Assembly: GCA_043745805.1 (NCBI GenBank)
Contig: JAYTSD010000031.1
Coordinates: 82,731 to 146,730, forward strand
Source: Fibrobacteria bacterium
Lineage (GTDB): Bacteria > Fibrobacterota > Fibrobacteria > UBA11236
Length of the DNA: 64,000 nt
Direction of reading: 5' to 3'
Below are positions 1-64,000 of this stretch, piece after piece. The notes below the pieces were generated by a model. The model saw nothing but the letters and a program-made list of their open reading frames with translations. It was not told the origin of the DNA and did not search any database. Within the stretch, counting starts at the first letter, position 1; every line of letters starts with the position of its first letter. A program made the translations under genes and the position numbers.

Positions 1-46
1 GTATCAGGTCGGTTACCTGAGTATCACAATTAATGGAGATAAAATC

Positions 47-421
47 ATGAGTTCAAAAATTACAAGATCCTTAGCATGCGATTTAAAGCAGGACGAATTA
101 CTCACAAAGGGTGATGAGTTATCGACTATTTGCCAAGAAATTAACGAGTTGGAGTATAAAAAATCCGCTCAAGCCAAAAGATTAAAAGAAGAGATTGATG
201 TACTCGAGGAAAAGAGATACAAGCTTGCTGGTATTGTTAAATCTCGTCAGGAATATCGCGATGTAGAGTGCCAAGAAAAGTTTGATTATGTTCGCCGTGA
301 AGTTGTAACCATACGATTAGACACCGGTGAAATTGTTGCAAGCCGCGCTATGGACTTACACGAATATCAAATTGAAATGGATTTGCATGAAAATCCTGCT
401 GAAAGCCTTGCAAACGGATAA
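47..421 (+). CDS. Phage hypothetical protein (coiled-coil N-terminal half)
   Basis: 124-aa ORF with GGAG RBS, upstream of the replication initiator. Confidence 0.75.
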   Translation: MSSKITRSLACDLKQDELLTKGDELSTICQEINELEYKKSAQAKRLKEEIDVLEEKRYKLAGIVKSRQEYRDVECQEKFDYVRREVVTIRLDTGEIVASRAMDLHEYQIEMDLHENPAESLANG

Positions 422-501
422 AAAAAATTTGCCTATTTGGTAACCTCAAAGTTACCAATCTTTTAAAAACATTCAAACATAGAGTAATAAAACAGGAAAA
501 A

Positions 502-1362
502 ATGGCAAAGAGATTTACTGATTCTGAGAAATGGAAAAAGCCATGGTTCAGGAAACTAAAACCCTTATATAAGGCGTTCTGGGAATACTTGCGTGATAAC
601 TGTGATCATGCTGGTATTTGGCAAGTTGATTTTGAGCTGGCCGCCTATTGCATAGGTGAGGATGTTGACCAAGCCGAAGCGATGCAATTGTTTGAAAAAC
701 AATTCATTCCATTTGCTGGCGGCAAGCGTTGGTTAATAATCGATTTCGTTGAATATCAGTACGGCGGATTAGTTGCAAATAATAATGCCCACATTTCGGT
801 AATAAATATTTTGAAAAAGAATGGTGTTTGGGAATTATTTGTTGATAGAAATAAAAATCAACCAGAAAATCCAGCCCCTTGTGAGGGGCTGGCCAGCCCC
901 TCACAAGGGTACCAAGATAAGGATAAGGATAAGGTTAAAGATCAAGATAAGGATCAAGACAATAACGCGTTGATGAAAAAAGAATTTTGTTTGGCTCTTG
1001 AATCCTATTCCGGAGAACGTCGCGACCCCGAAACGGAATGGACCGCTTTCCAAAAAAAATTCGGAAATGAAATCGAATCGATTATTCCCGCGCTAATCGG
1101 TGGAATCGAAAAAATGAAGGCACAAAAAACAATCCATTCGAACCAAACTGGAAAGCCGCCGATTTGGATGAAGTTTGAAAACTGGCTTGATGGCCGATAC
1201 TGGACAACTGTTTATCCCGTCGCTACGACCGCAAAAACAGACTCAAAACCGTCTAACTGGTTTAGGCCAGTACCAGAGTTACCCCTTGATCAAAAAATGG
1301 ATTCAGGGGAGGTTATGGAGCTTCTTACAAGCAGCTTGAAAAATGGCGGGATCGAAATATGA
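502..1362 (+). CDS. Phage replication initiator / replisome organiser
   Basis: N-terminus MAKRFTDSEKWKKPWFRKL; central DKDKDK low-complexity linker; C-terminal 'W..F..WL...YW' motif typical of lambdoid-type initiators. Confidence 0.75.
   Translation: MAKRFTDSEKWKKPWFRKLKPLYKAFWEYLRDNCDHAGIWQVDFELAAYCIGEDVDQAEAMQLFEKQFIPFAGGKRWLIIDFVEYQYGGLVANNNAHISVINILKKNGVWELFVDRNKNQPENPAPCEGLASPSQGYQDKDKDKVKDQDKDQDNNALMKKEFCLALESYSGERRDPETEWTAFQKKFGNEIESIIPALIGGIEKMKAQKTIHSNQTGKPPIWMKFENWLDGRYWTTVYPVATTAKTDSKPSNWFRPVPELPLDQKMDSGEVMELLTSSLKNGGIEI
871..960. repeat. Perfect 34-bp palindrome (876-909) plus (a/g)gataa-type short repeats inside the initiator gene; candidate replication origin
   Basis: cccttgtgaggggctgg|ccagcccctcacaaggg is self-complementary. 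A nested hairpin ccagcccct-tgtg-aggggctgg lies at 871-892, followed by gataag/gatcaa repeats. Confidence 0.7.
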
Positions 1363-1643
1363 ACGATAGGCCGTTGATAAAGTACAAGATGCGCGTGACG
1401 GTAGTGAACCCAATCTTTTGGAGATACAAGGGAACAGAAATTCATTTGCCGATCGGAATAGGTGCAACGATAGTCATGCGGTTTTGTAAGCAACGCGGAA
1501 TAGGTTTGGACGTTGACGGCATGCGCCACCCAGACGAAGGTAGCTTTCCGATGAGCGAAACATTTGTTGACCGGCCATTGCCTGCGCGTCTCGAACTCGA
1601 ATCTATGGAAAAATATTGGAGGCGTAGTGAAAAAAGCAACTAA
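1359..1643 (+). CDS. Phage hypothetical protein
   Basis: 94-aa ORF with ATGA overlap on the initiator stop. Confidence 0.6.
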   Translation: MNDRPLIKYKMRVTVVNPIFWRYKGTEIHLPIGIGATIVMRFCKQRGIGLDVDGMRHPDEGSFPMSETFVDRPLPARLELESMEKYWRRSEKSN

Positions 1644-1749
1644 GGCACTGCCATTTATAAAATGGGTAGGTGGTAAAACACGGATGTTACCCGATCAGGT
1701 TCGGTTAATTCATCGACCGATAAGCGTGGGCGCGTCGGCGAAATCATAG
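1627..1749 (+). pseudogene. Truncated Dam-like (D12 class) DNA adenine methyltransferase remnant
   Basis: Encodes PFIKWVGGKTRMLP, the N-terminal motif of Dam-family MTases, but stops after ~40 codons with no DPPY. Confidence 0.6.
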
Positions 1750-1773
1750 TCACAAATTATTAGGACTAAAAAA

Positions 1774-2196
1774 ATGCCTATAAGTAAAGAAATGAAAAAA
1801 CTTTATCCACCTAATTGGAAAGAAATAGTTTCCGAGGTGCGTGAACGTGACGGTAACAAATGTGTGTTTTGTGGATTGGCAAATGGACTATGGGGATTAA
1901 GAGATTTAACGGGAAAATTTTGGGAGTACGAAGAATTTTGTAACGGAGATGTGCCGGATGATATTGAATTTGAAAAAGAAGGAGATGAGTTAAATACAGC
2001 TTTTAAAATCGTGCTTACAACAATGTATTTAGATCATGATCCGACAAATAACGGTGCCCCAAGTAACAGGCCGAACTTAAAAAGCGCATGCCAAAAATGC
2101 CATTTAGATTATGACAGGCCAATACATTTAGAACATGCGCGCATTACACGAGAAAAGAAAAAAGGCCAAACAAATTTATTAGAAAGCGGTGTTTAG
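1774..2196 (+). CDS. HNH endonuclease-like protein
   Basis: RERDGNKCVFCG ... LDHDPTNN ... NLKSACQKCHLDYD motifs. Confidence 0.8.
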   Translation: MPISKEMKKLYPPNWKEIVSEVRERDGNKCVFCGLANGLWGLRDLTGKFWEYEEFCNGDVPDDIEFEKEGDELNTAFKIVLTTMYLDHDPTNNGAPSNRPNLKSACQKCHLDYDRPIHLEHARITREKKKGQTNLLESGV

Positions 2197-2267
2197 ATGG
2201 CGAGTCAATTGATATGGGAAACACTAAAGGAATGGTTTAAGGGACTGTTTCGGAGCAGGGTGGATAA

Positions 2268-2504
2268 TTGAATAAAATAAAGGTAGGGGATTGGGCTTAC
2301 TGTGAAGAGGATGACGTCTTCTTCAAGGTTTGGGGTTTGGCAATAGGTTACTTCAAAGATAAAAATGGAAAGATTCACTTTAAAAATAAATGCGTCCCAG
2401 CTGTTCCGAAGTTTTCAAAAGGAATGAATTTTCAGGTAACATTTTCGTTATCGTCAAAATTAGATGGATTAAAATTTTTTAAAGAGATGGCACAAAATGG
2501 ATAA
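2268..2504 (+). CDS. Phage hypothetical protein
   Basis: 78-aa ORF in a tightly packed operon (TTG start). Confidence 0.55.
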   Translation: MNKIKVGDWAYCEEDDVFFKVWGLAIGYFKDKNGKIHFKNKCVPAVPKFSKGMNFQVTFSLSSKLDGLKFFKEMAQNG

Positions 2505-2673
2505 AGAATTAACTCTCGAATCTCGCCTAACCTTCGGTAAATACCAAGGAACAAAACTAATCGCGATCATAATGAATGATCCAAGTTACGTCACTTGGCT
2601 GTTAGAAAACACAAATACCCAACTAGATAATATTGCATTCGATAAGTACCAGAAAATTATAGGAGATAAGTAA
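2497..2673 (+). CDS. Small FGKY-motif protein (DUF3820/exonuclease X C-terminal-like); not in ORF track
   Basis: Manual translation, 58 aa: MDKELTLESRLTFGKYQGTKLIAIIMNDPSYVTWLLEN...; fills the gap exactly. Confidence 0.7.
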   Translation: MDKELTLESRLTFGKYQGTKLIAIIMNDPSYVTWLLENTNTQLDNIAFDKYQKIIGDK

Positions 2674-2674
2674 A

Positions 2675-3088
2675 ATGCAAATCACAGTAATACGCACGCG
2701 TTACACAGAAAAAAGCACAAGTGGGATTATGCTTGTGAATGATATTTATTTTGGCTTCACTCTTGAAGACAGGTTAAGAAACGGCCCAAAGATTCCGAAT
2801 GAAACTTGCATTGCGGCTGGTGAATACGATTTAATTGTCTCACATTCGACGCGATTCAACAGGGATTTGCCAGAAATTTTAAAAGTCGCAAACTTTACAG
2901 GTGTCCGCATTCATGGCGGTAATACCGACAAAGACACCGAAGGTTGCATTCTCGTGGCCGCAAATAGAATCAACGATGATTTGATTCAGGGAAGTAAATC
3001 CGAGGCGCTTGTGACACTGCTTAAGGATAAAAACGAGCCTCACAAAATCTGTATTGTAAACGCGTGGCTGAGTAACATGAAAGGTTAA
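2675..3088 (+). CDS. DUF5675-family protein (L,D-peptidase-like; candidate endolysin)
   Basis: TLED...ETCIAAGEY...F.GVRIHGGN...DTEGCILV signature with His/Cys. Confidence 0.8.
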   Translation: MQITVIRTRYTEKSTSGIMLVNDIYFGFTLEDRLRNGPKIPNETCIAAGEYDLIVSHSTRFNRDLPEILKVANFTGVRIHGGNTDKDTEGCILVAANRINDDLIQGSKSEALVTLLKDKNEPHKICIVNAWLSNMKG

Positions 3089-3091
3089 GAA

Positions 3092-3337
3092 ATGATAAAC
3101 AAAAATTGGAAATTAAAAGATTTAAGAATCGATCTCCGAACTTATGGACCAGACGAGGGTAAATATTTAGGAAGAATCGTTTTTACTAATGGAGAAACCG
3201 AAGAATTTACCTTTGGTCTCAAACCTGAACAAACCCAAGCCTACATCGATTTAATCGCCAAGGAATTAGTTGTATCTCTTGGCTTACTTCCGAAGCAAAA
3301 TATTTTAATAGAAACGAAAAGCGATGATCCTTTCTAA
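3092..3337 (+). CDS. Phage hypothetical protein
   Basis: 81-aa ORF in operon. Confidence 0.6.
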   Translation: MINKNWKLKDLRIDLRTYGPDEGKYLGRIVFTNGETEEFTFGLKPEQTQAYIDLIAKELVVSLGLLPKQNILIETKSDDPF

Positions 3338-3968
3338 ACCAATCAACGATCCCCTTGCAGTCCGATCCCTGCGCCTTGTCGAAAGAAAGCTTGAGGGAAT
3401 TTATTCTGAAGAATCGCGATTCATTATTAAGAGCGTAAAGAAACTTGCCGACAAGGCCCAAGTATCAGCCCAAATAAACAACCGCAAGCGCATGGTTCGC
3501 AAAGCTTTGAAAGTTGAGGGTCTAATCCCTTTCGCAGATTGGTACAAGGAAGCGGATCGGGTATTTGCGCTATACATTCGCTGGCGTGATACCGGCAAGC
3601 CATTGCCATTTGATAGCGGTTACGGCCAGTGCATAACTTGCGATAAATACTTACCATATCACCAATTGGAAAACGGCCACTTCATCCGCCGCCGCCATTG
3701 GGGGACTCGTTACGACGAAAAGAATTGTCACGCCCAATGTGCCCATTGCAATAACCAGCTTGGCGGCAATGAAATTATTTACAAGGAAAAGGTGATAGCC
3801 AAGTACGGCCAAAGCGCTTGCGACATTCTCTACTATGCGAAGAAATTCAAATCTAAGAAGCCAACGGATTACTTTTTCCAAATCATAATTTTCAAGTACC
3901 AGCCTTATCTCCCAATTGATTTAAAGTCACACCAAAAATTTTTCGAAAGAATAGGTAATAAGTGCTAA
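3324..3968 (+). CDS. ninG: NinG/Rap-like recombination endonuclease
   Basis: FALYIRWRD...CITC...GHFIRR...RYDEKNCHAQCAHCN motifs. Confidence 0.85.
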   Translation: MILSKPINDPLAVRSLRLVERKLEGIYSEESRFIIKSVKKLADKAQVSAQINNRKRMVRKALKVEGLIPFADWYKEADRVFALYIRWRDTGKPLPFDSGYGQCITCDKYLPYHQLENGHFIRRRHWGTRYDEKNCHAQCAHCNNQLGGNEIIYKEKVIAKYGQSACDILYYAKKFKSKKPTDYFFQIIIFKYQPYLPIDLKSHQKFFERIGNKC

Positions 3969-4780
3969 ACTTTTTTTCTACTCAAGAATTTATTAAAATG
4001 AATCTTGAATACAATTCAAATACCCCATTCCCTAACATTGTTATAGATAGGGTATTTGACCATTTTTTTCTTTCCGATTTGAAAAATTCATTTCCTAAAG
4101 AAAATCACCACTCTTGGAAAAATTATACCCAATCAGATCAAGTTAAATTTTTTATAAACAGTGACGAGCATCTTCCAGAGGATTTTCGCAACCTATTATT
4201 CATGTTCAACTCTTCCACGATGATAAATTTTCTTGAGAAGGTGACCGGCATAAAAGGTCTTATTCCAGATCCTCACTTTGATGCGGCTGGCCCACATCTT
4301 ATAAAAAACGGAGGCCACTTAAACCTTCATACCGATTATAATTTCAATAAAAAACTTAACCTCGATAGAAGATTAAACGCCATCCTCTATTTAAATGACG
4401 ATTACCAAGAGGATTTTAACGGTCACTTAGAGCTATGGGATTATAAAAACGAATACGGAATAATAAAACCAAAATCATTGGTGAAAAAAATATCCCCAAT
4501 TTATGGACGATTGGTAATATTCAACACAACGGATTTTACATTTCACGGCCATCCCGATCCATTCCAAGGTAAATATCGAAAATCAATCGCTATGTATTAT
4601 TTCACCAATGGAAGGCCAAAGGGTGAAACATGGGTACCAAGAGGCGGCCAACATACGTTATTCGAGCCAAGACCAAACTCAAAAGATGAAAGATCCAATA
4701 AGATTATAAAGTGGATTCTGAGGCATCCATTTATTTATAAACTAATAAGGAGTTTTAAAAAAAGAGATGAACGAAATTGA
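3962..4780 (+). CDS. 2OG-Fe(II) oxygenase (prolyl-hydroxylase-like)
   Basis: PFPNIVID, HxD (LHTD), RRLNAILYLN, distal His (FHGH) and RKSIAMYY. Confidence 0.88.
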   Translation: MLNFFSTQEFIKMNLEYNSNTPFPNIVIDRVFDHFFLSDLKNSFPKENHHSWKNYTQSDQVKFFINSDEHLPEDFRNLLFMFNSSTMINFLEKVTGIKGLIPDPHFDAAGPHLIKNGGHLNLHTDYNFNKKLNLDRRLNAILYLNDDYQEDFNGHLELWDYKNEYGIIKPKSLVKKISPIYGRLVIFNTTDFTFHGHPDPFQGKYRKSIAMYYFTNGRPKGETWVPRGGQHTLFEPRPNSKDERSNKIIKWILRHPFIYKLIRSFKKRDERN

Positions 4781-4937
4781 CGTTATAGAAATACCCGAAC
4801 ATCAATTGAACTGTGATCACGATTTTAAATGGAAGTCGGCTTTTGATCCGATGGTTTGCATTAAGTGTGATTTGCGATTAGATCAGCATACGGCAAATAT
4901 TTTAAAATATGGGGAAAGAGCTTTTAAACGTGAATAA
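4767..4937 (+). CDS. Small zinc-finger-like protein; not in ORF track
   Basis: Manual translation, 56 aa, with CDH...CIKC; ends at the terminator hairpin. Confidence 0.55.
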   Translation: MNEIDVIEIPEHQLNCDHDFKWKSAFDPMVCIKCDLRLDQHTANILKYGERAFKRE

Positions 4938-4965
4938 AATTTCCCGTCGATAAAACGGGAAATTT
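4937..4965. terminator. Bidirectional hairpin between convergent early and late operons
   Basis: aaatttcccgt-cgataaa-acgggaaattt, an 11-bp perfect stem. Confidence 0.75.
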
Positions 4966-4972
4966 AGATTGA

Positions 4973-5131
4973 TCACTCTCCTTTCTTTCTTTCGTCGGAT
5001 TGTGCGTGCCCTAAAGCACCTGTTATAATTCCGGCACCAATTGGTATCAATGCACCAGAAGCGGGCGTAAAAGCCCCGCCAATGGCCACAGCGGAACCGA
5101 TAAGCATTGCGGCTATATGTTTCCAAGTCAT
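4973..5131 (-). CDS. Small membrane protein, holin candidate; not in ORF track
   Basis: Manual translation MTWKHIAAMLIGSAVAIGGAFTPASGALIPIGAGIITGALGHAQSDERKKGE: two hydrophobic segments and a charged tail, purine-rich RBS, last gene of the late operon. Confidence 0.6.
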   Translation of the reverse strand: MTWKHIAAMLIGSAVAIGGAFTPASGALIPIGAGIITGALGHAQSDERKKGE

Positions 5132-5170
5132 AATTTCCCTTTCTCCCGTTTTTATAGTGTACAGGTCACT

Positions 5171-5557
5171 TTATTGAATAACTCTTTTTCGGGTAACATT
5201 TATGCTACTGGCTGTTGTTCCTGTGGATTTAATCCCTTTAAATAATGGAGCGTCGTGCCATCCTCCTGCTGCAACGGATGGCATTAACCATGTGGTACCA
5301 TTATCCAAAAGTAAAACAACATCACCCGAAACACCGACCATTATTTTATCTGGCATAGAAAGATCCGCTAATAAAGCATTGATGTCATTCGCATCGGATT
5401 TTGTTACCAGTTTCGGAACAAGTAATTTTACCATTTCATCTTCCTCAAAATAATTAAAGAAAAAACTAAATATCGCGGTGATAACGGAGTCCAAGCCGTT
5501 TTTGGGAAAGAATCTCGGAGCATAATACCGCGTTGGGAAATATCGGTTACAAAACAT
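5171..5557 (-). CDS. Virion protein; C-terminal part resembles head-spike base protein (RcGTA Rcc01079-like)
   Basis: VTKSD...IMVGVSGDV...VAAGGW...IKSTGTTAS pattern; second in-frame ATG at 5434 with GAGG RBS. Confidence 0.6.
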   Translation of the reverse strand: MFCNRYFPTRYYAPRFFPKNGLDSVITAIFSFFFNYFEEDEMVKLLVPKLVTKSDANDINALLADLSMPDKIMVGVSGDVVLLLDNGTTWLMPSVAAGGWHDAPLFKGIKSTGTTASSINVTRKRVIQ

Positions 5558-5560
5558 TGG

Positions 5561-6757
5561 CTAAGTCTCATCTAGGGTTATGGCCGATCTGTTACCATTT
5601 GAATCAACGGTGGCTGTAATACGTGTTTTTGTGTTATCAATATCTTTTATGACAACTGTTGTAGTTGCTGCGCCAGATAATACACTTGCTAATGCGGATG
5701 CAAATAATCGCATATAACCAACGGCTGTATGGGCACCCTCGATTACATAAGCCCAAATAGCGGTTATTCCAGAGGCAGAAAGAGCATATCCAGTTTTATC
5801 ATTATTCGTCGTTAAATTTGTGGCCGTGGTTACAAGCGGGATTGTGATATTTGTTAAAGTAGTTGCGCCCGTAGCGTTTTTAACATTATTGAAGTCTAAA
5901 CCACCTTCACCTGTAGCCGAGACATCGAAAGTGTTAGCTGGGGTAGTGGATCGGACTAATTTAGCATTACCGAAACTAGCATCATTCACAATTGTATAAG
6001 AATCACCCGTTTGAGTCGTTCCTATGACCCAATCAGCCAATTTTTTACCAATGCTTCCAGCGGTTGTCAGGTTTGCCGTCAACGCATCCCAAATAGCTTG
6101 TATCGCGGCGGCACTCAAGCCGTGGCCGGTTTTATCCGCAACGGTTACAGCATTAACCCCTAATTGCGCGAGAGAGGTGTTAACAACGGCGTTCGCAATA
6201 TTTTTTATATTAACATCCAATATGCCGGCTGTTGCAGGTGTCGAAATTGCCGTTCCCAGTATTTTGCTTATATCCCTACGTCCACTCGCATCAATCGAAT
6301 CCAAATTCCAATTTGTGGGTGGAGCAATACCATTAACTCCGGTCATAAATGTAGCCGCCGATTGCACGTCCACGCGCGTCAATTCGATCTCGTAATCTTG
6401 GGTGAGCAAATTTGTTACACCGGATACGGTTACCACCAAAACCTTTGAGCTTGCCACGGAAAAACGCGCGTCTGCAAACTGAAATTCGTAGAGGCCCGGG
6501 TGGTTTGTACTATCCACTTCTTTAAAGCGGCACTTGGTGGCCGTAGGAGCGGCAAATGTTCCGAGCGTAGTAATGGTTTCAATAGTTGAACCTGCGGCCG
6601 CGTACACCGTAGGCGTCACCTCATTATCAGCAATTGTTGAAATAATTAAGCCAGTACTGTTAAAAGCTCCACCCGTAACCCCTTGGCCGGTCGTGGAGTT
6701 CTTCAGCGCAAATCTGATGACGTTGCTTGTATTCGCAAATTTTATCAACTTTGACAT
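5561..6757 (-). CDS. Putative fibre/virion structural protein
   Basis: 398 aa, T/A/G/S-rich; repeated 'DKTG..LSA..I.AIW'; C-terminal TRITATVDSNGNRS motif seen in phage fibre-region proteins. Confidence 0.65.
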   Translation of the reverse strand: MSKLIKFANTSNVIRFALKNSTTGQGVTGGAFNSTGLIISTIADNEVTPTVYAAAGSTIETITTLGTFAAPTATKCRFKEVDSTNHPGLYEFQFADARFSVASSKVLVVTVSGVTNLLTQDYEIELTRVDVQSAATFMTGVNGIAPPTNWNLDSIDASGRRDISKILGTAISTPATAGILDVNIKNIANAVVNTSLAQLGVNAVTVADKTGHGLSAAAIQAIWDALTANLTTAGSIGKKLADWVIGTTQTGDSYTIVNDASFGNAKLVRSTTPANTFDVSATGEGGLDFNNVKNATGATTLTNITIPLVTTATNLTTNNDKTGYALSASGITAIWAYVIEGAHTAVGYMRLFASALASVLSGAATTTVVIKDIDNTKTRITATVDSNGNRSAITLDET

Positions 6758-7863
6758 TAGTTACACATCCCCCCGCGCATGTTACCCAATGCAAAAGCAC
6801 CAGATGGCGCTGTTATATCACCAAAAATTATTTCTAAAGGCACGCGTCTTGTTGCATCATCGGTCCACGCACCAGCATCGGTGCGAGTGGACAGTGTGCA
6901 AAGTTCCATACCATCGAGAGCCAACTCTTCGCTCGACGAATTAAAATCCATTGTTAATACGGCCCAGTTGGACACCGTATTCTGTGCCTGAAACCCGATC
7001 CGGAAATCCCCGCCAGCACTTAAAATAGATAGCGTGGCTTCGGTGAAAAAAATCTCAAAACTTCTGTGCAGCGAGCTTACTTGTGTATTTAGGTCAGAGG
7101 GCAGGGTAATCGTTTGTAAAACAGTGGTTCCGGTATAAAGCTGAACTTTGATGGTTTTACCAGAGGCAGCAGTTCTGCCAAACCACCTAACCCCACGAAT
7201 CGTATTCGAATTCCACCACGTAGCAGGGAAATTAAATTTCGCGGCATACTCATCAGGGGTTGAGTCCGAGCTATACTGAGTCTGAGTAGTAGATTTTAAA
7301 GGGAATCCGTAAACTTGACCGGCACTAGCATAACCGTAAACCGGAGAATTTTCAATTTTTGTTCTTACACCTGCATTGTTTTGGATAACATACGGAATGG
7401 TAACGCGTTGATTTAGTTGAGATATATCCGTTGCAAAAGTTGAAGAGTTTCCGGCAGCAATCGTTCCCGAGCTATAATCAATTACAATTGATAATAGCTC
7501 TCCACGAGTACAGGTATACGCATTGGCAAGGGTTATCCATTGCCAAGTCCCATCCCACGATGTATCGGCGGGCGGCGTAAAGGTTTGTGATGCTGGTGTA
7601 CCACCACCCTTTACAGTTCCATCCGAAAACCCATTTCCTACGCCGACATCTACCCCTTGAAAACTGATTCTGTATGTTGGAGGCGTTCCGGCTCGGACGC
7701 CATACGTAAAACCGAGTTTTGTAATTGTGGCGGCCTCTTTGGCTTGGATTATCCATTCAATTTTATCGGTCGTGGCATCTAAAATAAAAGTGCTAAGAGC
7801 GGCGTTATTTGTAACCGACGCAGGAAATCCGAGATTAAGTCTGAGCGACTTTGCATCAGACAT
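6757..7863 (-). CDS. Putative virion structural protein (two beta-sandwich-like repeats)
   Basis: 368 aa, beta-rich composition, in the fibre region of the late operon. Confidence 0.6.
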   Translation of the reverse strand: MSDAKSLRLNLGFPASVTNNAALSTFILDATTDKIEWIIQAKEAATITKLGFTYGVRAGTPPTYRISFQGVDVGVGNGFSDGTVKGGGTPASQTFTPPADTSWDGTWQWITLANAYTCTRGELLSIVIDYSSGTIAAGNSSTFATDISQLNQRVTIPYVIQNNAGVRTKIENSPVYGYASAGQVYGFPLKSTTQTQYSSDSTPDEYAAKFNFPATWWNSNTIRGVRWFGRTAASGKTIKVQLYTGTTVLQTITLPSDLNTQVSSLHRSFEIFFTEATLSILSAGGDFRIGFQAQNTVSNWAVLTMDFNSSSEELALDGMELCTLSTRTDAGAWTDDATRRVPLEIIFGDITAPSGAFALGNMRGGMCN

Positions 7864-8149
7864 TTTTCAACCCATCCAACAGTGGCGCTTCAAGAGCCGC
7901 CGCTTTAATAGAATTTTGAAATACATCGATCTGCTTCACTTCGTCTTTGGCAAATGTTTTTAATGTCGCGTCTAAGTTGAACGCATTGGCTAAAAGGATT
8001 TTTTTGGCTAATTCTTGATCTTCGTCTAAGCTTTTTTTAATGTCGGAAATTTCCGACAGCGTCAGGATCATACCCTGTTTATTGCTAAACAGAACATGGT
8101 ATAAATCACCCTTCATCGGTTGAATATCACTAATAGCCAAGGAAAACAT
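7856..8149 (-). CDS. Phage hypothetical protein
   Basis: 97-aa ORF coupled to neighbours. Confidence 0.6.
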   Translation of the reverse strand: MFSLAISDIQPMKGDLYHVLFSNKQGMILTLSEISDIKKSLDEDQELAKKILLANAFNLDATLKTFAKDEVKQIDVFQNSIKAAALEAPLLDGLKNV

Positions 8150-8460
8150 TATTTTTTTTCCTTGATTAAATATTTTTTTACATCCTCAAATATTACCTTA
8201 TGGTAACCATCTATCTCTAAATGATAGCGCCAATGGCTGTGTATTAAATGCCAATCAAAACGCATTCCATCGAGTTCTTTTTTTGCCTTTGTTGGGCTAA
8301 TGTCCGTAATGTATAAGCATCCGGATTTTAATTTTTCTATCTCGAAAGTAGGTTTGTATTTTGTCCCACCTTCTTCGATTTTCCCGAAACCATAATCGAG
8401 AAAAACCTCTACAAAAGCACCGCTAGGCCGGCCATTTATCAACCTTCTTAGGATATTCAA
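8149..8460 (-). CDS. Phage hypothetical protein
   Basis: 103-aa ORF coupled to neighbours (TTG start). Confidence 0.55.
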   Translation of the reverse strand: MNILRRLINGRPSGAFVEVFLDYGFGKIEEGGTKYKPTFEIEKLKSGCLYITDISPTKAKKELDGMRFDWHLIHSHWRYHLEIDGYHKVIFEDVKKYLIKEKK

Positions 8461-8966
8461 TTTATACCACCAGGGTTATAAATCGTCCGCATTTGGAGGC
8501 TTCTAATAAAAGCTGTATCGCCTGCATTGGTTCCCGCTGCTGATTTAATAATCAGCCTCAAAGAGTCGCAATTCATGGCCCGCCCTTGATAGATTCCTGG
8601 CAAGGTGTCCCTTAAGGTAGTAGCAGATTTAGTAATCAAAAAATCAGTAGTCCTTTGATACTGACCCGTATCAGCCCATGCGTTTATTCGCTTGTCATAG
8701 CACAAAAACCTTACAGAGAATTGGCCGGAATCATCGCCATTACTACCATGGGTCCAAGACATAATAAACTCACTGTTACCCTGTCCAAAAGGGAAGGCTT
8801 TAGAGGTGTCAGCCGTACCGACGGATTTATAAGTGGGCACAGCGTAACCCGTAGTGTCAACATATATTGTAGCGCCTTTAAGCCCCCACTTAAGCTTGCC
8901 GTAACTATTCCTTATCTGTGCTTGGCCGCATACTGCCAGCGTTAAGATTAAAATTAAAAATTTCAT
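8457..8966 (-). CDS. Sec signal-peptide protein in the virion operon
   Basis: MKFLILILTLAVCGQA|Q signal peptide; beta-rich; 7 D-[S/T] dipeptides in 169 aa. Confidence 0.75.
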   Translation of the reverse strand: MKFLILILTLAVCGQAQIRNSYGKLKWGLKGATIYVDTTGYAVPTYKSVGTADTSKAFPFGQGNSEFIMSWTHGSNGDDSGQFSVRFLCYDKRINAWADTGQYQRTTDFLITKSATTLRDTLPGIYQGRAMNCDSLRLIIKSAAGTNAGDTAFIRSLQMRTIYNPGGIN

Positions 8967-9304
8967 TGTTTGTCTTCTCCTAATTGATGTTTTATGTCAG
9001 CCATTCCGAACATTCGATCTCGAATAAGCTTTTTTTTGTGCAATCTCTTGGCGACTTCTTCGGCACCATAAAACTCCACGATTACTAATTTTATAGTGTC
9101 TAGCTCTGCTTGGGTTTTTGTATGATAACCCAATACAACACTATCCACATGATGGGTGATTATAGAATCGTGCGCAGCCATGCTTTTTTCCATGGATTTT
9201 TTAGCAAGCCAGCCTGTTATATCTTGGCTAAAGGTGAGTAGACTTGCGCCACTTATACCTAAGGCAGAGAGAATCATAATTATGGCTTTTAAATCGAGTT
9301 TCAT
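8963..9304 (-). CDS. N-terminally anchored membrane protein (holin/antiholin/spanin-like?)
   Basis: Hydrophobic residues ~7-25; DSI, DSV and DTI motifs in the following domain. Confidence 0.6.
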   Translation of the reverse strand: MKLDLKAIIMILSALGISGASLLTFSQDITGWLAKKSMEKSMAAHDSIITHHVDSVVLGYHTKTQAELDTIKLVIVEFYGAEEVAKRLHKKKLIRDRMFGMADIKHQLGEDKQ

Positions 9305-11367
9305 TGTTCTTGCTCCTGATTTGCGTAACCACGCAAAAGTTTTTTTCTAAAATCTGGGACGCTGAGTTTATTAAGCAAAGTTGTGGATTGAGACGGGGAA
9401 TTTAATCCCATCGTAGGTGGTTTAAATGGCCCTTCTGCGGCGTTGCGGAGTGGATTACTTATATCGAATCCGATGGCCCTTGCCTTTTCTTTTATTGGTC
9501 CTAACACCGTATTATCGAGAATATTGTTTCCAATTTCCTTAACACCTTCTCGAATAGCATTTGATGCGCCTGTGCCGGATGTTGACATAACAGCATTTCC
9601 AAATTTATCACCAAGGTTCACGAGGTTTTTTAAATTATCTAGCTCCGTAGGTTCAAACAAAACTGAGGCTACTGTTTTTTTGTTTTCCATGGAATTTTTT
9701 AAGCGCTTGAAAGTAAAATCATCACCCTTTAACATTTCATTTAAAAATGTTCCCTTGAGTGTATTTAGTTGCTCCGGAGACAAATAATCTTTTAAAGCCG
9801 TAATTCTTTTTGTATCACCGTGATCAATAATGGATTTAAAAATCGCTTCATCACTTGTTCCCTCTTGGCCAATTTTTCCGAGCAAAGATTTATCGCCGAA
9901 TATTTTGTGCATCGCCTTATTACTCTCAACAAGCGAAGCGGCTTTTTCAATTCCGAAACTATTTTCAACAGTTCCGATCATCGCTTGCGAAATGTCACCA
10001 TATAATTTTCTAAAGCGAGAAATGTCCGGCGTAATATCTGCCAAAGTATTTTTAGACTTAAAGGCTACATCTCCAATATCCTGCAAAGCCTCATAGGATC
10101 CGGCGTAAGTTTGGCCCTTGCGCTTAAATACGTCAATTGCATTTAGTATTTGATTACCCTGCTCTTTTGCTGTTTTGGTTAAACCGTTTTCGGATTTTGC
10201 TTTCGCCCACGCTTCCAAATCCTGTAACTTAGGCGTTATCTTTTGCAATTGTTGCGGGTCCATCATTAAGTCGGGAACCTGTGCGATTATATCTTTATGC
10301 GTAGTATTGATAGCATCAAAAGCACGGTCCACGCCTTCGTTAAACCCTTCACGCAAAACGCTACCGGCGTCTTGGACGGTAACAGGTGCGCTACCACCAA
10401 TTTTTTCTATGTCCCTGTGAATCGCCTTGCGAACTTGATCCAATCCTTCAGCATGCTTGTCTAGTAGCTCCTGACCAGCTAACCCTTCGGCTTGTACTCT
10501 AGCAGTGCGCGTGGCCATATGGTTTTTGCCAAATTCAACGGCTTCAGGTAATAGTTTTGGATCGATTCCGTTTTCTAGTGCAGTTTTAACGGAATGCGTA
10601 AAGTCATCCGCTTGCTTTGGATTGAACGCGCTCGTGATTCCTTGTCTTGCACTTTCAAATGCGTCTCCAGTAGTTTTAATTAAAGATTTTGTGGCGTTTA
10701 TTGAACCTGTTGCAGCCTTTGTACCAGTAAGCAAATCAGCGCCACGAGCTAAACCCTCAACACCTTCACCAGCCATTTTTGCAATCGGCTTTGCAGTATT
10801 ACCGAGCATTTTTAATTCGGACATTCCAGGAATAGGCACAGCCAATTCACCTATAGCCCCAACTGTTCCGGATGCAGTAGGATCAAAAAATCCACCTTTT
10901 TTAAGCTGAATTCCTTTTCCAGTTTCATTATAAAGACTAGGTGCAACATCGCTTAATGCTGTTGATGGCACACCATATCCCTCAGCAATCTTTCCCGCTG
11001 TTGGTGATTTATCTGGATCGGCGCCAAAATTTTTTATTGCCGTTCCTAAAAATGTTCCAACATCTTTGTATTCATTTGGATCAGTAAATTTTGATAATCC
11101 CTCTGCTCGTCCACCTCTGTCTATTCTGTTTTGCTGTACTTGCCCAAGCCCTGCTCGAATAGGCGCAGTTGTTACCCTATCTAATTGGCGACCAACAAAA
11201 GCGAGTGGTGGGAGTACAATATTTGCTGCGGTAGAACCTATTTTATCTAAAAGGCTTAGATCATCTTGTGCAGCTGGATCGATAGCGGGCGAAGCGGAAT
11301 ATTTTTTCCATGGTCCATCATCGGTTACGGTACCGGTGGATGCATACTTTTCCCATGGCTTGGCCAT
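9301..11367 (-). CDS. Large DNA ejection / internal virion protein
   Basis: 688 aa, alpha-helical, N-terminal PWEKY/PWKKY repeats typical of podophage ejection proteins. Confidence 0.7.
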   Translation of the reverse strand: MAKPWEKYASTGTVTDDGPWKKYSASPAIDPAAQDDLSLLDKIGSTAANIVLPPLAFVGRQLDRVTTAPIRAGLGQVQQNRIDRGGRAEGLSKFTDPNEYKDVGTFLGTAIKNFGADPDKSPTAGKIAEGYGVPSTALSDVAPSLYNETGKGIQLKKGGFFDPTASGTVGAIGELAVPIPGMSELKMLGNTAKPIAKMAGEGVEGLARGADLLTGTKAATGSINATKSLIKTTGDAFESARQGITSAFNPKQADDFTHSVKTALENGIDPKLLPEAVEFGKNHMATRTARVQAEGLAGQELLDKHAEGLDQVRKAIHRDIEKIGGSAPVTVQDAGSVLREGFNEGVDRAFDAINTTHKDIIAQVPDLMMDPQQLQKITPKLQDLEAWAKAKSENGLTKTAKEQGNQILNAIDVFKRKGQTYAGSYEALQDIGDVAFKSKNTLADITPDISRFRKLYGDISQAMIGTVENSFGIEKAASLVESNKAMHKIFGDKSLLGKIGQEGTSDEAIFKSIIDHGDTKRITALKDYLSPEQLNTLKGTFLNEMLKGDDFTFKRLKNSMENKKTVASVLFEPTELDNLKNLVNLGDKFGNAVMSTSGTGASNAIREGVKEIGNNILDNTVLGPIKEKARAIGFDISNPLRNAAEGPFKPPTMGLNSPSQSTTLLNKLSVPDFRKKLLRGYANQEQEQ

Positions 11368-12635
11368 TATACTTTTTCCCAGTTTTTAGGGTCTTTTGGA
11401 TCGCCGCCTTTAAATTTGTAACCACCTTCTACGGTTCCAGCCGATGGCGCGGCGGGAGCTTTTTGACTTGATGAATCTGTTTTCGGAGTACGGCCATATA
11501 AAGAATCAATATCGGCGTTACCTCTATCGATAGATCCTTGCATGCTATTTATTTTTGCATTCACCTTATCAACAAATTTATCTAGGTTTCTTCCTATAAA
11601 CTCTCCGCTGCCACTCCAATTACCGACTTGATATTTTAATTCTGAGGCGAGTCTTTCAGCTTCATCATTAGACAAGGCATCGGGGCCTAGCGAGCTATTC
11701 ATGGCCTTTAACATTCCGAGGCCATAGGATAAAGCAGCATCTTTAGTCTTTGCGTTTTTAAACTGCTCTAAGTCGCTTGAAATTGTGTTTTTCAAAGTTT
11801 TTTGAAATCCAATTGTGCCGGCAATTTTTTTTACTTGCTCCTGAGCCTCCATGGGCAAGGCGTTAAATTCGGCGTTCTTATCAACTTTTCCGGCAATGTC
11901 CGTAAGCTCGTAAGTGCCTTTCTTTGTATTTGTTTTGTAAACAGATCCGTCACCTCCATTAAAAAACGAAAACTGCCCATTGTCCATTGCTTTAGCTTGA
12001 GCGTTTGACGCTCCCACATTTGCTTTGGCCTGTAGCGGTTTAAACGCGCTTGCGGCCGTTTCATTTTGTGACTGCGTGATTTTATCACCCTGCGTTTTCT
12101 CTGCTATGTTCGCTTCTACTCCCGATGTTCTCGCTTGTGCTTGTGTATGGGTAACATTAGCGTTACTGATTGGAGTTTCATTTTGGGTTTTGGTTAATCT
12201 GCCAGCATAATCCGCTTTAGCCATTTCCGGAGTATATAGCGGATCATCGTTCAAAAGTGACATGGTATGATAGTGTGCGTCGTTTAAACCTTGCGCTTGT
12301 GCGCCTGACGCCGAAATGCCGGTAGGCATTCCGCCTGCATCCATACCGAGGCTAGCTTTTCCCGTTTCGCCCATTGGCAATTGTGATGCGGGTTGAGAGT
12401 TCTTAAATGATTCTAAAAGCATTTGCTTTTTCAGATTCTTATCGAATGACAACTTAGATGTTTGATTCACTAAATTCTTGGCCGCGTTATCTTTATTTAC
12501 GCCCTCTGTGACCGCGGCAGATTGCAGTAAATCCGATTGGGTTTTACGATTATCTTGTATAGCCGTACCAATGTCACCTAGGCCCAATAAGCTGCGCTGC
12601 AAGGCTTCCGCCATGCTTGGTCTATATTGTATCAT
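11367..12635 (-). CDS. DNA ejection / internal virion protein
   Basis: A/Q-rich; C-terminal GTVEGGYKFKGGDPKDPKNWEKV motif typical of podophage ejection proteins. Confidence 0.7.
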   Translation of the reverse strand: MIQYRPSMAEALQRSLLGLGDIGTAIQDNRKTQSDLLQSAAVTEGVNKDNAAKNLVNQTSKLSFDKNLKKQMLLESFKNSQPASQLPMGETGKASLGMDAGGMPTGISASGAQAQGLNDAHYHTMSLLNDDPLYTPEMAKADYAGRLTKTQNETPISNANVTHTQAQARTSGVEANIAEKTQGDKITQSQNETAASAFKPLQAKANVGASNAQAKAMDNGQFSFFNGGDGSVYKTNTKKGTYELTDIAGKVDKNAEFNALPMEAQEQVKKIAGTIGFQKTLKNTISSDLEQFKNAKTKDAALSYGLGMLKAMNSSLGPDALSNDEAERLASELKYQVGNWSGSGEFIGRNLDKFVDKVNAKINSMQGSIDRGNADIDSLYGRTPKTDSSSQKAPAAPSAGTVEGGYKFKGGDPKDPKNWEKV

Positions 12636-13009
12636 CGTATTCCTGTTTTCAATCCAGGGTATGGATTAGCAAGGTTTGCCCCAAAAGAATTTCCAGCGGG
12701 GTTATTCGAAGAAAATGCAGAACCAAGAAAATTTTTAAAAATGTTATAGCCATTCTCGGCGGTTTGATCCGTTCTGCCTTTTCTTTTTAGGCTGTCATTA
12801 TTTAGTCTTTGCTCTTCAAGATTTAATTGATATGCTGGATCTTGTTCTTGAGCTTGCGCGTCAAGATAACCTCCAACACCACCCAGTAACCCGCCTAATA
12901 CCCCTCCGGCAGCCGTTCCATAAGGTCCAAATGCAGATCCGGCCTTTGCGCCACCGGTAGCGCCAGTGATACCCATAGATAATGATTCGGCCATTGTTCG
13001 CTTTTTCAT
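12632..13009 (-). CDS. Small glycine-zipper ejection protein
   Basis: GATGGAKAGSAFGPYGTAAGGVLGGLLGG membrane-active segment. Confidence 0.65.
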   Translation of the reverse strand: MKKRTMAESLSMGITGATGGAKAGSAFGPYGTAAGGVLGGLLGGVGGYLDAQAQEQDPAYQLNLEEQRLNNDSLKRKGRTDQTAENGYNIFKNFLGSAFSSNNPAGNSFGANLANPYPGLKTGIR

Positions 13010-15357
13010 CTTTTAGTCTCCAATGCTAACGCGGAATTAGCTCTATCATTTCCAACAAGATCGGTAAAGGCTTTTTTAGCTTCTTCTGGATCTAAACCAT
13101 TAACTACCATGTTGTAATAATTGGCATAATCCATTCCGACTTGAGTGGCGCTATAAATATATCGTACACCTTCTTCTAACAATTGGCCACCAACCTTACT
13201 ACGGTCATATAATCCCTTGTAAACTTTCTTTGGATCAAGACCATTATCCTCTGCGATCTTATTGAGGTGTTCCTCGGCATTTATCATCATGCCGCTCGCA
13301 TGTCTATTGTCTTTCTGAGCTACGATTTTATTTGGATCAAGTTTATCTGCAATATTTTTTATCTCGATACTATTGTCCTGAATAGTTTTCATTATATCAG
13401 GAGAGAGCGAGCTCTTCACCTGTCCAAGCGTGGTTTTGAAAGTTTTAACTTGAGTCGCATAGGTCTGTGTCCCGTCGTCTGTAATCTTGGCATTGATGTT
13501 ATTCTTCGCTGCTGCTATTTGCTCAGGAGTATATTGCTTGCCACTTGGATCTTTTGCAGTGGCAGCCCATGTTTCAAACGACGCGGGGTCTTTGAAGCTT
13601 GAGGCTTTCATGTTTAACGTGCCTTGTGCAACTTTATCAGCTGTCATCACCGGTGACCCGTCAGGATTCTTTAGGTTACCCAACCCTTTATAAAAATTCT
13701 CAGCTGCAAATTGAAGCATATCCGGATTATCGCCAGCCATTGCGGTAAGCGTTGCTGTGGTTTTTGCAAGGTTTTCGAATTCAGATGAGCCTTTTAACAA
13801 ATCAAATTTTGCCTGATCTAATCCAAGAGTAGAGGCGAATTCACTTGCGTCCTGAGCCAGCTTTTGATAAGCCAGTTGTACATCTTGATCCTTAAAATCA
13901 TATTTCTGCTGCAAGTCCGCGCTGAATTGCGTTGAATTTTGCGCGAGTTGCGCTTCGGCCAATGTTTTGGCTTGGGAAAGTTGTTTATCCTGTTGCTGTC
14001 CATCAAACCACTGCTGACTTGCTTGCATAGCGGTTTGTTGGTCATAACCCATACCAAGCAATTCTTTTTCGTAATCTTGCTTGGTAGTCGCCATAGCTTC
14101 CTCGTGAGAGTAACCCTTGTCAGTCATAAGCGAAGTAAAACTTTGCGCCATTTTTGTATTTAAGATTGTATTGGCTTGTTCTTTTTCGAGCGTGTCGAGA
14201 TTAAGTGTATGGTTTAAAGTCGCCATCGACGTATCGTGATCGTTTTTCATTTTCTCAAGCAATACATTTTGCTCATTTTGCGTGAGCTGTTGACCGGCTT
14301 CGAATTTTCTTTGAATGTCGTCTCGATTACCTTGCCAAATTCTTTGGGCCACGGCGTCATCGAGTCCAGCGGTTACGCGCCATTTTTCAAAATCTTGAGT
14401 CGAGTTGAACTGTTGAATTTGTGTCGCCATTTTTTTAGCGTCAATATCATACCCTTGATCCGCAATGTATTTTTGCAATTCGCGTGATAAATTATTTTGT
14501 ACTGAGGTCGCCGATATTTGTCTTTCGTTTTGCGTTGCTTGCCATGCTCTTTGGGCTTCGTCATTAGAAAAGCCTTTATCAGTGGCATATTTTTTAAACG
14601 ACAATTCGTCCTGAAATTGACTGCCACTTTGGGCCAGCTCTTTTTCGCGCAAACTTAGATCTTTCAGCGCAAGCTCTTTTGTTTGAGCTAGTGCAGTGGA
14701 ATTTTGCTCCCCTTGTTGACCGAGGCCCGCTAAGGTGGATAAGTTTTGGAAAGCATTTTGTTGTTTGGTTATATTTTGTTGCTCTTCTTGGCCTTGTAAT
14801 TGGCCTAAAAAGTTTTGTCTTGCGGGTATTAACTTCTGCGTTACATAGTCGCCTACATCGCCCCCAAGCTGTCCAGTGAAGGCATGTCCATTTAATGCCG
14901 ATGATTCTTTTGCTTGGCGTAAAGCCTCGCCCTCGCCTTTGTTGTACTCGTTTAAAGCGAACATCGATGACATAGATGGGTTTTGGTTACCCTGTAAATT
15001 TTGGCCTATTGCTTGGCTCGCTTGGCCTATCAATGGCTCTGCAAGCGGGTTTTCTTGCAATGCCTGACTAAATGTTTTAGGCTTTGCAGCCTGTGGATCT
15101 TGCGGGTTTTGTGGAGCGGGTCCATCGCCTGGATTAAATGCAGCTGAATTAAAACCGGCACTATCGCCACCTGGAATCTTAAATGAACTTTGTGACGAAG
15201 CTGGTGCCACTTGGTTAGGCGTTTGGCTATTGGCTATATCACTAGGTGCGCCGCCTGAATTTTGAACCGCGCCGCTTAATTTGGCGCCAAATGATTGGTT
15301 GCCAAAGTAACTTGGGCTTTTAGGATCGCGCCATTGATATGTTCCGGTTGTAGCCAT
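13006..15357 (-). CDS. Internal virion / ejection protein (Q-rich coiled coil)
   Basis: 783 aa, Q/A-rich heptad-like repeats, located between tail and ejection genes. Confidence 0.65.
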   Translation of the reverse strand: MATTGTYQWRDPKSPSYFGNQSFGAKLSGAVQNSGGAPSDIANSQTPNQVAPASSQSSFKIPGGDSAGFNSAAFNPGDGPAPQNPQDPQAAKPKTFSQALQENPLAEPLIGQASQAIGQNLQGNQNPSMSSMFALNEYNKGEGEALRQAKESSALNGHAFTGQLGGDVGDYVTQKLIPARQNFLGQLQGQEEQQNITKQQNAFQNLSTLAGLGQQGEQNSTALAQTKELALKDLSLREKELAQSGSQFQDELSFKKYATDKGFSNDEAQRAWQATQNERQISATSVQNNLSRELQKYIADQGYDIDAKKMATQIQQFNSTQDFEKWRVTAGLDDAVAQRIWQGNRDDIQRKFEAGQQLTQNEQNVLLEKMKNDHDTSMATLNHTLNLDTLEKEQANTILNTKMAQSFTSLMTDKGYSHEEAMATTKQDYEKELLGMGYDQQTAMQASQQWFDGQQQDKQLSQAKTLAEAQLAQNSTQFSADLQQKYDFKDQDVQLAYQKLAQDASEFASTLGLDQAKFDLLKGSSEFENLAKTTATLTAMAGDNPDMLQFAAENFYKGLGNLKNPDGSPVMTADKVAQGTLNMKASSFKDPASFETWAATAKDPSGKQYTPEQIAAAKNNINAKITDDGTQTYATQVKTFKTTLGQVKSSLSPDIMKTIQDNSIEIKNIADKLDPNKIVAQKDNRHASGMMINAEEHLNKIAEDNGLDPKKVYKGLYDRSKVGGQLLEEGVRYIYSATQVGMDYANYYNMVVNGLDPEEAKKAFTDLVGNDRANSALALETKR

Positions 15358-15638
15358 TATTCCATCCTCAGGGTAACAATTGCATTCTTGTCGCTAAATT
15401 GTAGAGTTACCCGTCGCAAATCTTTCACAGCAATTCCATTCGCATTTATTTTTATCCAACATTGCATATTTTTCCCTTCGGATGCCACAATAAAAACTTG
15501 CTTTGGTATGCGTGCAAGCTCGTGAGAAATGATTACATCGGTTCCGGCAGTTTCTTTTACGAATCGACGCAAGAGAGCGAAGCGCTTATCATCATCGAGA
15601 TAAACCTGATCAAGTTTTAATTCTCCGGTTGGGATCAC
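15357..15638 (-). CDS. Small tail-associated protein
   Basis: 93 aa with 'ISHELARIP' (H.LG..P-like fibre-associated motif). Confidence 0.55.
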   Translation of the reverse strand: MIPTGELKLDQVYLDDDKRFALLRRFVKETAGTDVIISHELARIPKQVFIVASEGKNMQCWIKINANGIAVKDLRRVTLQFSDKNAIVTLRME

Positions 15639-17167
15639 TGCATAAACTCCAATTCGAACCTAACCGGTGTGCCTTTAGTTCCGCTTGTTGTGAATCCAGT
15701 AGAACTATTGCTTTTATAAAAAGTTATAGTACTCGTGTTATATGAGGCCTTTATATCCGATGAAGGACCAATAGTTGCCGAATTGTCGGTTAGGCTTGGT
15801 ATTGAAAAATGTACGGTTCCAGGAGATAGTGTGGATGGAACTCCGGTATATGTAAATGTGTTAGCGTTGCTTGTTGCCGAAAGAATTGGAATATCTATGG
15901 TAACATGATTTCCAATCCTAAAAAATACGCTAACTGCCGTAGGAGCCGATGTGCATCCGGTAATAGTTGCCGTCCACGTCCCTTTATCAATGTATGTTTC
16001 ATACTGCCATGTGTTTCCAATACTCTTTACTGAGATATTGGAATTATTCGCATTTCCGATTAGTGTAGGTGTAGACCAATCAGTTCCAGATCCGGAAGTT
16101 ATTGAAATAGTATTCAAAGTAAAATCTGTTTTATGTATATCATAAACTCGTCCCACGCAGCTTGAGGCTAGCGGTAAAGTAATCGTAAAACTTCCGCTTG
16201 TAGCATCAGCGTTTATTGTATGGTGGGTAGCGTCTAGCGTTGTGTTTCCTGTAAGGGTGGTGACTACGTTGGCAACGGAAGTATTAAGTGTTACGCCGCT
16301 GGTTGCGGAAACGGTTAATTGTGTTGAGCCGTTAGTTTGAATTTGTAAATCCCGATAGGTTCCCGTACCTTGCTTATCAACAGTTAATTGCCCAGCCGTT
16401 CCGGTATGTTGTATAAAGCATCTTTCAGTATTTGCCACACTTGGATCGCCCACACCAAAAGAAACCAATGCACCCCCCGAAGCTGCAACATTTAAATTCT
16501 TTACATTCAAACCCCACGATACCACGTCCGTAGCGCCATTGACATTTGATCTCGTTGCCGCCGCCACTCCAAGTATAGGGGTAACAAATATAGGACTCGT
16601 AGCGCGAACATGGCTACCGCTTCCCGTTTCCGTATTAACTGATAAGTTACCTGATCCATCTGTTATGACCGTCCTAGAAGCGGTTAAAGGTGTAGCAATC
16701 GTACCCGTGAGCGCTGGACTCGAAATAGTTGGCGTTGCGATTGTCGGGCTAGTTGATTTTACATAACTACCAGATCCCGTTTGTGCAACAGTTGTTAAAG
16801 CTTTTCCAGCCGTAAGCTCCATAGTCTGCGAAGCTGTTCCGGAACTAAAAACAGGGGCAGTTGTGAAAGTATCCACACCCGCAAACTTTGCGGTTCCGGT
16901 AACCAAAGTGTTACCTGATATAGTAGGGTTTGATATAGTTGGTGTTGTAATCGATGGGCTTACCGACCGCGAAAGCACACCTGTTCCGGTGGCCGCGTTT
17001 ACCGTGTCGTTAATATTATTTACGCCCCATTTTAAAGCAGAGTCATTTTTGTCAACATACCGCACCTTTGGAATGGCCGCGGTATCGACGATATAGGGAA
17101 GGCTCACATTTGTGAGCGCAAAGGATTTTAAAGCAAAAAGTGATAGGAGTAAGAATATTTTTTTCAT
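15635..17167 (-). CDS. Putative tail fibre carrying an N-terminal Sec signal peptide
   Basis: MKKIFLLLSLFALKSFA| leader; repeated 'TG(S/T)G..V.(S/A)TSP....P.I' shaft motifs; 'ADATSGSFTITLP' and 'GTWTAT...RIGNHVTI' fibre domains. Confidence 0.75.
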   Translation of the reverse strand: MKKIFLLLSLFALKSFALTNVSLPYIVDTAAIPKVRYVDKNDSALKWGVNNINDTVNAATGTGVLSRSVSPSITTPTISNPTISGNTLVTGTAKFAGVDTFTTAPVFSSGTASQTMELTAGKALTTVAQTGSGSYVKSTSPTIATPTISSPALTGTIATPLTASRTVITDGSGNLSVNTETGSGSHVRATSPIFVTPILGVAAATRSNVNGATDVVSWGLNVKNLNVAASGGALVSFGVGDPSVANTERCFIQHTGTAGQLTVDKQGTGTYRDLQIQTNGSTQLTVSATSGVTLNTSVANVVTTLTGNTTLDATHHTINADATSGSFTITLPLASSCVGRVYDIHKTDFTLNTISITSGSGTDWSTPTLIGNANNSNISVKSIGNTWQYETYIDKGTWTATITGCTSAPTAVSVFFRIGNHVTIDIPILSATSNANTFTYTGVPSTLSPGTVHFSIPSLTDNSATIGPSSDIKASYNTSTITFYKSNSSTGFTTSGTKGTPVRFELEFMQ

Positions 17168-19146
17168 CGTTTCCCAAAGATTCTGGAAACCGTTTGCCGA
17201 AAATGCATAACGAGTCCAATAAATGTGAATGTTGCGCTTGCGTTATTTACTTGTAATTTGAATTGGAAAAATATTGCGTTTATTCCGCGCGGAATCGCTA
17301 TCGATCCGCCGAGTGAAGTGTTAGCAAACCAAGTTTTATCCCAAAGTTTATCCCATGATCGAGGCACGAATGTTGGTGAAATAGCGGCCAAACTTGTTCC
17401 GGTCGATACCGCTCCATAATCGCCATCGATGCGAGGATTTACTGATCCATCGGTGATAAATAAAAGTTCAATTATGGAAATGGTTTTAACGTACTCAGGA
17501 GAGTTTTGTAATATTGGACCGCTCCAAATATTCGTATCTATTGTAGTTTGAACTCCTCCCACATGGTCGTAAGCTCCCGCTCCCGCTTGCAGGATGCGGT
17601 AATTTTGATTGTCGAATACGATAACTTTTCTGTCGCGGGTATAAAGCATATAACCAAAGCCAACGCCAGTAAAAATCGTAAACTTGGCCGTGGAAGAGAC
17701 GTCGGGGTTATATGGCTGAAAGGTGGATAGGTCGAGAGTTAAAAGCGTATCACCACAAAGTTTTCCGGAATCCTGTCGAGTCGCGATATATAAAACTTGA
17801 TCGCAAACTGTTAGAACGATATTTGAATCGCCTTGATTTCCATTGTAACCTAGTTCGCCGCCGCCTAGAAAAATTGCATTCACATTCATGGAAATCATTA
17901 TCGGTGCACCAGTTGGCCCTAGGAATTCGAGGCCGCGAAGAGATACGAAGAAAGCCCATCGGCCCCATGTTGCGAACGCTTCTTGATTTCTCACACCCAC
18001 ATCGGGAGAGATTGGCTGTAATTGATTCTTAGGATCTGATTGAGGCAATAAATAGCAGGAATCAAGCTGGCTTAAAAAAGCATCCGTTCCGCTTTCCTGT
18101 CCTGATTTGTTACCTATGCCTTTAACACATGTTAAGTCACCTTTTCCGGGTAGTTTAATGCGGTAACTCGTAGTATTTGGATAATATTCGCATTCATATT
18201 TATTAGTGGCAATAATCGAAAACCATGCTGTTTTTGAAGCATCTGGATCCGTTGCATCAATGATAAAACCGAAAATAACCCGCTTTCCGGAAGAGGTAAC
18301 GAATTTTGCAGTAGGAGCGGCACCATTACGGCCGCTATCGTCAATTATTTGACCAGTTAAAGCCGCATCGCTAACATTTGACTGATATGTTACTGTTAAC
18401 CTTCCGGCTACTGTTGCCTCGAGGTAATAAGGAAAGCCCAATCCACTGAATGAGCGATAAACCTCATAGGCATTCACTCTCAAATCGGAAGAAGCAGTCC
18501 ATCCGAAATTAGTTTTTTGATTTGCTGGCGTTGCTGTAACAATTGTAGACCAATCACCACGAACAACGGTAACGCCTCCAACTTGAATACACGGGACGAT
18601 AACCCATTGCCATGTTCCGCTTTGCCCAGTGGCCGTAAAAGACGAAAAAGCAAAATTTGTTACCGGTGCTGGCGCTCCAAAAACTCTCCAAGCCGAATCA
18701 TCGGCTCTTTGTGGCAAATCAGCGCCATTGGTAGCGATGCATGCTCCCATAAAAGTCTCAAAACGAATAGTTTTATTGACTGTTAATCCCGTAACACGCG
18801 CCGTATCTATTCCAGTAGTCTTATCTAACTCTTGAATAGTGCCATTTGCATGGGCATGCAAGAGCCTAGCACTACCACCTGAGTCCACATATTCATGAGC
18901 GAGAGAAAATGCGCCCATGGCCGTGTAATCGGTAGTAAGGTTATTATTCGAGCTAAGCAAAAACCCAACAAACGCATTGCGGCGGTTTAGCGTTCCGCTT
19001 TGATAATCCATGTTATCAAGCTTTTGAGCGAAACCGTTTTTTATTTCCAAAAACGTATTCATGATGTCAATACCCAAGGGCATTTTATACCACGGCCCAC
19101 TACGTGGATCTGGAAAGCGCCTAAGTGAAGAGAGTGGCACAGGCAT
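17164..19146 (-). CDS. Tail nozzle / tubular protein B-like
   Basis: 660-aa beta-propeller-like composition, directly after the adaptor gene as in podophages. Confidence 0.65.
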   Translation of the reverse strand: MPVPLSSLRRFPDPRSGPWYKMPLGIDIMNTFLEIKNGFAQKLDNMDYQSGTLNRRNAFVGFLLSSNNNLTTDYTAMGAFSLAHEYVDSGGSARLLHAHANGTIQELDKTTGIDTARVTGLTVNKTIRFETFMGACIATNGADLPQRADDSAWRVFGAPAPVTNFAFSSFTATGQSGTWQWVIVPCIQVGGVTVVRGDWSTIVTATPANQKTNFGWTASSDLRVNAYEVYRSFSGLGFPYYLEATVAGRLTVTYQSNVSDAALTGQIIDDSGRNGAAPTAKFVTSSGKRVIFGFIIDATDPDASKTAWFSIIATNKYECEYYPNTTSYRIKLPGKGDLTCVKGIGNKSGQESGTDAFLSQLDSCYLLPQSDPKNQLQPISPDVGVRNQEAFATWGRWAFFVSLRGLEFLGPTGAPIMISMNVNAIFLGGGELGYNGNQGDSNIVLTVCDQVLYIATRQDSGKLCGDTLLTLDLSTFQPYNPDVSSTAKFTIFTGVGFGYMLYTRDRKVIVFDNQNYRILQAGAGAYDHVGGVQTTIDTNIWSGPILQNSPEYVKTISIIELLFITDGSVNPRIDGDYGAVSTGTSLAAISPTFVPRSWDKLWDKTWFANTSLGGSIAIPRGINAIFFQFKLQVNNASATFTFIGLVMHFRQTVSRIFGKR

Positions 19147-19814
19147 TATAAAGTTTCACCTGCAAACGATTGATAAAGTGGTTGACCAAACACATCTTGT
19201 GGCGTTCTATTGTCCGGCCTTGTTGATCCGCGTCTAACAGCCAGCCATAAAGCGGCTTTCCATTCTTCCGCTTGCGACTTATAGTTTGCTGCCATAGCCT
19301 GCAACTCAGGCGTATTGAATACGGCCAAGAATGATGCATAAGCCATGATGCAGCGCTTTAAATCGTCATCAGATGGCCATGCAGCTAAGTCCGCGATTAC
19401 AGTAACTTTTTTTCTATAAGTGAGGTAAAGCGTTGCCGTACCCGGATTAGTCGCGAACATTAGAACAGGGGTTCCGGTACTTCTGTTTATATAAACTTCA
19501 TAGCGCCTATTGTATGGCCCATCTTTAACAAGAGCATCAACGTCGAAAGTGTCGCTTGCATAGTATTTCGTGAGCCTTCTCTCAACTGGCTTACCTTCGA
19601 AATCGCTTGGAAGAGAATAAGGTCCAAGACTCCCATCAATAGCGGAAATTGTTGTTTGTCCTAAAACAAAATTCCAATCCTTATCCTTTACCAACCAACT
19701 AGCAGCGCCAACGACTTTACGCTCTAAATATCCGCCTGCTACGGTATCATAAGACTGAATCTCGCGAAGATCATCCGCAAGATCCGTCTTAAGCTGAGTG
19801 GTGTCGAGTGCCAT
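19146..19814 (-). CDS. Head-tail adaptor / tubular protein A-like
   Basis: 222 aa, 'DWNF...YSLPSDF' pattern, position after the capsid module. Confidence 0.65.
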   Translation of the reverse strand: MALDTTQLKTDLADDLREIQSYDTVAGGYLERKVVGAASWLVKDKDWNFVLGQTTISAIDGSLGPYSLPSDFEGKPVERRLTKYYASDTFDVDALVKDGPYNRRYEVYINRSTGTPVLMFATNPGTATLYLTYRKKVTVIADLAAWPSDDDLKRCIMAYASFLAVFNTPELQAMAANYKSQAEEWKAALWLAVRRGSTRPDNRTPQDVFGQPLYQSFAGETL

Positions 19815-20323
19815 TATGGTTTAGGTGGCTTTGTATTTGTAGATAGTTGTGCAACTTGCATACGTAATTCTTCGATCTCGTCATGCTGTTTGCGATTTTC
19901 TTCAATAAGCTCTTGATTCTTAAGCTCACTGGTTTTTGCTTCGGCATCGAGTTCACGATTTTCGTATAAACAAATACGGTTTTCCGGATGTTGCGACAAA
20001 AGCAAAAGGCGAATACATTCCTTTTCGTCTCTTGGGCAATAACCTTCCTTGGGAATCTCGTACATATCCGAAGGTGTTTCACGGTTAAATCCGGTCACAC
20101 TAAATTCGGAATAACCAGGCCAAAGAATGCCACGAATACCACCGGAATAAAACTGCTTACGGTTTGGAACGAATTTAATGAAGTCCGTCTTTGGATCGCG
20201 ACCAAATTCCTTTTTCCAGCCAGCAAGCTTCCTTTTGTTCTCCGGAGAAAAATCAAGCGTGTTACCGTAACTCAAAGTAGTACCGAGCGTAATTAATTCT
20301 GCATGTTTTTGTGGATTAAACAT
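19814..20323 (-). CDS. Phage hypothetical protein
   Basis: 169 aa with C-terminal coiled coil. Confidence 0.6.
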   Translation of the reverse strand: MFNPQKHAELITLGTTLSYGNTLDFSPENKRKLAGWKKEFGRDPKTDFIKFVPNRKQFYSGGIRGILWPGYSEFSVTGFNRETPSDMYEIPKEGYCPRDEKECIRLLLLSQHPENRICLYENRELDAEAKTSELKNQELIEENRKQHDEIEELRMQVAQLSTNTKPPKP

Positions 20324-20572
20324 TTAAGCCTCGACTTTTTCTTGTGGAAGAATTGCTTTGAGTCGTTCTATTTCCGCTTCGTGAAAAGCGATTTGTGAGG
20401 GGATTTCTGCGTGTTCATAATTCACGTCGGTGATGTGCATGAGAGGATTTTTTACATAACCTTCGAGTTCTTTCTCGTCGGATCTGTTGTCAGGCGTAAA
20501 GCCTTCCGGCTTAATGGTAAACTTGCCGATTATGGTAGTTTTGCCTTTGTGTGTTGGATAAAATGTTTTCAT
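20324..20572 (-). CDS. Phage hypothetical protein
   Basis: 82-aa ORF with AAGG RBS, after the terminator. Confidence 0.6.
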   Translation of the reverse strand: MKTFYPTHKGKTTIIGKFTIKPEGFTPDNRSDEKELEGYVKNPLMHITDVNYEHAEIPSQIAFHEAEIERLKAILPQEKVEA

Positions 20573-20583
20573 GTTACCTTTCT

Positions 20584-20609
20584 AAAAAACCCCTAGGTTA
20601 CCCTAGGGG
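20584..20609 (-). terminator. Intrinsic terminator closing the capsid transcript
   Basis: Minus strand reads cccctagg-GTAA-cctagggg followed by TTTTTT. Confidence 0.85.
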
Positions 20610-20632
20610 AGAGTGTTTTTGTTACTAATCGA

Positions 20633-21220
20633 TTACCGAGCAAATCCCTTGCGCGTATAGGTTATCCTACACCTTGGGATATTCTTCGCAATTGCCCCAT
20701 TGTTAACAAGTCGCCATCGAATAAACCTATGGTCGATTGTTTTCAGTGGAGGACGTAGCACAGTGGTTACCACTAGGTTAACATCCGAGGCTTTTGTGAT
20801 TGTGACATTATTAACCGAATCCCATGCAGTACTACCAGCACGCAATGGATTTAACCCATCGGACGCAACTAGCGATTGCTGAGTGGTAAGGCTCACTATA
20901 ACCGAATCGGTTACGGCTGCCGAATCGGTTACGTCATAGCATGACAAAACAACATTCCCGATTTTCGTGGTGTCAACAAGTGGTTTACCCACTGAATCGC
21001 CAACGAGCAAAGGAATCTTGAACATATCAAATGCCTGAGTGTAAATAGTGTCACCGATTGCCATTTGTGCATCGAGCACAAAGTAAGCGAACCCGCCGGT
21101 ACCATATTCGTAAGAAGACGTTACCGTAACAGGTGCGTTTTGTGGCGTGGTGCCATTAAAATAAGTGGCACCCATAACCAACGAAGATAGAAGAAGGATA
21201 AATCCAAGTAATTTTTTCAT
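20633..21220 (-). CDS. Sec signal-peptide protein immediately after the major capsid gene (decoration-protein position)
   Basis: MKKLLGFILLLSSLVMG|A leader; GAGG RBS; jelly-roll-like 'RFIRWRL' end; 6 D-[S/T]-[AIVT] motifs. Confidence 0.78.
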   Translation of the reverse strand: MKKLLGFILLLSSLVMGATYFNGTTPQNAPVTVTSSYEYGTGGFAYFVLDAQMAIGDTIYTQAFDMFKIPLLVGDSVGKPLVDTTKIGNVVLSCYDVTDSAAVTDSVIVSLTTQQSLVASDGLNPLRAGSTAWDSVNNVTITKASDVNLVVTTVLRPPLKTIDHRFIRWRLVNNGAIAKNIPRCRITYTRKGFAR

Positions 21221-21230
21221 TATCGACCTC

Positions 21231-22478
21231 TTACTTTCTGATATTGGTTAACAAGGTGACTGCTTTAGGATCAGAGCATAAAAGCCCTTCTACCACGTAC
21301 ATGGCCGCTCTATCTACCCAATCGGTTCCCAATATTTTCATGTCGGTATCTTCTTGCAAATCCATGTTTTGTAAGTACATGCGAGTTAACAAGTCGGGTT
21401 GAAAACCAATAGCTTGGCCGCGACGAGCTTGCTTGTTCATAAATTCCGAAGGAATTAAATGAACCGTACCGCTCGGTACTTCCAAGTCAATGATTTTTTG
21501 ACGATAGGCTTCTTTTTGCTCTGTGATGCGCGTTTGCTTTTGAGCATAAGAGGTAAACGTGGTCATAACGTCATTGCCGCAAAGCATATAAACGTCCATT
21601 CCCGCGCCGCCTTGGCGACACGCAGGAACAAGGCCACGGGAGAAATCATCCCACGCTAAAGTGCCGTCTTGTGAGTTGTTATTATAGACGGAACCCGCCC
21701 ACCATTCCAAACCACCGGCAATAAGAGCACGAGTAGATCCACTGCCAATAGTTGCCTTTTGGCCTGCAATCATCCCGCCTTCACGCATACGATTTAAATC
21801 CACGTTCTTACGAGCCATTTCTTTTTCGTAATCGGAATTTGGTTTTTCGCCGCCTGCAAACAATTGCACGTTCTTTTGTAATGGTCCTTGGGCCATCCAT
21901 TGGATCATGAATTGCAAGTTATTGATGCGGTTAATTGGTTCGCGGTTTGTGCCATTCGCAGCCGAAGGACCGTCACCGTTTGCATTACCAATTTTTTCGA
22001 AATACTTAATGGATGAATCAGAAGTCATCGCCACGGTTCCACCGGCACTTAAATAAGTACACAGGGCGGTTACCTGTGTTTGCGAGTCAATGGAAACAAC
22101 TCTGAATTGAGTGGTTTGATCCACTTTGTTCAGCATGTCATTAGCTTGAATACCAGAGGTATCATCCAATAACAAAACAGAATTCGATCCTTGTGTCGTG
22201 TTCACGTTCGCTGTTAAGCGAAATTCAGTTGGCGCAACTTCGAAATCGTATAGTTCCGGTGTAAGGGTCCAAGATTTTTCGGACTTAATGCGAGCTTTCG
22301 CATCCGTTATTTTCCCGTCGTTCATGACGGCTTTTCCACCTAAGAGAGTTAGAAATGGGAACATATCATAACTGATTAAGTTCCCCTCCAAGACTTGGCG
22401 CACTTGACGTGCGTCCGATCTTCCGGCCAGCTTTCTGGCATTTTCCAACGTCCCTGCGGTCGCTGTAACATCAGACAT
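21231..22478 (-). CDS. Major capsid protein (SU10/DUF5309-like HK97 fold)
   Basis: 415 aa after portal and scaffold; 'N.LQFMI', 'AGGL', 'GTVHLIPSEFM' and 'YVVEGL' features. Confidence 0.8.
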   Translation of the reverse strand: MSDVTATAGTLENARKLAGRSDARQVRQVLEGNLISYDMFPFLTLLGGKAVMNDGKITDAKARIKSEKSWTLTPELYDFEVAPTEFRLTANVNTTQGSNSVLLLDDTSGIQANDMLNKVDQTTQFRVVSIDSQTQVTALCTYLSAGGTVAMTSDSSIKYFEKIGNANGDGPSAANGTNREPINRINNLQFMIQWMAQGPLQKNVQLFAGGEKPNSDYEKEMARKNVDLNRMREGGMIAGQKATIGSGSTRALIAGGLEWWAGSVYNNNSQDGTLAWDDFSRGLVPACRQGGAGMDVYMLCGNDVMTTFTSYAQKQTRITEQKEAYRQKIIDLEVPSGTVHLIPSEFMNKQARRGQAIGFQPDLLTRMYLQNMDLQEDTDMKILGTDWVDRAAMYVVEGLLCSDPKAVTLLTNIRK

Positions 22479-22491
22479 AAATAATTACTCC

Positions 22492-23553
22492 TTATCCGTG
22501 ACGAGCGGACCAACGGCTAGCCATTACAGACTCACCCGATCCAGCCTCAGCGGAATTGTTTTTTGATTGTGCGCCGATACCTTGAGCGTTACCGGACTTA
22601 CGCTTTTGAGTCATTGCCTCATCCACACCTTTTTGTACTCCATCTTCCACGGCCTTGTCGTAGTTTTCAGCAAGCTTGAGCGCCTTACCAATCTTCGCCC
22701 AAGCTTTTACATGCTCAGGAGTTAATGCGATATGCGCTAAGCTTAGACCGTAACTTCCAAGTAACTGACCTGGCTCGGTAAGGCCTTGAATGTGATTGTC
22801 GAAAATCTCTTGATCCTCTGGATTCTGTGCTATGTGGGCGTGATAGGTTTTATCAGCAGTAGCATAAAATTCCTTTGTAGCTTCAGCCGGCGTTTTCCCT
22901 TTTCCTAAAGCATCTTCGACAGCTGCCTTGGTACTAAGTTCTTGAATGCCGCCCATGCGCTTATTCAGCCAAGCGGTAGAGGTACCGTCTTTATCTTCGC
23001 CGTTAAAGGCGCGCTGAATATGGCTAAAGAGTTCCGCTTCATCCTTCGCTTGTTCGGAGTATGTTTTCGCAACGGGAATTTCAGGCAACCCGTTGCTTTT
23101 TCGCCACTCATTAATCGACTTTGGATCGGATGACAAGACTTTTTGAAAGGTCGTCTGCCGATTGTTCAACAAAGATTTTTCTTGATTGACGCGCGTGTGT
23201 GATTGTTCGAGCTCGCTATATCCCTTCAATACTGTGGGAGTGAAATCTTTCGACTTATGATCCCATTTCTTATTTTTGATAAGCGACTCGTGCGGTTTGT
23301 ACTCATCGGGGAATTCTGCCCTTTCATCCGCAACGGGGCTGGCCTGCCCATTTGCGGAAGCGGTTGTAGCTCCCTGTTTTTCCTTGCCGGTTGTGCCATC
23401 CAATTTTGCGCCGCTTGCGTCTCCCGATTTATCGATAGTTGATGTATCGGAGGCTTTCGCTTGTTCCGTTTTATCACTAGCCGATAACTGATCAACGTGG
23501 CTTTGTCGCATCGTAGCGATAGCAACTTCTGGTGATGCCATAAAATCTGACAT
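22492..23553 (-). CDS. Capsid scaffolding protein
   Basis: Disordered acidic N-terminus, 'KGYSELEQ' motif, helical; lies between portal and capsid genes. Confidence 0.7.
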   Translation of the reverse strand: MSDFMASPEVAIATMRQSHVDQLSASDKTEQAKASDTSTIDKSGDASGAKLDGTTGKEKQGATTASANGQASPVADERAEFPDEYKPHESLIKNKKWDHKSKDFTPTVLKGYSELEQSHTRVNQEKSLLNNRQTTFQKVLSSDPKSINEWRKSNGLPEIPVAKTYSEQAKDEAELFSHIQRAFNGEDKDGTSTAWLNKRMGGIQELSTKAAVEDALGKGKTPAEATKEFYATADKTYHAHIAQNPEDQEIFDNHIQGLTEPGQLLGSYGLSLAHIALTPEHVKAWAKIGKALKLAENYDKAVEDGVQKGVDEAMTQKRKSGNAQGIGAQSKNNSAEAGSGESVMASRWSARHG

Positions 23554-23562
23554 GCAATTCTC

Positions 23563-23934
23563 CTAATCTGGAAAAGCTGGCACATCCCAAGGGTCTTGAT
23601 CCAAGTCCTCTGGTCTATGTGTTTCGCTTTTCTCTTTTGGTTTAAGTTTGTTAATGGTTTTTAAAGCCTTAATAGGCATCTCAATGAGCAGGGTTAGCGC
23701 CTTTATTTCGCTGGATATACCAACACATGCCAGACCGTAACTTCCAAGTTCATCTTGAGAACGTGGACGCGGTATTTTTTCGAGTAAGCGTCTACGATCA
23801 TCCCGAAGAGAAATGAGAAAACGGAAATACTCCGGCTTTTCACTGAGAGCTTTTGATAATACCTGTAAATCCTCAGGAGTTATACTTTCGCTAAGCGGCT
23901 TGTAAGGCTGCTTGCGGAATAGGTTGTTGAACAC
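23563..23934 (-). CDS. Small head-module protein
   Basis: 123 aa between portal and scaffold genes; overlaps the portal 3' end by 44 bp. Confidence 0.6.
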   Translation of the reverse strand: MFNNLFRKQPYKPLSESITPEDLQVLSKALSEKPEYFRFLISLRDDRRRLLEKIPRPRSQDELGSYGLACVGISSEIKALTLLIEMPIKALKTINKLKPKEKSETHRPEDLDQDPWDVPAFPD

Positions 23935-25792
23935 TATTCATTCCTCCCTGTGGTTGAGGTGGTAAAGTATTCGGTGGAAGCTGTGGCGGCATAGCGCTGG
24001 GTGCTCCCATGGTTAATTCTGGTTTTGTTGGTTCGGGTATAAATTCATCTACCGTATCAATACCAAGGCGCTTACCATAATCGCGAACGGCTTTTACTAG
24101 CACTTCCGGAGATGATAACTGAGGCGCAAGCTTGAATACGCTTTGGTAAAAGTTGTAATACTTTAATGCCTCTGAGTCCCTGTCACGGGTAACATCATCG
24201 TTAATGCGGAAATCTGTGTTTTCTAAAAATGCACGTTGGTGATTGTTGTCGAGCCGAATCGCCTTGCCATCTTTAGACGTGGCCATAAGCTGCTGAGGGG
24301 AGAAGAACAAAAGCCCCTGCATAGTGAGAAACCGAATTTCAGGCAGAAGCGCATCGTCGGAAATTCTTTTGCATGTTGCGCGAATCTTTTTAGCGCCTTG
24401 TGATTTTAAAATTGCCGCTTGCGTTGCGGTGTTATCGCCCCTACTGTTTTGTGCATCAAGACCAAGCTCTTGATCCGTTTGGCCTACAGCTTGACGGTCA
24501 TGGTCTAGGAATTGTTGAATGAGTTGTAAATCTTGAAGCGAACCGCTACGGTTATCGCCCAACATTTCGGGAACGCGCTTACTCTTATCGCCCGCAATTA
24601 AAAATGTGTTTTGTCCACGAGGGTTATAAAAGTCGTTTGGATCAAGTAAAGCCTCCTCATCAACGTACCAATAGCGATGCATTGCGTCGATTTGATTTTC
24701 TATCGAAAGATTTAAGAGTAAATCACCGATCCTTTGGTGGTCTCGCATCCCATCCAGAAAAGAACGGGAGAAAGGTGATGAGCGATAGCCGTGGCTCTTG
24801 GCGTGTGTCATCGAATCAAAAAGGCTACCTAGTTGATCCTCGGCGAGTCTTAAGGTTAAATTATTCGTGCCCTCATATATGTAAACAGCTGGATCGCCAT
24901 AATATCCTTTGCAACCAGATAGCGAACCTTTGTAATAAATCACATCCACATAAGGCAGCTTTGTAGTTGTATCGCGCTTTATATCTCCATCGTTGATGTC
25001 TTGGCCGGAGTTTTCGGGATAATCTTTATCTTTATCGATTTGTTGTTTTGCAAATGAAGCTTTAAGCTTCTTTATCGCATCTGGGTTATATACTGGCTGC
25101 TTGTCTTCCGTTACCTTTTGCTCAGCTGCATAAACATCTTGTAAATACCAGCGCTTCATATACCCTTGATATGGGAAATCCGAACCCATATCAAGCGGAC
25201 CAAACCAAGCGTAAGGGTGTAGCCTGCGTGATACCGGCTTGTTGCCGATGGTTGACCAAGTGGATTCGAAGCTTATCCCGCTCGAAGTTTGCTTGTTGCC
25301 TGGACGTAACTTGTAACCCTCACTGTATGAGAAGTCACCATAAGCAGGAGACCAACCGTAATCAGGGATGTAGTCTAAACGGCCATACAGCATTTTTTTA
25401 TAGCCGATTTGGCGAAGCATATTATTCATGAAGTCTTGTAATTCGCTGCAATACCGCTTTGCCTCTGCTCCGCCATGCTGTGGCGTGAGGTAAACCCATT
25501 CGTCGAGGTCGAAAATGTCATGAAGTGAATCGCGATAATTATCAAAGGCGGCACGAAACATGCCTTGGCGAAATCCGAACTTCGTAACCTTCTTGCCTTT
25601 TTCCCAAAGCTGATTAATCAAATACTTTGAGGTTTCGCAGCGACTCTTATAGTTCTTAAATCCTTGTGAGCCGTAGAATTCAGATTTGATACTGTTCACA
25701 TATTCGCGTACGTTTTTATCATCGTCTTTCGCTTCGAAAGCTTTGTCGGATGGAAGCTTGAGGGAATAATCTGCCGTCTTAGCGTTTGGCAT
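23891..25792 (-). CDS. Portal protein
   Basis: 633 aa after terL; 'NTATQAAIL' motif and P/Q-rich tail typical of podophage portals. Confidence 0.82.
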   Translation of the reverse strand: MPNAKTADYSLKLPSDKAFEAKDDDKNVREYVNSIKSEFYGSQGFKNYKSRCETSKYLINQLWEKGKKVTKFGFRQGMFRAAFDNYRDSLHDIFDLDEWVYLTPQHGGAEAKRYCSELQDFMNNMLRQIGYKKMLYGRLDYIPDYGWSPAYGDFSYSEGYKLRPGNKQTSSGISFESTWSTIGNKPVSRRLHPYAWFGPLDMGSDFPYQGYMKRWYLQDVYAAEQKVTEDKQPVYNPDAIKKLKASFAKQQIDKDKDYPENSGQDINDGDIKRDTTTKLPYVDVIYYKGSLSGCKGYYGDPAVYIYEGTNNLTLRLAEDQLGSLFDSMTHAKSHGYRSSPFSRSFLDGMRDHQRIGDLLLNLSIENQIDAMHRYWYVDEEALLDPNDFYNPRGQNTFLIAGDKSKRVPEMLGDNRSGSLQDLQLIQQFLDHDRQAVGQTDQELGLDAQNSRGDNTATQAAILKSQGAKKIRATCKRISDDALLPEIRFLTMQGLLFFSPQQLMATSKDGKAIRLDNNHQRAFLENTDFRINDDVTRDRDSEALKYYNFYQSVFKLAPQLSSPEVLVKAVRDYGKRLGIDTVDEFIPEPTKPELTMGAPSAMPPQLPPNTLPPQPQGGMNSVQQPIPQAALQAA

Positions 25793-27573
25793 TAGTTTTC
25801 CATTCCTTCATAAACCACGCCACCACGGACGCGGCCCATTATAGTCCTGTTGATTTTTTCACGTAACTTATTAGCGTTCTGAAATTCTTTGATGGGTATT
25901 TCTTTTGTAGGAGCGGGCAAGGCTTCATTTATGCAGCATCCACCAGCAAGGTTCATCACTCGGTCATCGGTATAACCAATGGAAGCACATGGCTTGCCGT
26001 TCTCGTCATAAACAAACTGTTGACACTCGTCAAAAAAGTCTTCGTCCCAAATCGTCAACGTACGAGATTCGATACCGTAACGCACAAGAGAAAGAGAAGC
26101 GTCCCGATTTCTTCCCCAGATTAAACCAAAGCCATCCCTATCAGTGCGCCAATTATCATCACTCGCCTTTTCCGGATCGCTGTAGTTTCTGCGCCTGTGG
26201 TAAATCATTTCAAGCGGGTAACCGGATTCTAAAACATAAGGGCGAACTTCTGCGCCTATTCCCGTCGCATCCCATCCAAGGTATGCGTTGAAGTAATATT
26301 CAGCAAGCAGCACCAAGTTTTCGGCATTGGACATAGCGCCTAAGAGGCCATAGGATTTTGCCACAACTTTGTTTGCAACTCTATCGATTACGTAAACCGA
26401 ATCGGGATCGCTATTTGGATTTCCTGCACCTACGTCACTAATTGCCAAATAGCGCCCGATCCATCCGTCGCGCGGTAACTCGTAAATATGAAATGTGTTT
26501 TTCTCGGTGGCCCGAACTGGTTTTGGGCGTTGGCCGTTTTGGCGCATGAGGCCCATGATTACCGGCGGCTGGGCTTCGTTGCGTAACTTGGCCGCTTCTT
26601 TTTCTAGTCGAATAATTTTTGGATTAAAAAAGTTACTGCCACTCTCTTCGAATGCTTCTTCGAATGTTGCTGGCCACTCGCGTTTAAATTGTTTGACAGG
26701 CGAAAGCGCTTTGCTTCGCTTCGGGTCGTTAATCAAATCAGAAAGTTTTTTTCGGCGCCACATAATGGTTTCTGGCAATGCACCGAGAGACAAAAGGCGT
26801 TCCTCTTCTTCATCGATCGGGCCGCGATAATTTTTTGCGTCCGATCGGTATTCTTCATGATGCAGGAGGCCAGAGAACTTTAAAACCTTGTCGCCAAGAA
26901 CCCACACGCGACCTTGTACAACCTCTTCGCCTTTGTTGTATATATTCATGCAACCAGCATGAAACGCACCGCTTGGCCCATTACTGGTTGATTCAAGGGT
27001 TAATACTGCATGCTCAGGCATCGACCCGATAATTCCCTGTAGTAACACATCGAGATAGAGAATGTATGCAGCCTCAGTAATATGAATCCAATCGGGAGTA
27101 GTGGATCGACCCTTCTTACTAGAAACCGCTTCACTTGCTCCAGCTGTTGCAATGCGTACAAGGCTTTTATTGTCTTTGTACTTTATGGCAGTGGTAGTGT
27201 TACGCTCCTTCTCGCCTTTGACTGCATCCGGCAAGTTGTCGTCCATGTCCTTCAGCTTATCAAATAGAACGGGCGCGGCAAACTCTTCATGGGCAAGGAT
27301 TAACGCTTCAAAGTTGTTACGGAAACGTGCGCGGTACAATGCGCGGGCAATGTGTAATGTGGTTCGGCCCTCTTGCCTTACCTTTACTTCATAGTTGATG
27401 TGTCCGGTATAATTAATCGACAGCTTTTGACTATCGTGCAGCTTAATTAAATGGCGTTCCTTTTTCTTATCCACAATATGGATACAGCTTTCAACACCTA
27501 AAACTTCATCGTCGCGATACGTTTCGAGCTCCTTAATAAGCTCTAATTCATCGGGGGCAAAATTATTCGACAC
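25792..27573 (-). CDS. terL: Terminase large subunit
   Basis: KVRQEGRTT (Walker A-like), IHITEAA (Walker B), LESTSNG coupling motif, FKREWP, SDVGAG and TDDRVM nuclease acidic residues. Confidence 0.9.
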   Translation of the reverse strand: MSNNFAPDELELIKELETYRDDEVLGVESCIHIVDKKKERHLIKLHDSQKLSINYTGHINYEVKVRQEGRTTLHIARALYRARFRNNFEALILAHEEFAAPVLFDKLKDMDDNLPDAVKGEKERNTTTAIKYKDNKSLVRIATAGASEAVSSKKGRSTTPDWIHITEAAYILYLDVLLQGIIGSMPEHAVLTLESTSNGPSGAFHAGCMNIYNKGEEVVQGRVWVLGDKVLKFSGLLHHEEYRSDAKNYRGPIDEEEERLLSLGALPETIMWRRKKLSDLINDPKRSKALSPVKQFKREWPATFEEAFEESGSNFFNPKIIRLEKEAAKLRNEAQPPVIMGLMRQNGQRPKPVRATEKNTFHIYELPRDGWIGRYLAISDVGAGNPNSDPDSVYVIDRVANKVVAKSYGLLGAMSNAENLVLLAEYYFNAYLGWDATGIGAEVRPYVLESGYPLEMIYHRRRNYSDPEKASDDNWRTDRDGFGLIWGRNRDASLSLVRYGIESRTLTIWDEDFFDECQQFVYDENGKPCASIGYTDDRVMNLAGGCCINEALPAPTKEIPIKEFQNANKLREKINRTIMGRVRGGVVYEGMEN

Positions 27574-27907
27574 GAGTCTTTTCCGCGTTGAATTCGACGT
27601 CTATATAAAGCCAGCCGATTTGCGGGCTAGTAAATCCAACTCCGCGATCTCCATTTGATGGCTGTGCTAGAAATGCTTTCGTGGGCTTTTTTCCGGTGGC
27701 CTTATGAAACTCGACGGCCAAATGATTAAGCTCCGCGTTTGAAATCGCTTGGCGGCCACCGACTCGAATTCCGTGCAAATTATAAACAGGCTTAGGATGT
27801 AACCTTTGACCGAGTTCATTAAATCCTGAATTGTTAGCTCCATAGGCTGTAGTGGTTGGCTCACCGTGTGACTCCCATGGACTTGGTTCTACTTCCATAC
27901 TGTTCAT
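27563..27907 (-). CDS. Phage hypothetical protein
   Basis: 114-aa ORF overlapping neighbours. Confidence 0.55.
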   Translation of the reverse strand: MNSMEVEPSPWESHGEPTTTAYGANNSGFNELGQRLHPKPVYNLHGIRVGGRQAISNAELNHLAVEFHKATGKKPTKAFLAQPSNGDRGVGFTSPQIGWLYIDVEFNAEKTRVE

Positions 27908-28200
27908 AGGTCAGCATGGCTTTCTACCAATGACTCTGGCGTCGCTTCTGATATTGGGGCGATACGAGCCTCAGGATTGTTGTTAAGGAATTTCATAGCG
28001 GTGAAAAACTGCCTGTGCAAGTTGTCCACTACGTCATGAATTTGTTTTGTGTTGGTTATTTTACGAGTTGATACAGCGGCTATCTTTAGCCCTCGAAAAT
28101 GAAACTCATAAGTCTCGTCTTCCAAGTTCTTGATAACCGTGATGTTACGAATTACTTGCGGTTCTTCTGGTCTAAATACTTGGTCAATGCCTATTTGCAT
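27904..28200 (-). CDS. Phage hypothetical protein
   Basis: 98-aa ORF overlapping neighbours. Confidence 0.55.
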   Translation of the reverse strand: MQIGIDQVFRPEEPQVIRNITVIKNLEDETYEFHFRGLKIAAVSTRKITNTKQIHDVVDNLHRQFFTAMKFLNNNPEARIAPISEATPESLVESHADL

Positions 28201-28658
28201 TTGACCTCAACGCGGCGATTTAGATTATCATCATTGGAAGCTGGCTTTTCTTCTCCATAACTGATTACAAATAATTCCGCGTTGACATTGGCGTTAATGA
28301 GATAGTTTTGTACTGCCTGAGCTCTCGCAAGCCCAAGAGCGTAATTGTAAACCTCGTCACCTACTTGGTCGGCATGACCTTCGATAATGCAATGGTTTTT
28401 TGCGTTATCCGCGATTAGGCGAAGTGTACTTTGTTCGCTTGCCTTAATTATCGATTGGTTAAAATCAAAATAAACAGTGGGTAACGTGAATTGTTTATCG
28501 GCACCCTCCGTGCTTTCGGTTTCGTTAAATGTGTGGCCGCCCTCGTCCTGCTTGTCGGTTTTAATTTGCGATTGATGATCAGGAACCAAAGGGACGACCA
28601 AGTTTTTAAGTGCACAGCTGCACATGAGTAACGCTAGTGTTACATAGACTAATTTCAT
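28191..28658 (-). CDS. OmpA/Pal-like peptidoglycan-binding lipoprotein
   Basis: Lipoprotein leader (LLMCSC); VYFDFNQS, IEGHAD..G...YN..LGLARA..V, SYGEEKP and NRRVE motifs. Confidence 0.9.
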   Translation of the reverse strand: MKLVYVTLALLMCSCALKNLVVPLVPDHQSQIKTDKQDEGGHTFNETESTEGADKQFTLPTVYFDFNQSIIKASEQSTLRLIADNAKNHCIIEGHADQVGDEVYNYALGLARAQAVQNYLINANVNAELFVISYGEEKPASNDDNLNRRVEVKCK

Positions 28659-28909
28659 TATTTCTTTGCCTTTGCTGGTTTTTCTCTTAAAGTTGCTAGC
28701 ACGCGGTTTGCTATTGTTTCAGTAGACCCGAGTTTTCGAATTGCATCATTGGCGGCGAAAAGCTTATCGTCCAGTTCCTTAATGCGACCGGCTTGGGTCT
28801 CTATGGTGGTGTTTAGCTCAATAGTCTTGTCCAAAAGGATTTGAAAGTTCTCGTCGAGCCATTCAATAGACAGTCCCTCTTTTTTTTCCGAAAATTTATG
28901 CCAGCTCAT
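28658..28909 (-). CDS. Coiled-coil phage hypothetical protein
   Basis: 83-aa ORF coupled to neighbours. Confidence 0.55.
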   Translation of the reverse strand: MSWHKFSEKKEGLSIEWLDENFQILLDKTIELNTTIETQAGRIKELDDKLFAANDAIRKLGSTETIANRVLATLREKPAKAKK

Positions 28910-29439
28910 TTTTTACCTTTGCGAACCCAGTCCATAATCGCGACCATTTTGTTTTCTGTCTCAGTTGGCTTCTTCATTGCCAATACGTCGATAGCCATCT
29001 TAAGCCCGTCAGCATTGGCGCTACGGTCGGGTACTAATTCGAAATCTCTACCTAAAATTGTTGCGGTTTCTGTACCGTTTTCCTGTGTTTTTTCCTTGGC
29101 ATAATCGGGTTTGGCGTATGTTAATAGCGCCCCTTTCTTACCTTCGCGTATAAAACTCTTAGCGTGTATCAGTTTTACTATGCCTTCTGCTACTAAGGCC
29201 TTGGTAAGTCCGGCGTTAGCGGCGTAGTCTTCTGTACTCTTTTGCTCAATTTGTACCAACTTCTCAGCGTACTTGCCTTTTTTCCATTGGCCGTTTTCTG
29301 GATCGGGTAATCCACGCTTGCACCAGTTGGCAATGGTGTTTGGCGCACGTTTTAGCTTGGCTGCAATGTCGCGTAATGGTAAGCCACGGCTTTCATGCAT
29401 GTTACGCGCTTTGGCTTGTACTTTTATATCGTCCTTCAC
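28906..29439 (-). CDS. Probable terminase small subunit (N-terminal HTH)
   Basis: LRDIAAKLKRAPNTIANW HTH; first gene of the late operon; GTG start. Confidence 0.65.
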   Translation of the reverse strand: MKDDIKVQAKARNMHESRGLPLRDIAAKLKRAPNTIANWCKRGLPDPENGQWKKGKYAEKLVQIEQKSTEDYAANAGLTKALVAEGIVKLIHAKSFIREGKKGALLTYAKPDYAKEKTQENGTETATILGRDFELVPDRSANADGLKMAIDVLAMKKPTETENKMVAIMDWVRKGKK

Positions 29440-29566
29440 AAATCGAAGAATACGAGATTTAAATCATGCTTTTAATAAATTTCGCTTGGCATGATCTGTT
29501 ATGATATGGTGGGAGTATTGATGTATTGCGCGAGTTACGGTATATTATGGCAATGGAGGGAAACAA

Positions 29567-29800
29567 ATGATTAACCCAAGGACTTTAAATAAAATTCGCG
29601 CGCCGGGTTTTGCACGAGATTTAAGGCGCGAACGAGCTTTGCATGTACCAAGAATTAAGCAGAGCTATTTAGCTGCGAGATTGGATATGGATGAAACAAC
29701 TGTTAGCAAATGGGAAAACGGTCACCAGTTTCCGGAGAGAGACACTAGAATTTTGATTGCGGAGATTTTGCCGGGTATGAGACAGTGGGCAGAAATATGA
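29567..29800 (+). CDS. XRE-family HTH regulator
   Basis: QSYLAARLDMDETTVSKWENGHQFP; GGAGG RBS; preceded by TTGATG-N17-TATATT (29518-29546). Confidence 0.85.
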   Translation: MINPRTLNKIRAPGFARDLRRERALHVPRIKQSYLAARLDMDETTVSKWENGHQFPERDTRILIAEILPGMRQWAEI

Positions 29801-30021
29801 GCAGCCTACCCATGAATAATTCAGAGACATTCGTCTTTGTTTTTAGACCTAAGAAAAAATAGGCTTTATTTAGAGATAGCTACTACAAGGTAAGAGATCG
29901 AAAAAAAACCATATTCCTCATCTTTATTTGACTTCGGTAAACATTTTTGAGTTTATTTAGGCAATTGTTGGAATTAATAAAATATTGGCACAATTTATTT
30001 TTGTTTACCTGATATTATGTA

Positions 30022-30050
30022 TTGACTAGGTAGGATGTTAGTAGTACATT
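30022..30050 (+). promoter_or_regulatory. Sigma70-like promoter for the small-ORF cluster
   Basis: TTGACT-N17-TACATT with an AT-rich upstream tract. Confidence 0.6.
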
Positions 30051-30097
30051 ATATACATGAGCAACGCAATAAAGCGACTCACAAAAAGGATTACAAA

Positions 30098-30352
30098 ATG
30101 AGCGGATACATGGTAGCAAGAGAAGACGGAAAAGTAAAAGTGGGTCGCGAATGGGTAACCCCAACCGAAGATATTTGCGAAAATAACGCCATGGTATCTC
30201 GCAAAGGCGCTGAAAACTATTTGGCAGATAATATCAAGGCCGAGCCAACAGCCCGTATAATCGAGGTATCGTCCGCTTATGTTGCCGCTCTTGAGGTAAC
30301 TGCATCATCAAAAAAAATCGAAAGCATGATGGCTTTTGGCGAGGATTTTTAA
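30098..30352 (+). CDS. Small phage hypothetical protein
   Basis: Likely start ATG 30098 (AAGGA RBS) within track ORF 30035..30352. Confidence 0.65.
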   Translation: MSGYMVAREDGKVKVGREWVTPTEDICENNAMVSRKGAENYLADNIKAEPTARIIEVSSAYVAALEVTASSKKIESMMAFGEDF

Positions 30353-30354
30353 AA

Positions 30355-30495
30355 ATGAAACAATCAATCGAAGCAAAAACAGCAAAAGAAGCCCGTAAAA
30401 TCGCTCCATGGGCAGACAAAATCGTAAAAGTCGAAGGTGGATATTTGGCTTTTGAATCGGTTAGCGAATACAAAATTTGGAAAAACCAAAAATAA
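30355..30495 (+). CDS. Small phage protein (46 aa); not in ORF track
   Basis: MKQSIEAKTAKEARKIAPWADKIVKVEGGYLAFESVSEYKIWKNQK; GAGG RBS. Confidence 0.75.
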   Translation: MKQSIEAKTAKEARKIAPWADKIVKVEGGYLAFESVSEYKIWKNQK

Positions 30496-30554
30496 TTAAC
30501 CCCCTGATGAGCCTGTGAGAGTCAGGCGAAACACTGAGATAGCGTCGGGATTAA
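30496..30554 (+). ncRNA. Type I hammerhead ribozyme
   Basis: Core CUGAUGA (30504-10); stem II gcctg/caggc; GAAA (30528-31); stem III closing on GUC (30544-46); stem I ttaacccc/gggattaa. Confidence 0.85.
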
Positions 30555-30574
30555 CAAAAAAAACGAGGGAAATT

Positions 30575-30790
30575 ATGATACACTGGTCAGCAAAAAATAA
30601 TAGCAGCTTTTTAAATGGTCATCGCTCCTCAAAAACTATGAGAGGCGCGGTTAGAGCTGCCCGCGCGTACCTCATGGGAGAGTTATATGGCGAGGGTACG
30701 ATCTCGTTTTTTGCAGATGGTGATTTTAGCCAGCCTATCCGAGAGGATGAGAGATCAATTTTCACAAATTTTAAGATGATTACAAAATAA
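30575..30790 (+). CDS. Small phage hypothetical protein
   Basis: ATG 30575 with GAGGGA RBS; the track start at 30515 lies inside the ribozyme. Confidence 0.65.
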   Translation: MIHWSAKNNSSFLNGHRSSKTMRGAVRAARAYLMGELYGEGTISFFADGDFSQPIREDERSIFTNFKMITK

Positions 30791-30838
30791 ATTTACTCTT
30801 GTAACTTATACGTTACTGTAACAAAAACTTAGGAAGTC

Positions 30839-31078
30839 ATGAAAATAAAAATAAAACCTGGACAGTCACCGAGTCTATTGCAAATAGCAAAATTGGTAAT
30901 TTATTATCCTAACCCAGGTAAATCGGTGCATAGAGGCATCGTGCAGCATACTGCTGAGGATGTGTCAAAATGGACGGGGGCGTCTCCAGCCAGCATTTAC
31001 AGGTATTGGGCTGCAGCCAGAAACCCAAAATCTGATTTAGCATTTGTGATTAGGGCCTTAAAATCGGGTGTAAAATAA
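30839..31078 (+). CDS. Small HTH-like protein
   Basis: TAEDVSKWTGASPASIYRYW resembles an HTH. Confidence 0.6.
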   Translation: MKIKIKPGQSPSLLQIAKLVIYYPNPGKSVHRGIVQHTAEDVSKWTGASPASIYRYWAAARNPKSDLAFVIRALKSGVK

Positions 31079-31491
31079 TGGGCAGCAAAAAATCAATATA
31101 CCTGTCCGACGCAGCGGAAAAAATACTCGACCTAGACGATAAAACAGGCGACTCACTATCCGGCAGAATCAACGCAACGATTTTGAGATTTGGCCGGATG
31201 ATGAGCGAGTCACGGCCTGCGCTGAGTGACGCCGAATGGCTCGCGACGTGCGACGTGCTTAATCAGAAGCTAGATCGCGTGAGCGAGAGGTTTATTTGGG
31301 CTGAGGTGGCAGACTCTCAAGGGCTTGGCAAAAAATGGGAAATCAATCAACCAGCACTGATAAAAAAATTGAGAGAAATGACCATTACCGAGATAATATG
31401 CGTGGCCGAGGTGGCGAGGAGATTTTGGGTAAATCATACTCTAACTACGGATCAGGCGTTAAATATCGCGCTTGGTAGAGATAAAAAATAA
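31078..31491 (+). CDS. Hypothetical protein with N-terminal RHH-like strand
   Basis: KKSIYLSDAAEKIL start; translationally coupled to the upstream gene. Confidence 0.6.
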   Translation: MGSKKSIYLSDAAEKILDLDDKTGDSLSGRINATILRFGRMMSESRPALSDAEWLATCDVLNQKLDRVSERFIWAEVADSQGLGKKWEINQPALIKKLREMTITEIICVAEVARRFWVNHTLTTDQALNIALGRDKK

Positions 31492-31592
31492 TGATACACT
31501 TATCACAAAGACTTCGATATTTTTTTGAGGCATGAATAGTCACCTTTAGTTTTATTTAAAAAACGACGATGGAAAAATATTTAAATAGGATT

Positions 31593-32402
31593 TTATTTAT
31601 ACACTACGCGAAACGCATAGCGCTTTTGCCCCTGCACAGCTAAGTGCAAGCCCTGTAATAATTTCACCTTCGGATAACCGCCGGTTGGTAAATAGCCTGT
31701 CCATACGATGGAACCCATTGAATTGTAAATTGTGGTATAAACATCTTGGGCGGCAAATTTTCCAAGACCCTTGATCTTTGTTGGCGTTTTTACCGTATCG
31801 TGTACCACCACCTTAGTCGTATCGTGAATCTTGATTGTATCGCGCAATGTGATTTTTATGGTGTCTCTTATGTGGGTGATTAACGTATCGGTTATGGTTA
31901 ACTTGGTCGTATCATGGGTAACGGTTTTTAATGTATCGTGTAAAGTAGTGGTTGTATTTACGGTGTCATAAAGAACAACCGTGATTGTGTCGTGTACTTG
32001 TTGAGGGTGGAAATTGTAGGCTTGGGATGTGACATTGTTTCCTTTAAATCCATCGAGATAGCCGAGTGGGTCCACATAAACATTTATCGAAAAAACTATT
32101 GGAATTACTTGTAGCGTGTCTTTAAAGCTCATAAAGCTACCTGAATTTATAACGTAATTGGCTGGGATGTTATGATATTTTAATGGTGTAAGCGAATCTT
32201 TGCCAATACTTATGACTGCTAAATCAATGGTTTGAGAATAAGAAGCTGTTGAACCATTATTAATCACAGCAGACTCGACCAGTATCGAATCGAATACGGA
32301 ACTACTGTGTATTTGGGTTACCCTGAAGAATGGAACGAGGTCGGGTGCAGCTGACGAAATAGACAAAGCGAAGAAAATCGAAGTGGTCAAAAACTTTATC
32401 AT
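31593..32402 (-). CDS. Secreted moron: CARDB/Ig-like domain, xDT repeat stalk, T9SS-CTD-like tail
   Basis: Signal peptide then APDLV...VINNG...VYVDP...GNN (CARDB-like); nine [HYTR]DT[IVLT] repeats; C-terminal TIYNSMGSIV...L.QGL.....K. Confidence 0.72.
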   Translation of the reverse strand: MIKFLTTSIFFALSISSAAPDLVPFFRVTQIHSSSVFDSILVESAVINNGSTASYSQTIDLAVISIGKDSLTPLKYHNIPANYVINSGSFMSFKDTLQVIPIVFSINVYVDPLGYLDGFKGNNVTSQAYNFHPQQVHDTITVVLYDTVNTTTTLHDTLKTVTHDTTKLTITDTLITHIRDTIKITLRDTIKIHDTTKVVVHDTVKTPTKIKGLGKFAAQDVYTTIYNSMGSIVWTGYLPTGGYPKVKLLQGLHLAVQGQKRYAFRVVYK

Positions 32403-32453
32403 ACACCCTCTTTACTGAACTTAATGAAACGACAAATGAAATTATAGTCAATT

Positions 32454-32846
32454 TTATTTGTCTTGTGACTTTTTGAGCCCTTCGATTTTCTGTAAAACTT
32501 CAAGTAATACGCTCCCAGCATGGTTTTTCATCGCGTCGAGTATTCTTTTTTCAAAGGCCTCGAGGTCGCTAACCGTAACTGGCCTGTTATTTTTTTCATG
32601 AAAATAAGTTGCTCGCGGCTCTGCTACCATTGATTCAAATTGACTTTGATCGATTAGCATATCGCCATGACTTGTATCAAGCCAATTCAAATTTAGACCC
32701 ATTTCGTGAAGTTTCTCGCGAACCGGAGTAGGGATCCTTGTTCCTTTTTCATATTTGGAATAAAGAGGCTGGCTAATATTCAGCTTTTCGCACATATCAG
32801 ACTGTTTAAATCTGATTTTTTCCCTGAACAGCCTCAAATTACTCAA
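32454..32846 (-). CDS. CI-like XRE repressor (no peptidase domain)
   Basis: LRLFREKIRFKQSDMCEKLNISQPLYSKYEKG...LNWL..G.M; divergent from the early operon. Confidence 0.85.
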   Translation of the reverse strand: MSNLRLFREKIRFKQSDMCEKLNISQPLYSKYEKGTRIPTPVREKLHEMGLNLNWLDTSHGDMLIDQSQFESMVAEPRATYFHEKNNRPVTVSDLEAFEKRILDAMKNHAGSVLLEVLQKIEGLKKSQDK

Positions 32847-32872
32847 ATTTAACCCAAAATATTTTTATTTTA

Positions 32873-32913
32873 TATAACTAATCGTTGTATTTTATAACTA
32901 ATCGTTATATATT
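32873..32913. promoter_or_regulatory. Tandem palindromic operators overlapping the rightward promoter
   Basis: TATAAC-taatc-GTTGTA (32873-89) and TATAAC-taatc-GTTATA (32893-909) with a 20-bp period; TTGTAT-N17-TATATT at 32885-32913. Confidence 0.75.
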
Positions 32914-32950
32914 TATACCATATACAACCAAGTACAACAAAGGTAAGTAA

Positions 32951-33178
32951 ATGGGATTACAAACACAATTAGCCGAACCTGAAATTGAAGGTGGAACACC
33001 TTACGATTCGCTTAAGCTGCAAAAAACAGTCACGGATAGTCTTCGAGAATTTCGTGACGAGCTTATTAAGCATCATGGAAAAGCCCACACCCTGACCGAT
33101 GCGCTGCGAACAGCCGTAGAAGCTGGACGTGAAAAGATTGGTGTTATTCCTAATCATATCAATAACTTAACTCTATAA
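32951..33178 (+). CDS. Cro-position small DNA-binding protein (RHH-like)
   Basis: First gene of the divergent early operon; 75 aa. Confidence 0.6.
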   Translation: MGLQTQLAEPEIEGGTPYDSLKLQKTVTDSLREFRDELIKHHGKAHTLTDALRTAVEAGREKIGVIPNHINNLTL

Positions 33179-33448
33179 CGGAAAGCAAACAAGATGCGAT
33201 TTAAATCCGAAAATCTGTCACACCCTGCCCCCGCCAGAAAATGCGGGCTTGATGGCGAAAAAAGGGGCGGGGTGTGCGTGAATGGCCAAAGTGGATTTAT
33301 TGACCCGCTGACTATCGCACTGACCGTTTTCGCAGTGAATTACTTGGCTCTTTATTTCAACTACGGATACCACAAATAAAAAAGGGGTTACCCGCTTGTA
33401 ACGAGTAACCCCCTGTCATCCAAACACACTAACTGAAAGGATAACTTA

Positions 33449-33763
33449 ATGACCATAATACACACAATCATCCGATTTATCAAAAGGATTCTTGCGCTGC
33501 CAATAAATTTGGTAATGGCAGCGAACCTTAAGCACCTAAAACACAAATATATAGAGGCGATTAAGGAACGAGATTTTTACGCCAATCGTTGCTGCGAGCT
33601 TACCGAAATCGAGTTCGATAAGGATGCCCAAATCAAGGCGTTTATTCACTCCTCGCAAAATTGGCAAAGGATTTCAGAGCGGTACAAATCGCACCTTGAA
33701 ACTATTCGACTCAACCGATCCTCAGCCGAAGACATAGACAAAATGTTGAGTGAGGTCCGCTAA
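33449..33763 (+). CDS. Phage hypothetical protein
   Basis: 104 aa; AAGGA RBS. Confidence 0.6.
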   Translation: MTIIHTIIRFIKRILALPINLVMAANLKHLKHKYIEAIKERDFYANRCCELTEIEFDKDAQIKAFIHSSQNWQRISERYKSHLETIRLNRSSAEDIDKMLSEVR

Positions 33764-33999
33764 TGAATGCTACTACTGATTGGTTAGCAACATTCCAAGA
33801 AGTCTCCCGTCCTCACAATGCCGCACTAATTGCTGCAAAACGTGACTTGCCGGTAATCGACCAAGTTGAGGCAGCTTGTCTTGCGGTAATATCCGCATGT
33901 AACAGTAGCAACTCTGTTACTGGATATAATCTAGGGTTTACCGCCGGTCAAGAGTCAGCCGCTAAAATGGTTTTGGGACTGATTGGGAGGGGTAACTAA
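33763..33999 (+). CDS. Phage hypothetical protein
   Basis: 78 aa; TAATG coupling. Confidence 0.6.
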   Translation: MNATTDWLATFQEVSRPHNAALIAAKRDLPVIDQVEAACLAVISACNSSNSVTGYNLGFTAGQESAAKMVLGLIGRGN

Positions 34000-34151
34000 T
34001 GACATACCCGATACAACCAATATGGGTGGTGGCTAAAAGATTCGAAGACCCGTACCAAGACCATGAAGACGTACTCGACAGAATGCGCATGGAATCGGAT
34101 CGAAGAGAAGAAGAAAACGACAACAAATTTAACGACGAAGACGAGGAATAA
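33999..34151 (+). CDS. Small very acidic protein (50 aa); not in ORF track
   Basis: MTYPIQPIWVVAKRFEDPYQDHEDVLDRMRMESDRREEENDNKFNDEDEE; GGAGG RBS; coupled on both sides. Confidence 0.65.
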   Translation: MTYPIQPIWVVAKRFEDPYQDHEDVLDRMRMESDRREEENDNKFNDEDEE

Positions 34152-35174
34152 ATGGAAACTCAAGTATTAGAAAACCCAATGGTAGAAGTAAACACGAAGC
34201 GTGAAATCGTATTGATAACCAAAACGGATGCAGATATTTTGGCCGTAAAAAAAATTGCATTAGCGATTAAGGTCATGGGGCCAACCGATAAAGCGGGATA
34301 TGAAGCCGCCAAAAAATTAAGACTCGAGGTGCGGGATATGCGCCTTATTGTGGACAAAACGCATAAAGAAGTTAAAGAGGAATCTTTAAAATATGGGAAA
34401 AAATGTGATGCGGAAAAAAATCGACTTTTAGCATTGCTGGAACCAATCGAATCCTACCTAGCATCTCAAGAAAAAATCGTAACCGATGAAGAAGAGCGTT
34501 TAAAAGCCGAGAAGCAAAGGCTCCTTGAGGAAAAAATTAAGGCCAGACAACAAGCGTTTGCCAATGTTCACTCGCCTGTTACCTATACAGATGTTTTATT
34601 AATGACCGATGAAGTTTATGAAGCCAAGTTGGCTGAAGACACGGAAAAGGAAACAGTACGGCTTAAGGATATTGCCGACCAAGCGGCAAAACTTGAAGAG
34701 CAGCGCATAGCGCAAGAAGCCCAGCAAAAAGTATTAGACGATCAACGTGCAGAGCGGGAGCGAATAACCGCTGAAGCGCAAGCTATCATCGCAACGCGCC
34801 AAGCTGAGCTTGCCGCCGAACAAAAGTTAATCGACGAAGCAAACGCTGAAATCTCAAGAGTTAAGCGCGAAGAAGAACTTGCAAAGGAAGCCGCCGAAGA
34901 TGCCTTGGCCAAAAAAGCCGAAGAGGATAAGGCCGCAACGGAGTTAGCGCAAAAAGAAGAAGCGAATCGCTTGGCAATCGAAGCAGCTGCACCGGATGCG
35001 GATAAGATTTTGAAATTCTCAAAAGAGGTTGAAAATTTATCTATACCTCAAATGAATAGCGAGGCAGGGAAATTAGCTGAAAAAGATTTGCGTTTTATTT
35101 TGGTGCGCGCAGCACAATCAATCGTTACGCTCTCAAATTTAGTTTCCACTAATAAAATTCACGAGGCGCAATAA
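34152..35174 (+). CDS. Coiled-coil protein of the recombination module
   Basis: 340 aa, E/A/K-rich, immediately upstream of Bet. Confidence 0.7.
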   Translation: METQVLENPMVEVNTKREIVLITKTDADILAVKKIALAIKVMGPTDKAGYEAAKKLRLEVRDMRLIVDKTHKEVKEESLKYGKKCDAEKNRLLALLEPIESYLASQEKIVTDEEERLKAEKQRLLEEKIKARQQAFANVHSPVTYTDVLLMTDEVYEAKLAEDTEKETVRLKDIADQAAKLEEQRIAQEAQQKVLDDQRAERERITAEAQAIIATRQAELAAEQKLIDEANAEISRVKREEELAKEAAEDALAKKAEEDKAATELAQKEEANRLAIEAAAPDADKILKFSKEVENLSIPQMNSEAGKLAEKDLRFILVRAAQSIVTLSNLVSTNKIHEAQ

Positions 35175-36229
35175 TGAGCGGCACAGAATTAGTTGTTGAA
35201 GAGCAAAGGCACGTTGCGGTTCAAAATGAACTCTCGTTCAATCAAGAAAAAATAGATCTGCTTAAGCGCACTATCTGCAAGGGCGCAACAAATGACGAGC
35301 TTGAATTGTTCATGAACCAATGCAAGCGCCTAAATCTCGATCCATTTTTGCGCCAAATCCATGCCGTTAAACGTTACGATTCCAAGCTGCAAACAGATGT
35401 CATGTCCACGCAAACCAGTATTGATGGATTCCGACTAATTGCCGAAAGAACATCTGCATATCAAGGACAAACGCCTGCTATGTGGTGTGATATTGATGGG
35501 GTTTGGAAAGATGTATGGCTAAGCGATAACTTTCCATTTGCGGCAAGAATAGGTGTACATAAAAAAGGATTTAAAGATCCGCTTTATTGCACTGCGCACT
35601 GGAAAGAATACGTTCAGACGTATCAAAAAGGGAACCAAACCTTTATTGGCTCAATGTGGAAAAAAATGCCTACGCTTATGTTGGCAAAGTGCGCCGAAGC
35701 TTTAGCGTTACGTAAAGCTTTCCCGCACGAGTTGAGTGGAATTTATACCAGCGATGAAATGTCACAGGCCGAAAATGCTGTTGATGTTCAAACTGATGTA
35801 AAGGTCGATCCAGTTGCCAAAGCCGAAGAGTCGCAAGAGCAATTGAAGCTAAAGCGCATTCGTGCAGAGTTTAATCAAAAGTTAGTTGAGTGCAAAGCTA
35901 AAGAAGAAGTTTTAAAAATAAATCAAGCCTTTGATGCTGAGCAGGGCAGAACAATATGGGCAAAGGTTACCGGCGTCCGCGATAGAGAAACCTTTTTATC
36001 CATGGCGAATGATCGCTTAAAGTTTTTCGATGAGCGGAAAGACCAAATTGAAACCGCGAAAATCGAAACGCGAAAGCGCATTGAATCCTGCCAAACCGAA
36101 AAAGAATGGCTCGAAATAAACGGCTACATCTATAACATGGATGATACCTTGCTTATTGATTTGTTGCGGGAAAAAGGAAAAGAAATCGGAGTACCCGATC
36201 ACTTTTTGGAAGAATTAACCAGCGCTTAA
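35174..36229 (+). CDS. bet: Phage single-strand annealing recombinase Bet (RecT family)
   Basis: ELELFMNQCKRLNLDPF..QI, SIDGFRLIAERT..YQG, W..MP..MLAKCAEALALRKAFP, GIYTSDEM. Confidence 0.92.
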   Translation: MSGTELVVEEQRHVAVQNELSFNQEKIDLLKRTICKGATNDELELFMNQCKRLNLDPFLRQIHAVKRYDSKLQTDVMSTQTSIDGFRLIAERTSAYQGQTPAMWCDIDGVWKDVWLSDNFPFAARIGVHKKGFKDPLYCTAHWKEYVQTYQKGNQTFIGSMWKKMPTLMLAKCAEALALRKAFPHELSGIYTSDEMSQAENAVDVQTDVKVDPVAKAEESQEQLKLKRIRAEFNQKLVECKAKEEVLKINQAFDAEQGRTIWAKVTGVRDRETFLSMANDRLKFFDERKDQIETAKIETRKRIESCQTEKEWLEINGYIYNMDDTLLIDLLREKGKEIGVPDHFLEELTSA

Positions 36230-36275
36230 AAAGTCTTTAAATCAAAAATTCACATAACAAATAAAGGAATGTATC

Positions 36276-36923
36276 ATGGATGAACGGGAAATAAAAATTT
36301 TAATAGCAACTCGCGGCGAAGATCTGGCTTCCGCACTCAACAAACTTGACGATACGGAAATTGCGCTTGTGTTGGGTAACCTCAGTGATGGAAGGCTTGC
36401 GCGTGTGTTGGGTAACCTCAGTGATGGAAGGCTTGCGCTTGTGTTGGGTAACCTCAGTGATGGAGGGCTTGCGCTTGTGTTGGGTAACCTCAGTGATGGA
36501 GGGCTTGCGCGTGTGTTGGGTAACCTCAGTGATGGAAGGCTTGCGCTTGTGTTGGGATCCGACATTGCATTAAAAGATAGATGGGGAAAAATGATGGCAG
36601 ATGTCCCATTTGTTGAGAATCTGTATACAAATATTTTAGTACCGATTGAAGCTCAAAAATGCGCGCTAGACCAAGCTAATTGGGAATGTGGCACCACAAG
36701 ATGTGTTGCTGGACATACAGTTTATGCCGCTGGCAAAAAAGGATTGAAATTAAGAGATAAGTATGATTGGTCAATAGCCGCTCTTTTAATTCATCGCAAA
36801 AGCCGCCCAAATGCTCCTGCACCAAGTCATGCCGGACATATACCAAATGATTGCATGCTTGAATTTATTCGCGCACGCGCCGAAGAAGAAGCAAAATCAG
36901 AAGTTGTTGAGGAAGCAAAATGA
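36276..36923 (+). CDS. Tandem-repeat protein with C-terminal W.C.TT.C.AG domain
   Basis: LA(L/R)VLGNLSDG(R/G) x5 followed by WECGTTRCVAGHTV..AGK.G. Confidence 0.7.
   Translation: MDEREIKILIATRGEDLASALNKLDDTEIALVLGNLSDGRLARVLGNLSDGRLALVLGNLSDGGLALVLGNLSDGGLARVLGNLSDGRLALVLGSDIALKDRWGKMMADVPFVENLYTNILVPIEAQKCALDQANWECGTTRCVAGHTVYAAGKKGLKLRDKYDWSIAALLIHRKSRPNAPAPSHAGHIPNDCMLEFIRARAEEEAKSEVVEEAK
36361..36556 (+). repeat. 36-bp tandem repeat, 5 full copies plus a 16-bp partial
   Basis: Unit ttgcgc(t/g)tgtgttgggtaacctcagtgatgga(a/g)ggc; only two variable positions; no spacers. Confidence 0.97.
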
Positions 36924-37192
36924 GCGACAAACAAAAGACGTTCCCAATTCCAGAGGAAATAATGAACGAAATCCTTGCGATGCATACGCAGATCGAGGAT
37001 AACCAAAAGCAAAAAACATTTTTAGAGCAAAAATCCAGTTTAGTGCGAATGAAAATGAACTCGCTAATTATGGAAAAAATCCCCGAATTGCGCGGCGAGA
37101 ATATTTGTATTCACGTTGAAGAAAAAACAGCAGTTGTCCACGATAATAACATTGCTGAAGCTTTTCGTCGTGTCTTTGGAATGGGAGATTAA
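36920..37192 (+). CDS. Phage hypothetical protein
   Basis: 90 aa; ATGA overlap. Confidence 0.6.
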   Translation: MSDKQKTFPIPEEIMNEILAMHTQIEDNQKQKTFLEQKSSLVRMKMNSLIMEKIPELRGENICIHVEEKTAVVHDNNIAEAFRRVFGMGD

Positions 37193-37200
37193 ATTAAAAA

Positions 37201-37410
37201 ATGGATACCATGACTGAAGACATTGTATTGACCAAAGATCAGTTTATGCAGCGCTATAATGTGCTAGAAGATTGGATACAAAAAAACACCCAAGCGAAGC
37301 GCATACCTGGTCAATTCAAGGTCGGCAAATCATGGCGCTATCCATTGGCCGAGATTCAAAAAAATATTCTTAAAACGGGACAATTGCTTTTGAAGAAAGA
37401 GATTCACTAG
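37201..37410 (+). CDS. xis: Excisionase-like winged-HTH protein
   Basis: VLTKDQFMQRYNV...RIPGQFKVGKSWRY; adjacent to the integrase. Confidence 0.75.
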   Translation: MDTMTEDIVLTKDQFMQRYNVLEDWIQKNTQAKRIPGQFKVGKSWRYPLAEIQKNILKTGQLLLKKEIH

Positions 37411-37463
37411 TGTATCTTTTTCTCGGCCAGCCAAAGCCACCCATAACGAGAGGTAACTTTCTT

Positions 37464-38594
37464 ATGGGTATTACAAAAACTGGTCCCAACAAATACATTA
37501 TTAAAGCCCGTGTAATTATTACGAATAAAGATCCGCGAAAAAAACGCAGTGATAAGCGCAAGGTCGAAACATTTTTTGGCAACGAAAGACAGGCAAATGA
37601 CCGCTACCTAGCTTTAAAAAGCGAATTGCGAGCGGAAAAAAGTAAACCACAGTTTCAGAGCCATTTCCGATTCTATTTAGAGCAGTATCGCGATCTTCGA
37701 GGCGGTACAATACCACAAAAACAAAGGGCGGTTTATGACTCGCTAGACAGCGACGTGGGTAACGTAGATATTACGGACCTTCGAGATTTTTTATTTAAGT
37801 ATTCGAAAATAATCCAACGAATTCCATCAAAAATGACCGGCAAATTATTGTCAAACGGGTCGATAAATAGGCGTCGCGCCATGGCCCTAGCTGCGCTTAA
37901 TTTGGCTAAGGACTTAAATCAAATTAGCGATGTTCCGCTTACAAAATCGGTTTGGCCAAAGCTGTCGGAAATCCCGCGGGATAGGCGATTGCATGATCAT
38001 GAAATCGTTAACCTTATAAACACGATAAATGAGCATGCTCCACATATTTATTACTTATTCTGGTTTGCAATAAATGTTCCCTGCCGTAAATCAGAATTAG
38101 TAAACATGACCATTGACGATCTAAACCTATTTGCGAATGCAATTAGAATACCCAATGGCACAACTAAAAATGAAGAGGGCACTTGGAAGCCAATACCAAG
38201 GGATATGCTGAATTATTTTCGAACCTTGCCGGAGGGAACTAAATATTTGTTTTACCGAATGGTAGGGGGTAGATGTCGTCGTATTGGAGACTTTAAAAAG
38301 TCATGGTCCAAATGCAAAAAAATTGCTGGCATTGCAAACTTTAGATTTCACGACACCCGCCATATCGCCGCAAGAAATATGATTATCGCGGGAATGGCTG
38401 AGCGTGATGTTATGAAAATTGCGGGATGGAAAACAAACATGCTTTCAACTTATTGGGGAAGCTCTTCGCTGGATTCGCTTTCGAGAGTTAAATTTATCTC
38501 TTGGGATGCCATTGTCGGTGGCAACTCGGTGTCAGGTGGCGAAGGTAATTCACAAGACAAGGTTGTTTCTGGTGTGAAAAAGGCGGTTTCTTAA
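37464..38594 (+). CDS. int: Tyrosine integrase
   Basis: CRKSEL, TTKN, FHDTRH, AGWKT and Y catalytic set; probable ATG 37464 with GAGAGG RBS (track start 37410). Confidence 0.93.
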   Translation: MGITKTGPNKYIIKARVIITNKDPRKKRSDKRKVETFFGNERQANDRYLALKSELRAEKSKPQFQSHFRFYLEQYRDLRGGTIPQKQRAVYDSLDSDVGNVDITDLRDFLFKYSKIIQRIPSKMTGKLLSNGSINRRRAMALAALNLAKDLNQISDVPLTKSVWPKLSEIPRDRRLHDHEIVNLINTINEHAPHIYYLFWFAINVPCRKSELVNMTIDDLNLFANAIRIPNGTTKNEEGTWKPIPRDMLNYFRTLPEGTKYLFYRMVGGRCRRIGDFKKSWSKCKKIAGIANFRFHDTRHIAARNMIIAGMAERDVMKIAGWKTNMLSTYWGSSSLDSLSRVKFISWDAIVGGNSVSGGEGNSQDKVVSGVKKAVS

Positions 38595-38607
38595 TATGAG
38601 ACTCTGC

Positions 38608-38652
38608 CTCTTAATCAGCGGGTCGAAGGTTCAATCCCTTCAGTACCCACCA
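38608..38652 (+). other. att site: 3' half of tRNA-Lys(CTT), from anticodon loop to CCA
   Basis: CTCTTAA-TCAGC-GGGTC-GAAGG-TTCAATC-CCTTC-AGTACCC-A-CCA; no D-arm or 5' acceptor strand (GGGTACT) upstream. Confidence 0.88.
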
Positions 38653-38870
38653 CCGATTTTTTTTCCGAAACGTCTCAATCAAAGTCTGTCATTGCGAAAT
38701 TAATTACGCATAATGTGCAACACGCTTAGTTAATCGTATTTTATATTGGCGCTACTAGCTGTCGATGTTGAATGCGCTGATCAAAAATGCGATTGAGTAA
38801 GTTTAGCCAATGCCGTTCCGCAACAAGTGAACTTCCGCCGGTTTAGTAAACCTTTACATGTGTAAATGCA

Positions 38871-39320
38871 CTATTTCAACCATGATCCAAAAATCATACG
38901 CTCCGAACCTTTACTTTTCCAGACTCCAGTATATTCAATCAACTGTGGTTCAAAGCGGTCTTTCCATTCCGTCAAACGATTTTGCAAGGTATCGGCTTCT
39001 AAACAAATAAATTTCAAACTTTTTATTTCAGGATAAATTTCAAGTAAGCTATCCTTCAAGATGATTTTTTTTTCTTCTCGTTCAATTTCAATTTGCCCAC
39101 CTTGGCATTTAGAAATAGGGTTTTGTAAAGCTTTTTGAATGGTCCGAGTAAGTAAAAACAAATGCCGCAAATCTTCAGCCTCTTGACTACGTGCCATAAA
39201 TTGCGAGTGGCCGGATAAATAAATTCGACTTGTAAGCGTTACAATGAAAGTGGATATCGTTATTCCTACCAATAATTCTATTAGCGTGAATCCTCGTAAT
39301 GAGGGAGTATATTTTTTCAT
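38871..39320 (-). CDS. Minor pseudopilin/pilin (prepilin N-terminal motif)
   Basis: RG|FTLIELLV. Confidence 0.85.
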   Translation of the reverse strand: MKKYTPSLRGFTLIELLVGITISTFIVTLTSRIYLSGHSQFMARSQEAEDLRHLFLLTRTIQKALQNPISKCQGGQIEIEREEKKIILKDSLLEIYPEIKSLKFICLEADTLQNRLTEWKDRFEPQLIEYTGVWKSKGSERMIFGSWLK

Positions 39321-39655
39321 GGAATAAAGTAATCCATTTGTAATTGACTTATAACTTTACCTTGTTTATTGCTTGCAATACCTCTTAAAATTGTTTCTTT
39401 ACCGTCCTTGACTATGTCGATTTTAATTTGCAAAAAAGGAGCGGCAGACATTTGTTCCAGAAATACCGAATGTGGCTTTAAAAGATAAGCGCGTTGTAAC
39501 CGATTTTCCAAAATCTGCGTAGCCATAAATTTTTCAGTAGCGGCCTGATTTTCGGTACGTCGATAAAACCATGCACTTAAAGGAAATAAAAATACCGAAG
39601 CGATAATCATTGCTATTAAGGTTTCGATTAAACTAAAGCCCTTCATGGTAACCAA
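39317..39655 (-). CDS. Minor pseudopilin/pilin (prepilin N-terminal motif)
   Basis: KG|FSLIETLIAMII. Confidence 0.85.
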   Translation of the reverse strand: MVTMKGFSLIETLIAMIIASVFLFPLSAWFYRRTENQAATEKFMATQILENRLQRAYLLKPHSVFLEQMSAAPFLQIKIDIVKDGKETILRGIASNKQGKVISQLQMDYFIP

Positions 39656-41019
39656 TTTTTTTGCAAAGGTAAAGGTTGCAAATTTTCGAAAATCAAGGGG
39701 ACGGGTATAGTCTGTGATGTAGTAGCAGCATGTAATTGAGCATCTTTTAAGTGTCCAAACCAGATTGTCCCTTGCTCTTCAAATTTTAAATTTTGGCAAA
39801 TCAAAGAACCCTGTAAATGCCCTTCCATTTTAACCAAACCGGGTGTGTAAATTAACCCTTGTATATCTGTTTTTGCTGCTACTTCGATTTGTATATCTTG
39901 ATTGTATTTCGGTTTTTCAGAAATATTGACTAGAAAAACACCTTGTCCCTGATATTGTTTTATGCTCATTGTTCCCCAATATAATGAGTCTTTTTCAGAT
40001 TTAGCCAATACACGGCCATGAACATAGAAAGTGGGATAATGTTCTTGCGTAGAAGAAATATTGATCTTTAAACTATCGCGAGCAATAAATTGTCCCTGTA
40101 ATTGTGGCGCACCGATAATATTCATATTTCTTAACGCATACACAATGCTGTTTTTGAAAGACGCATTACCTTCAATACGAATAAAGTTTGCTAAAATTTT
40201 GCAATTGCGTATGCGTGCTCCAGTAGCTATCGTAACAGTATCTGCGGAAATCCAACGAATATTTTCCCATGTCGAATCAATTAGTATTAAAGAAGAAGGG
40301 GTGCATCTATCCGTAATTTTAAAGCTATCAAAATCGGCATCATTATCAAAACGAAGCCTTTCCCAATAAATTTCTTGGCGCTCAACCCATGTTTTTGCTT
40401 TAGCCATACTAACTTCTATTTTTTTCCAAACCGTACTATTACTGTCCCATACAGGCCCGCTATGGGCTATCGTGCCATGCCAATATAATGGGGCTCCAAT
40501 GGCCTTTTGTACGCCACCGCGCCAAAGTAGGATTGGGCCAATAACCGAAGCCTTTCCAGCCAATACCATTTGCCCCTCTTTATTCGTTAATGCCAATGCG
40601 GGTAAATCTTGCAAATTCAAATTTTGCCCTATCAACGCGCGTTCGCATTTATTGATAACTCGATCTCCCTTTCGTAACTCTCCTGTTACGGTAGCTTGGG
40701 TGAATAAGCCATAGGGTTGCACAGAAGTGGTGAAAGATAATTTTTGATCTTGCAGCCAATATTTCAATTTATCAGTTTGAAATTCTAAATGTTCTGCCTC
40801 GGATCCACTTAATTTTTTTAGCACATAGTCTAGGCCGGACTCGGAAGCCAAGCGAGCTTGTATAATATCTTGTTCTTGCTGAGCAAGGTTATTATTGAAT
40901 TTTACTGATTTCCAATAAATGGATAAAAGTAAACCTAATACAGCTATAATACCTAGCACATATCCTAAGGCGCTGCCTTGATTGCTAGATGGAAAATTAG
41001 GTTTGGAAATATATTGCAT
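39643..41019 (-). CDS. GspK/PilX-like large pseudopilin with beta-helix-like C-terminal domain
   Basis: QG|SALGYVLGII...QARLASESGL, lacking E5 as in GspK/PilX. Confidence 0.75.
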   Translation of the reverse strand: MQYISKPNFPSSNQGSALGYVLGIIAVLGLLLSIYWKSVKFNNNLAQQEQDIIQARLASESGLDYVLKKLSGSEAEHLEFQTDKLKYWLQDQKLSFTTSVQPYGLFTQATVTGELRKGDRVINKCERALIGQNLNLQDLPALALTNKEGQMVLAGKASVIGPILLWRGGVQKAIGAPLYWHGTIAHSGPVWDSNSTVWKKIEVSMAKAKTWVERQEIYWERLRFDNDADFDSFKITDRCTPSSLILIDSTWENIRWISADTVTIATGARIRNCKILANFIRIEGNASFKNSIVYALRNMNIIGAPQLQGQFIARDSLKINISSTQEHYPTFYVHGRVLAKSEKDSLYWGTMSIKQYQGQGVFLVNISEKPKYNQDIQIEVAAKTDIQGLIYTPGLVKMEGHLQGSLICQNLKFEEQGTIWFGHLKDAQLHAATTSQTIPVPLIFENLQPLPLQKNWLP

Positions 41020-41492
41020 TAGGGATATCCTAAAATAAATTTCCGACCTTCCTTAATAACCGTGACTTGATGACGCTCTATGAGGAGAATTTTAAAATCC
41101 CAAACTTGAGCCCCTACTTTGACCAATTCAGTTTGCGAATCTTGTTTGAGTATGGCTACAGGGTCTGTGCCCCATAATATACCCGTTAATATGGCTTTAG
41201 GCGGCTCAATGATTTTAAGAGGCGTTTTGACCACCGGGCTTTTTGATTTTAAAGGAATCGGAGTTTGTGTATATAAAAGCGATTGAAAAGGATCGCGCAG
41301 CGTGCTGTCTACTAAAAATTTGGAACGAAACAATAATAGATCATTCTTTACCATAACAATTTTTTCAGTTACGACTTCAGTTTTCTTAAAATAAAGATAA
41401 ACAAATTGCCATAATACATAAGTCCAAATACTGATTGCAGTGGCAAGTAGGAGTATAAATAGTTTCCTCATACTCCTAATCCTTCGGCACAA
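41019..41492 (-). CDS. GspC/PilP-like protein
   Basis: N-terminal TM, RDPF motif, LTGILWG..P.AIL...VKVG. Confidence 0.7.
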   Translation of the reverse strand: MCRRIRSMRKLFILLLATAISIWTYVLWQFVYLYFKKTEVVTEKIVMVKNDLLLFRSKFLVDSTLRDPFQSLLYTQTPIPLKSKSPVVKTPLKIIEPPKAILTGILWGTDPVAILKQDSQTELVKVGAQVWDFKILLIERHQVTVIKEGRKFILGYP

Positions 41493-42018
41493 AAATACTG
41501 AGTTCTAACTGTACGTGAATGGAAGAATGATGCATGGCTTCGCTTTTGATGGATATTTTTCTTATCCGCAAAATCATGTCCTGATTTTCCAAAGCGGCGA
41601 TAAAATGTAAAAGATCCGGAAATTTTCCAATTACATTAAGCGCAAAAGGATATTCGGAAGAGCCCGGTAAGGACAAAACATCCATGACCTGTAAATCTGA
41701 TATTTGTAAGCCTTGAGTTTTGGCTTGCTCTGCCAGCATTTGTAATATCATTGATCCTTGTCCAGACGTTGGAAAAGTTTTTTTTAAACTCTCCATACGC
41801 ATGGCTATATCTTGGTAAAAACGAGTCAAGCTATCGGTATGCCCTAGATTTCTTTGTAAGGCTTTAAACTCACCCAATCTATCCCGATTAATTTGATAAC
41901 TTCGATAAGAATATAAGCCCCAAGTTCCGAGTAATAAAAACATGGCACAACTCAGTATAAGCAATCCCACAAAAAGGAATTCACCTTTACGACGCGCAAA
42001 AATAGTGGGCAAGTTCAT
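41476..42018 (-). CDS. PilO/GspM-like protein
   Basis: TM, coiled coil, then L.V.G.F..LL.FI..LE ferredoxin-like fold motif. Confidence 0.75.
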   Translation of the reverse strand: MNLPTIFARRKGEFLFVGLLILSCAMFLLLGTWGLYSYRSYQINRDRLGEFKALQRNLGHTDSLTRFYQDIAMRMESLKKTFPTSGQGSMILQMLAEQAKTQGLQISDLQVMDVLSLPGSSEYPFALNVIGKFPDLLHFIAALENQDMILRIRKISIKSEAMHHSSIHVQLELSIFVPKD

Positions 42019-43430
42019 TCTTGGACCTGCATTTGGAAATACACCAAATCGCGATGATTCGCTTTTATACCGGTTTTTTGCACGACTTTTTCCGCGGCCA
42101 TGGCTTCGGTAGATTTAAGTTTTACTTCCGAAAAATGATTTTGTTTTTCTAAATGCGCTAAAAGTTCTGACACTTTCGCCTCATCTAATGCATATCCAGA
42201 TAGGTGATGGATAAACCCAGATTTTTCGCCACTTTCCAAATCCCAACTTTCCAACCAAACGCCAGCAGGTAATGCCGAAGTTACTTGTTGCAAACTTTTT
42301 GCCGAGCTATTGCGCAAGGAAAGGACTTCGCTTAATTTTTGCAACTCCTGTTCAACATTCTGTTTATGTTTTTGCAGGACATTCCATTCCTTTAGCTCAT
42401 GATTCCACTTTTTATGACTTACTTTAACAGATATTTGCAGAGCTAAGGATAAAGCGAACATTAAGGCTACGCTGCCGCCAAAAAAAAGCAATATCCAGTA
42501 ATTTGCCCGACATAAAAACCCAGCGTGTTGCAACCATTTGCGGCGTTTAGCCACTAGCTCTTCGTTCCAACTCCCTAAGCTGATTGCAGATATTTGTCCT
42601 TGGGCATGGTTTAAGGCTTGTAATCCCGCTAAACGAAATTCTTCCGGTAAAGTCGATAAAGTTTTAATGCAAGCAGCATTTTCAACTATCAAACCCAGTG
42701 GAGCGAGAATTTTTTCCCAATCGCAGGCTGCATGATTTTTCCATAGATACACTGAAGTTACCTGTAAATTCTCCCTTTGGTTTTTCCAATGCTCATTCCA
42801 ATGCAATAGGGCTTTTTGAATTTCTTTGGCCATCAATATTGGCGATTCGTTAATGGTATTGAGTCCATAAGGGATGCGGCTATGTGCCAGCAACATTTTA
42901 TCGCGATACATTAGCAAATGGGTATAATCAATTTCTGGCAATAAGATTAGAAATGAGTCATTGCATTTTTGAAAATCTAGGGCCTGATTTAGTAGTAAGG
43001 GGCTAGGCACCAATTCGGATAAAGTTGCTAAACTTTGGGGTAAAGACTTTGTGAATGCCTCTAGGCTATCTGCTCGGAACCAAAGTAAAGCATGGCATTC
43101 GATTTCGGCAAAAGTCAAACTTTCCAATTCATCTCGTCTTATGCCTTGTGGGCGCGATGCTTCTTCTGCAATACGACGCCCTTCTTCGGAATTTTCTATT
43201 TCATTTTGAAAAACCCATTTGAAAGGTAAATGAGAAACTGCCCCGTAAAAGCCCTCATAAGTCAGGCCTTGGGCTTGTGCAAAGGCAGCGGCTTCATTAA
43301 AGTCACCTTTAAAATGCCGTACAAATTTTTTGGTTTTATAATCGACTCCAACCAAATGAATTTCTTGTGATGTCCATTCCGCACCCCAAACAATGCGGGG
43401 CATAAAAAGCTCCGACCAAGAAAAAGTCAT
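42015..43430 (-). CDS. PilM-PilN / GspL-like protein
   Basis: Cytoplasmic N-domain, TM at ~310-335, PilN-like 'LP.GVWL.S...LSGYA...V..L...LE....F..V.L'. Confidence 0.75.
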   Translation of the reverse strand: MTFSWSELFMPRIVWGAEWTSQEIHLVGVDYKTKKFVRHFKGDFNEAAAFAQAQGLTYEGFYGAVSHLPFKWVFQNEIENSEEGRRIAEEASRPQGIRRDELESLTFAEIECHALLWFRADSLEAFTKSLPQSLATLSELVPSPLLLNQALDFQKCNDSFLILLPEIDYTHLLMYRDKMLLAHSRIPYGLNTINESPILMAKEIQKALLHWNEHWKNQRENLQVTSVYLWKNHAACDWEKILAPLGLIVENAACIKTLSTLPEEFRLAGLQALNHAQGQISAISLGSWNEELVAKRRKWLQHAGFLCRANYWILLFFGGSVALMFALSLALQISVKVSHKKWNHELKEWNVLQKHKQNVEQELQKLSEVLSLRNSSAKSLQQVTSALPAGVWLESWDLESGEKSGFIHHLSGYALDEAKVSELLAHLEKQNHFSEVKLKSTEAMAAEKVVQKTGIKANHRDLVYFQMQVQE

Positions 43431-45631
43431 TTTTCTAAGTCCGAATTTTTCTTCAGATATTCTTCTGGATTAACATTGGCATCATTTCCAAAATAAATAT
43501 GAGGGGTAACAAAAATCAGTAATTGGCTGCGCGAGCGAGTTTGGGTATTGTTTTTAAATAGCCAACCAATAAAGGGAATGGAGCCGAAAAAAGGAACTTG
43601 TCGATTGGTGCGATTAAGGGATTCTTTTACTAATCCACCAAGTACAATTGTTTCTCCATCGCGTAGGCGCACCTTCGATTTTAAAATACGATGATTTAAA
43701 GTGGGAGGGACATTGGGATCGAAAGATCCTTCGGGTTCGGAAAAATCCGGGACTATATCGCAAGTGATTTCTTTTTGGCCCGTAACAAAAGGCGTCACAG
43801 TTAAAGTTACATTGGCTTCAATTTTTTCAAAATGCTGAGATGTTTTAGTGGTAACATTTGCCGTTTGATTGAAATCTGTTTCCGATTTTAACAGAAAATA
43901 CTGAGTTTGGCCTACGGTAATGGTGGCTTCCGAACCATTCAAAGTGGCTATTTGCGGGCGAGAGCGTATTTTTAAAACTTTTTCAGTTTCCAAAGCTTCC
44001 ACTTTAGCGATAAAATTTTTCGGTAAAGAAACAATATCGCGCAGGCCAGGAATACCCTTAAGTAAATCTTCACTCCGCTCTTTGTTAAATACTTGATCAA
44101 TAGCAGGATAAATAGTTTCTGCACTTTTAACCCGCTTAATATCTCCCAAAAAAAGATCGGCACCATAACTGCGAATTCTATCCATGTCCACGTCGACTAC
44201 CAAGGCTTCAATAAGAATTTGGGCAACGGGTAAATCGATTTGACTGATGTATTGGGTAATTCCATCAATCACTTCATAGGGACCTAAAGCCATAATGGCG
44301 TTTTGGCTTTTCACTAATTTGAGTTGCGCCTTTTGTGTAAGTGTGGCTGGTAATAACTCCATTACATCTTCCGCTTTCAAATGCTTGAGCACCAGCAATT
44401 TGGAATTATCTAATACTTGCATGCTTTGAGGGCCAATAAAATAAACTTTATTATGCGTCCAAAAAGTAAACTCGGTGCCACGGAAAAGAATTTGGAACGC
44501 TTGCTCCAAAGGAACATCAGAAATTTTCATCGTCACATTGCCTTTAAGCTCGCCATATATAACTGTACTGATACCAGATTGTTGGCAAATTGCGGAAACA
44601 ATATCATGCAGAGGAGCATTGGTGACTTCCATGCTCACTTGATTATCTTTTACAAAAACCGGCATGCGGCGAGTTGCCGCTTCACCTGGCTTTGCACCAT
44701 CGCTATTCCAAGCCTGAGGAAAAAACGTAATGATGCCTTCTTTTTCTCGCATAAGTAACCCATTACTCTCAGCGATTAATTTTAACCCTTTATTCAAATC
44801 CATATTTTTAAAAAAAGCATTGATGTCACTACGTAATCCTGCATCTGCCACTATGGTCTTGTTGGTTTTTTCCACTAGTTTGCGTACAACTTGATCTAAG
44901 GGTATCTTTTGAATATCAGCGGACAATTGATTATTGGCGAAATCCACAATAAAATTGGGTGGCGGCGGTAAAGCAGGTGGAGGAGTGGTTTTTTTATCCA
45001 CCTTAATGGCGCCATGTACTACGCTTAAGACATATCCATTTTCTTCGGCAATTAAGCGCACCGCTTCTTTTAATTTAATCTTATGCAAATTTACGGAAAT
45101 AGGTCCCGCCACATTGGCGGCCATAAGAATATTAATACCATATTGTACACCTAAACCTTGCAGTACATCGCGTATCTCAGTATTACGAACATTCAAGGCT
45201 TCCACTTTAATGCTATCCGGAATAGGCAAGTCTACTTCCTCGGCTACCTTTAAAGGAATTACAGGACTCATTGCTGTATTGGGTAAAGAATTCGCAGTGG
45301 AGGATGTTTCCATTTTAGGTGAGGATGGTTCAGGACTTGATGGAGTAGGAATAGTCGCAGGAGAGTTAACATCGGGGGTATTGGGTATTGCGGTTGGATT
45401 ATTGCTTAAGCTGGAATTAACTGGAGCTGTTACTTTATTGGCTTCGCGATTTTGTAATCGTTCGCGGCGTAAAGAATCACGTACCATGGCACGTCTTTGA
45501 GCGGGTGAAATGGATGCTTTATCCTTATTTTCTTGGGCGGGCGACAATATACCCGTTAACATTATAAACGCAGAAAATGCGCCTATTTTAAAAATGGAAT
45601 TCCTGCGCATTATTTTTCCTTTTTCTATCAT
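43427..45631 (-). CDS. gspD: Secretin (GspD/PilQ family)
   Basis: QILIEALVVDV, SRPQIATLNGSEATITVG, LTVTP, GETIVLGGL..., VPFFGSIPFIGWLFK, LLIFVTPHI. Confidence 0.93.
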   Translation of the reverse strand: MIEKGKIMRRNSIFKIGAFSAFIMLTGILSPAQENKDKASISPAQRRAMVRDSLRRERLQNREANKVTAPVNSSLSNNPTAIPNTPDVNSPATIPTPSSPEPSSPKMETSSTANSLPNTAMSPVIPLKVAEEVDLPIPDSIKVEALNVRNTEIRDVLQGLGVQYGINILMAANVAGPISVNLHKIKLKEAVRLIAEENGYVLSVVHGAIKVDKKTTPPPALPPPPNFIVDFANNQLSADIQKIPLDQVVRKLVEKTNKTIVADAGLRSDINAFFKNMDLNKGLKLIAESNGLLMREKEGIITFFPQAWNSDGAKPGEAATRRMPVFVKDNQVSMEVTNAPLHDIVSAICQQSGISTVIYGELKGNVTMKISDVPLEQAFQILFRGTEFTFWTHNKVYFIGPQSMQVLDNSKLLVLKHLKAEDVMELLPATLTQKAQLKLVKSQNAIMALGPYEVIDGITQYISQIDLPVAQILIEALVVDVDMDRIRSYGADLFLGDIKRVKSAETIYPAIDQVFNKERSEDLLKGIPGLRDIVSLPKNFIAKVEALETEKVLKIRSRPQIATLNGSEATITVGQTQYFLLKSETDFNQTANVTTKTSQHFEKIEANVTLTVTPFVTGQKEITCDIVPDFSEPEGSFDPNVPPTLNHRILKSKVRLRDGETIVLGGLVKESLNRTNRQVPFFGSIPFIGWLFKNNTQTRSRSQLLIFVTPHIYFGNDANVNPEEYLKKNSDLEK

Positions 45632-47262
45632 GCCGTTTCCCGCAAAACTTCTTCCAAGATGGTAACTCCAGCTTCCACTTTGGCAATGCCATCTTCTCGC
45701 AATCCCAACATTCCTTCACGTTCAGCATATTCCCTAATTATTCCGGCATCTTTTTTGTCGATAATAAGAGAGCGTATTCCCTCAGTTACGGGTAAGATTT
45801 CAAAGACTCCAACTCGTCCAGCAAAACCAGTATGACGGCAGTATACGCAGCCCTTGGCTTGACCTTGACAATGAGTGCACGTTTTACGGACTAGGCGTTG
45901 GGCCCCGATTAAAGTTAAAGCGGAAGCGATGAGAAAAGGTTCTATGCCCATGTCCAATAGCCGAGTTACCGCGCTGGGTGCATCATTAGTATGCAAAGTG
46001 GAAAGTACTAAATGGCCAGTAAGGGCTGCCCGTATGGCGATTTCAGCGGTTTCGCGATCACGAATTTCACCTACCATAATCACATTAGGATCTTGTCTTA
46101 GAATGGTACGCAAGGCATTCGCAAAAGTAAAATTGATTTCGGTTTTTACTGCGGTTTGGATAATGCCTTCTAATTTATATTCAATCGGATCTTCTACGGT
46201 CACAATATTGCGTTCGGGAGATTTGATCAAATTTAAAGCACTATATAAAGTGGTGGTTTTCCCAGCTCCTGTGGGACCCGTTATTAGTATCATTCCATAG
46301 GGCAACTGCAAAGTTTTTTTTAAAGTATTGAAACGTGCCGGATCCAATCCCAATTGGCCAAGGTCTAAAGGTACGGCTTCTCTATCCAGTATACGCAATA
46401 CCACCTTCTCACCATACTCGGTGGGTAAAGTAGAAACGCGAATATCGACCGCCCGGCCATTTTCTTGTAAGCGAATGCGACCATCTTGAGGACGGCGTTT
46501 TTCCGCTATGTCGAGATTGGCCATAATTTTGACACGCGATACAACTTCGGCTTGCGAACGCGAATGGATAGAACGATGCACGCGCAAAACCCCATCTTGT
46601 CTTAAGCGCACTTTCATTTCACGTTCAAAAGGTTCAAAATGAATATCCGAAGAACCGCTATGTATAGCTTCGGAAATGATTTCATGTACCAAGCGCACAA
46701 TGGGTGATTCCCCTACACGTAACCCTTGGCTCAATCCTTGACCCATTCCTCGATGGAAGCCAGTCGATTCATGGTTTTGGTTGGAGCGAGAACTGGGCAA
46801 TGTTTCCGCGGAATTGTTTTTGGTGGCCCCGCCATTTTTGTAAAAGGAGCCTATCATTTTTTCCAAAGTTAATCGATCCGATGCAATGGGCTCAATCAAA
46901 TATCCACTGATGACTTGTAAATCGGCGAGTATATCTAAATCTGTAGGGTCTACCAAAGCCACTTTGAGTTTGCCGGCTTTCCATTCCAAGGGCATAACGC
47001 CATAAGCTTTTACCGTATCAAGGGGTAATGTGCGTAATACGTCCATTGTGGGTTGATAGGCCGAAATATCCTCGCAATGAATATTCCATTCCGTTTTCAA
47101 AAGTGCAGTCATTTCTATTTGCAGCAATGGCGTAAACGCTTTCGATTCGCCTTCATCGTTTTTTCGATGCATAGCCCGCCAAAGATTTTCCGCTAAACTA
47201 TCTCCGCTAATACGTAAATCAGCAATAGCTTCGCGCATATATTGATCTTGTGAATTATTCAT
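45628..47262 (-). CDS. gspE: GspE/PilB secretion ATPase
   Basis: SDIHFEP, PQDGR, GPTGAGKTTT, TVEDPIEY, LRQDPNVIMVGEIRD, TGHLVLSTLHTND, tetracysteine motif. Confidence 0.96.
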   Translation of the reverse strand: MNNSQDQYMREAIADLRISGDSLAENLWRAMHRKNDEGESKAFTPLLQIEMTALLKTEWNIHCEDISAYQPTMDVLRTLPLDTVKAYGVMPLEWKAGKLKVALVDPTDLDILADLQVISGYLIEPIASDRLTLEKMIGSFYKNGGATKNNSAETLPSSRSNQNHESTGFHRGMGQGLSQGLRVGESPIVRLVHEIISEAIHSGSSDIHFEPFEREMKVRLRQDGVLRVHRSIHSRSQAEVVSRVKIMANLDIAEKRRPQDGRIRLQENGRAVDIRVSTLPTEYGEKVVLRILDREAVPLDLGQLGLDPARFNTLKKTLQLPYGMILITGPTGAGKTTTLYSALNLIKSPERNIVTVEDPIEYKLEGIIQTAVKTEINFTFANALRTILRQDPNVIMVGEIRDRETAEIAIRAALTGHLVLSTLHTNDAPSAVTRLLDMGIEPFLIASALTLIGAQRLVRKTCTHCQGQAKGCVYCRHTGFAGRVGVFEILPVTEGIRSLIIDKKDAGIIREYAEREGMLGLREDGIAKVEAGVTILEEVLRETA

Positions 47263-49358
47263 CGAAAGAAATACACCGAGGTATCGCGATTACGCAGCCA
47301 CAAAGGTTTACCTTGAGAGAGTTGATTGGTAATGTCCACAGAAAACCATTTATCCGTTAAAAACACCGCTTGTTTTAAGGTGTAAATCATGCGTCCAGAG
47401 TGGGCGGTAGTCCATTCCCATTTAAAAGTTAAGTCTGTACTATTGGATAAAATTTGCGGCTTCACCGTGGCGGTATCAATAGTAAATGTAGTACTGTTCG
47501 TATCATTGGGGTTCACTAAAAAAGTAGCGACAACTGTATCCGAGCGCAGGCCTGGTCCTGCCCATAGGCTATCTGTTTGCGAATACTTCACATATAGGGA
47601 AGGCCCCATACCACGGACAATAGGCGGCAGAGTAAAGGCACTGTCGAAATAGACTCGGTCTTTTTGTTTTGGAATGATTTGCATCCATAAAGTATCATGG
47701 TCCGAAATTTTGGGAGGAAAGGTTGGATTCGTTGAACCAGAAAACGCTGCGGTAGAATAAATTTCCGAAAAGGCTAAGGTCAAGGAATCACCCCTTACAG
47801 CATGGGTGCTCCATCTCTGCCAAGTTGTGCGAGTTTGATTGTCTTTGACATAAATAACTAAGCTATCAATAGAAGTTTTTGTACTATCCTGTTTTTTCCA
47901 TTTAAGCATGGCCATATTAGTGGAAGAATCCGCTAATAAACTGCTTTTAATATTCAGAGAATCAAAACGAGCGTCTATGCCGGAATTAAAATAGGCCAAG
48001 TGAATTTTTTTAAGAAAAGAAAACGCGGAGTCTTGCGAAGTGGATGAACGTACAAAAAATGTACCTGTTACGGTATTTCCTCCGCTACCTGGCACCGTAA
48101 AGTCTGCCCCGGTCGCGGTTTTAAGAGCTAAAACATAGCGATAAAGTTTTCCTTCATTCCAGCCCGCATTTTTTTGCACTAAACGTAAAGTTTTTTTATC
48201 GACGCTTTGATTGGGCAAAATCAGAGTGGGCAAATCTCCATTTACCAACTGCACATCATACAGCTTTAAAGTATCCACCGCCTGATTGAAGATGAATACC
48301 AAGGTGTCCTTAGAAGATACGGTATCCGGTGGACCTTGCACTAGTATTGGCGCATCCGATATCGCTCCGGCTTCAAGTACCACGGGTTTTAAAGGGGTAG
48401 CTAAAGCAATATCAACTTGAGTAAGTTCTTGAATTAAACTCGGCTCTTTTGCAGCAGCATCTAAATAATATTTTAAAGTGCCGGCCATTTCCGGTACCGA
48501 ATCCAGCAAAAATTTTCCTAAAGAATCACCTTGAATATAAGTACGTGTTTCAAAAGTTTGCGGATAAGACAAGCTATCATTCTTTAACACAAAAACAATG
48601 CGGGCACCGCCTAAGCGTAAATTACCTTGCCCTTGCACTTTACGAAATACTTGCCCACTAACTTGATTGCTCAGGGGGCGTAAGCGAATGGGAAAGGAGG
48701 ATACGTATTTGCTTCCACTACTATCGCCTAATCTTTTTTCAATGGCAATATCTAGCTTTTGACCTAGGTAACCGGCATGTTCCACCAAAACATTGAATTT
48801 GCCAAAACCCAAATCGGTTAGCACAATTACTCCATCATGATTTTCATCGATGGCGCGATGGGGAATATGCAAACTATCGACATAGCTTATGCTTCCTGAT
48901 TTTAAAGCTTGTAAACTTTCGCCAGTAAGTGCAATTCGGTATTGTACCTTTTGATTAGTATCCGCAATTACAGTATTATGGTTTACCAACTTCACCAGCA
49001 AGATTTTGGGAATGGGGAGATGAAAGGTGGTGTCATTGGCCGTGCCAGTTACGGTGTCGATAAAATTTTTAGTGGTATAACCTATAGCACTAATTACAAA
49101 TAAAGTACGGGAACTGTTAATATTTGGCAAAACAGCTTGGCCATCAAGCGGACTAGTATAATAAGTGCTAGTATCTCCATTAATTTGCGTAATCCGGATT
49201 TTTGCACTGCCCACAATGGCACCGGATAAGCTATCAGTAATTATTACTGTATATTGCACCGCGGGTTGATCTGATCCGCTAGTTATATCTTGATCGCAGT
49301 GCACAAAAACGAAGCATAGCCAGCAGCTCAAAAAAGCAATAGTCAGCCATTTTTGCAT
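47259..49358 (-). CDS. Large exported (lipo)protein heading the secretion operon
   Basis: Signal peptide with Cys; beta-sandwich/Ig-like repeats; about 20 D-[S/T]-[AILVMT] motifs counted by eye. Confidence 0.75.
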   Translation of the reverse strand: MQKWLTIAFLSCWLCFVFVHCDQDITSGSDQPAVQYTVIITDSLSGAIVGSAKIRITQINGDTSTYYTSPLDGQAVLPNINSSRTLFVISAIGYTTKNFIDTVTGTANDTTFHLPIPKILLVKLVNHNTVIADTNQKVQYRIALTGESLQALKSGSISYVDSLHIPHRAIDENHDGVIVLTDLGFGKFNVLVEHAGYLGQKLDIAIEKRLGDSSGSKYVSSFPIRLRPLSNQVSGQVFRKVQGQGNLRLGGARIVFVLKNDSLSYPQTFETRTYIQGDSLGKFLLDSVPEMAGTLKYYLDAAAKEPSLIQELTQVDIALATPLKPVVLEAGAISDAPILVQGPPDTVSSKDTLVFIFNQAVDTLKLYDVQLVNGDLPTLILPNQSVDKKTLRLVQKNAGWNEGKLYRYVLALKTATGADFTVPGSGGNTVTGTFFVRSSTSQDSAFSFLKKIHLAYFNSGIDARFDSLNIKSSLLADSSTNMAMLKWKKQDSTKTSIDSLVIYVKDNQTRTTWQRWSTHAVRGDSLTLAFSEIYSTAAFSGSTNPTFPPKISDHDTLWMQIIPKQKDRVYFDSAFTLPPIVRGMGPSLYVKYSQTDSLWAGPGLRSDTVVATFLVNPNDTNSTTFTIDTATVKPQILSNSTDLTFKWEWTTAHSGRMIYTLKQAVFLTDKWFSVDITNQLSQGKPLWLRNRDTSVYFFR

Positions 49359-49582
49359 AAAAATCCCGGGTTAAGAACAGCTACGTAAAGGTACTAATTG
49401 ATTGTTTCATGTCAATTTAGAGGTTTGGGTTTAAAGTAAAACAACCTTGAATATTTAATCATCAAATGATTCATGTTAATCAATGGCATTAAAATACATT
49501 GGACAATTAGTACGTAAATTTTTGTAACAACTTGTTGCAAAATAATTAAAATTTCGGTTCCAAAAAATATTTAATATTTTTA

Positions 49583-49684
49583 TTGACATAGTGTTTTCTT
49601 AAAATTAGCTTCCAAGTTAGCTCCGCATTAGTTTTCCGCGGAACAATGAATATGCACTTTATGCCCCATATTCATTGGCGGAAA
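49583..49684 (+). promoter_or_regulatory. Sigma70-like promoter followed by a long leader hairpin
   Basis: TTGACA-N17-TAGCTT (49583-49611); stem tttccgc..caatgaatatg / catattcattg-gcggaaa (49633-49684). Confidence 0.5.
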
Positions 49685-49881
49685 TAGGATAGTGGTCGCT
49701 GCGCTTTTTATTTCGAGACAATAATTGATTTGGGAAATTTAATGATAATCTTATTATGGATGGTCATACCCTATCATGAAACTTTGCGTAAAAATTTCTG
49801 AATGCAATTAGAATGGATTTTTTGCCGAGAAAAAAAACTGGAAAATAAAGATTCCACATGGTTTTAAGAGGGAGAGAAAAA

Positions 49882-52326
49882 ATGGGAAATGAATTTAAAT
49901 GTCAAATACCGGCATTCATTCGGCTGCGCCATGGGGGCCTTGCGGTCGTATTAGTTGCATTGTGGGCAAGCTTTACTTTAGCCGCAAACCCTTTGACTGA
50001 TAGTTTAATTGTGCAATTGCTTTTCGATCAATCAAGTGGAATTACTGCACCTTATACTGGAAAAAGCTCTGGGAATGGAACGCTTACAGCAACTAAACCT
50101 ATTTGGAATAATACACTTATGGTACCAAATGGGGGAATCGGTGCTATAGATTTTGGCAAAGATTCACCAACTGGATCAGCTTATGCGGTTAACTTACCCG
50201 TTCTTTCAACCTTGCAAGGGCTTAAGTCTTTCACCATTACTGGATGGGTTAATTGTAGCCGCAATGTTACGGGATCGGGTGGTAATCGCATTCTCGATTG
50301 GGTCAAAAATACTGCTGGAGCAACTGGAAATCAAGGTGTCCAATTGGGAATTCGTGATGATGGTCATTTGGAATTGGGTTTTAATTCTTTAAGCGATGCT
50401 AGCGGTGTAAGTAGTAGTTCTAATATGATTCCAGCCGACACAACCACTCCTATGGCAAACTGGAGATTCTTTGCTGTTACTTATGATACGACTACCGTTA
50501 AGTTTTACTTCGGAGCTATTGGTGTGAATGCAAGTTTGGATGTCAGTAAATTTTATACTGGAAATCCAACGGTAGTGGGAGGCGCAATTGCAGAATTGGC
50601 CATCGGCAATCGTTCCCTTCTCAATCAAAATAGCGGCCATAATTTCCGTGGTCTCATGGATCAAATTCGTATATATGGAACTAAAGCAGCGGATGGAAAA
50701 GGTGTAAAAACTTTAAGTGAAATCATTGCTATTCAACAAAATTGCGTGGCTGCGGGTAAACCTGGATTAGTTTATGAGAAATGGGAAAATATTGGCGGTG
50801 GCAATGAAGTTAAATATTTAAAACTCACTCCAACTTATCCAGAAAATCCAACTTCATTTACAACGCTTTCAAACTTCAATGCTCCTAGAGGAGTGGGTGA
50901 TAATTACGGAGCGAGAGTAAGTGGTTTAGTTAAAGCCCCCGTAACGGGAAAATATGTTTTTTACTTAACCTCAGATGATGGAAGCGAATTGTATCTCTCT
51001 TCGGATTCTACCGTTGCAAATAAAGGGGCTAACCCCATTGCTTATTTGACGGCTTATACTGGTTATCAAAATTGGACATCCAGCGTAAATGCGACATCCA
51101 AAAAAGCTAGTGATTCGATTTCACTTACTGCGGGTAAATTTTATTACATCGAAGCTTTACTTAAGGAAAATGGTGGCGACGATCATTTATCTGTAGGGTG
51201 GGAATACAAAGCTACCGGTTCTTCAACCATTACTTCGGAACGTCCCATACCTGATAGTCGTGTTTTTATTGTCCCTGTTCCTTCTGATTTAGCCAATTAC
51301 CCATCGCAAATAAATGTTTACAAACCAGGAACCATAATGAAAAAGGGAACTTTGGGATGGAATGCTCAAAAGGATAATCCGCATCTATACCTTGCTACCG
51401 ATAGCGTAGAGCGTTTTCAAATTAAAGGCGATATAGTTAATATCCCCAAAAAACTTTCCTTTGGAACCTTAAGCTCTAATATGGATTATAATCTGGGTTT
51501 TCGTTGGGACCCAACTACTCCTGAAAGCATAGGGTCATTGTATTTAGAAGCAGGAAATGGTCAAAAAGTTTTTCGTGTAGAAGCTCCATCCGAAACTGAA
51601 CCTTATTTGGAGATTAATCAGCGACTTGATTTTCGCGGACCGGATGTCATTTTGCCAGGAACTACTCCCGAAACCTGGACCGCATTTTCAGGCTTAAACT
51701 ATTACTATGGATTAGGTTTCGATAGATATTTAACAACGCCAACTGGTTCAGAGCGAGAATTCTCATTGTTTAACGGAAGTACTTTAAAGCTTCAAAGAAA
51801 GACCATAGAAAATGGTGTTACTACATCCGTTGATAGTGTCGATTTATCTGCAAATGGGTTGCAATTTTTAACTACAGCGATTGATGAAGCTTATACAGCC
51901 ACTTTGACATTGAATTCGGCGGGAGTTAGCTATATCAATACTTCAGGGACGGAGTCTTTTTCCACGAACATTGGCGCGGGTGGAATTTCAACTACAGGTT
52001 TTATTCGTGCAGATGGCTACGTAAGTACACCTAAATGGAAGGTGATTCCTGATTTTGTATTTGAAAAAGGGTATAAGCGTAAAAGCCTTGAAGAGTTAGA
52101 AAGCTTTGTGAGAAAGCATAAACATTTGCCAGAAATCCCTAGTGCGAAGCAAATGAGCGAAGAGGGCGTGGATTTAGCAGTTATGAATTTGAAAATGTTG
52201 AAGTCTATTGAGGAATTGACTTTGAATGTAATTGCTATAAACAAAGAATTACAAACCGAGAAAAAACGCAATCGTCGTTTGGAAAAAACTATACAAAATC
52301 TCCATTCGAAGAATGAAGGGAAATAA
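49882..52326 (+). CDS. Exported adhesin-like protein: LamG + PA14 + C-terminal fibre-chaperone-like domain
   Basis: SFTITGWVN...WRFFAVTYD...F.GLMDQIRIY (LamG); NYGARVSG.VKAP.TG.Y.F...SDDGSEL (PA14); PDFVF...HLPEIPSA...IEELTL coiled-coil end. Track start is 49858. Confidence 0.85.
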   Translation: MGNEFKCQIPAFIRLRHGGLAVVLVALWASFTLAANPLTDSLIVQLLFDQSSGITAPYTGKSSGNGTLTATKPIWNNTLMVPNGGIGAIDFGKDSPTGSAYAVNLPVLSTLQGLKSFTITGWVNCSRNVTGSGGNRILDWVKNTAGATGNQGVQLGIRDDGHLELGFNSLSDASGVSSSSNMIPADTTTPMANWRFFAVTYDTTTVKFYFGAIGVNASLDVSKFYTGNPTVVGGAIAELAIGNRSLLNQNSGHNFRGLMDQIRIYGTKAADGKGVKTLSEIIAIQQNCVAAGKPGLVYEKWENIGGGNEVKYLKLTPTYPENPTSFTTLSNFNAPRGVGDNYGARVSGLVKAPVTGKYVFYLTSDDGSELYLSSDSTVANKGANPIAYLTAYTGYQNWTSSVNATSKKASDSISLTAGKFYYIEALLKENGGDDHLSVGWEYKATGSSTITSERPIPDSRVFIVPVPSDLANYPSQINVYKPGTIMKKGTLGWNAQKDNPHLYLATDSVERFQIKGDIVNIPKKLSFGTLSSNMDYNLGFRWDPTTPESIGSLYLEAGNGQKVFRVEAPSETEPYLEINQRLDFRGPDVILPGTTPETWTAFSGLNYYYGLGFDRYLTTPTGSEREFSLFNGSTLKLQRKTIENGVTTSVDSVDLSANGLQFLTTAIDEAYTATLTLNSAGVSYINTSGTESFSTNIGAGGISTTGFIRADGYVSTPKWKVIPDFVFEKGYKRKSLEELESFVRKHKHLPEIPSAKQMSEEGVDLAVMNLKMLKSIEELTLNVIAINKELQTEKKRNRRLEKTIQNLHSKNEGK

Positions 52327-52327
52327 A

Positions 52328-52690
52328 ATGCGAGTAACAAATAAATTTTCAATTAAAAAAATGTTGTTCGGATCGTTAATACTTACTGGATTAATTATCC
52401 TAAAAGAAACAGAAGCTCAAGCTGTGGTTTCCACTTCGTCGAGTGTTGCTCCAATTGATTCGACAAAAGTTCCTTTAACAGCTTCGCAAAAAGCAGCTTA
52501 TAAAGCCAAACGCGAAATGCGTGAAGCAACTTATAAAGATAGGCAGACTAAGGAAGACAAAAAAGAAGTGGACTATATGACGAAGCTACATGCTAAAGCT
52601 ATTGCCAATAAACAACAGGAAGATATGAGATTAGCCAAAGCGAAAGCTGATTCTTTAGCAAGGCTTGATAGTTCAAAGGTTGGGAAATAA
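52328..52690 (+). CDS. Small exported basic helical protein
   Basis: Signal peptide ending AQA; K/A-rich; DST and DSL motifs. Confidence 0.65.
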   Translation: MRVTNKFSIKKMLFGSLILTGLIILKETEAQAVVSTSSSVAPIDSTKVPLTASQKAAYKAKREMREATYKDRQTKEDKKEVDYMTKLHAKAIANKQQEDMRLAKAKADSLARLDSSKVGK

Positions 52691-53319
52691 TGAAACAATC
52701 GATATTTAGTTTTGTTGCTTTAGCCATCGCGATAGCGTCTTTGGTTTTTTCTTTTATGCATAAAGCGCCTAAAATAGGTTATGCTGAAACATCAGTGTTA
52801 CTGTCAGAATTTTCCGAAGCGATCAAGGCGAGAAAGCAATTTGAAGTAGCGCAGAAGGAGTGGGATAAAAATTTGAAACTTATCAATGATTCTATGATGG
52901 TGGCGATGAATCATATTAAGTCAGATTTCGATAAAGCTTCACCCAAAGAAAAAGAAGCTTTAGATCAAAATTTAAAAAAATGGAATGCTAATTTAAATCG
53001 TTATTCCCAAGCGGTTAAAAAGCAAAGCGAAGAAAAAGAAGCGGAATTAATGACACCCGTTATAAGCAATATGAACACTTATCTCAAGGTTTGGGGTGAG
53101 CAGCATGGTTATGACATGATATTTGGAACTTTGTCAGGTGGAAATATATTGCAAGCGAATTTGGCTTTCAATGTAACCTCAAAGTTTCTTCAAGACTTGA
53201 ATGAGCATTACAAAGATTTACCTGTTAGTGAAGCGAATAAAGTGACAACTCCTGCACCCATGACCAAGCCGCTTCCTATCTCAAAAGACAGTGCTGAAAT
53301 TCTAGGAAATGGAAAATGA
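52690..53319 (+). CDS. OmpH/Skp-family periplasmic chaperone
   Basis: KIGY, long coiled coil, 'GYDMIFG...GNIL.A...NVT'. Confidence 0.85.
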   Translation: MKQSIFSFVALAIAIASLVFSFMHKAPKIGYAETSVLLSEFSEAIKARKQFEVAQKEWDKNLKLINDSMMVAMNHIKSDFDKASPKEKEALDQNLKKWNANLNRYSQAVKKQSEEKEAELMTPVISNMNTYLKVWGEQHGYDMIFGTLSGGNILQANLAFNVTSKFLQDLNEHYKDLPVSEANKVTTPAPMTKPLPISKDSAEILGNGK

Positions 53320-53954
53320 AAAAAATAGGGTTCGCACTTATTTTACTTTTTAGCCTAATTTTAAATAGCTGTAAGGATAAAACGGTGAATCAAGTTCTGC
53401 ATCAATTGCAGAGCGAATCCTATGTGCAAAAATTAGTAGTGGGTAATCACAAATTAGAGTTTCGTTTTGTGCCTGAAACTTTATACTATCTCACTCGAAG
53501 TAATATTGACTCGACTCGTTCTTTCAGTAAAAAAATTATAGATAGCCTCAAACATAATCAGGGTGCTGGTTATGGGCTTATGTTTACTTTAACGATTGCT
53601 CCTAAAATTGATACCTTGTTACCGACCGATTTTCGTAATGACGTGATTTATGGGCAAATTACCGGAGAAGAAAATTATCGAAAGATTTTAGATGATTTTT
53701 TATTCGGACTTAAAACCAAAATATGGGTAGAGGCAAATGGAAAACGATTTGATTTGCTCACTTACAATATGTCGGATAGTTGGGGAATGAGCAAAAGCCG
53801 ATCCTTTACGCTTTTATTTGATTCCATTGATGCGATTTTACCGAGTAGTAAAGATGAGATTTTTTTAGTAGTAGAAAATTTGGTTCCCAGTCAGGGACGA
53901 AATCGGTTTAGTTGGAAGTTACCACTTAGCGATTATGACTTTATAAAAGAATAA
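53316..53954 (+). CDS. Lipoprotein of unknown function
   Basis: Lipobox LNSC after a hydrophobic leader. Confidence 0.75.
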   Translation: MKKIGFALILLFSLILNSCKDKTVNQVLHQLQSESYVQKLVVGNHKLEFRFVPETLYYLTRSNIDSTRSFSKKIIDSLKHNQGAGYGLMFTLTIAPKIDTLLPTDFRNDVIYGQITGEENYRKILDDFLFGLKTKIWVEANGKRFDLLTYNMSDSWGMSKSRSFTLLFDSIDAILPSSKDEIFLVVENLVPSQGRNRFSWKLPLSDYDFIKE

Positions 53955-53969
53955 GCATTAGGAAAAACC

Positions 53970-56900
53970 ATGCAGAAAAAAAGTATTCTAATCACATTAT
54001 TATTCCTAATGGGTGCAGTGCCGAGTGTTTTCGCTCTCTCCAGCGGACCCACTATGCCAGAGTACAATGATTTTGAATCCGTTGGTAATACGGATTTGGT
54101 GAATCTCGTTACTGGGGGATTTACTTATTCTATACCAGTAATGACCGTACCTGGGCCAGCTCTCGGTTTTCCAATCGTGTTAAATTATCACGGAGGTACT
54201 CGGCCAGAGCAAGAAGCTAGCTGGGTAGGGCTAGGCTGGAACATTCAGGGGGGTGCTATTACTCGTGAAGTAAACAATACTCCAGATGATTTTAAAGGAA
54301 TACCCATTCAGGAAAAGATTAATAGCACCCATATATACGGTTGGCAGGCTTCAATTGCTTGGAATGGTGCAACCGTTGGAGTTTCTTATAATTCCGAGCA
54401 AGGATATGGAGGGATGGTAGGGTATTCATATCATATTGATGGAACGCCTTTTTCCATTGGTGGTCAAGCTGGGGTAAATGGAGTATATGAGGGTGTTGGA
54501 ATAACTGGTGGATTGAGTGCAGGTAAGGCTATATCAGGAACACCTTTGAGTCTAGGTATGGGCTTATCGGTTGGAATTCATTCCAAGAATGGACTAACTG
54601 CGGGATATAATTACGGTATTCAGCATTCCGCGAATCCAAGTAAGCACATTGAAACTTCCTTAAGTTTGGCTAGTGTCGGCGCTTCGCTTTCCTCTTCTAG
54701 GGGAGTGAGTGCAGGAGCTAGTTTGGGGGTTTCCATGTCAAGTAGCAAATCAGTGCAAGGAGTTGTTTCGAAATTAGAGAGTAACGTTACTATTCCTTTT
54801 TATACTCCAGCAACAGGTTATATAGAATTCAATTGGGGGAATTGGGATATTTACATTAACGGGTTGCAGGAAGATTTTTATTACGGGTTTCTTTACTCCG
54901 ATGATTATGGAATGGATTGCGTTGGAGCCCCCTGTCATAACTCAACAACTACTTATGCAAGGTGTGATCAATGTAAAAACGATAGGAAAATGGTTAAAAA
55001 AATGGACTTTAATACTCCATCGGAATTTTTGCAAATTCAACCAGGGACAGAAGGGTCACTAAAATTAGGATATACTGGGGAAGATGTTTACTCCGTACAA
55101 TCGCAAGGTATGTCAGGAACATTTAAACCATATAGAACCGAGGATGGTGATTATTACACTTACTTATCGAATAAAGATTACACATATCAAAGTGGATGTA
55201 AATATATAGGGGATATTATTGATATCACTTGCGATCGAACGGAGACTGTAGATTATGGTGCCTATTTTGATGGAGGATTTACCAAGGATGGTATTGTAAT
55301 TCCAAGCAGGAATAGCCATAGTTCAGTTTCCTCTCGGAAAGAAAATATTGTATGGCGCTTTAATGAAGAGGCGGGTGGCGCACTTTATACAGATCCTGAT
55401 CCAACAAAAAGAGATTTGGGTTCCGTAGTAGCCGCTTCTTCAAAAAAAATAACCCCTATTTATGACAATGGACCAATAGTAGGTTGGGTGATAACTAGTG
55501 CCGATGGTGTAAAATACTTGTATAGCAAAGCAATGTACAATATTGTGGAACAAGAGATTAGTGCAGGAACTGCTGACCTCAAAGAATGGACACGTCGAGA
55601 AACTCCGGGTTATGCTTATGCATGGTTATTGACGGCGATTTACTCAACCGATTATGTTAGAATGGTCCCTCCTGATGAATCCAAACCGTGTAAAATTGGA
55701 AATGAAGCAGATTGCTTACCTCAGGATGGCGATTTAGGGGGTTGGGTAAAGTTTACTTACACTGATCCAAAAGTAGTGAATTGGAAAATACCTATTGGTA
55801 AAGCTGTTAGTCCATCTTCATATGGTCTTCGTACTGACGTACAAAGATTTTCCACTTCCTCAGGTATGAAAACAGTTAGTTATCTAAAAAATATTGAAAC
55901 GCCTACCCATAGAGCTGATTTTTTTGTTGCGGAGGATAGTAGATCAGACGGTATTCCGCCAGGATTACCAGAAATTGGTTTTGAACTTAATCACGATACC
56001 GAAATAAAACCTTCGGGAATATACGATCCAACACAAAATGAAGTTTGTGTTGGAGCGGATGGAGCAGTGAAAACAATTCCTCATACTTCTTATACTTTAA
56101 AAATTCCTGTACTAGGTATAACAAATGGGTTACCTTCGGGTACAACAATAAGTTTGTTGGGACGTAGAGAGATTCTGTACAAAAGAACAGAATTCTATTG
56201 GGGAGGTAGCTTTTTTAGAGGTTATTTTGCAGGTATCGGACCCGTTTGTAAAAGTGAATTTCAAGATCAATTAATGCTAGACCCTATTACTCTAACTGAT
56301 GCAATGAAAGATCCTGCGGATCCCACTCACTTTTTAGTTACCATTCCAAACACTTCCACACTTCAGAATGTTAGAGTAGTAATTGGAAAGATTCCTTTAA
56401 ATCAATCTTTAGCTCGCTTAGCTTATCTACATAGCATCACTTTAGTGAATAAGCAGTTTGGCGAAAAAAGTGTGGGGGAGGCTAGATTCGCATACGACTA
56501 TAGTTTAGCTGAAAATACACCTAATAGCGAAAGTTCATGGGGAAATAATCAAAGCGGAGATAAGGGACGCTTAACTTTAAAAGGAATTCAAATCGGTGCC
56601 TCATCTACTGGGCCTTGGAATCCTCCCTACACGTTTTCATATAGTAATACCGCCATAAAATATGATGTTGATAAAATCGACTATTGGGGATATTACTGTG
56701 CATCCTGTTCTGAATTAAAAAAAACACCTGATGGTCAGGCTGATATTTGGAATTTAAATAAAATTATAACGCCTTCTGGGAGTCAAATTGAAGTGGCTTA
56801 TGAACCCAAAACCATTGATTATACAGAAGGTATTCCAACGGTTATGGATGGTGATAGTGTTCAAAATTATTTTAGAATTAATACTGACGAAATAATTCTT

Positions 56901-59900
56901 TCTGGTTTATGTTATTACAAATCTGGAGAAGCTTATCACCCAAATTCCAATCAAACACCTTGTCATAGCGGTAGCCCAACCATGGACCCGCCTTTTGACG
57001 AGACCAAGCTAAGAGATTGGACTTCCATTCCCACAGAAATTGCCGATCGATTTAAGAGTAAGTATGTAGTGTTTTTGGGCAGATATGAAATGCCATTAAA
57101 CTCGGAAATTAATTTTACCCCATTGACCGCACCTGGAACGCCGAAGGAGTATGTATTGGAGGCACCGAGAATATTTGCTGAAGAATTTTACCCAATAGCA
57201 GCGGAAGACATTGACAAACAATATAACGTTTTAAACTATGGTATGAATTTTGGTTTTAGTTCTTGGTCTGTCTATGATGATCCAGGTTCAACTACCGATC
57301 CAAAATTTAAAGAGCCTGTGTTTGTTAAATCTAACCTGAACCGAATAAGTTGTCCAAAAATGAAACGATGCTCATACCAAGTGGGAATAGCTTGGCCAAC
57401 GCCTTTTGTACATACTTATTTTAATCACCAGCTATGGGTACATACTATTCAGGCAAATTCTATTAGATATGATCTCAAAGTCCAACAAAAAAATACCACG
57501 CCATTGTTCGCAAGAATGTGGGCTGTTTATGATAAGGCTAATGGTAAACCAAAGGTTTTTGGTGATGGCGTACGCGTATCTCAAGTAACCTTTCGTGAAC
57601 CCTTTTCGAATAAAGCAAATATTTTTCATTATACTTATTACGATGCTGCCACACCAACCATGCCTAGTACAGGAATTAATTATTCCTTGGGTATAAAATT
57701 TAAAGATGCTCAGGGTACTAAAGCCTACTTAGGTAATCCCGCAGTATTAAATGGCAAAGTTGTTACTACCTATAATTATGGTAATGCAAGTAACTATTCT
57801 ACGGAATATAATTTTTTAACAAGCAAAGATCTTCCTGTTCAAATTAAAACAACTTCAATTAGTAATGTTGATAATTTAAATGGTGCATTTAAAATTCTTG
57901 ATCGCTCAGGACTATGGGGCAGTATGTGGAAATCAACTGACAAGGATAACCAAGGAAATATAGTTCGCGAAAACATCTCTCAATGGGCTTTGAGACTAGA
58001 TCCTACAACCAAAACAGCTATGGGTCTACCCACTAATGAATCCATGGGCTTAATTAAAAATGGGCAAACTGTATTAGTCGAAAATGACGGTATTACTGAT
58101 ATATATTCAGATAATACTATCGAAAAAAAATATTTCGGCATAACACAAAAGCTTTGGAGTAACCGTTATATCCCTCAAGGATGTGAGAATTTAAACGATG
58201 GAGCAACAGAGGATTTTTGTATAAAAGCTTATAAGGGAGCCATTACAACTCAGATTGAAGTATTGAGATTTAATCCATTAATTCGCATGGATACTTTAAA
58301 ACAAGATGGCCTTAAAAAATATACTGAAAGTAATTTGTACGATTTTCAAACCGGTACTCCTTTATTACAAATTATGAATAACAAAAAAATAGATGGCTCA
58401 ACCGACTATATTGCAAGTTTACATGTTCCTGCGTACAAAATTTACCCGGAAATGAAAGACAGTAATATGCTATCGCAGGAATTTTCTGCAACTAATTTTC
58501 GTTTCACCACCAATCCTTCAACAAAAAAATTTATGGCATTAAGCCAAACCGATTTGAATCAGGTTACAGGTTCACAATTTACGGAATGGGAAAGTAACTC
58601 TTCAAAAAAGCCAATCTTATTTCGAAAAAAACAAGGTTTTGTTCTTCGAGACAAGACGAACTTTACCTTACCCACTAAAACATCGGTTTCCGATGTTAAA
58701 TGGGTATCACAGGGGATTAGCACTTATGATGATTTTGGACATGAAATAAACCTAAGTAGTAAAGTGGGTACTCAAGAAATTAATTCATCAAAGGTCTATG
58801 GATATGGCCCAAGCTTAACAACCGCTTATGCACAAAACGCAAAAAGTACGGAAATTTTTTATCAAAGTTTTGAAACCGACGAATACATAAAGCAGATTGT
58901 TGGTGGTAGTAGCTTATATCAAGCACGAGTTGGCATAAGGTCTAAAACCGGAAGTCAATCTATTAAAGTCGTTAATTGTATGGAACAAAATCCCTTGGGT
59001 ACTTTTGTGAAAAAAAGTGAATGCTTAGATACTCCACCGAATGGATATAATCAAAACCAAACCATGGTATGCTTTAATCTACCAAAACTGCCTGCCAACA
59101 ATAACTACATAGCCTCAGCTTGGTATTACGATGAATATCAAGGTTCCGATCCTAGTAATCCAAATAGTACAGTTTATACTGATAAAACTACTCAAGTAAC
59201 TCGCCCAGGAATATTCATTGGTCAAAGCCCAGGGATTGCTGTACAAAATTTCCCTAATGGAGTGAAGCTTGACCCACCTGAAACTGGATATCAAGCTGGA
59301 GCCGCTAATGGTGATTGGAATGCGGATCAAAGAGCCTTAGGAGATAAAAGATGGAAAAAAATATGGACCGAATTTCGACCTAATTCAACGGGAGTTTTAG
59401 CTAATGCTATGGTTTGCCTTTATGCGAATAAAGGTAAGCCAGGTTCTGATGTGTATTATGATGAGCTTCGCATAAAACCAAAAAACGCATTAATGACCAC
59501 TTATGCATATGATGCTCAAAGTAATATGATTTCCTCCGCGGATGCAAATCAAACCGTAACAAATTATGAGCATGATGCCTTTGGAAACCTGACTGGAATT
59601 CGCAATGAAAATGGATTACTGCTTAGTGAACAAGCAAAAAAATATGGTAACCAAAAAGAAACTTATCAAGTTTATCAAACAAATCAATATATTGATGGTT
59701 GTGAAGTAATCGCTTTGAATTCCACTCCGAATGGATATAATACCGATTTTGAATTTGTATCTACGGATCCAGTCGGAAAAGCAAGCTTTGATATAAAGAT
59801 CGGACCAAAAGGCGAAAAAATTAAAACATTGTGTTATACCGATTACTCTCAATTTAATCTCAAATTGCTTTTGCGGTCTACGGGACGAGTCACTAGTTTT

Positions 59901-60635
59901 TTTATTCCGGAGAGATCGGTTGGGCAATTACTCATAAACCAAAGGGCGGACGGCTTTTTTCCTGATACTTATGATGGTAAAATTCACCGTTTAGTTCCAA
60001 ATCCAAAGCAGTATGAATACAAGTATGATGTTGTTCACTTGCCATTAGAAGCAGAATTAAAACAAATGGGTATTATAAACACGTCAGACAAGCTTTTGAA
60101 ATACAGGATTTTACTAGAAATGACAAACATTAATTTTGAGATACCAGATTGTATATGTTACAGCAGTGATATTCCCACACGTGCAGGAGTTACAAATTCA
60201 AACTTTACTTATCGAATGCATTTAAAACACAATTACTTTGCATTGGATTTCAAATTAGACGGGTCTATTACTGGAACAACGGAAGATAACCCTATTTGGT
60301 CTAAATCAAGAGTTACTCCAAACATATTTGAAGTAATACGTTATGGTGAAACAAATATTCCGCTTCAAACTCCGTGGCGAAGTGACTACGATAAATTTAC
60401 TCTCACCAAAACAATTTTATGGGATGTAGCTAATGTGAATAAAGATTGGACCCCCGCAGAATTACAGGTAAGTGGAGAAGCTCTTTTAGCAACAACCCAT
60501 AAGGGAGTATTCGCCTTTGCATTATGGAGGCGTATCGTTGAAGGGATTCAAACCGGTATTCCTTGGGCTCCACCAAGAAATTCAAATCCAAATATTAAAC
60601 TAACTATCACACCTATCACGACACATTCACCATGA
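53970..60635 (+). CDS. Giant exported YD-repeat protein with SpvB/TcB-like N-terminus
   Basis: Signal peptide; VNLVTGGFTYSIPV...LNYHGG...ASWVGLGWN; W.ITSADG.KY.Y; AWLLTAI; DYWGY; MTTYAYD...TNYEHDAFGNL. Confidence 0.85.
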   Translation: MQKKSILITLLFLMGAVPSVFALSSGPTMPEYNDFESVGNTDLVNLVTGGFTYSIPVMTVPGPALGFPIVLNYHGGTRPEQEASWVGLGWNIQGGAITREVNNTPDDFKGIPIQEKINSTHIYGWQASIAWNGATVGVSYNSEQGYGGMVGYSYHIDGTPFSIGGQAGVNGVYEGVGITGGLSAGKAISGTPLSLGMGLSVGIHSKNGLTAGYNYGIQHSANPSKHIETSLSLASVGASLSSSRGVSAGASLGVSMSSSKSVQGVVSKLESNVTIPFYTPATGYIEFNWGNWDIYINGLQEDFYYGFLYSDDYGMDCVGAPCHNSTTTYARCDQCKNDRKMVKKMDFNTPSEFLQIQPGTEGSLKLGYTGEDVYSVQSQGMSGTFKPYRTEDGDYYTYLSNKDYTYQSGCKYIGDIIDITCDRTETVDYGAYFDGGFTKDGIVIPSRNSHSSVSSRKENIVWRFNEEAGGALYTDPDPTKRDLGSVVAASSKKITPIYDNGPIVGWVITSADGVKYLYSKAMYNIVEQEISAGTADLKEWTRRETPGYAYAWLLTAIYSTDYVRMVPPDESKPCKIGNEADCLPQDGDLGGWVKFTYTDPKVVNWKIPIGKAVSPSSYGLRTDVQRFSTSSGMKTVSYLKNIETPTHRADFFVAEDSRSDGIPPGLPEIGFELNHDTEIKPSGIYDPTQNEVCVGADGAVKTIPHTSYTLKIPVLGITNGLPSGTTISLLGRREILYKRTEFYWGGSFFRGYFAGIGPVCKSEFQDQLMLDPITLTDAMKDPADPTHFLVTIPNTSTLQNVRVVIGKIPLNQSLARLAYLHSITLVNKQFGEKSVGEARFAYDYSLAENTPNSESSWGNNQSGDKGRLTLKGIQIGASSTGPWNPPYTFSYSNTAIKYDVDKIDYWGYYCASCSELKKTPDGQADIWNLNKIITPSGSQIEVAYEPKTIDYTEGIPTVMDGDSVQNYFRINTDEIILSGLCYYKSGEAYHPNSNQTPCHSGSPTMDPPFDETKLRDWTSIPTEIADRFKSKYVVFLGRYEMPLNSEINFTPLTAPGTPKEYVLEAPRIFAEEFYPIAAEDIDKQYNVLNYGMNFGFSSWSVYDDPGSTTDPKFKEPVFVKSNLNRISCPKMKRCSYQVGIAWPTPFVHTYFNHQLWVHTIQANSIRYDLKVQQKNTTPLFARMWAVYDKANGKPKVFGDGVRVSQVTFREPFSNKANIFHYTYYDAATPTMPSTGINYSLGIKFKDAQGTKAYLGNPAVLNGKVVTTYNYGNASNYSTEYNFLTSKDLPVQIKTTSISNVDNLNGAFKILDRSGLWGSMWKSTDKDNQGNIVRENISQWALRLDPTTKTAMGLPTNESMGLIKNGQTVLVENDGITDIYSDNTIEKKYFGITQKLWSNRYIPQGCENLNDGATEDFCIKAYKGAITTQIEVLRFNPLIRMDTLKQDGLKKYTESNLYDFQTGTPLLQIMNNKKIDGSTDYIASLHVPAYKIYPEMKDSNMLSQEFSATNFRFTTNPSTKKFMALSQTDLNQVTGSQFTEWESNSSKKPILFRKKQGFVLRDKTNFTLPTKTSVSDVKWVSQGISTYDDFGHEINLSSKVGTQEINSSKVYGYGPSLTTAYAQNAKSTEIFYQSFETDEYIKQIVGGSSLYQARVGIRSKTGSQSIKVVNCMEQNPLGTFVKKSECLDTPPNGYNQNQTMVCFNLPKLPANNNYIASAWYYDEYQGSDPSNPNSTVYTDKTTQVTRPGIFIGQSPGIAVQNFPNGVKLDPPETGYQAGAANGDWNADQRALGDKRWKKIWTEFRPNSTGVLANAMVCLYANKGKPGSDVYYDELRIKPKNALMTTYAYDAQSNMISSADANQTVTNYEHDAFGNLTGIRNENGLLLSEQAKKYGNQKETYQVYQTNQYIDGCEVIALNSTPNGYNTDFEFVSTDPVGKASFDIKIGPKGEKIKTLCYTDYSQFNLKLLLRSTGRVTSFFIPERSVGQLLINQRADGFFPDTYDGKIHRLVPNPKQYEYKYDVVHLPLEAELKQMGIINTSDKLLKYRILLEMTNINFEIPDCICYSSDIPTRAGVTNSNFTYRMHLKHNYFALDFKLDGSITGTTEDNPIWSKSRVTPNIFEVIRYGETNIPLQTPWRSDYDKFTLTKTILWDVANVNKDWTPAELQVSGEALLATTHKGVFAFALWRRIVEGIQTGIPWAPPRNSNPNIKLTITPITTHSP

Positions 60636-60640
60636 GGGAC

Positions 60641-63600
60641 ATGATGCGTTCCATAGCAAAATTTTGGAAACCACTCCTTCTAATTGGAGCTGTAACACTT
60701 TCCTTCGGAGCTATTGCAACCGATTACAATTTGGTGACTTCTTTGACGTACCCTTCCGGTAACCTTATAAAAAATGGTTCCTTCGAAAACAACTATTCGG
60801 ATTTTGAATTTGAGGGATGGAGTCAAAGTTTATGGCCAGACTCTGATCCAAGTCATCAATATTATTTACCTTTGCCCGCGGAAAATACAGAGAAGCCATA
60901 TAATGGCCGCCGAATGGCCGGCATACAATTTTCTACTCCACCAACGGATCAAACTAAAGAGTTTTTATCTACTGAGCCTTTTCCTTTAGAACCAAATACT
61001 TGGTATACTTTTTTTATCCAATATAAAACCCTAAATTATACTCCAACTTCCTCTACGGCTGATAACCTTAGGGTGCATCCCATATTCAGAACATTAAAAA
61101 GTCGCAATGGCCTTATCGCGGATCTTGCTTCTGAAGAAATTCCAATGCCAGGATATCCGTCTCCAGATTATCGCAATGGTACCGGCTATGTCTCCAATTC
61201 TACTTGGCAAACTTATGCCTTTCGATTTAAAACTAATGTGGGAGTAAACTTCGGAGAAATTAGTTTACTCTATGGTCCGACAGCAAACATTACCGGAACA
61301 TTTTATTTTGATGATGCTTACCTCGTTAAAGGTTGTGTACGTTCGATTGCCAACGAAGTATTAACTTTAGGCTGCCCTACAAATGACGATGTACCATACG
61401 GTCAAGATATCCGTAATCCTGATTTCGTAGGGATATCACGAAAGTTTCTAAACAGCGATAATAAAATTGTACAAAACCTGACGCAAGCGGCGGGTAGAGA
61501 TATTGTAACCCAAACCAATTATGACGATTTGGGAAGAGTTTTACGGAAAACTTTACCTATTGGGGGTACTTTTGGCGTCAATACGCATAACTTTATTCCC
61601 AATATTACTACTGATTTTATTAATGGTGATTTCTTGGGAAATTTTTATAATCAATCGCTAGTAGCGGTTCCTAATGATCCTAAGACTGATGATGTACATA
61701 TAGACGATCCAATTTTAGGCAATGAAGCACCTCAATATCCGGAAGCGAATGGTGCTCCCTTTTCAGAATCTCGTTATGAGGATTCCCCACTAGGACGAGT
61801 TGTTGAATTGGCACAACCAGGTAATGCTTGGCGTATGAGTTCGGATCATACTGCAAAAATAAGTTATAGCTCCATCACCTATATGCCAAATCCAATAGTC
61901 GATCAATTACCTTTGGCCACAAATGGAGATGGCGAATTTTTTGTTAAGGAAACACGCTTTGTCGCAAAAACACCAGGAGTTGAAGATCAACAGACTAGAG
62001 AATTTACCGATAGAAATGGAAAGGTCATCCGTAAAAGCTCTCGCTTAACTACTGGTGGAGCAAGTCATTGGGTGACAACCGATTATATATATGATGATCT
62101 AGGAAATTTGAGTGAAATCGACGCCCCCAAAGATTCTCAAGGTAACCGATTAGTTACCTTCATGGAATACAATAATTTAAACCAGCTTGTCGCAGAAATA
62201 ACTCCTTCTACGGGGACGACTACTTTTATTTACGATGACTTGGGGCGCAAGCGTTTTTCCCAAACTGAAAAGCAAAGACTTGAACTTGAACCACACTTTT
62301 CTTTTGTTCGTTACGATATATTGGGGCGCATCACGCATAGCGGTGAGGCAAATGCCATTTATTATACTCCCGAAAAAGCGAATATCTTGGATTTTCCTTG
62401 CACCGCTAATTGCAGCGATCCTGCTTCTCAGTTATCTGCCAATGAAATCCATATACGCACAGTGGATCATTATGACAATGACAATGCACACCTCTCCTGT
62501 AATGCCACAGAAGAAATTTCAGGGAACGAATCCTCATCTGGTTCGGGTAATGGTGGTTCTTCATCCAGCAACCTCATTACTTTTCTCGCTAAAAATGTGA
62601 GCAATGGAAATGCCGTGGGCTGTTCCGAAAGTATTCTAAGTACATTCGAAGATGCAATATCCTCCACTCAAAGCCAAACGGGATCCATACAACTTCTCGC
62701 TATTTACAATCCATTAGGCGATGTATTTGTTACGCCACCCACCGGATCAGAAATCAATTTAAGCACCGACAATAAAACCCTAACTTTGGAAGCCATATCT
62801 TCCACGACTATTGATGGGACAAGCGCACAAACCTTATACAAAACTTGCCAAACCACTAAAGCGAATACGGCACAAGGCAATAGTTTTTTTGCAGGTCGCT
62901 TAGCCAAAACCTTAACCTGTAATTATGAAATGTCCAACTATTTAGCCGATAATGGCCCTCGCGAGGTGTCAAAAGCTTATGAATATGATAAATTTGGAAA
63001 CGTGACGAAACTTGTAGATATAAATCGCTATGTTACTACTGCCAGCAAGCAATCGCAAGCTACATTGAGCGAATACGATCCTTTAAACCGCGTAGTGAAA
63101 AAAACCGTTTGCGATGCGCTTAATTGCACCTCAACGAATAGCCATGTGGAAAAATTTGCATACGATCAATTGGGAAGAGTGTCGCGAGTGCTTAATGGTT
63201 TGGATAATGTGTTGGTGGATAATCACTACAATTACATCGGCCAGCTTTCCTATCGCGCTTTGGGCGCTTCGTTGAGTCAAACTTCGGCTTCGTCGCCTTA
63301 TCAAACCTTTAAATATCATTTGCATGGCGGATTACTCGAAAGTAATACTCGTAGAATAAATACCGGAGTATCCCTATTTGATGAAAAGCTGGCTTATGAA
63401 AATGGCCCCACTCCTCGCTTCGATGGAAATATTACGCAAACAATTTATGCTTACGATAGACTTTTTCCTGCGCAAAAAGATTTGACATACGCATATACTT
63501 ACGATAATTTGAGTCGTTTGGTGACAGCTGTTGATCATACAGGAAACGGCAGTTTTAATGATGAAACTAATGAGTATTTGGACGATGGACGCATTGATAT

Positions 63601-64000
63601 TATGACTCGTGGAACGCGTGTGGGTTTGTATGAGTACAATAATAAAGGTCAATTGAATAATATTTCGGGTAATTTAGTGGATGGTCGTAATATGCAGTTA
63701 CAGGCGGATGGTTCATCCCCTTTTGAATATTCTCCCAATGGTAACCTAGAAGTGGATCATTCGAAAAAGAAAGTAAATAATCCTTTAGAGATATTTTATC
63801 GCGATGACAATTTACCTTTTGCATTTGTTTATGACAGCCCCGATGCGATTGCAGGAGATGGCAAGCAAAATACCGTTTATATTGCTTATGATGAATCGGG
63901 CAGACGTATTAGCAAGGTTACCTATAATAATTTGGGCTGGACAGGGGCCAAGAATAGTTTTAGTTCGGGTAAGGAAGTACATGAAGCGGGTAGTCAAGTA
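60641..64000 (+). CDS. Rhs/YD-repeat protein (DUF6443-like N-terminal region), open at the window end; not in ORF track
   Basis: Manual translation of several segments, all in one frame: MMRSIAKFWKPLLLIGAVTLSFGAIA, NLIKNGSFE, YDDLGR, FSESRYEDSPLGRV...PG.AW, YIYDDLGNL, FVRYDILGR, YDESGRRISK; the frame is still open at 64000. Confidence 0.88.
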   Translation, partial: MMRSIAKFWKPLLLIGAVTLSFGAIATDYNLVTSLTYPSGNLIKNGSFENNYSDFEFEGWSQSLWPDSDPSHQYYLPLPAENTEKPYNGRRMAGIQFSTPPTDQTKEFLSTEPFPLEPNTWYTFFIQYKTLNYTPTSSTADNLRVHPIFRTLKSRNGLIADLASEEIPMPGYPSPDYRNGTGYVSNSTWQTYAFRFKTNVGVNFGEISLLYGPTANITGTFYFDDAYLVKGCVRSIANEVLTLGCPTNDDVPYGQDIRNPDFVGISRKFLNSDNKIVQNLTQAAGRDIVTQTNYDDLGRVLRKTLPIGGTFGVNTHNFIPNITTDFINGDFLGNFYNQSLVAVPNDPKTDDVHIDDPILGNEAPQYPEANGAPFSESRYEDSPLGRVVELAQPGNAWRMSSDHTAKISYSSITYMPNPIVDQLPLATNGDGEFFVKETRFVAKTPGVEDQQTREFTDRNGKVIRKSSRLTTGGASHWVTTDYIYDDLGNLSEIDAPKDSQGNRLVTFMEYNNLNQLVAEITPSTGTTTFIYDDLGRKRFSQTEKQRLELEPHFSFVRYDILGRITHSGEANAIYYTPEKANILDFPCTANCSDPASQLSANEIHIRTVDHYDNDNAHLSCNATEEISGNESSSGSGNGGSSSSNLITFLAKNVSNGNAVGCSESILSTFEDAISSTQSQTGSIQLLAIYNPLGDVFVTPPTGSEINLSTDNKTLTLEAISSTTIDGTSAQTLYKTCQTTKANTAQGNSFFAGRLAKTLTCNYEMSNYLADNGPREVSKAYEYDKFGNVTKLVDINRYVTTASKQSQATLSEYDPLNRVVKKTVCDALNCTSTNSHVEKFAYDQLGRVSRVLNGLDNVLVDNHYNYIGQLSYRALGASLSQTSASSPYQTFKYHLHGGLLESNTRRINTGVSLFDEKLAYENGPTPRFDGNITQTIYAYDRLFPAQKDLTYAYTYDNLSRLVTAVDHTGNGSFNDETNEYLDDGRIDIMTRGTRVGLYEYNNKGQLNNISGNLVDGRNMQLQADGSSPFEYSPNGNLEVDHSKKKVNNPLEIFYRDDNLPFAFVYDSPDAIAGDGKQNTVYIAYDESGRRISKVTYNNLGWTGAKNSFSSGKEVHEAGSQV

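Follow-up and report, generated by a model that had tools for sequence, protein, structure and literature searches.

Related systems

The assembly of tailed-phage particles is taken to occur wholly in the cytoplasm, and known capsid decoration proteins carry no signal peptide and bind capsids there. Phage-encoded envelope proteins are familiar from the late regions of temperate phages, with Lom and Bor of lambda, Cor of phi80 and N15, and SieA of P22 as examples. These are morons of scattered occurrence and distinct composition that lysogens express, and sieA of P22 lies directly behind the ejection-protein genes.

In Cellulophaga phage phi18:3 (NC_021794, Pachyviridae), the three proteins gp085-087 all carry signal peptides, and the record annotates them on MS/MS evidence as structural or tail proteins. 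Each holds one D-[ST]-[AILVMT] sequon against about three expected, i.e. no enrichment. No paper describing exported, sequon-rich phage late proteins was found. Leader-bearing proteins without known function that may alter the host are mentioned for Porphyromonas gingivalis prophages in part of one article (PMC10367356). Sections of a review (PMC12871550) give D-(S/T)-(A/I/L/V/M/T) as the motif of general protein O-glycosylation in Bacteroidota, report similar motif enrichment in the sister phylum Fibrobacterota, and describe the oligosaccharyltransferase as still undiscovered; a term search of this review for the word "phage" returned nothing.

The prophage and its late operon

The window analyzed here is a 64,000-nt stretch of contig JAYTSD010000031.1 from a sediment bacterium of the Fibrobacteria, whose phylum (296 species) lies outside Bacteroidota in the classification of the genome collection. 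A prophage with SU10-type capsid and portal proteins is integrated at a tRNA; the left copy of its 45-bp direct repeat lies 906 nt ahead of the window start, giving a prophage of approximately 39.5 kb. Features are listed in Table 1. The four reading frames of 195, 510, 169 and 113 codons, regarded as exported in the initial annotation, all exist and lie on the minus strand. The 660-aa protein gave neither a family nor a solved-structure match in searches.

Table 1. Features of the prophage and of the neighboring host DNA, in window coordinates.
Feature	Position	Strand	Basis or remarks
DUF5675 protein, endolysin candidate	2675..3088	+	E 1.2e-25
52-aa ORF at late-operon end, two hydrophobic segments, holin candidate	4973..5131	-	size and hydrophobicity only
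169-aa Sec-exported all-beta protein (predicted)	8457..8966	-	leader test, alignment; 4 sequons, two conserved cysteines
113-aa protein, N-terminal signal anchor	8963..9304	-	hydrophobicity, sequon count; 3 sequons in predicted periplasmic part
510-aa fibre-like protein, signal peptide	15635..17167	-	N-module sequons 28, 42, 54; repeats; variable C-terminal domain
660-aa protein, directly upstream of fibre gene	17164..19146	-	ORF
Terminator-like hairpin directly behind 195-aa gene	20590..20609	-	8-bp stem, 6 GC pairs, then T6 run
195-aa Sec-exported jelly-roll protein (predicted)	20633..21220	-	leader test, alignment, AF2 model; 6 sequons, C94/C184 pair
Major capsid protein, SU10_MCP family	21231..22478	-	family match E 1.8e-13; 0 sequons
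OmpA-family lipoprotein-like gene, 155 aa, exported	28191..28658	-	family match, leader test; 0 sequons
Tyrosine integrase, prophage right end	37410..38594	+	family match
Direct repeat, right copy, 45 bp, tRNA 3'-end-like	38608..38652	+	repeat comparison with left copy
Host 699-aa exported lipoprotein-like protein, comparison case	47259..49358	-	20 sequons vs 3.77 expected

A fifth exported late-operon protein, absent from the initial annotation, is the OmpA-family lipoprotein, whose gene sits between the small-terminase-like gene and that of TerL. It is certainly no part of the virion, and position in this operon is therefore no proof of virion membership.

Export signals

Leaders were scored with a crude rule of hydrophobicity and charge. 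The three signal peptides reported earlier were all flagged (3/3; 195-aa, 169-aa and 510-aa proteins), each leader opening with M-K-K/F, continuing with 12-15 hydrophobic residues and closing with a small-x-small site; among the other 23 late-operon proteins the test was positive only for the OmpA-like lipoprotein. The anchor proposed for the 113-aa protein corresponds to its single hydrophobic segment, which is N-terminal. Conservation in homologues bore out the leaders, which were present in 27/27 rows of the 195-aa family and in 4/4 full-length rows of the 169-aa family, where the leader ends in A followed by Q in all. Both cysteines of the 195-aa protein were found in 25/27 rows and neither in 2/27. 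Since relatives keep the leaders and either have or lack the cysteines as a pair, the predicted status of the leader- or anchor-bearing late-operon proteins as Sec substrates, and hence their export, is well supported.

Sequon statistics

Sequons were defined as D-[ST]-[AILVMT], and expected numbers were obtained from residue shuffles, which control for composition. The D-[ST] tallies made earlier by eye were reproduced exactly (6 of 12 Asp in the 195-aa protein, 7 of 10 in the 169-aa protein, 3 in the 113-aa protein and 4 in the fibre, all inside its first ~100 residues), as were the full sequons of the major capsid protein (0) and TerL (1). The 195-aa protein had 6 sequons against 1.07 expected (p<0.0005), the 169-aa protein 4 against 0.68 (p=0.004) and the 113-aa protein 3 against 0.45 (p=0.008), two of these three p-values failing Bonferroni correction for the 28 proteins tested. 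Three of the four exported proteins first described thus carried 4-7 times the chance number, and the claimed richness held for them; the fibre as a whole was at chance (3 against 2.71), its three sequons falling within 27 residues (28-54), a clustering seen in 1.5% of shuffles. The anticipated enrichment over cytoplasmic ORFs appeared on pooling, with 16 sequons against 5.29 expected in the five exported late-operon proteins (3.0x, Poisson 1.3e-4) and 18 against 23.3 in the other 23 (0.77x).

Observed/expected ratios in the host were 2.26 for exported and 1.26 for cytoplasmic proteins, with control motifs at 0.77-1.07, and the host lipoprotein earlier credited with an equal bias indeed has it (Table 1). 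The Bacteroidota motif that had been applied to this host is in excess in its exported proteome; the host itself is not a member of Bacteroidota. T9SS tails were present in the host genome and SusD was not found there. Like Bacteroidota substrates, the phage proteins are predicted to be Sec-exported and carry the three-residue motif, in a host whose exported proteome is enriched in it; they differ in being phage late-operon products of a non-Bacteroidota host, known from sequence alone. A leader or anchor would place each outside the cytoplasm, and conserved motifs above chance were found, for the fibre only in its N-module. O-glycosylation of the exported phage proteins by the host is, as a prediction, well supported. 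In principle, D-[ST] followed by a hydrophobic residue could also be conserved for structural reasons.

The protein encoded behind the capsid gene

A gap of 10 nt separates the 195-aa gene from the major capsid gene ahead of it, and the hairpin closes a unit of scaffold, capsid and exported protein. A leader-bearing protein was encoded next after the capsid gene in 3/3 syntenic phages, namely the window phage and two relatives, G004 and L007, with capsid identities of 42% and 27% to it. The post-capsid protein of L007 matched the 195-aa family profile with 81.7% probability (hhalign). A strong terminator hairpin followed the exported gene in 2/3 (window, L007), and none was found in L002. The short gap, the terminator and the recurring arrangement point to adjacency and co-expression with the capsid gene, as would suit a decoration protein.

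HMMER gave 29 matches for this family, 27 of which were aligned. The D105 sequon column was kept in 27/27 rows, with only A, I, L, T or V as third residue; the family held 112 sequons against 33.5 expected, and control motifs stood at 0.8-1.2. The AF2 model (pLDDT 86.9) had PirA as its best fold match, at a Z of 9.8 that lies in the generic jelly-roll range. Bbp16, the cement protein of Bordetella phage BPP-1 (PDB 3j4u chain H; PF21190), is likewise a small jelly-roll protein; its match (Z 7.5, rmsd 3.5, 113 residues) is also in the generic range and lower than those of several unrelated jelly rolls. None of the 27 family members matched PF21190 or any other Pfam entry at E<=10. The nearest Pfam-bearing Atlas cluster, in which 21% of members carry Bbp16 (score 0.81-0.83), is a lead only. 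Known cement and decoration proteins are leaderless and bind the capsid in the cytoplasm, whereas the 195-aa protein has a leader.

The fibre-like protein and the 113/169-aa pair

Start and stop of the fibre gene each overlap the neighboring genes by 4 nt. Its 34 homologues (342-890 aa) share parts of the protein, and 15 of them have a leader. One sequon of the N-module was kept in 14/15 rows, and the observed/expected ratio was 1.72 in relatives with a leader vs 0.53 in those without. Modules are shared with leaderless phage fibres, and the protein has the repeats, the conserved N-terminus and the variable C-termini of a tail fibre; one phage record matches it at a feature labelled "T7 tail fiber protein". 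A leader-bearing fibre followed the gene for the 660-aa (window) or 671-aa (L007) protein in 2/2 phages.

Sequons in the 169-aa family numbered 19 against 3.6 expected. In L007 the position of the 113-aa protein is taken by a 134-aa analogue that has no detectable similarity to it in sequence and holds 3 sequons where 0.37 are expected; exported proteins of L007 together had 20 against 7.27, and its others 18 against 12.3. A two-component spanin (Rz/Rz1-like) was considered for the 113/169 pair and rejected, the leader cysteine of the 169-aa protein being absent in 4/4 homologues and neither gene lying beside the lysin candidate or the holin-like ORF.

Proposed scheme and alternatives

The phage would send a fixed late-operon set through host Sec: the jelly-roll protein, whose gene would share a transcript with that of the capsid, the modular fibre, the 169-aa beta protein and the signal-anchored 113-aa protein. 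In the periplasm disulfides would form, and the host general system, to judge from motif statistics and conservation, would O-glycosylate D-[ST]-[AILVMT] sites. The jelly-roll protein may then serve as capsid decoration and the fibre as a side fibre, both docking onto DNA-filled particles once the holin has breached the inner membrane. Their role as particle add-ons is suggested by the places of their genes, which stay inside the capsid and tail modules even between very distant relatives. The scheme as a whole, from export through periplasmic maturation to docking at lysis, is put forward tentatively, at somewhat under even chances. Still more cautiously, it may describe a tailed phage, probably of Fibrobacterota, that completes its particle outside the cytoplasm by Sec export, disulfide formation, O-glycosylation and post-lysis docking and so acquires a host-type glycan coat.

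The exported proteins may be incorporated into virions. The fixed positions in capsid and tail modules, the fibre architecture and the phi18:3 precedent favour this; the OmpA-like lipoprotein in the operon and a temperate lifestyle that allows a function in the lysogen speak against it. Phage phi18:3 is, like the window phage, short-tailed, has an FCB-group host and encodes leader-bearing proteins, in its case three large ones with a structural or tail annotation; it differs in having no sequence relationship, in genes that are not beside the capsid gene and in sequons at or below chance.

The same export and glycosylation evidence would fit late exported helpers outside the virion, acting in envelope breakdown and escape, in hiding or destroying the receptors of debris and sister cells to keep progeny from being trapped there, or in binding envelope glycans. 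The OmpA-like lipoprotein shows that the operon does hold an envelope-directed, non-virion gene. Fold matches of the 195-aa model include XepA (Z 8.8) and YomS (Z 8.1), and its Foldseek matches include many carbohydrate-binding modules and lectins; XepA and YomS appear as prophage lytic-cassette proteins in part of one article (PMC6834076). Two leaderless fibre-like proteins of the prophage (5561-6757 and 6757-7863) could moreover be its real fibres. Against helpers stand the placing of the post-capsid gene in a terminator-bounded unit with capsid in two distant relatives, the constant N-terminus and variable C-terminus of the fibre, typical of particle-attached receptor-binding proteins, and the distant endolysin candidate on the opposite strand. 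The 169-aa protein, moreover, is no lipoprotein, so that it and the 113-aa protein form no classic spanin pair. Helpers of this kind are considered somewhat less likely than particle add-ons.

Envelope proteins of the lysogen, effecting superinfection exclusion or lysogenic conversion in the manner of Lom/Bor, Cor and SieA, are improbable. Those proteins, too, are exported or sit in a membrane and have their genes among the morphogenesis genes of temperate phages, and both the window phage and L007 encode integrases and are thus temperate. The 113/169 pair occupies the place directly behind ejection-protein-like genes that sieA has in P22, a moron-type unit could equally end in the hairpin that follows the 195-aa gene, and the P. 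gingivalis prophage proteins described above offer a parallel. The window genes differ from such morons in neighbor-like composition (GC 0.39-0.45), in 4-nt overlaps with neighbors, and in position and export signal being kept down to 27% capsid identity, in G004 and L007, rather than occurring sporadically. Promoter-like sites showed no excess (27 vs 37 expected) in a sigma-70-type scan, which may not represent the host's promoters, and the modular architecture of the fibre is hard to square with an exclusion protein. Chance or miscalled starts, with N-termini unused as leaders and a motif excess due to composition, carry very little probability: two of the three single-protein p-values fail correction, but dozens of relatives keep the leaders in their protein sequences, shuffles control for composition while control motifs stay flat, the excess recurs in two families and L007, and cysteine pairs covary.

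Two wider readings follow: virion assembly would have a branch that matures in the periplasm and yields glycan coats made by the host, or the proteins would form an undescribed class of phage envelope effectors. Such coats, if real, would bear on the stability of phages, on their interactions with mucus and the immune system, and on host range. The data give independent genomic support for motif-directed O-glycosylation beyond Bacteroidota, which is yet to be demonstrated in the host phylum, and supply small, defined candidate substrates such as the 195-aa jelly roll with its invariant site. As to the lysis genes, DUF5675, the family of the endolysin candidate, is grouped with C82-like peptidase lysins in part of a preprint (bioRxiv 10.64898/2026.04.11.717860).

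Prophage organization and setting

The source genome of the window comprises 3.95 Mb in 50 contigs, and DNA of the window was present in four sediment-metagenome DNA runs, all from one study, with no RNA run listed as containing it. A 45-bp direct repeat resembling a tRNA 3' end occurs in two copies. Because these copies flank the prophage, the right one lying beside the integrase gene, its length was placed at ~39.5 kb. No tRNA was found within the window using ARAGORN, so the intact tRNA should sit just to the left of it.

The late genes form a single compact operon on the minus strand, from 29439 down to ~4970, opening with packaging and capsid genes in the order given by reading the table upwards from late gene 1. 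The ~20 genes after the capsid gene were without family matches; among their products are Q-rich proteins and proteins with glycine zippers, reminiscent of the internal or ejection proteins of podoviruses. The second gene, coding for an OmpA-family (peptidoglycan-binding) lipoprotein-like product, overlaps both the small-terminase-like gene and TerL, an unusual spot for an envelope protein. DUF5675, the domain of the endolysin candidate encoded opposite the operon, is placed with C82-like peptidase lysins in a preprint (bioRxiv 10.64898/2026.04.11.717860). In the phage plus-strand operon a 2OG-Fe(II) oxygenase gene adjoins NinG; its product may modify nucleic acids or proteins. Tandem ~10-residue repeats of the LGNLSDGRLA type occur in a 215-aa phage protein, which also matches MgtE_N weakly.

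Features of the prophage and the adjoining host DNA, with sequons observed/expected (residue shuffles) where counted
Feature	Position	Strand	Sequons	p
45-bp direct repeat, left copy	906 nt before window start			
DUF5675 endolysin candidate	2675-3088	+		
2OG-Fe(II) oxygenase	3962-4780	+		
Holin candidate (52-aa ORF, two hydrophobic segments)	4973-5131	-		
Last late gene	5171-5557	-		
169-aa exported protein	8457-8966	-	4/0.68	0.004
113-aa anchored protein	8963-9304	-	3/0.45	0.008
Fibre, 510 aa	15635-17167	-	3/2.71	not enriched
195-aa exported protein	20633-21220	-	6/1.07	<0.0005
Major capsid protein, SU10-type		-		
Scaffold		-		
Portal, SU10-type		-		
TerL		-		
OmpA-family lipoprotein-like (late gene 2)	28191-28658	-		
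HTH small-terminase-like (late gene 1)		-		
215-aa repeat protein	36276-36923	+		
Tyrosine integrase	37410-38594	+		
45-bp direct repeat, right copy	38608-38652			
Host type II secretion/type IV pilus-like cluster	39317-49358	-		
Host 699-aa lipoprotein-like protein	47259-49358	-		
RHS-repeat/DUF6443 proteins (two)	53970-64000	+		

Contigs of the four sediment runs placed on window positions 5000-24000 showed no informative joints or ends. In one run (X1) this region lay wholly inside a single 35.5-kb contig, and in another (X3) a diverged variant of the phage was spread across it in many contigs 95-99% alike.

Host proteome and sequon frequency

The initial annotation had drawn on O-glycosylation in the Bacteroidota; the genome collection puts the host in a separate phylum of 296 species and a class of 208, in which another family includes a genus of 101 species. 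The host genome gave 42 matches to T9SS C-terminal sorting domains and no match to SusD. Such a pattern would fit Fibrobacterota. Host ORFs (n=3109, crude calling) were split using a simple in-house rule of the hydrophobicity/charge type for Sec-type signal peptides (leaders) into 551 leader-bearing and 1786 cytoplasmic proteins. Relative to composition, the Bacteroidota O-glycosylation sequon D-[ST]-[AILVMT] occurred 2.26-fold in the former and 1.26-fold in the latter; for eight control motifs, among them the reversed sequon and versions with D replaced by E or N or with other third residues, the ratio was 0.77-1.07 in the leader-bearing set. This excess is genomic evidence for a putative motif-directed O-glycosylation system outside Bacteroidota. 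The 699-aa lipoprotein-like protein had 20 sequons against 3.77 expected. It heads the type II secretion/type IV pilus-like cluster, which also holds pseudopilins, PilN/PilO, a secretin and an ATPase. Two giant RHS-repeat/DUF6443 proteins (2221 aa and >1122 aa) are encoded downstream of an OmpH-like gene.

Gln showed no positional excess after the leaders of host proteins, so no argument here is based on the Bacteroidetes "Q-rule".

Sequons in the exported late proteins

The four leader-bearing or anchored late ORFs were as initially annotated, and the sequon counts made by eye were exact. Their reported enrichment stood against residue shuffles for the 195-, 169- and 113-aa proteins and failed for the fibre taken whole. 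The fibre sequons lie at residues 28, 42 and 54, a clustering equalled in 1.5% of shuffles. A fifth exported protein had been missed, namely the OmpA-like lipoprotein, with 0 sequons; the five pooled held 16 against 5.29 expected (Poisson 1.3e-4) and the other 23 late proteins 18 against 23.3. Density reached ~3.6 sequons per 100 residues in the 195- and 113-aa proteins and ~2.9 in the 169-aa protein, and 0 of 742 host cytoplasmic proteins of 100-260 aa reached 3. The exported genes equal their neighbours in GC content, and most overlap adjacent genes by 4 nt.

The 195-aa jelly-roll family

No homologue of the 195-aa protein came up in a word-based search. A prophage fragment in a genome of another genus of the host's family (G004; capsid 42% identical) carries a 194-aa leader-bearing homologue directly 3' of the capsid gene, and a HMMER search with this pair gave 29 proteins, 23 at E<=1e-10. 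The family was aligned as 27 rows (26 near-full-length matches and the window protein), three fragments of 104-118 aa being left out. Conservation of the leader among homologues, proposed in the initial annotation as a check, was found in all 27 rows and in 4 of 4 full-length members of the 169-aa family. C94 and C184 occurred together in 25 rows, and two rows had neither, as a disulfide would predict. Conservation of the leaders and covariation within cysteine pairs make Sec export of the leader-bearing phage late proteins well supported at the level of predicted sequence features. Sequons numbered 112 in the family against 33.5 expected (control motifs 0.8-1.2), and the one at D105 was present in every row, its third residue being only A, I, L, T or V.

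AlphaFold2 modelled the 195-aa protein confidently as an eight-stranded jelly roll (pLDDT 86.9). Structure matches were to generic jelly rolls only, PirA (Z 9.8), XepA of the PBSX lytic cassette (Z 8.8) and YomS (Z 8.1), and the capsid cement protein of BPP-1 (Z 7.5) fell within this generic range. Many carbohydrate-binding modules and lectins were returned by Foldseek. In the Atlas the same unnamed viral clusters were nearest to both the 195- and the 169-aa proteins, which show no detectable relatedness to each other apart from the leader; the nearest Pfam-bearing cluster has Bbp16 in 21% of its members (score 0.81-0.83), a lead at most. No match was obtained with family members against Pfam (E<=10) or with the family profile in a PDB sequence search.

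The fibre

The fibre search yielded 34 matches of 342-890 aa, 15 of them leader-bearing by the in-house rule. Over their first 140 residues, 15 leader-type rows align as a module composed of the leader, a short conserved proline-centred stretch and a sequon conserved in 14 rows (third residue V, M, T, A, L or I). Most rows have a second D-[ST]-[ILM] site ~60 residues further on, and four share an extra cysteine pair, both residues together. The two closest relatives (P0040 and P0043) keep all three sites of the window fibre, with divergent C-terminal parts. The observed/expected ratio of sequons was 1.72 in 14 leader-bearing relatives and 0.53 in 18 leaderless ones. Leaderless matches also have the repeat and distal parts, so ordinary fibres are built from these modules too. 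The N-terminal module occurs once in the host genome, and a search of G004 for the fibre gave no match. Neither the fibre nor the 660-aa protein had a match in a PDB sequence search.

The 169- and 113-aa proteins

Three full-length homologues of the 169-aa protein share 54-57% identity with it. A miscalled partial row and a fragment from a metagenome complete the family. The leaders of all four full-length rows end at an A-Q junction. A cysteine within the window leader is absent from the homologues, so the protein is not a lipoprotein; two cysteines of the mature part are kept. The family has 19 sequons against 3.6 expected; four columns are conserved, one of them showing A, M, T or V. The AlphaFold2 model was too poor for a structure search (pLDDT 52.8). 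At the N-terminus of the 113-aa protein lies a single hydrophobic segment; its sole family match, to a PHROG of unknown function, was weak. A spanin reading of the 113/169 pair was rejected, there being no conserved lipobox cysteine and no adjacency to the endolysin or holin candidates.

On visual comparison, the gene following the 169-aa homologue on a metagenome fragment (L003, 460-756) resembles the C-terminal part of the last late gene of the window, which has a weak "tail fiber" PHROG match. If true, this likeness would tie the family to the distal fibre region in another gene order.

Relatives and gene order

No cultured phage is close to the prophage. Using tblastn against cultured phages, the capsid and 195-aa proteins had no match, the fibre had one of 47 residues, and TerL reached <60% identity at most. 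Locus searches of viral_contigs and genome_contigs, run with the capsid protein, with an alignment of the capsid pair and with alignments A2 and A4, returned nothing. Of the 296 genomes in the host phylum, only those of the host and G004 gave matches to the capsid gene and to the 195-aa family profile.

An IMG/VR record (L007; 42 kb, high GC, integrase present) with a capsid 27% identical has the gene order of the window. Portal, scaffold and capsid are followed by a 181-aa leader-bearing protein and a strong terminator hairpin, then by a 671-aa gene, which the gene of a leader-bearing fibre overlaps, and four ejection-protein-like genes, and finally by a 134-aa anchored protein and leader-bearing proteins of 171 and 850 aa. 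The 181-aa protein matched the 195-aa family profile in hhalign (81.7%, E 1e-5). The 134- and 171-aa proteins showed no detectable relatedness to the window 113- and 169-aa proteins; the former has 3 sequons against 0.37 expected. Across the exported proteins of L007, 7.27 sequons were expected and 20 observed (Poisson 7e-5); for its remaining proteins the figures were 12.3 and 18. The 60-nt gap directly 3' of the 195-aa gene in the window contains a terminator-like hairpin (8-bp stem, T6 run) stronger than any other on the minus strand of the 19 kb scanned; none was seen in G004.

Possible roles of the exported proteins

Host O-glycosylation of the exported proteins is quite probable judging from the motif, since its excess is specific, conserved in position, tracks the leader and mirrors the host secretome. 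The proteins may be additions to the particle that would undergo periplasmic maturation and attach to it at lysis, a tentative proposal. It is favoured by the linkage of the jelly-roll gene to the capsid gene in a unit bounded by a terminator, kept across very distant relatives, by the receptor-binding-protein architecture of the fibre, and by gp085-087 of Cellulophaga phage phi18:3, annotated as structural/tail from MS/MS proteomics, which all start with leaders. Against a particle role stand the OmpA-like lipoprotein in the same late operon and the leaderless fibre candidates of the window phage. It is somewhat unlikely that the exported proteins are instead late-expressed helpers outside the virion. 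The window phage and L007 are both temperate, which also speaks against the particle; proteins serving the lysogen in exclusion or conversion are an improbable reading. An artefact is very hard to credit.

No paper on Sec-exported or host-glycosylated parts of tailed phages was found in the literature full text; PMC10367356 reports that prophages of P. gingivalis encode proteins with leaders but no known function. What the present case adds is the host, which lies outside Bacteroidota, the link of a conserved exported family with the capsid gene, and synteny of the whole exported set.

The phi18:3 proteins also weigh against the proposed particle additions in that they lack sequon enrichment (1 sequon each against ~3 expected). 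Their leaders (NC_021794, 32891-38583) end at S-Q or A-Q junctions.
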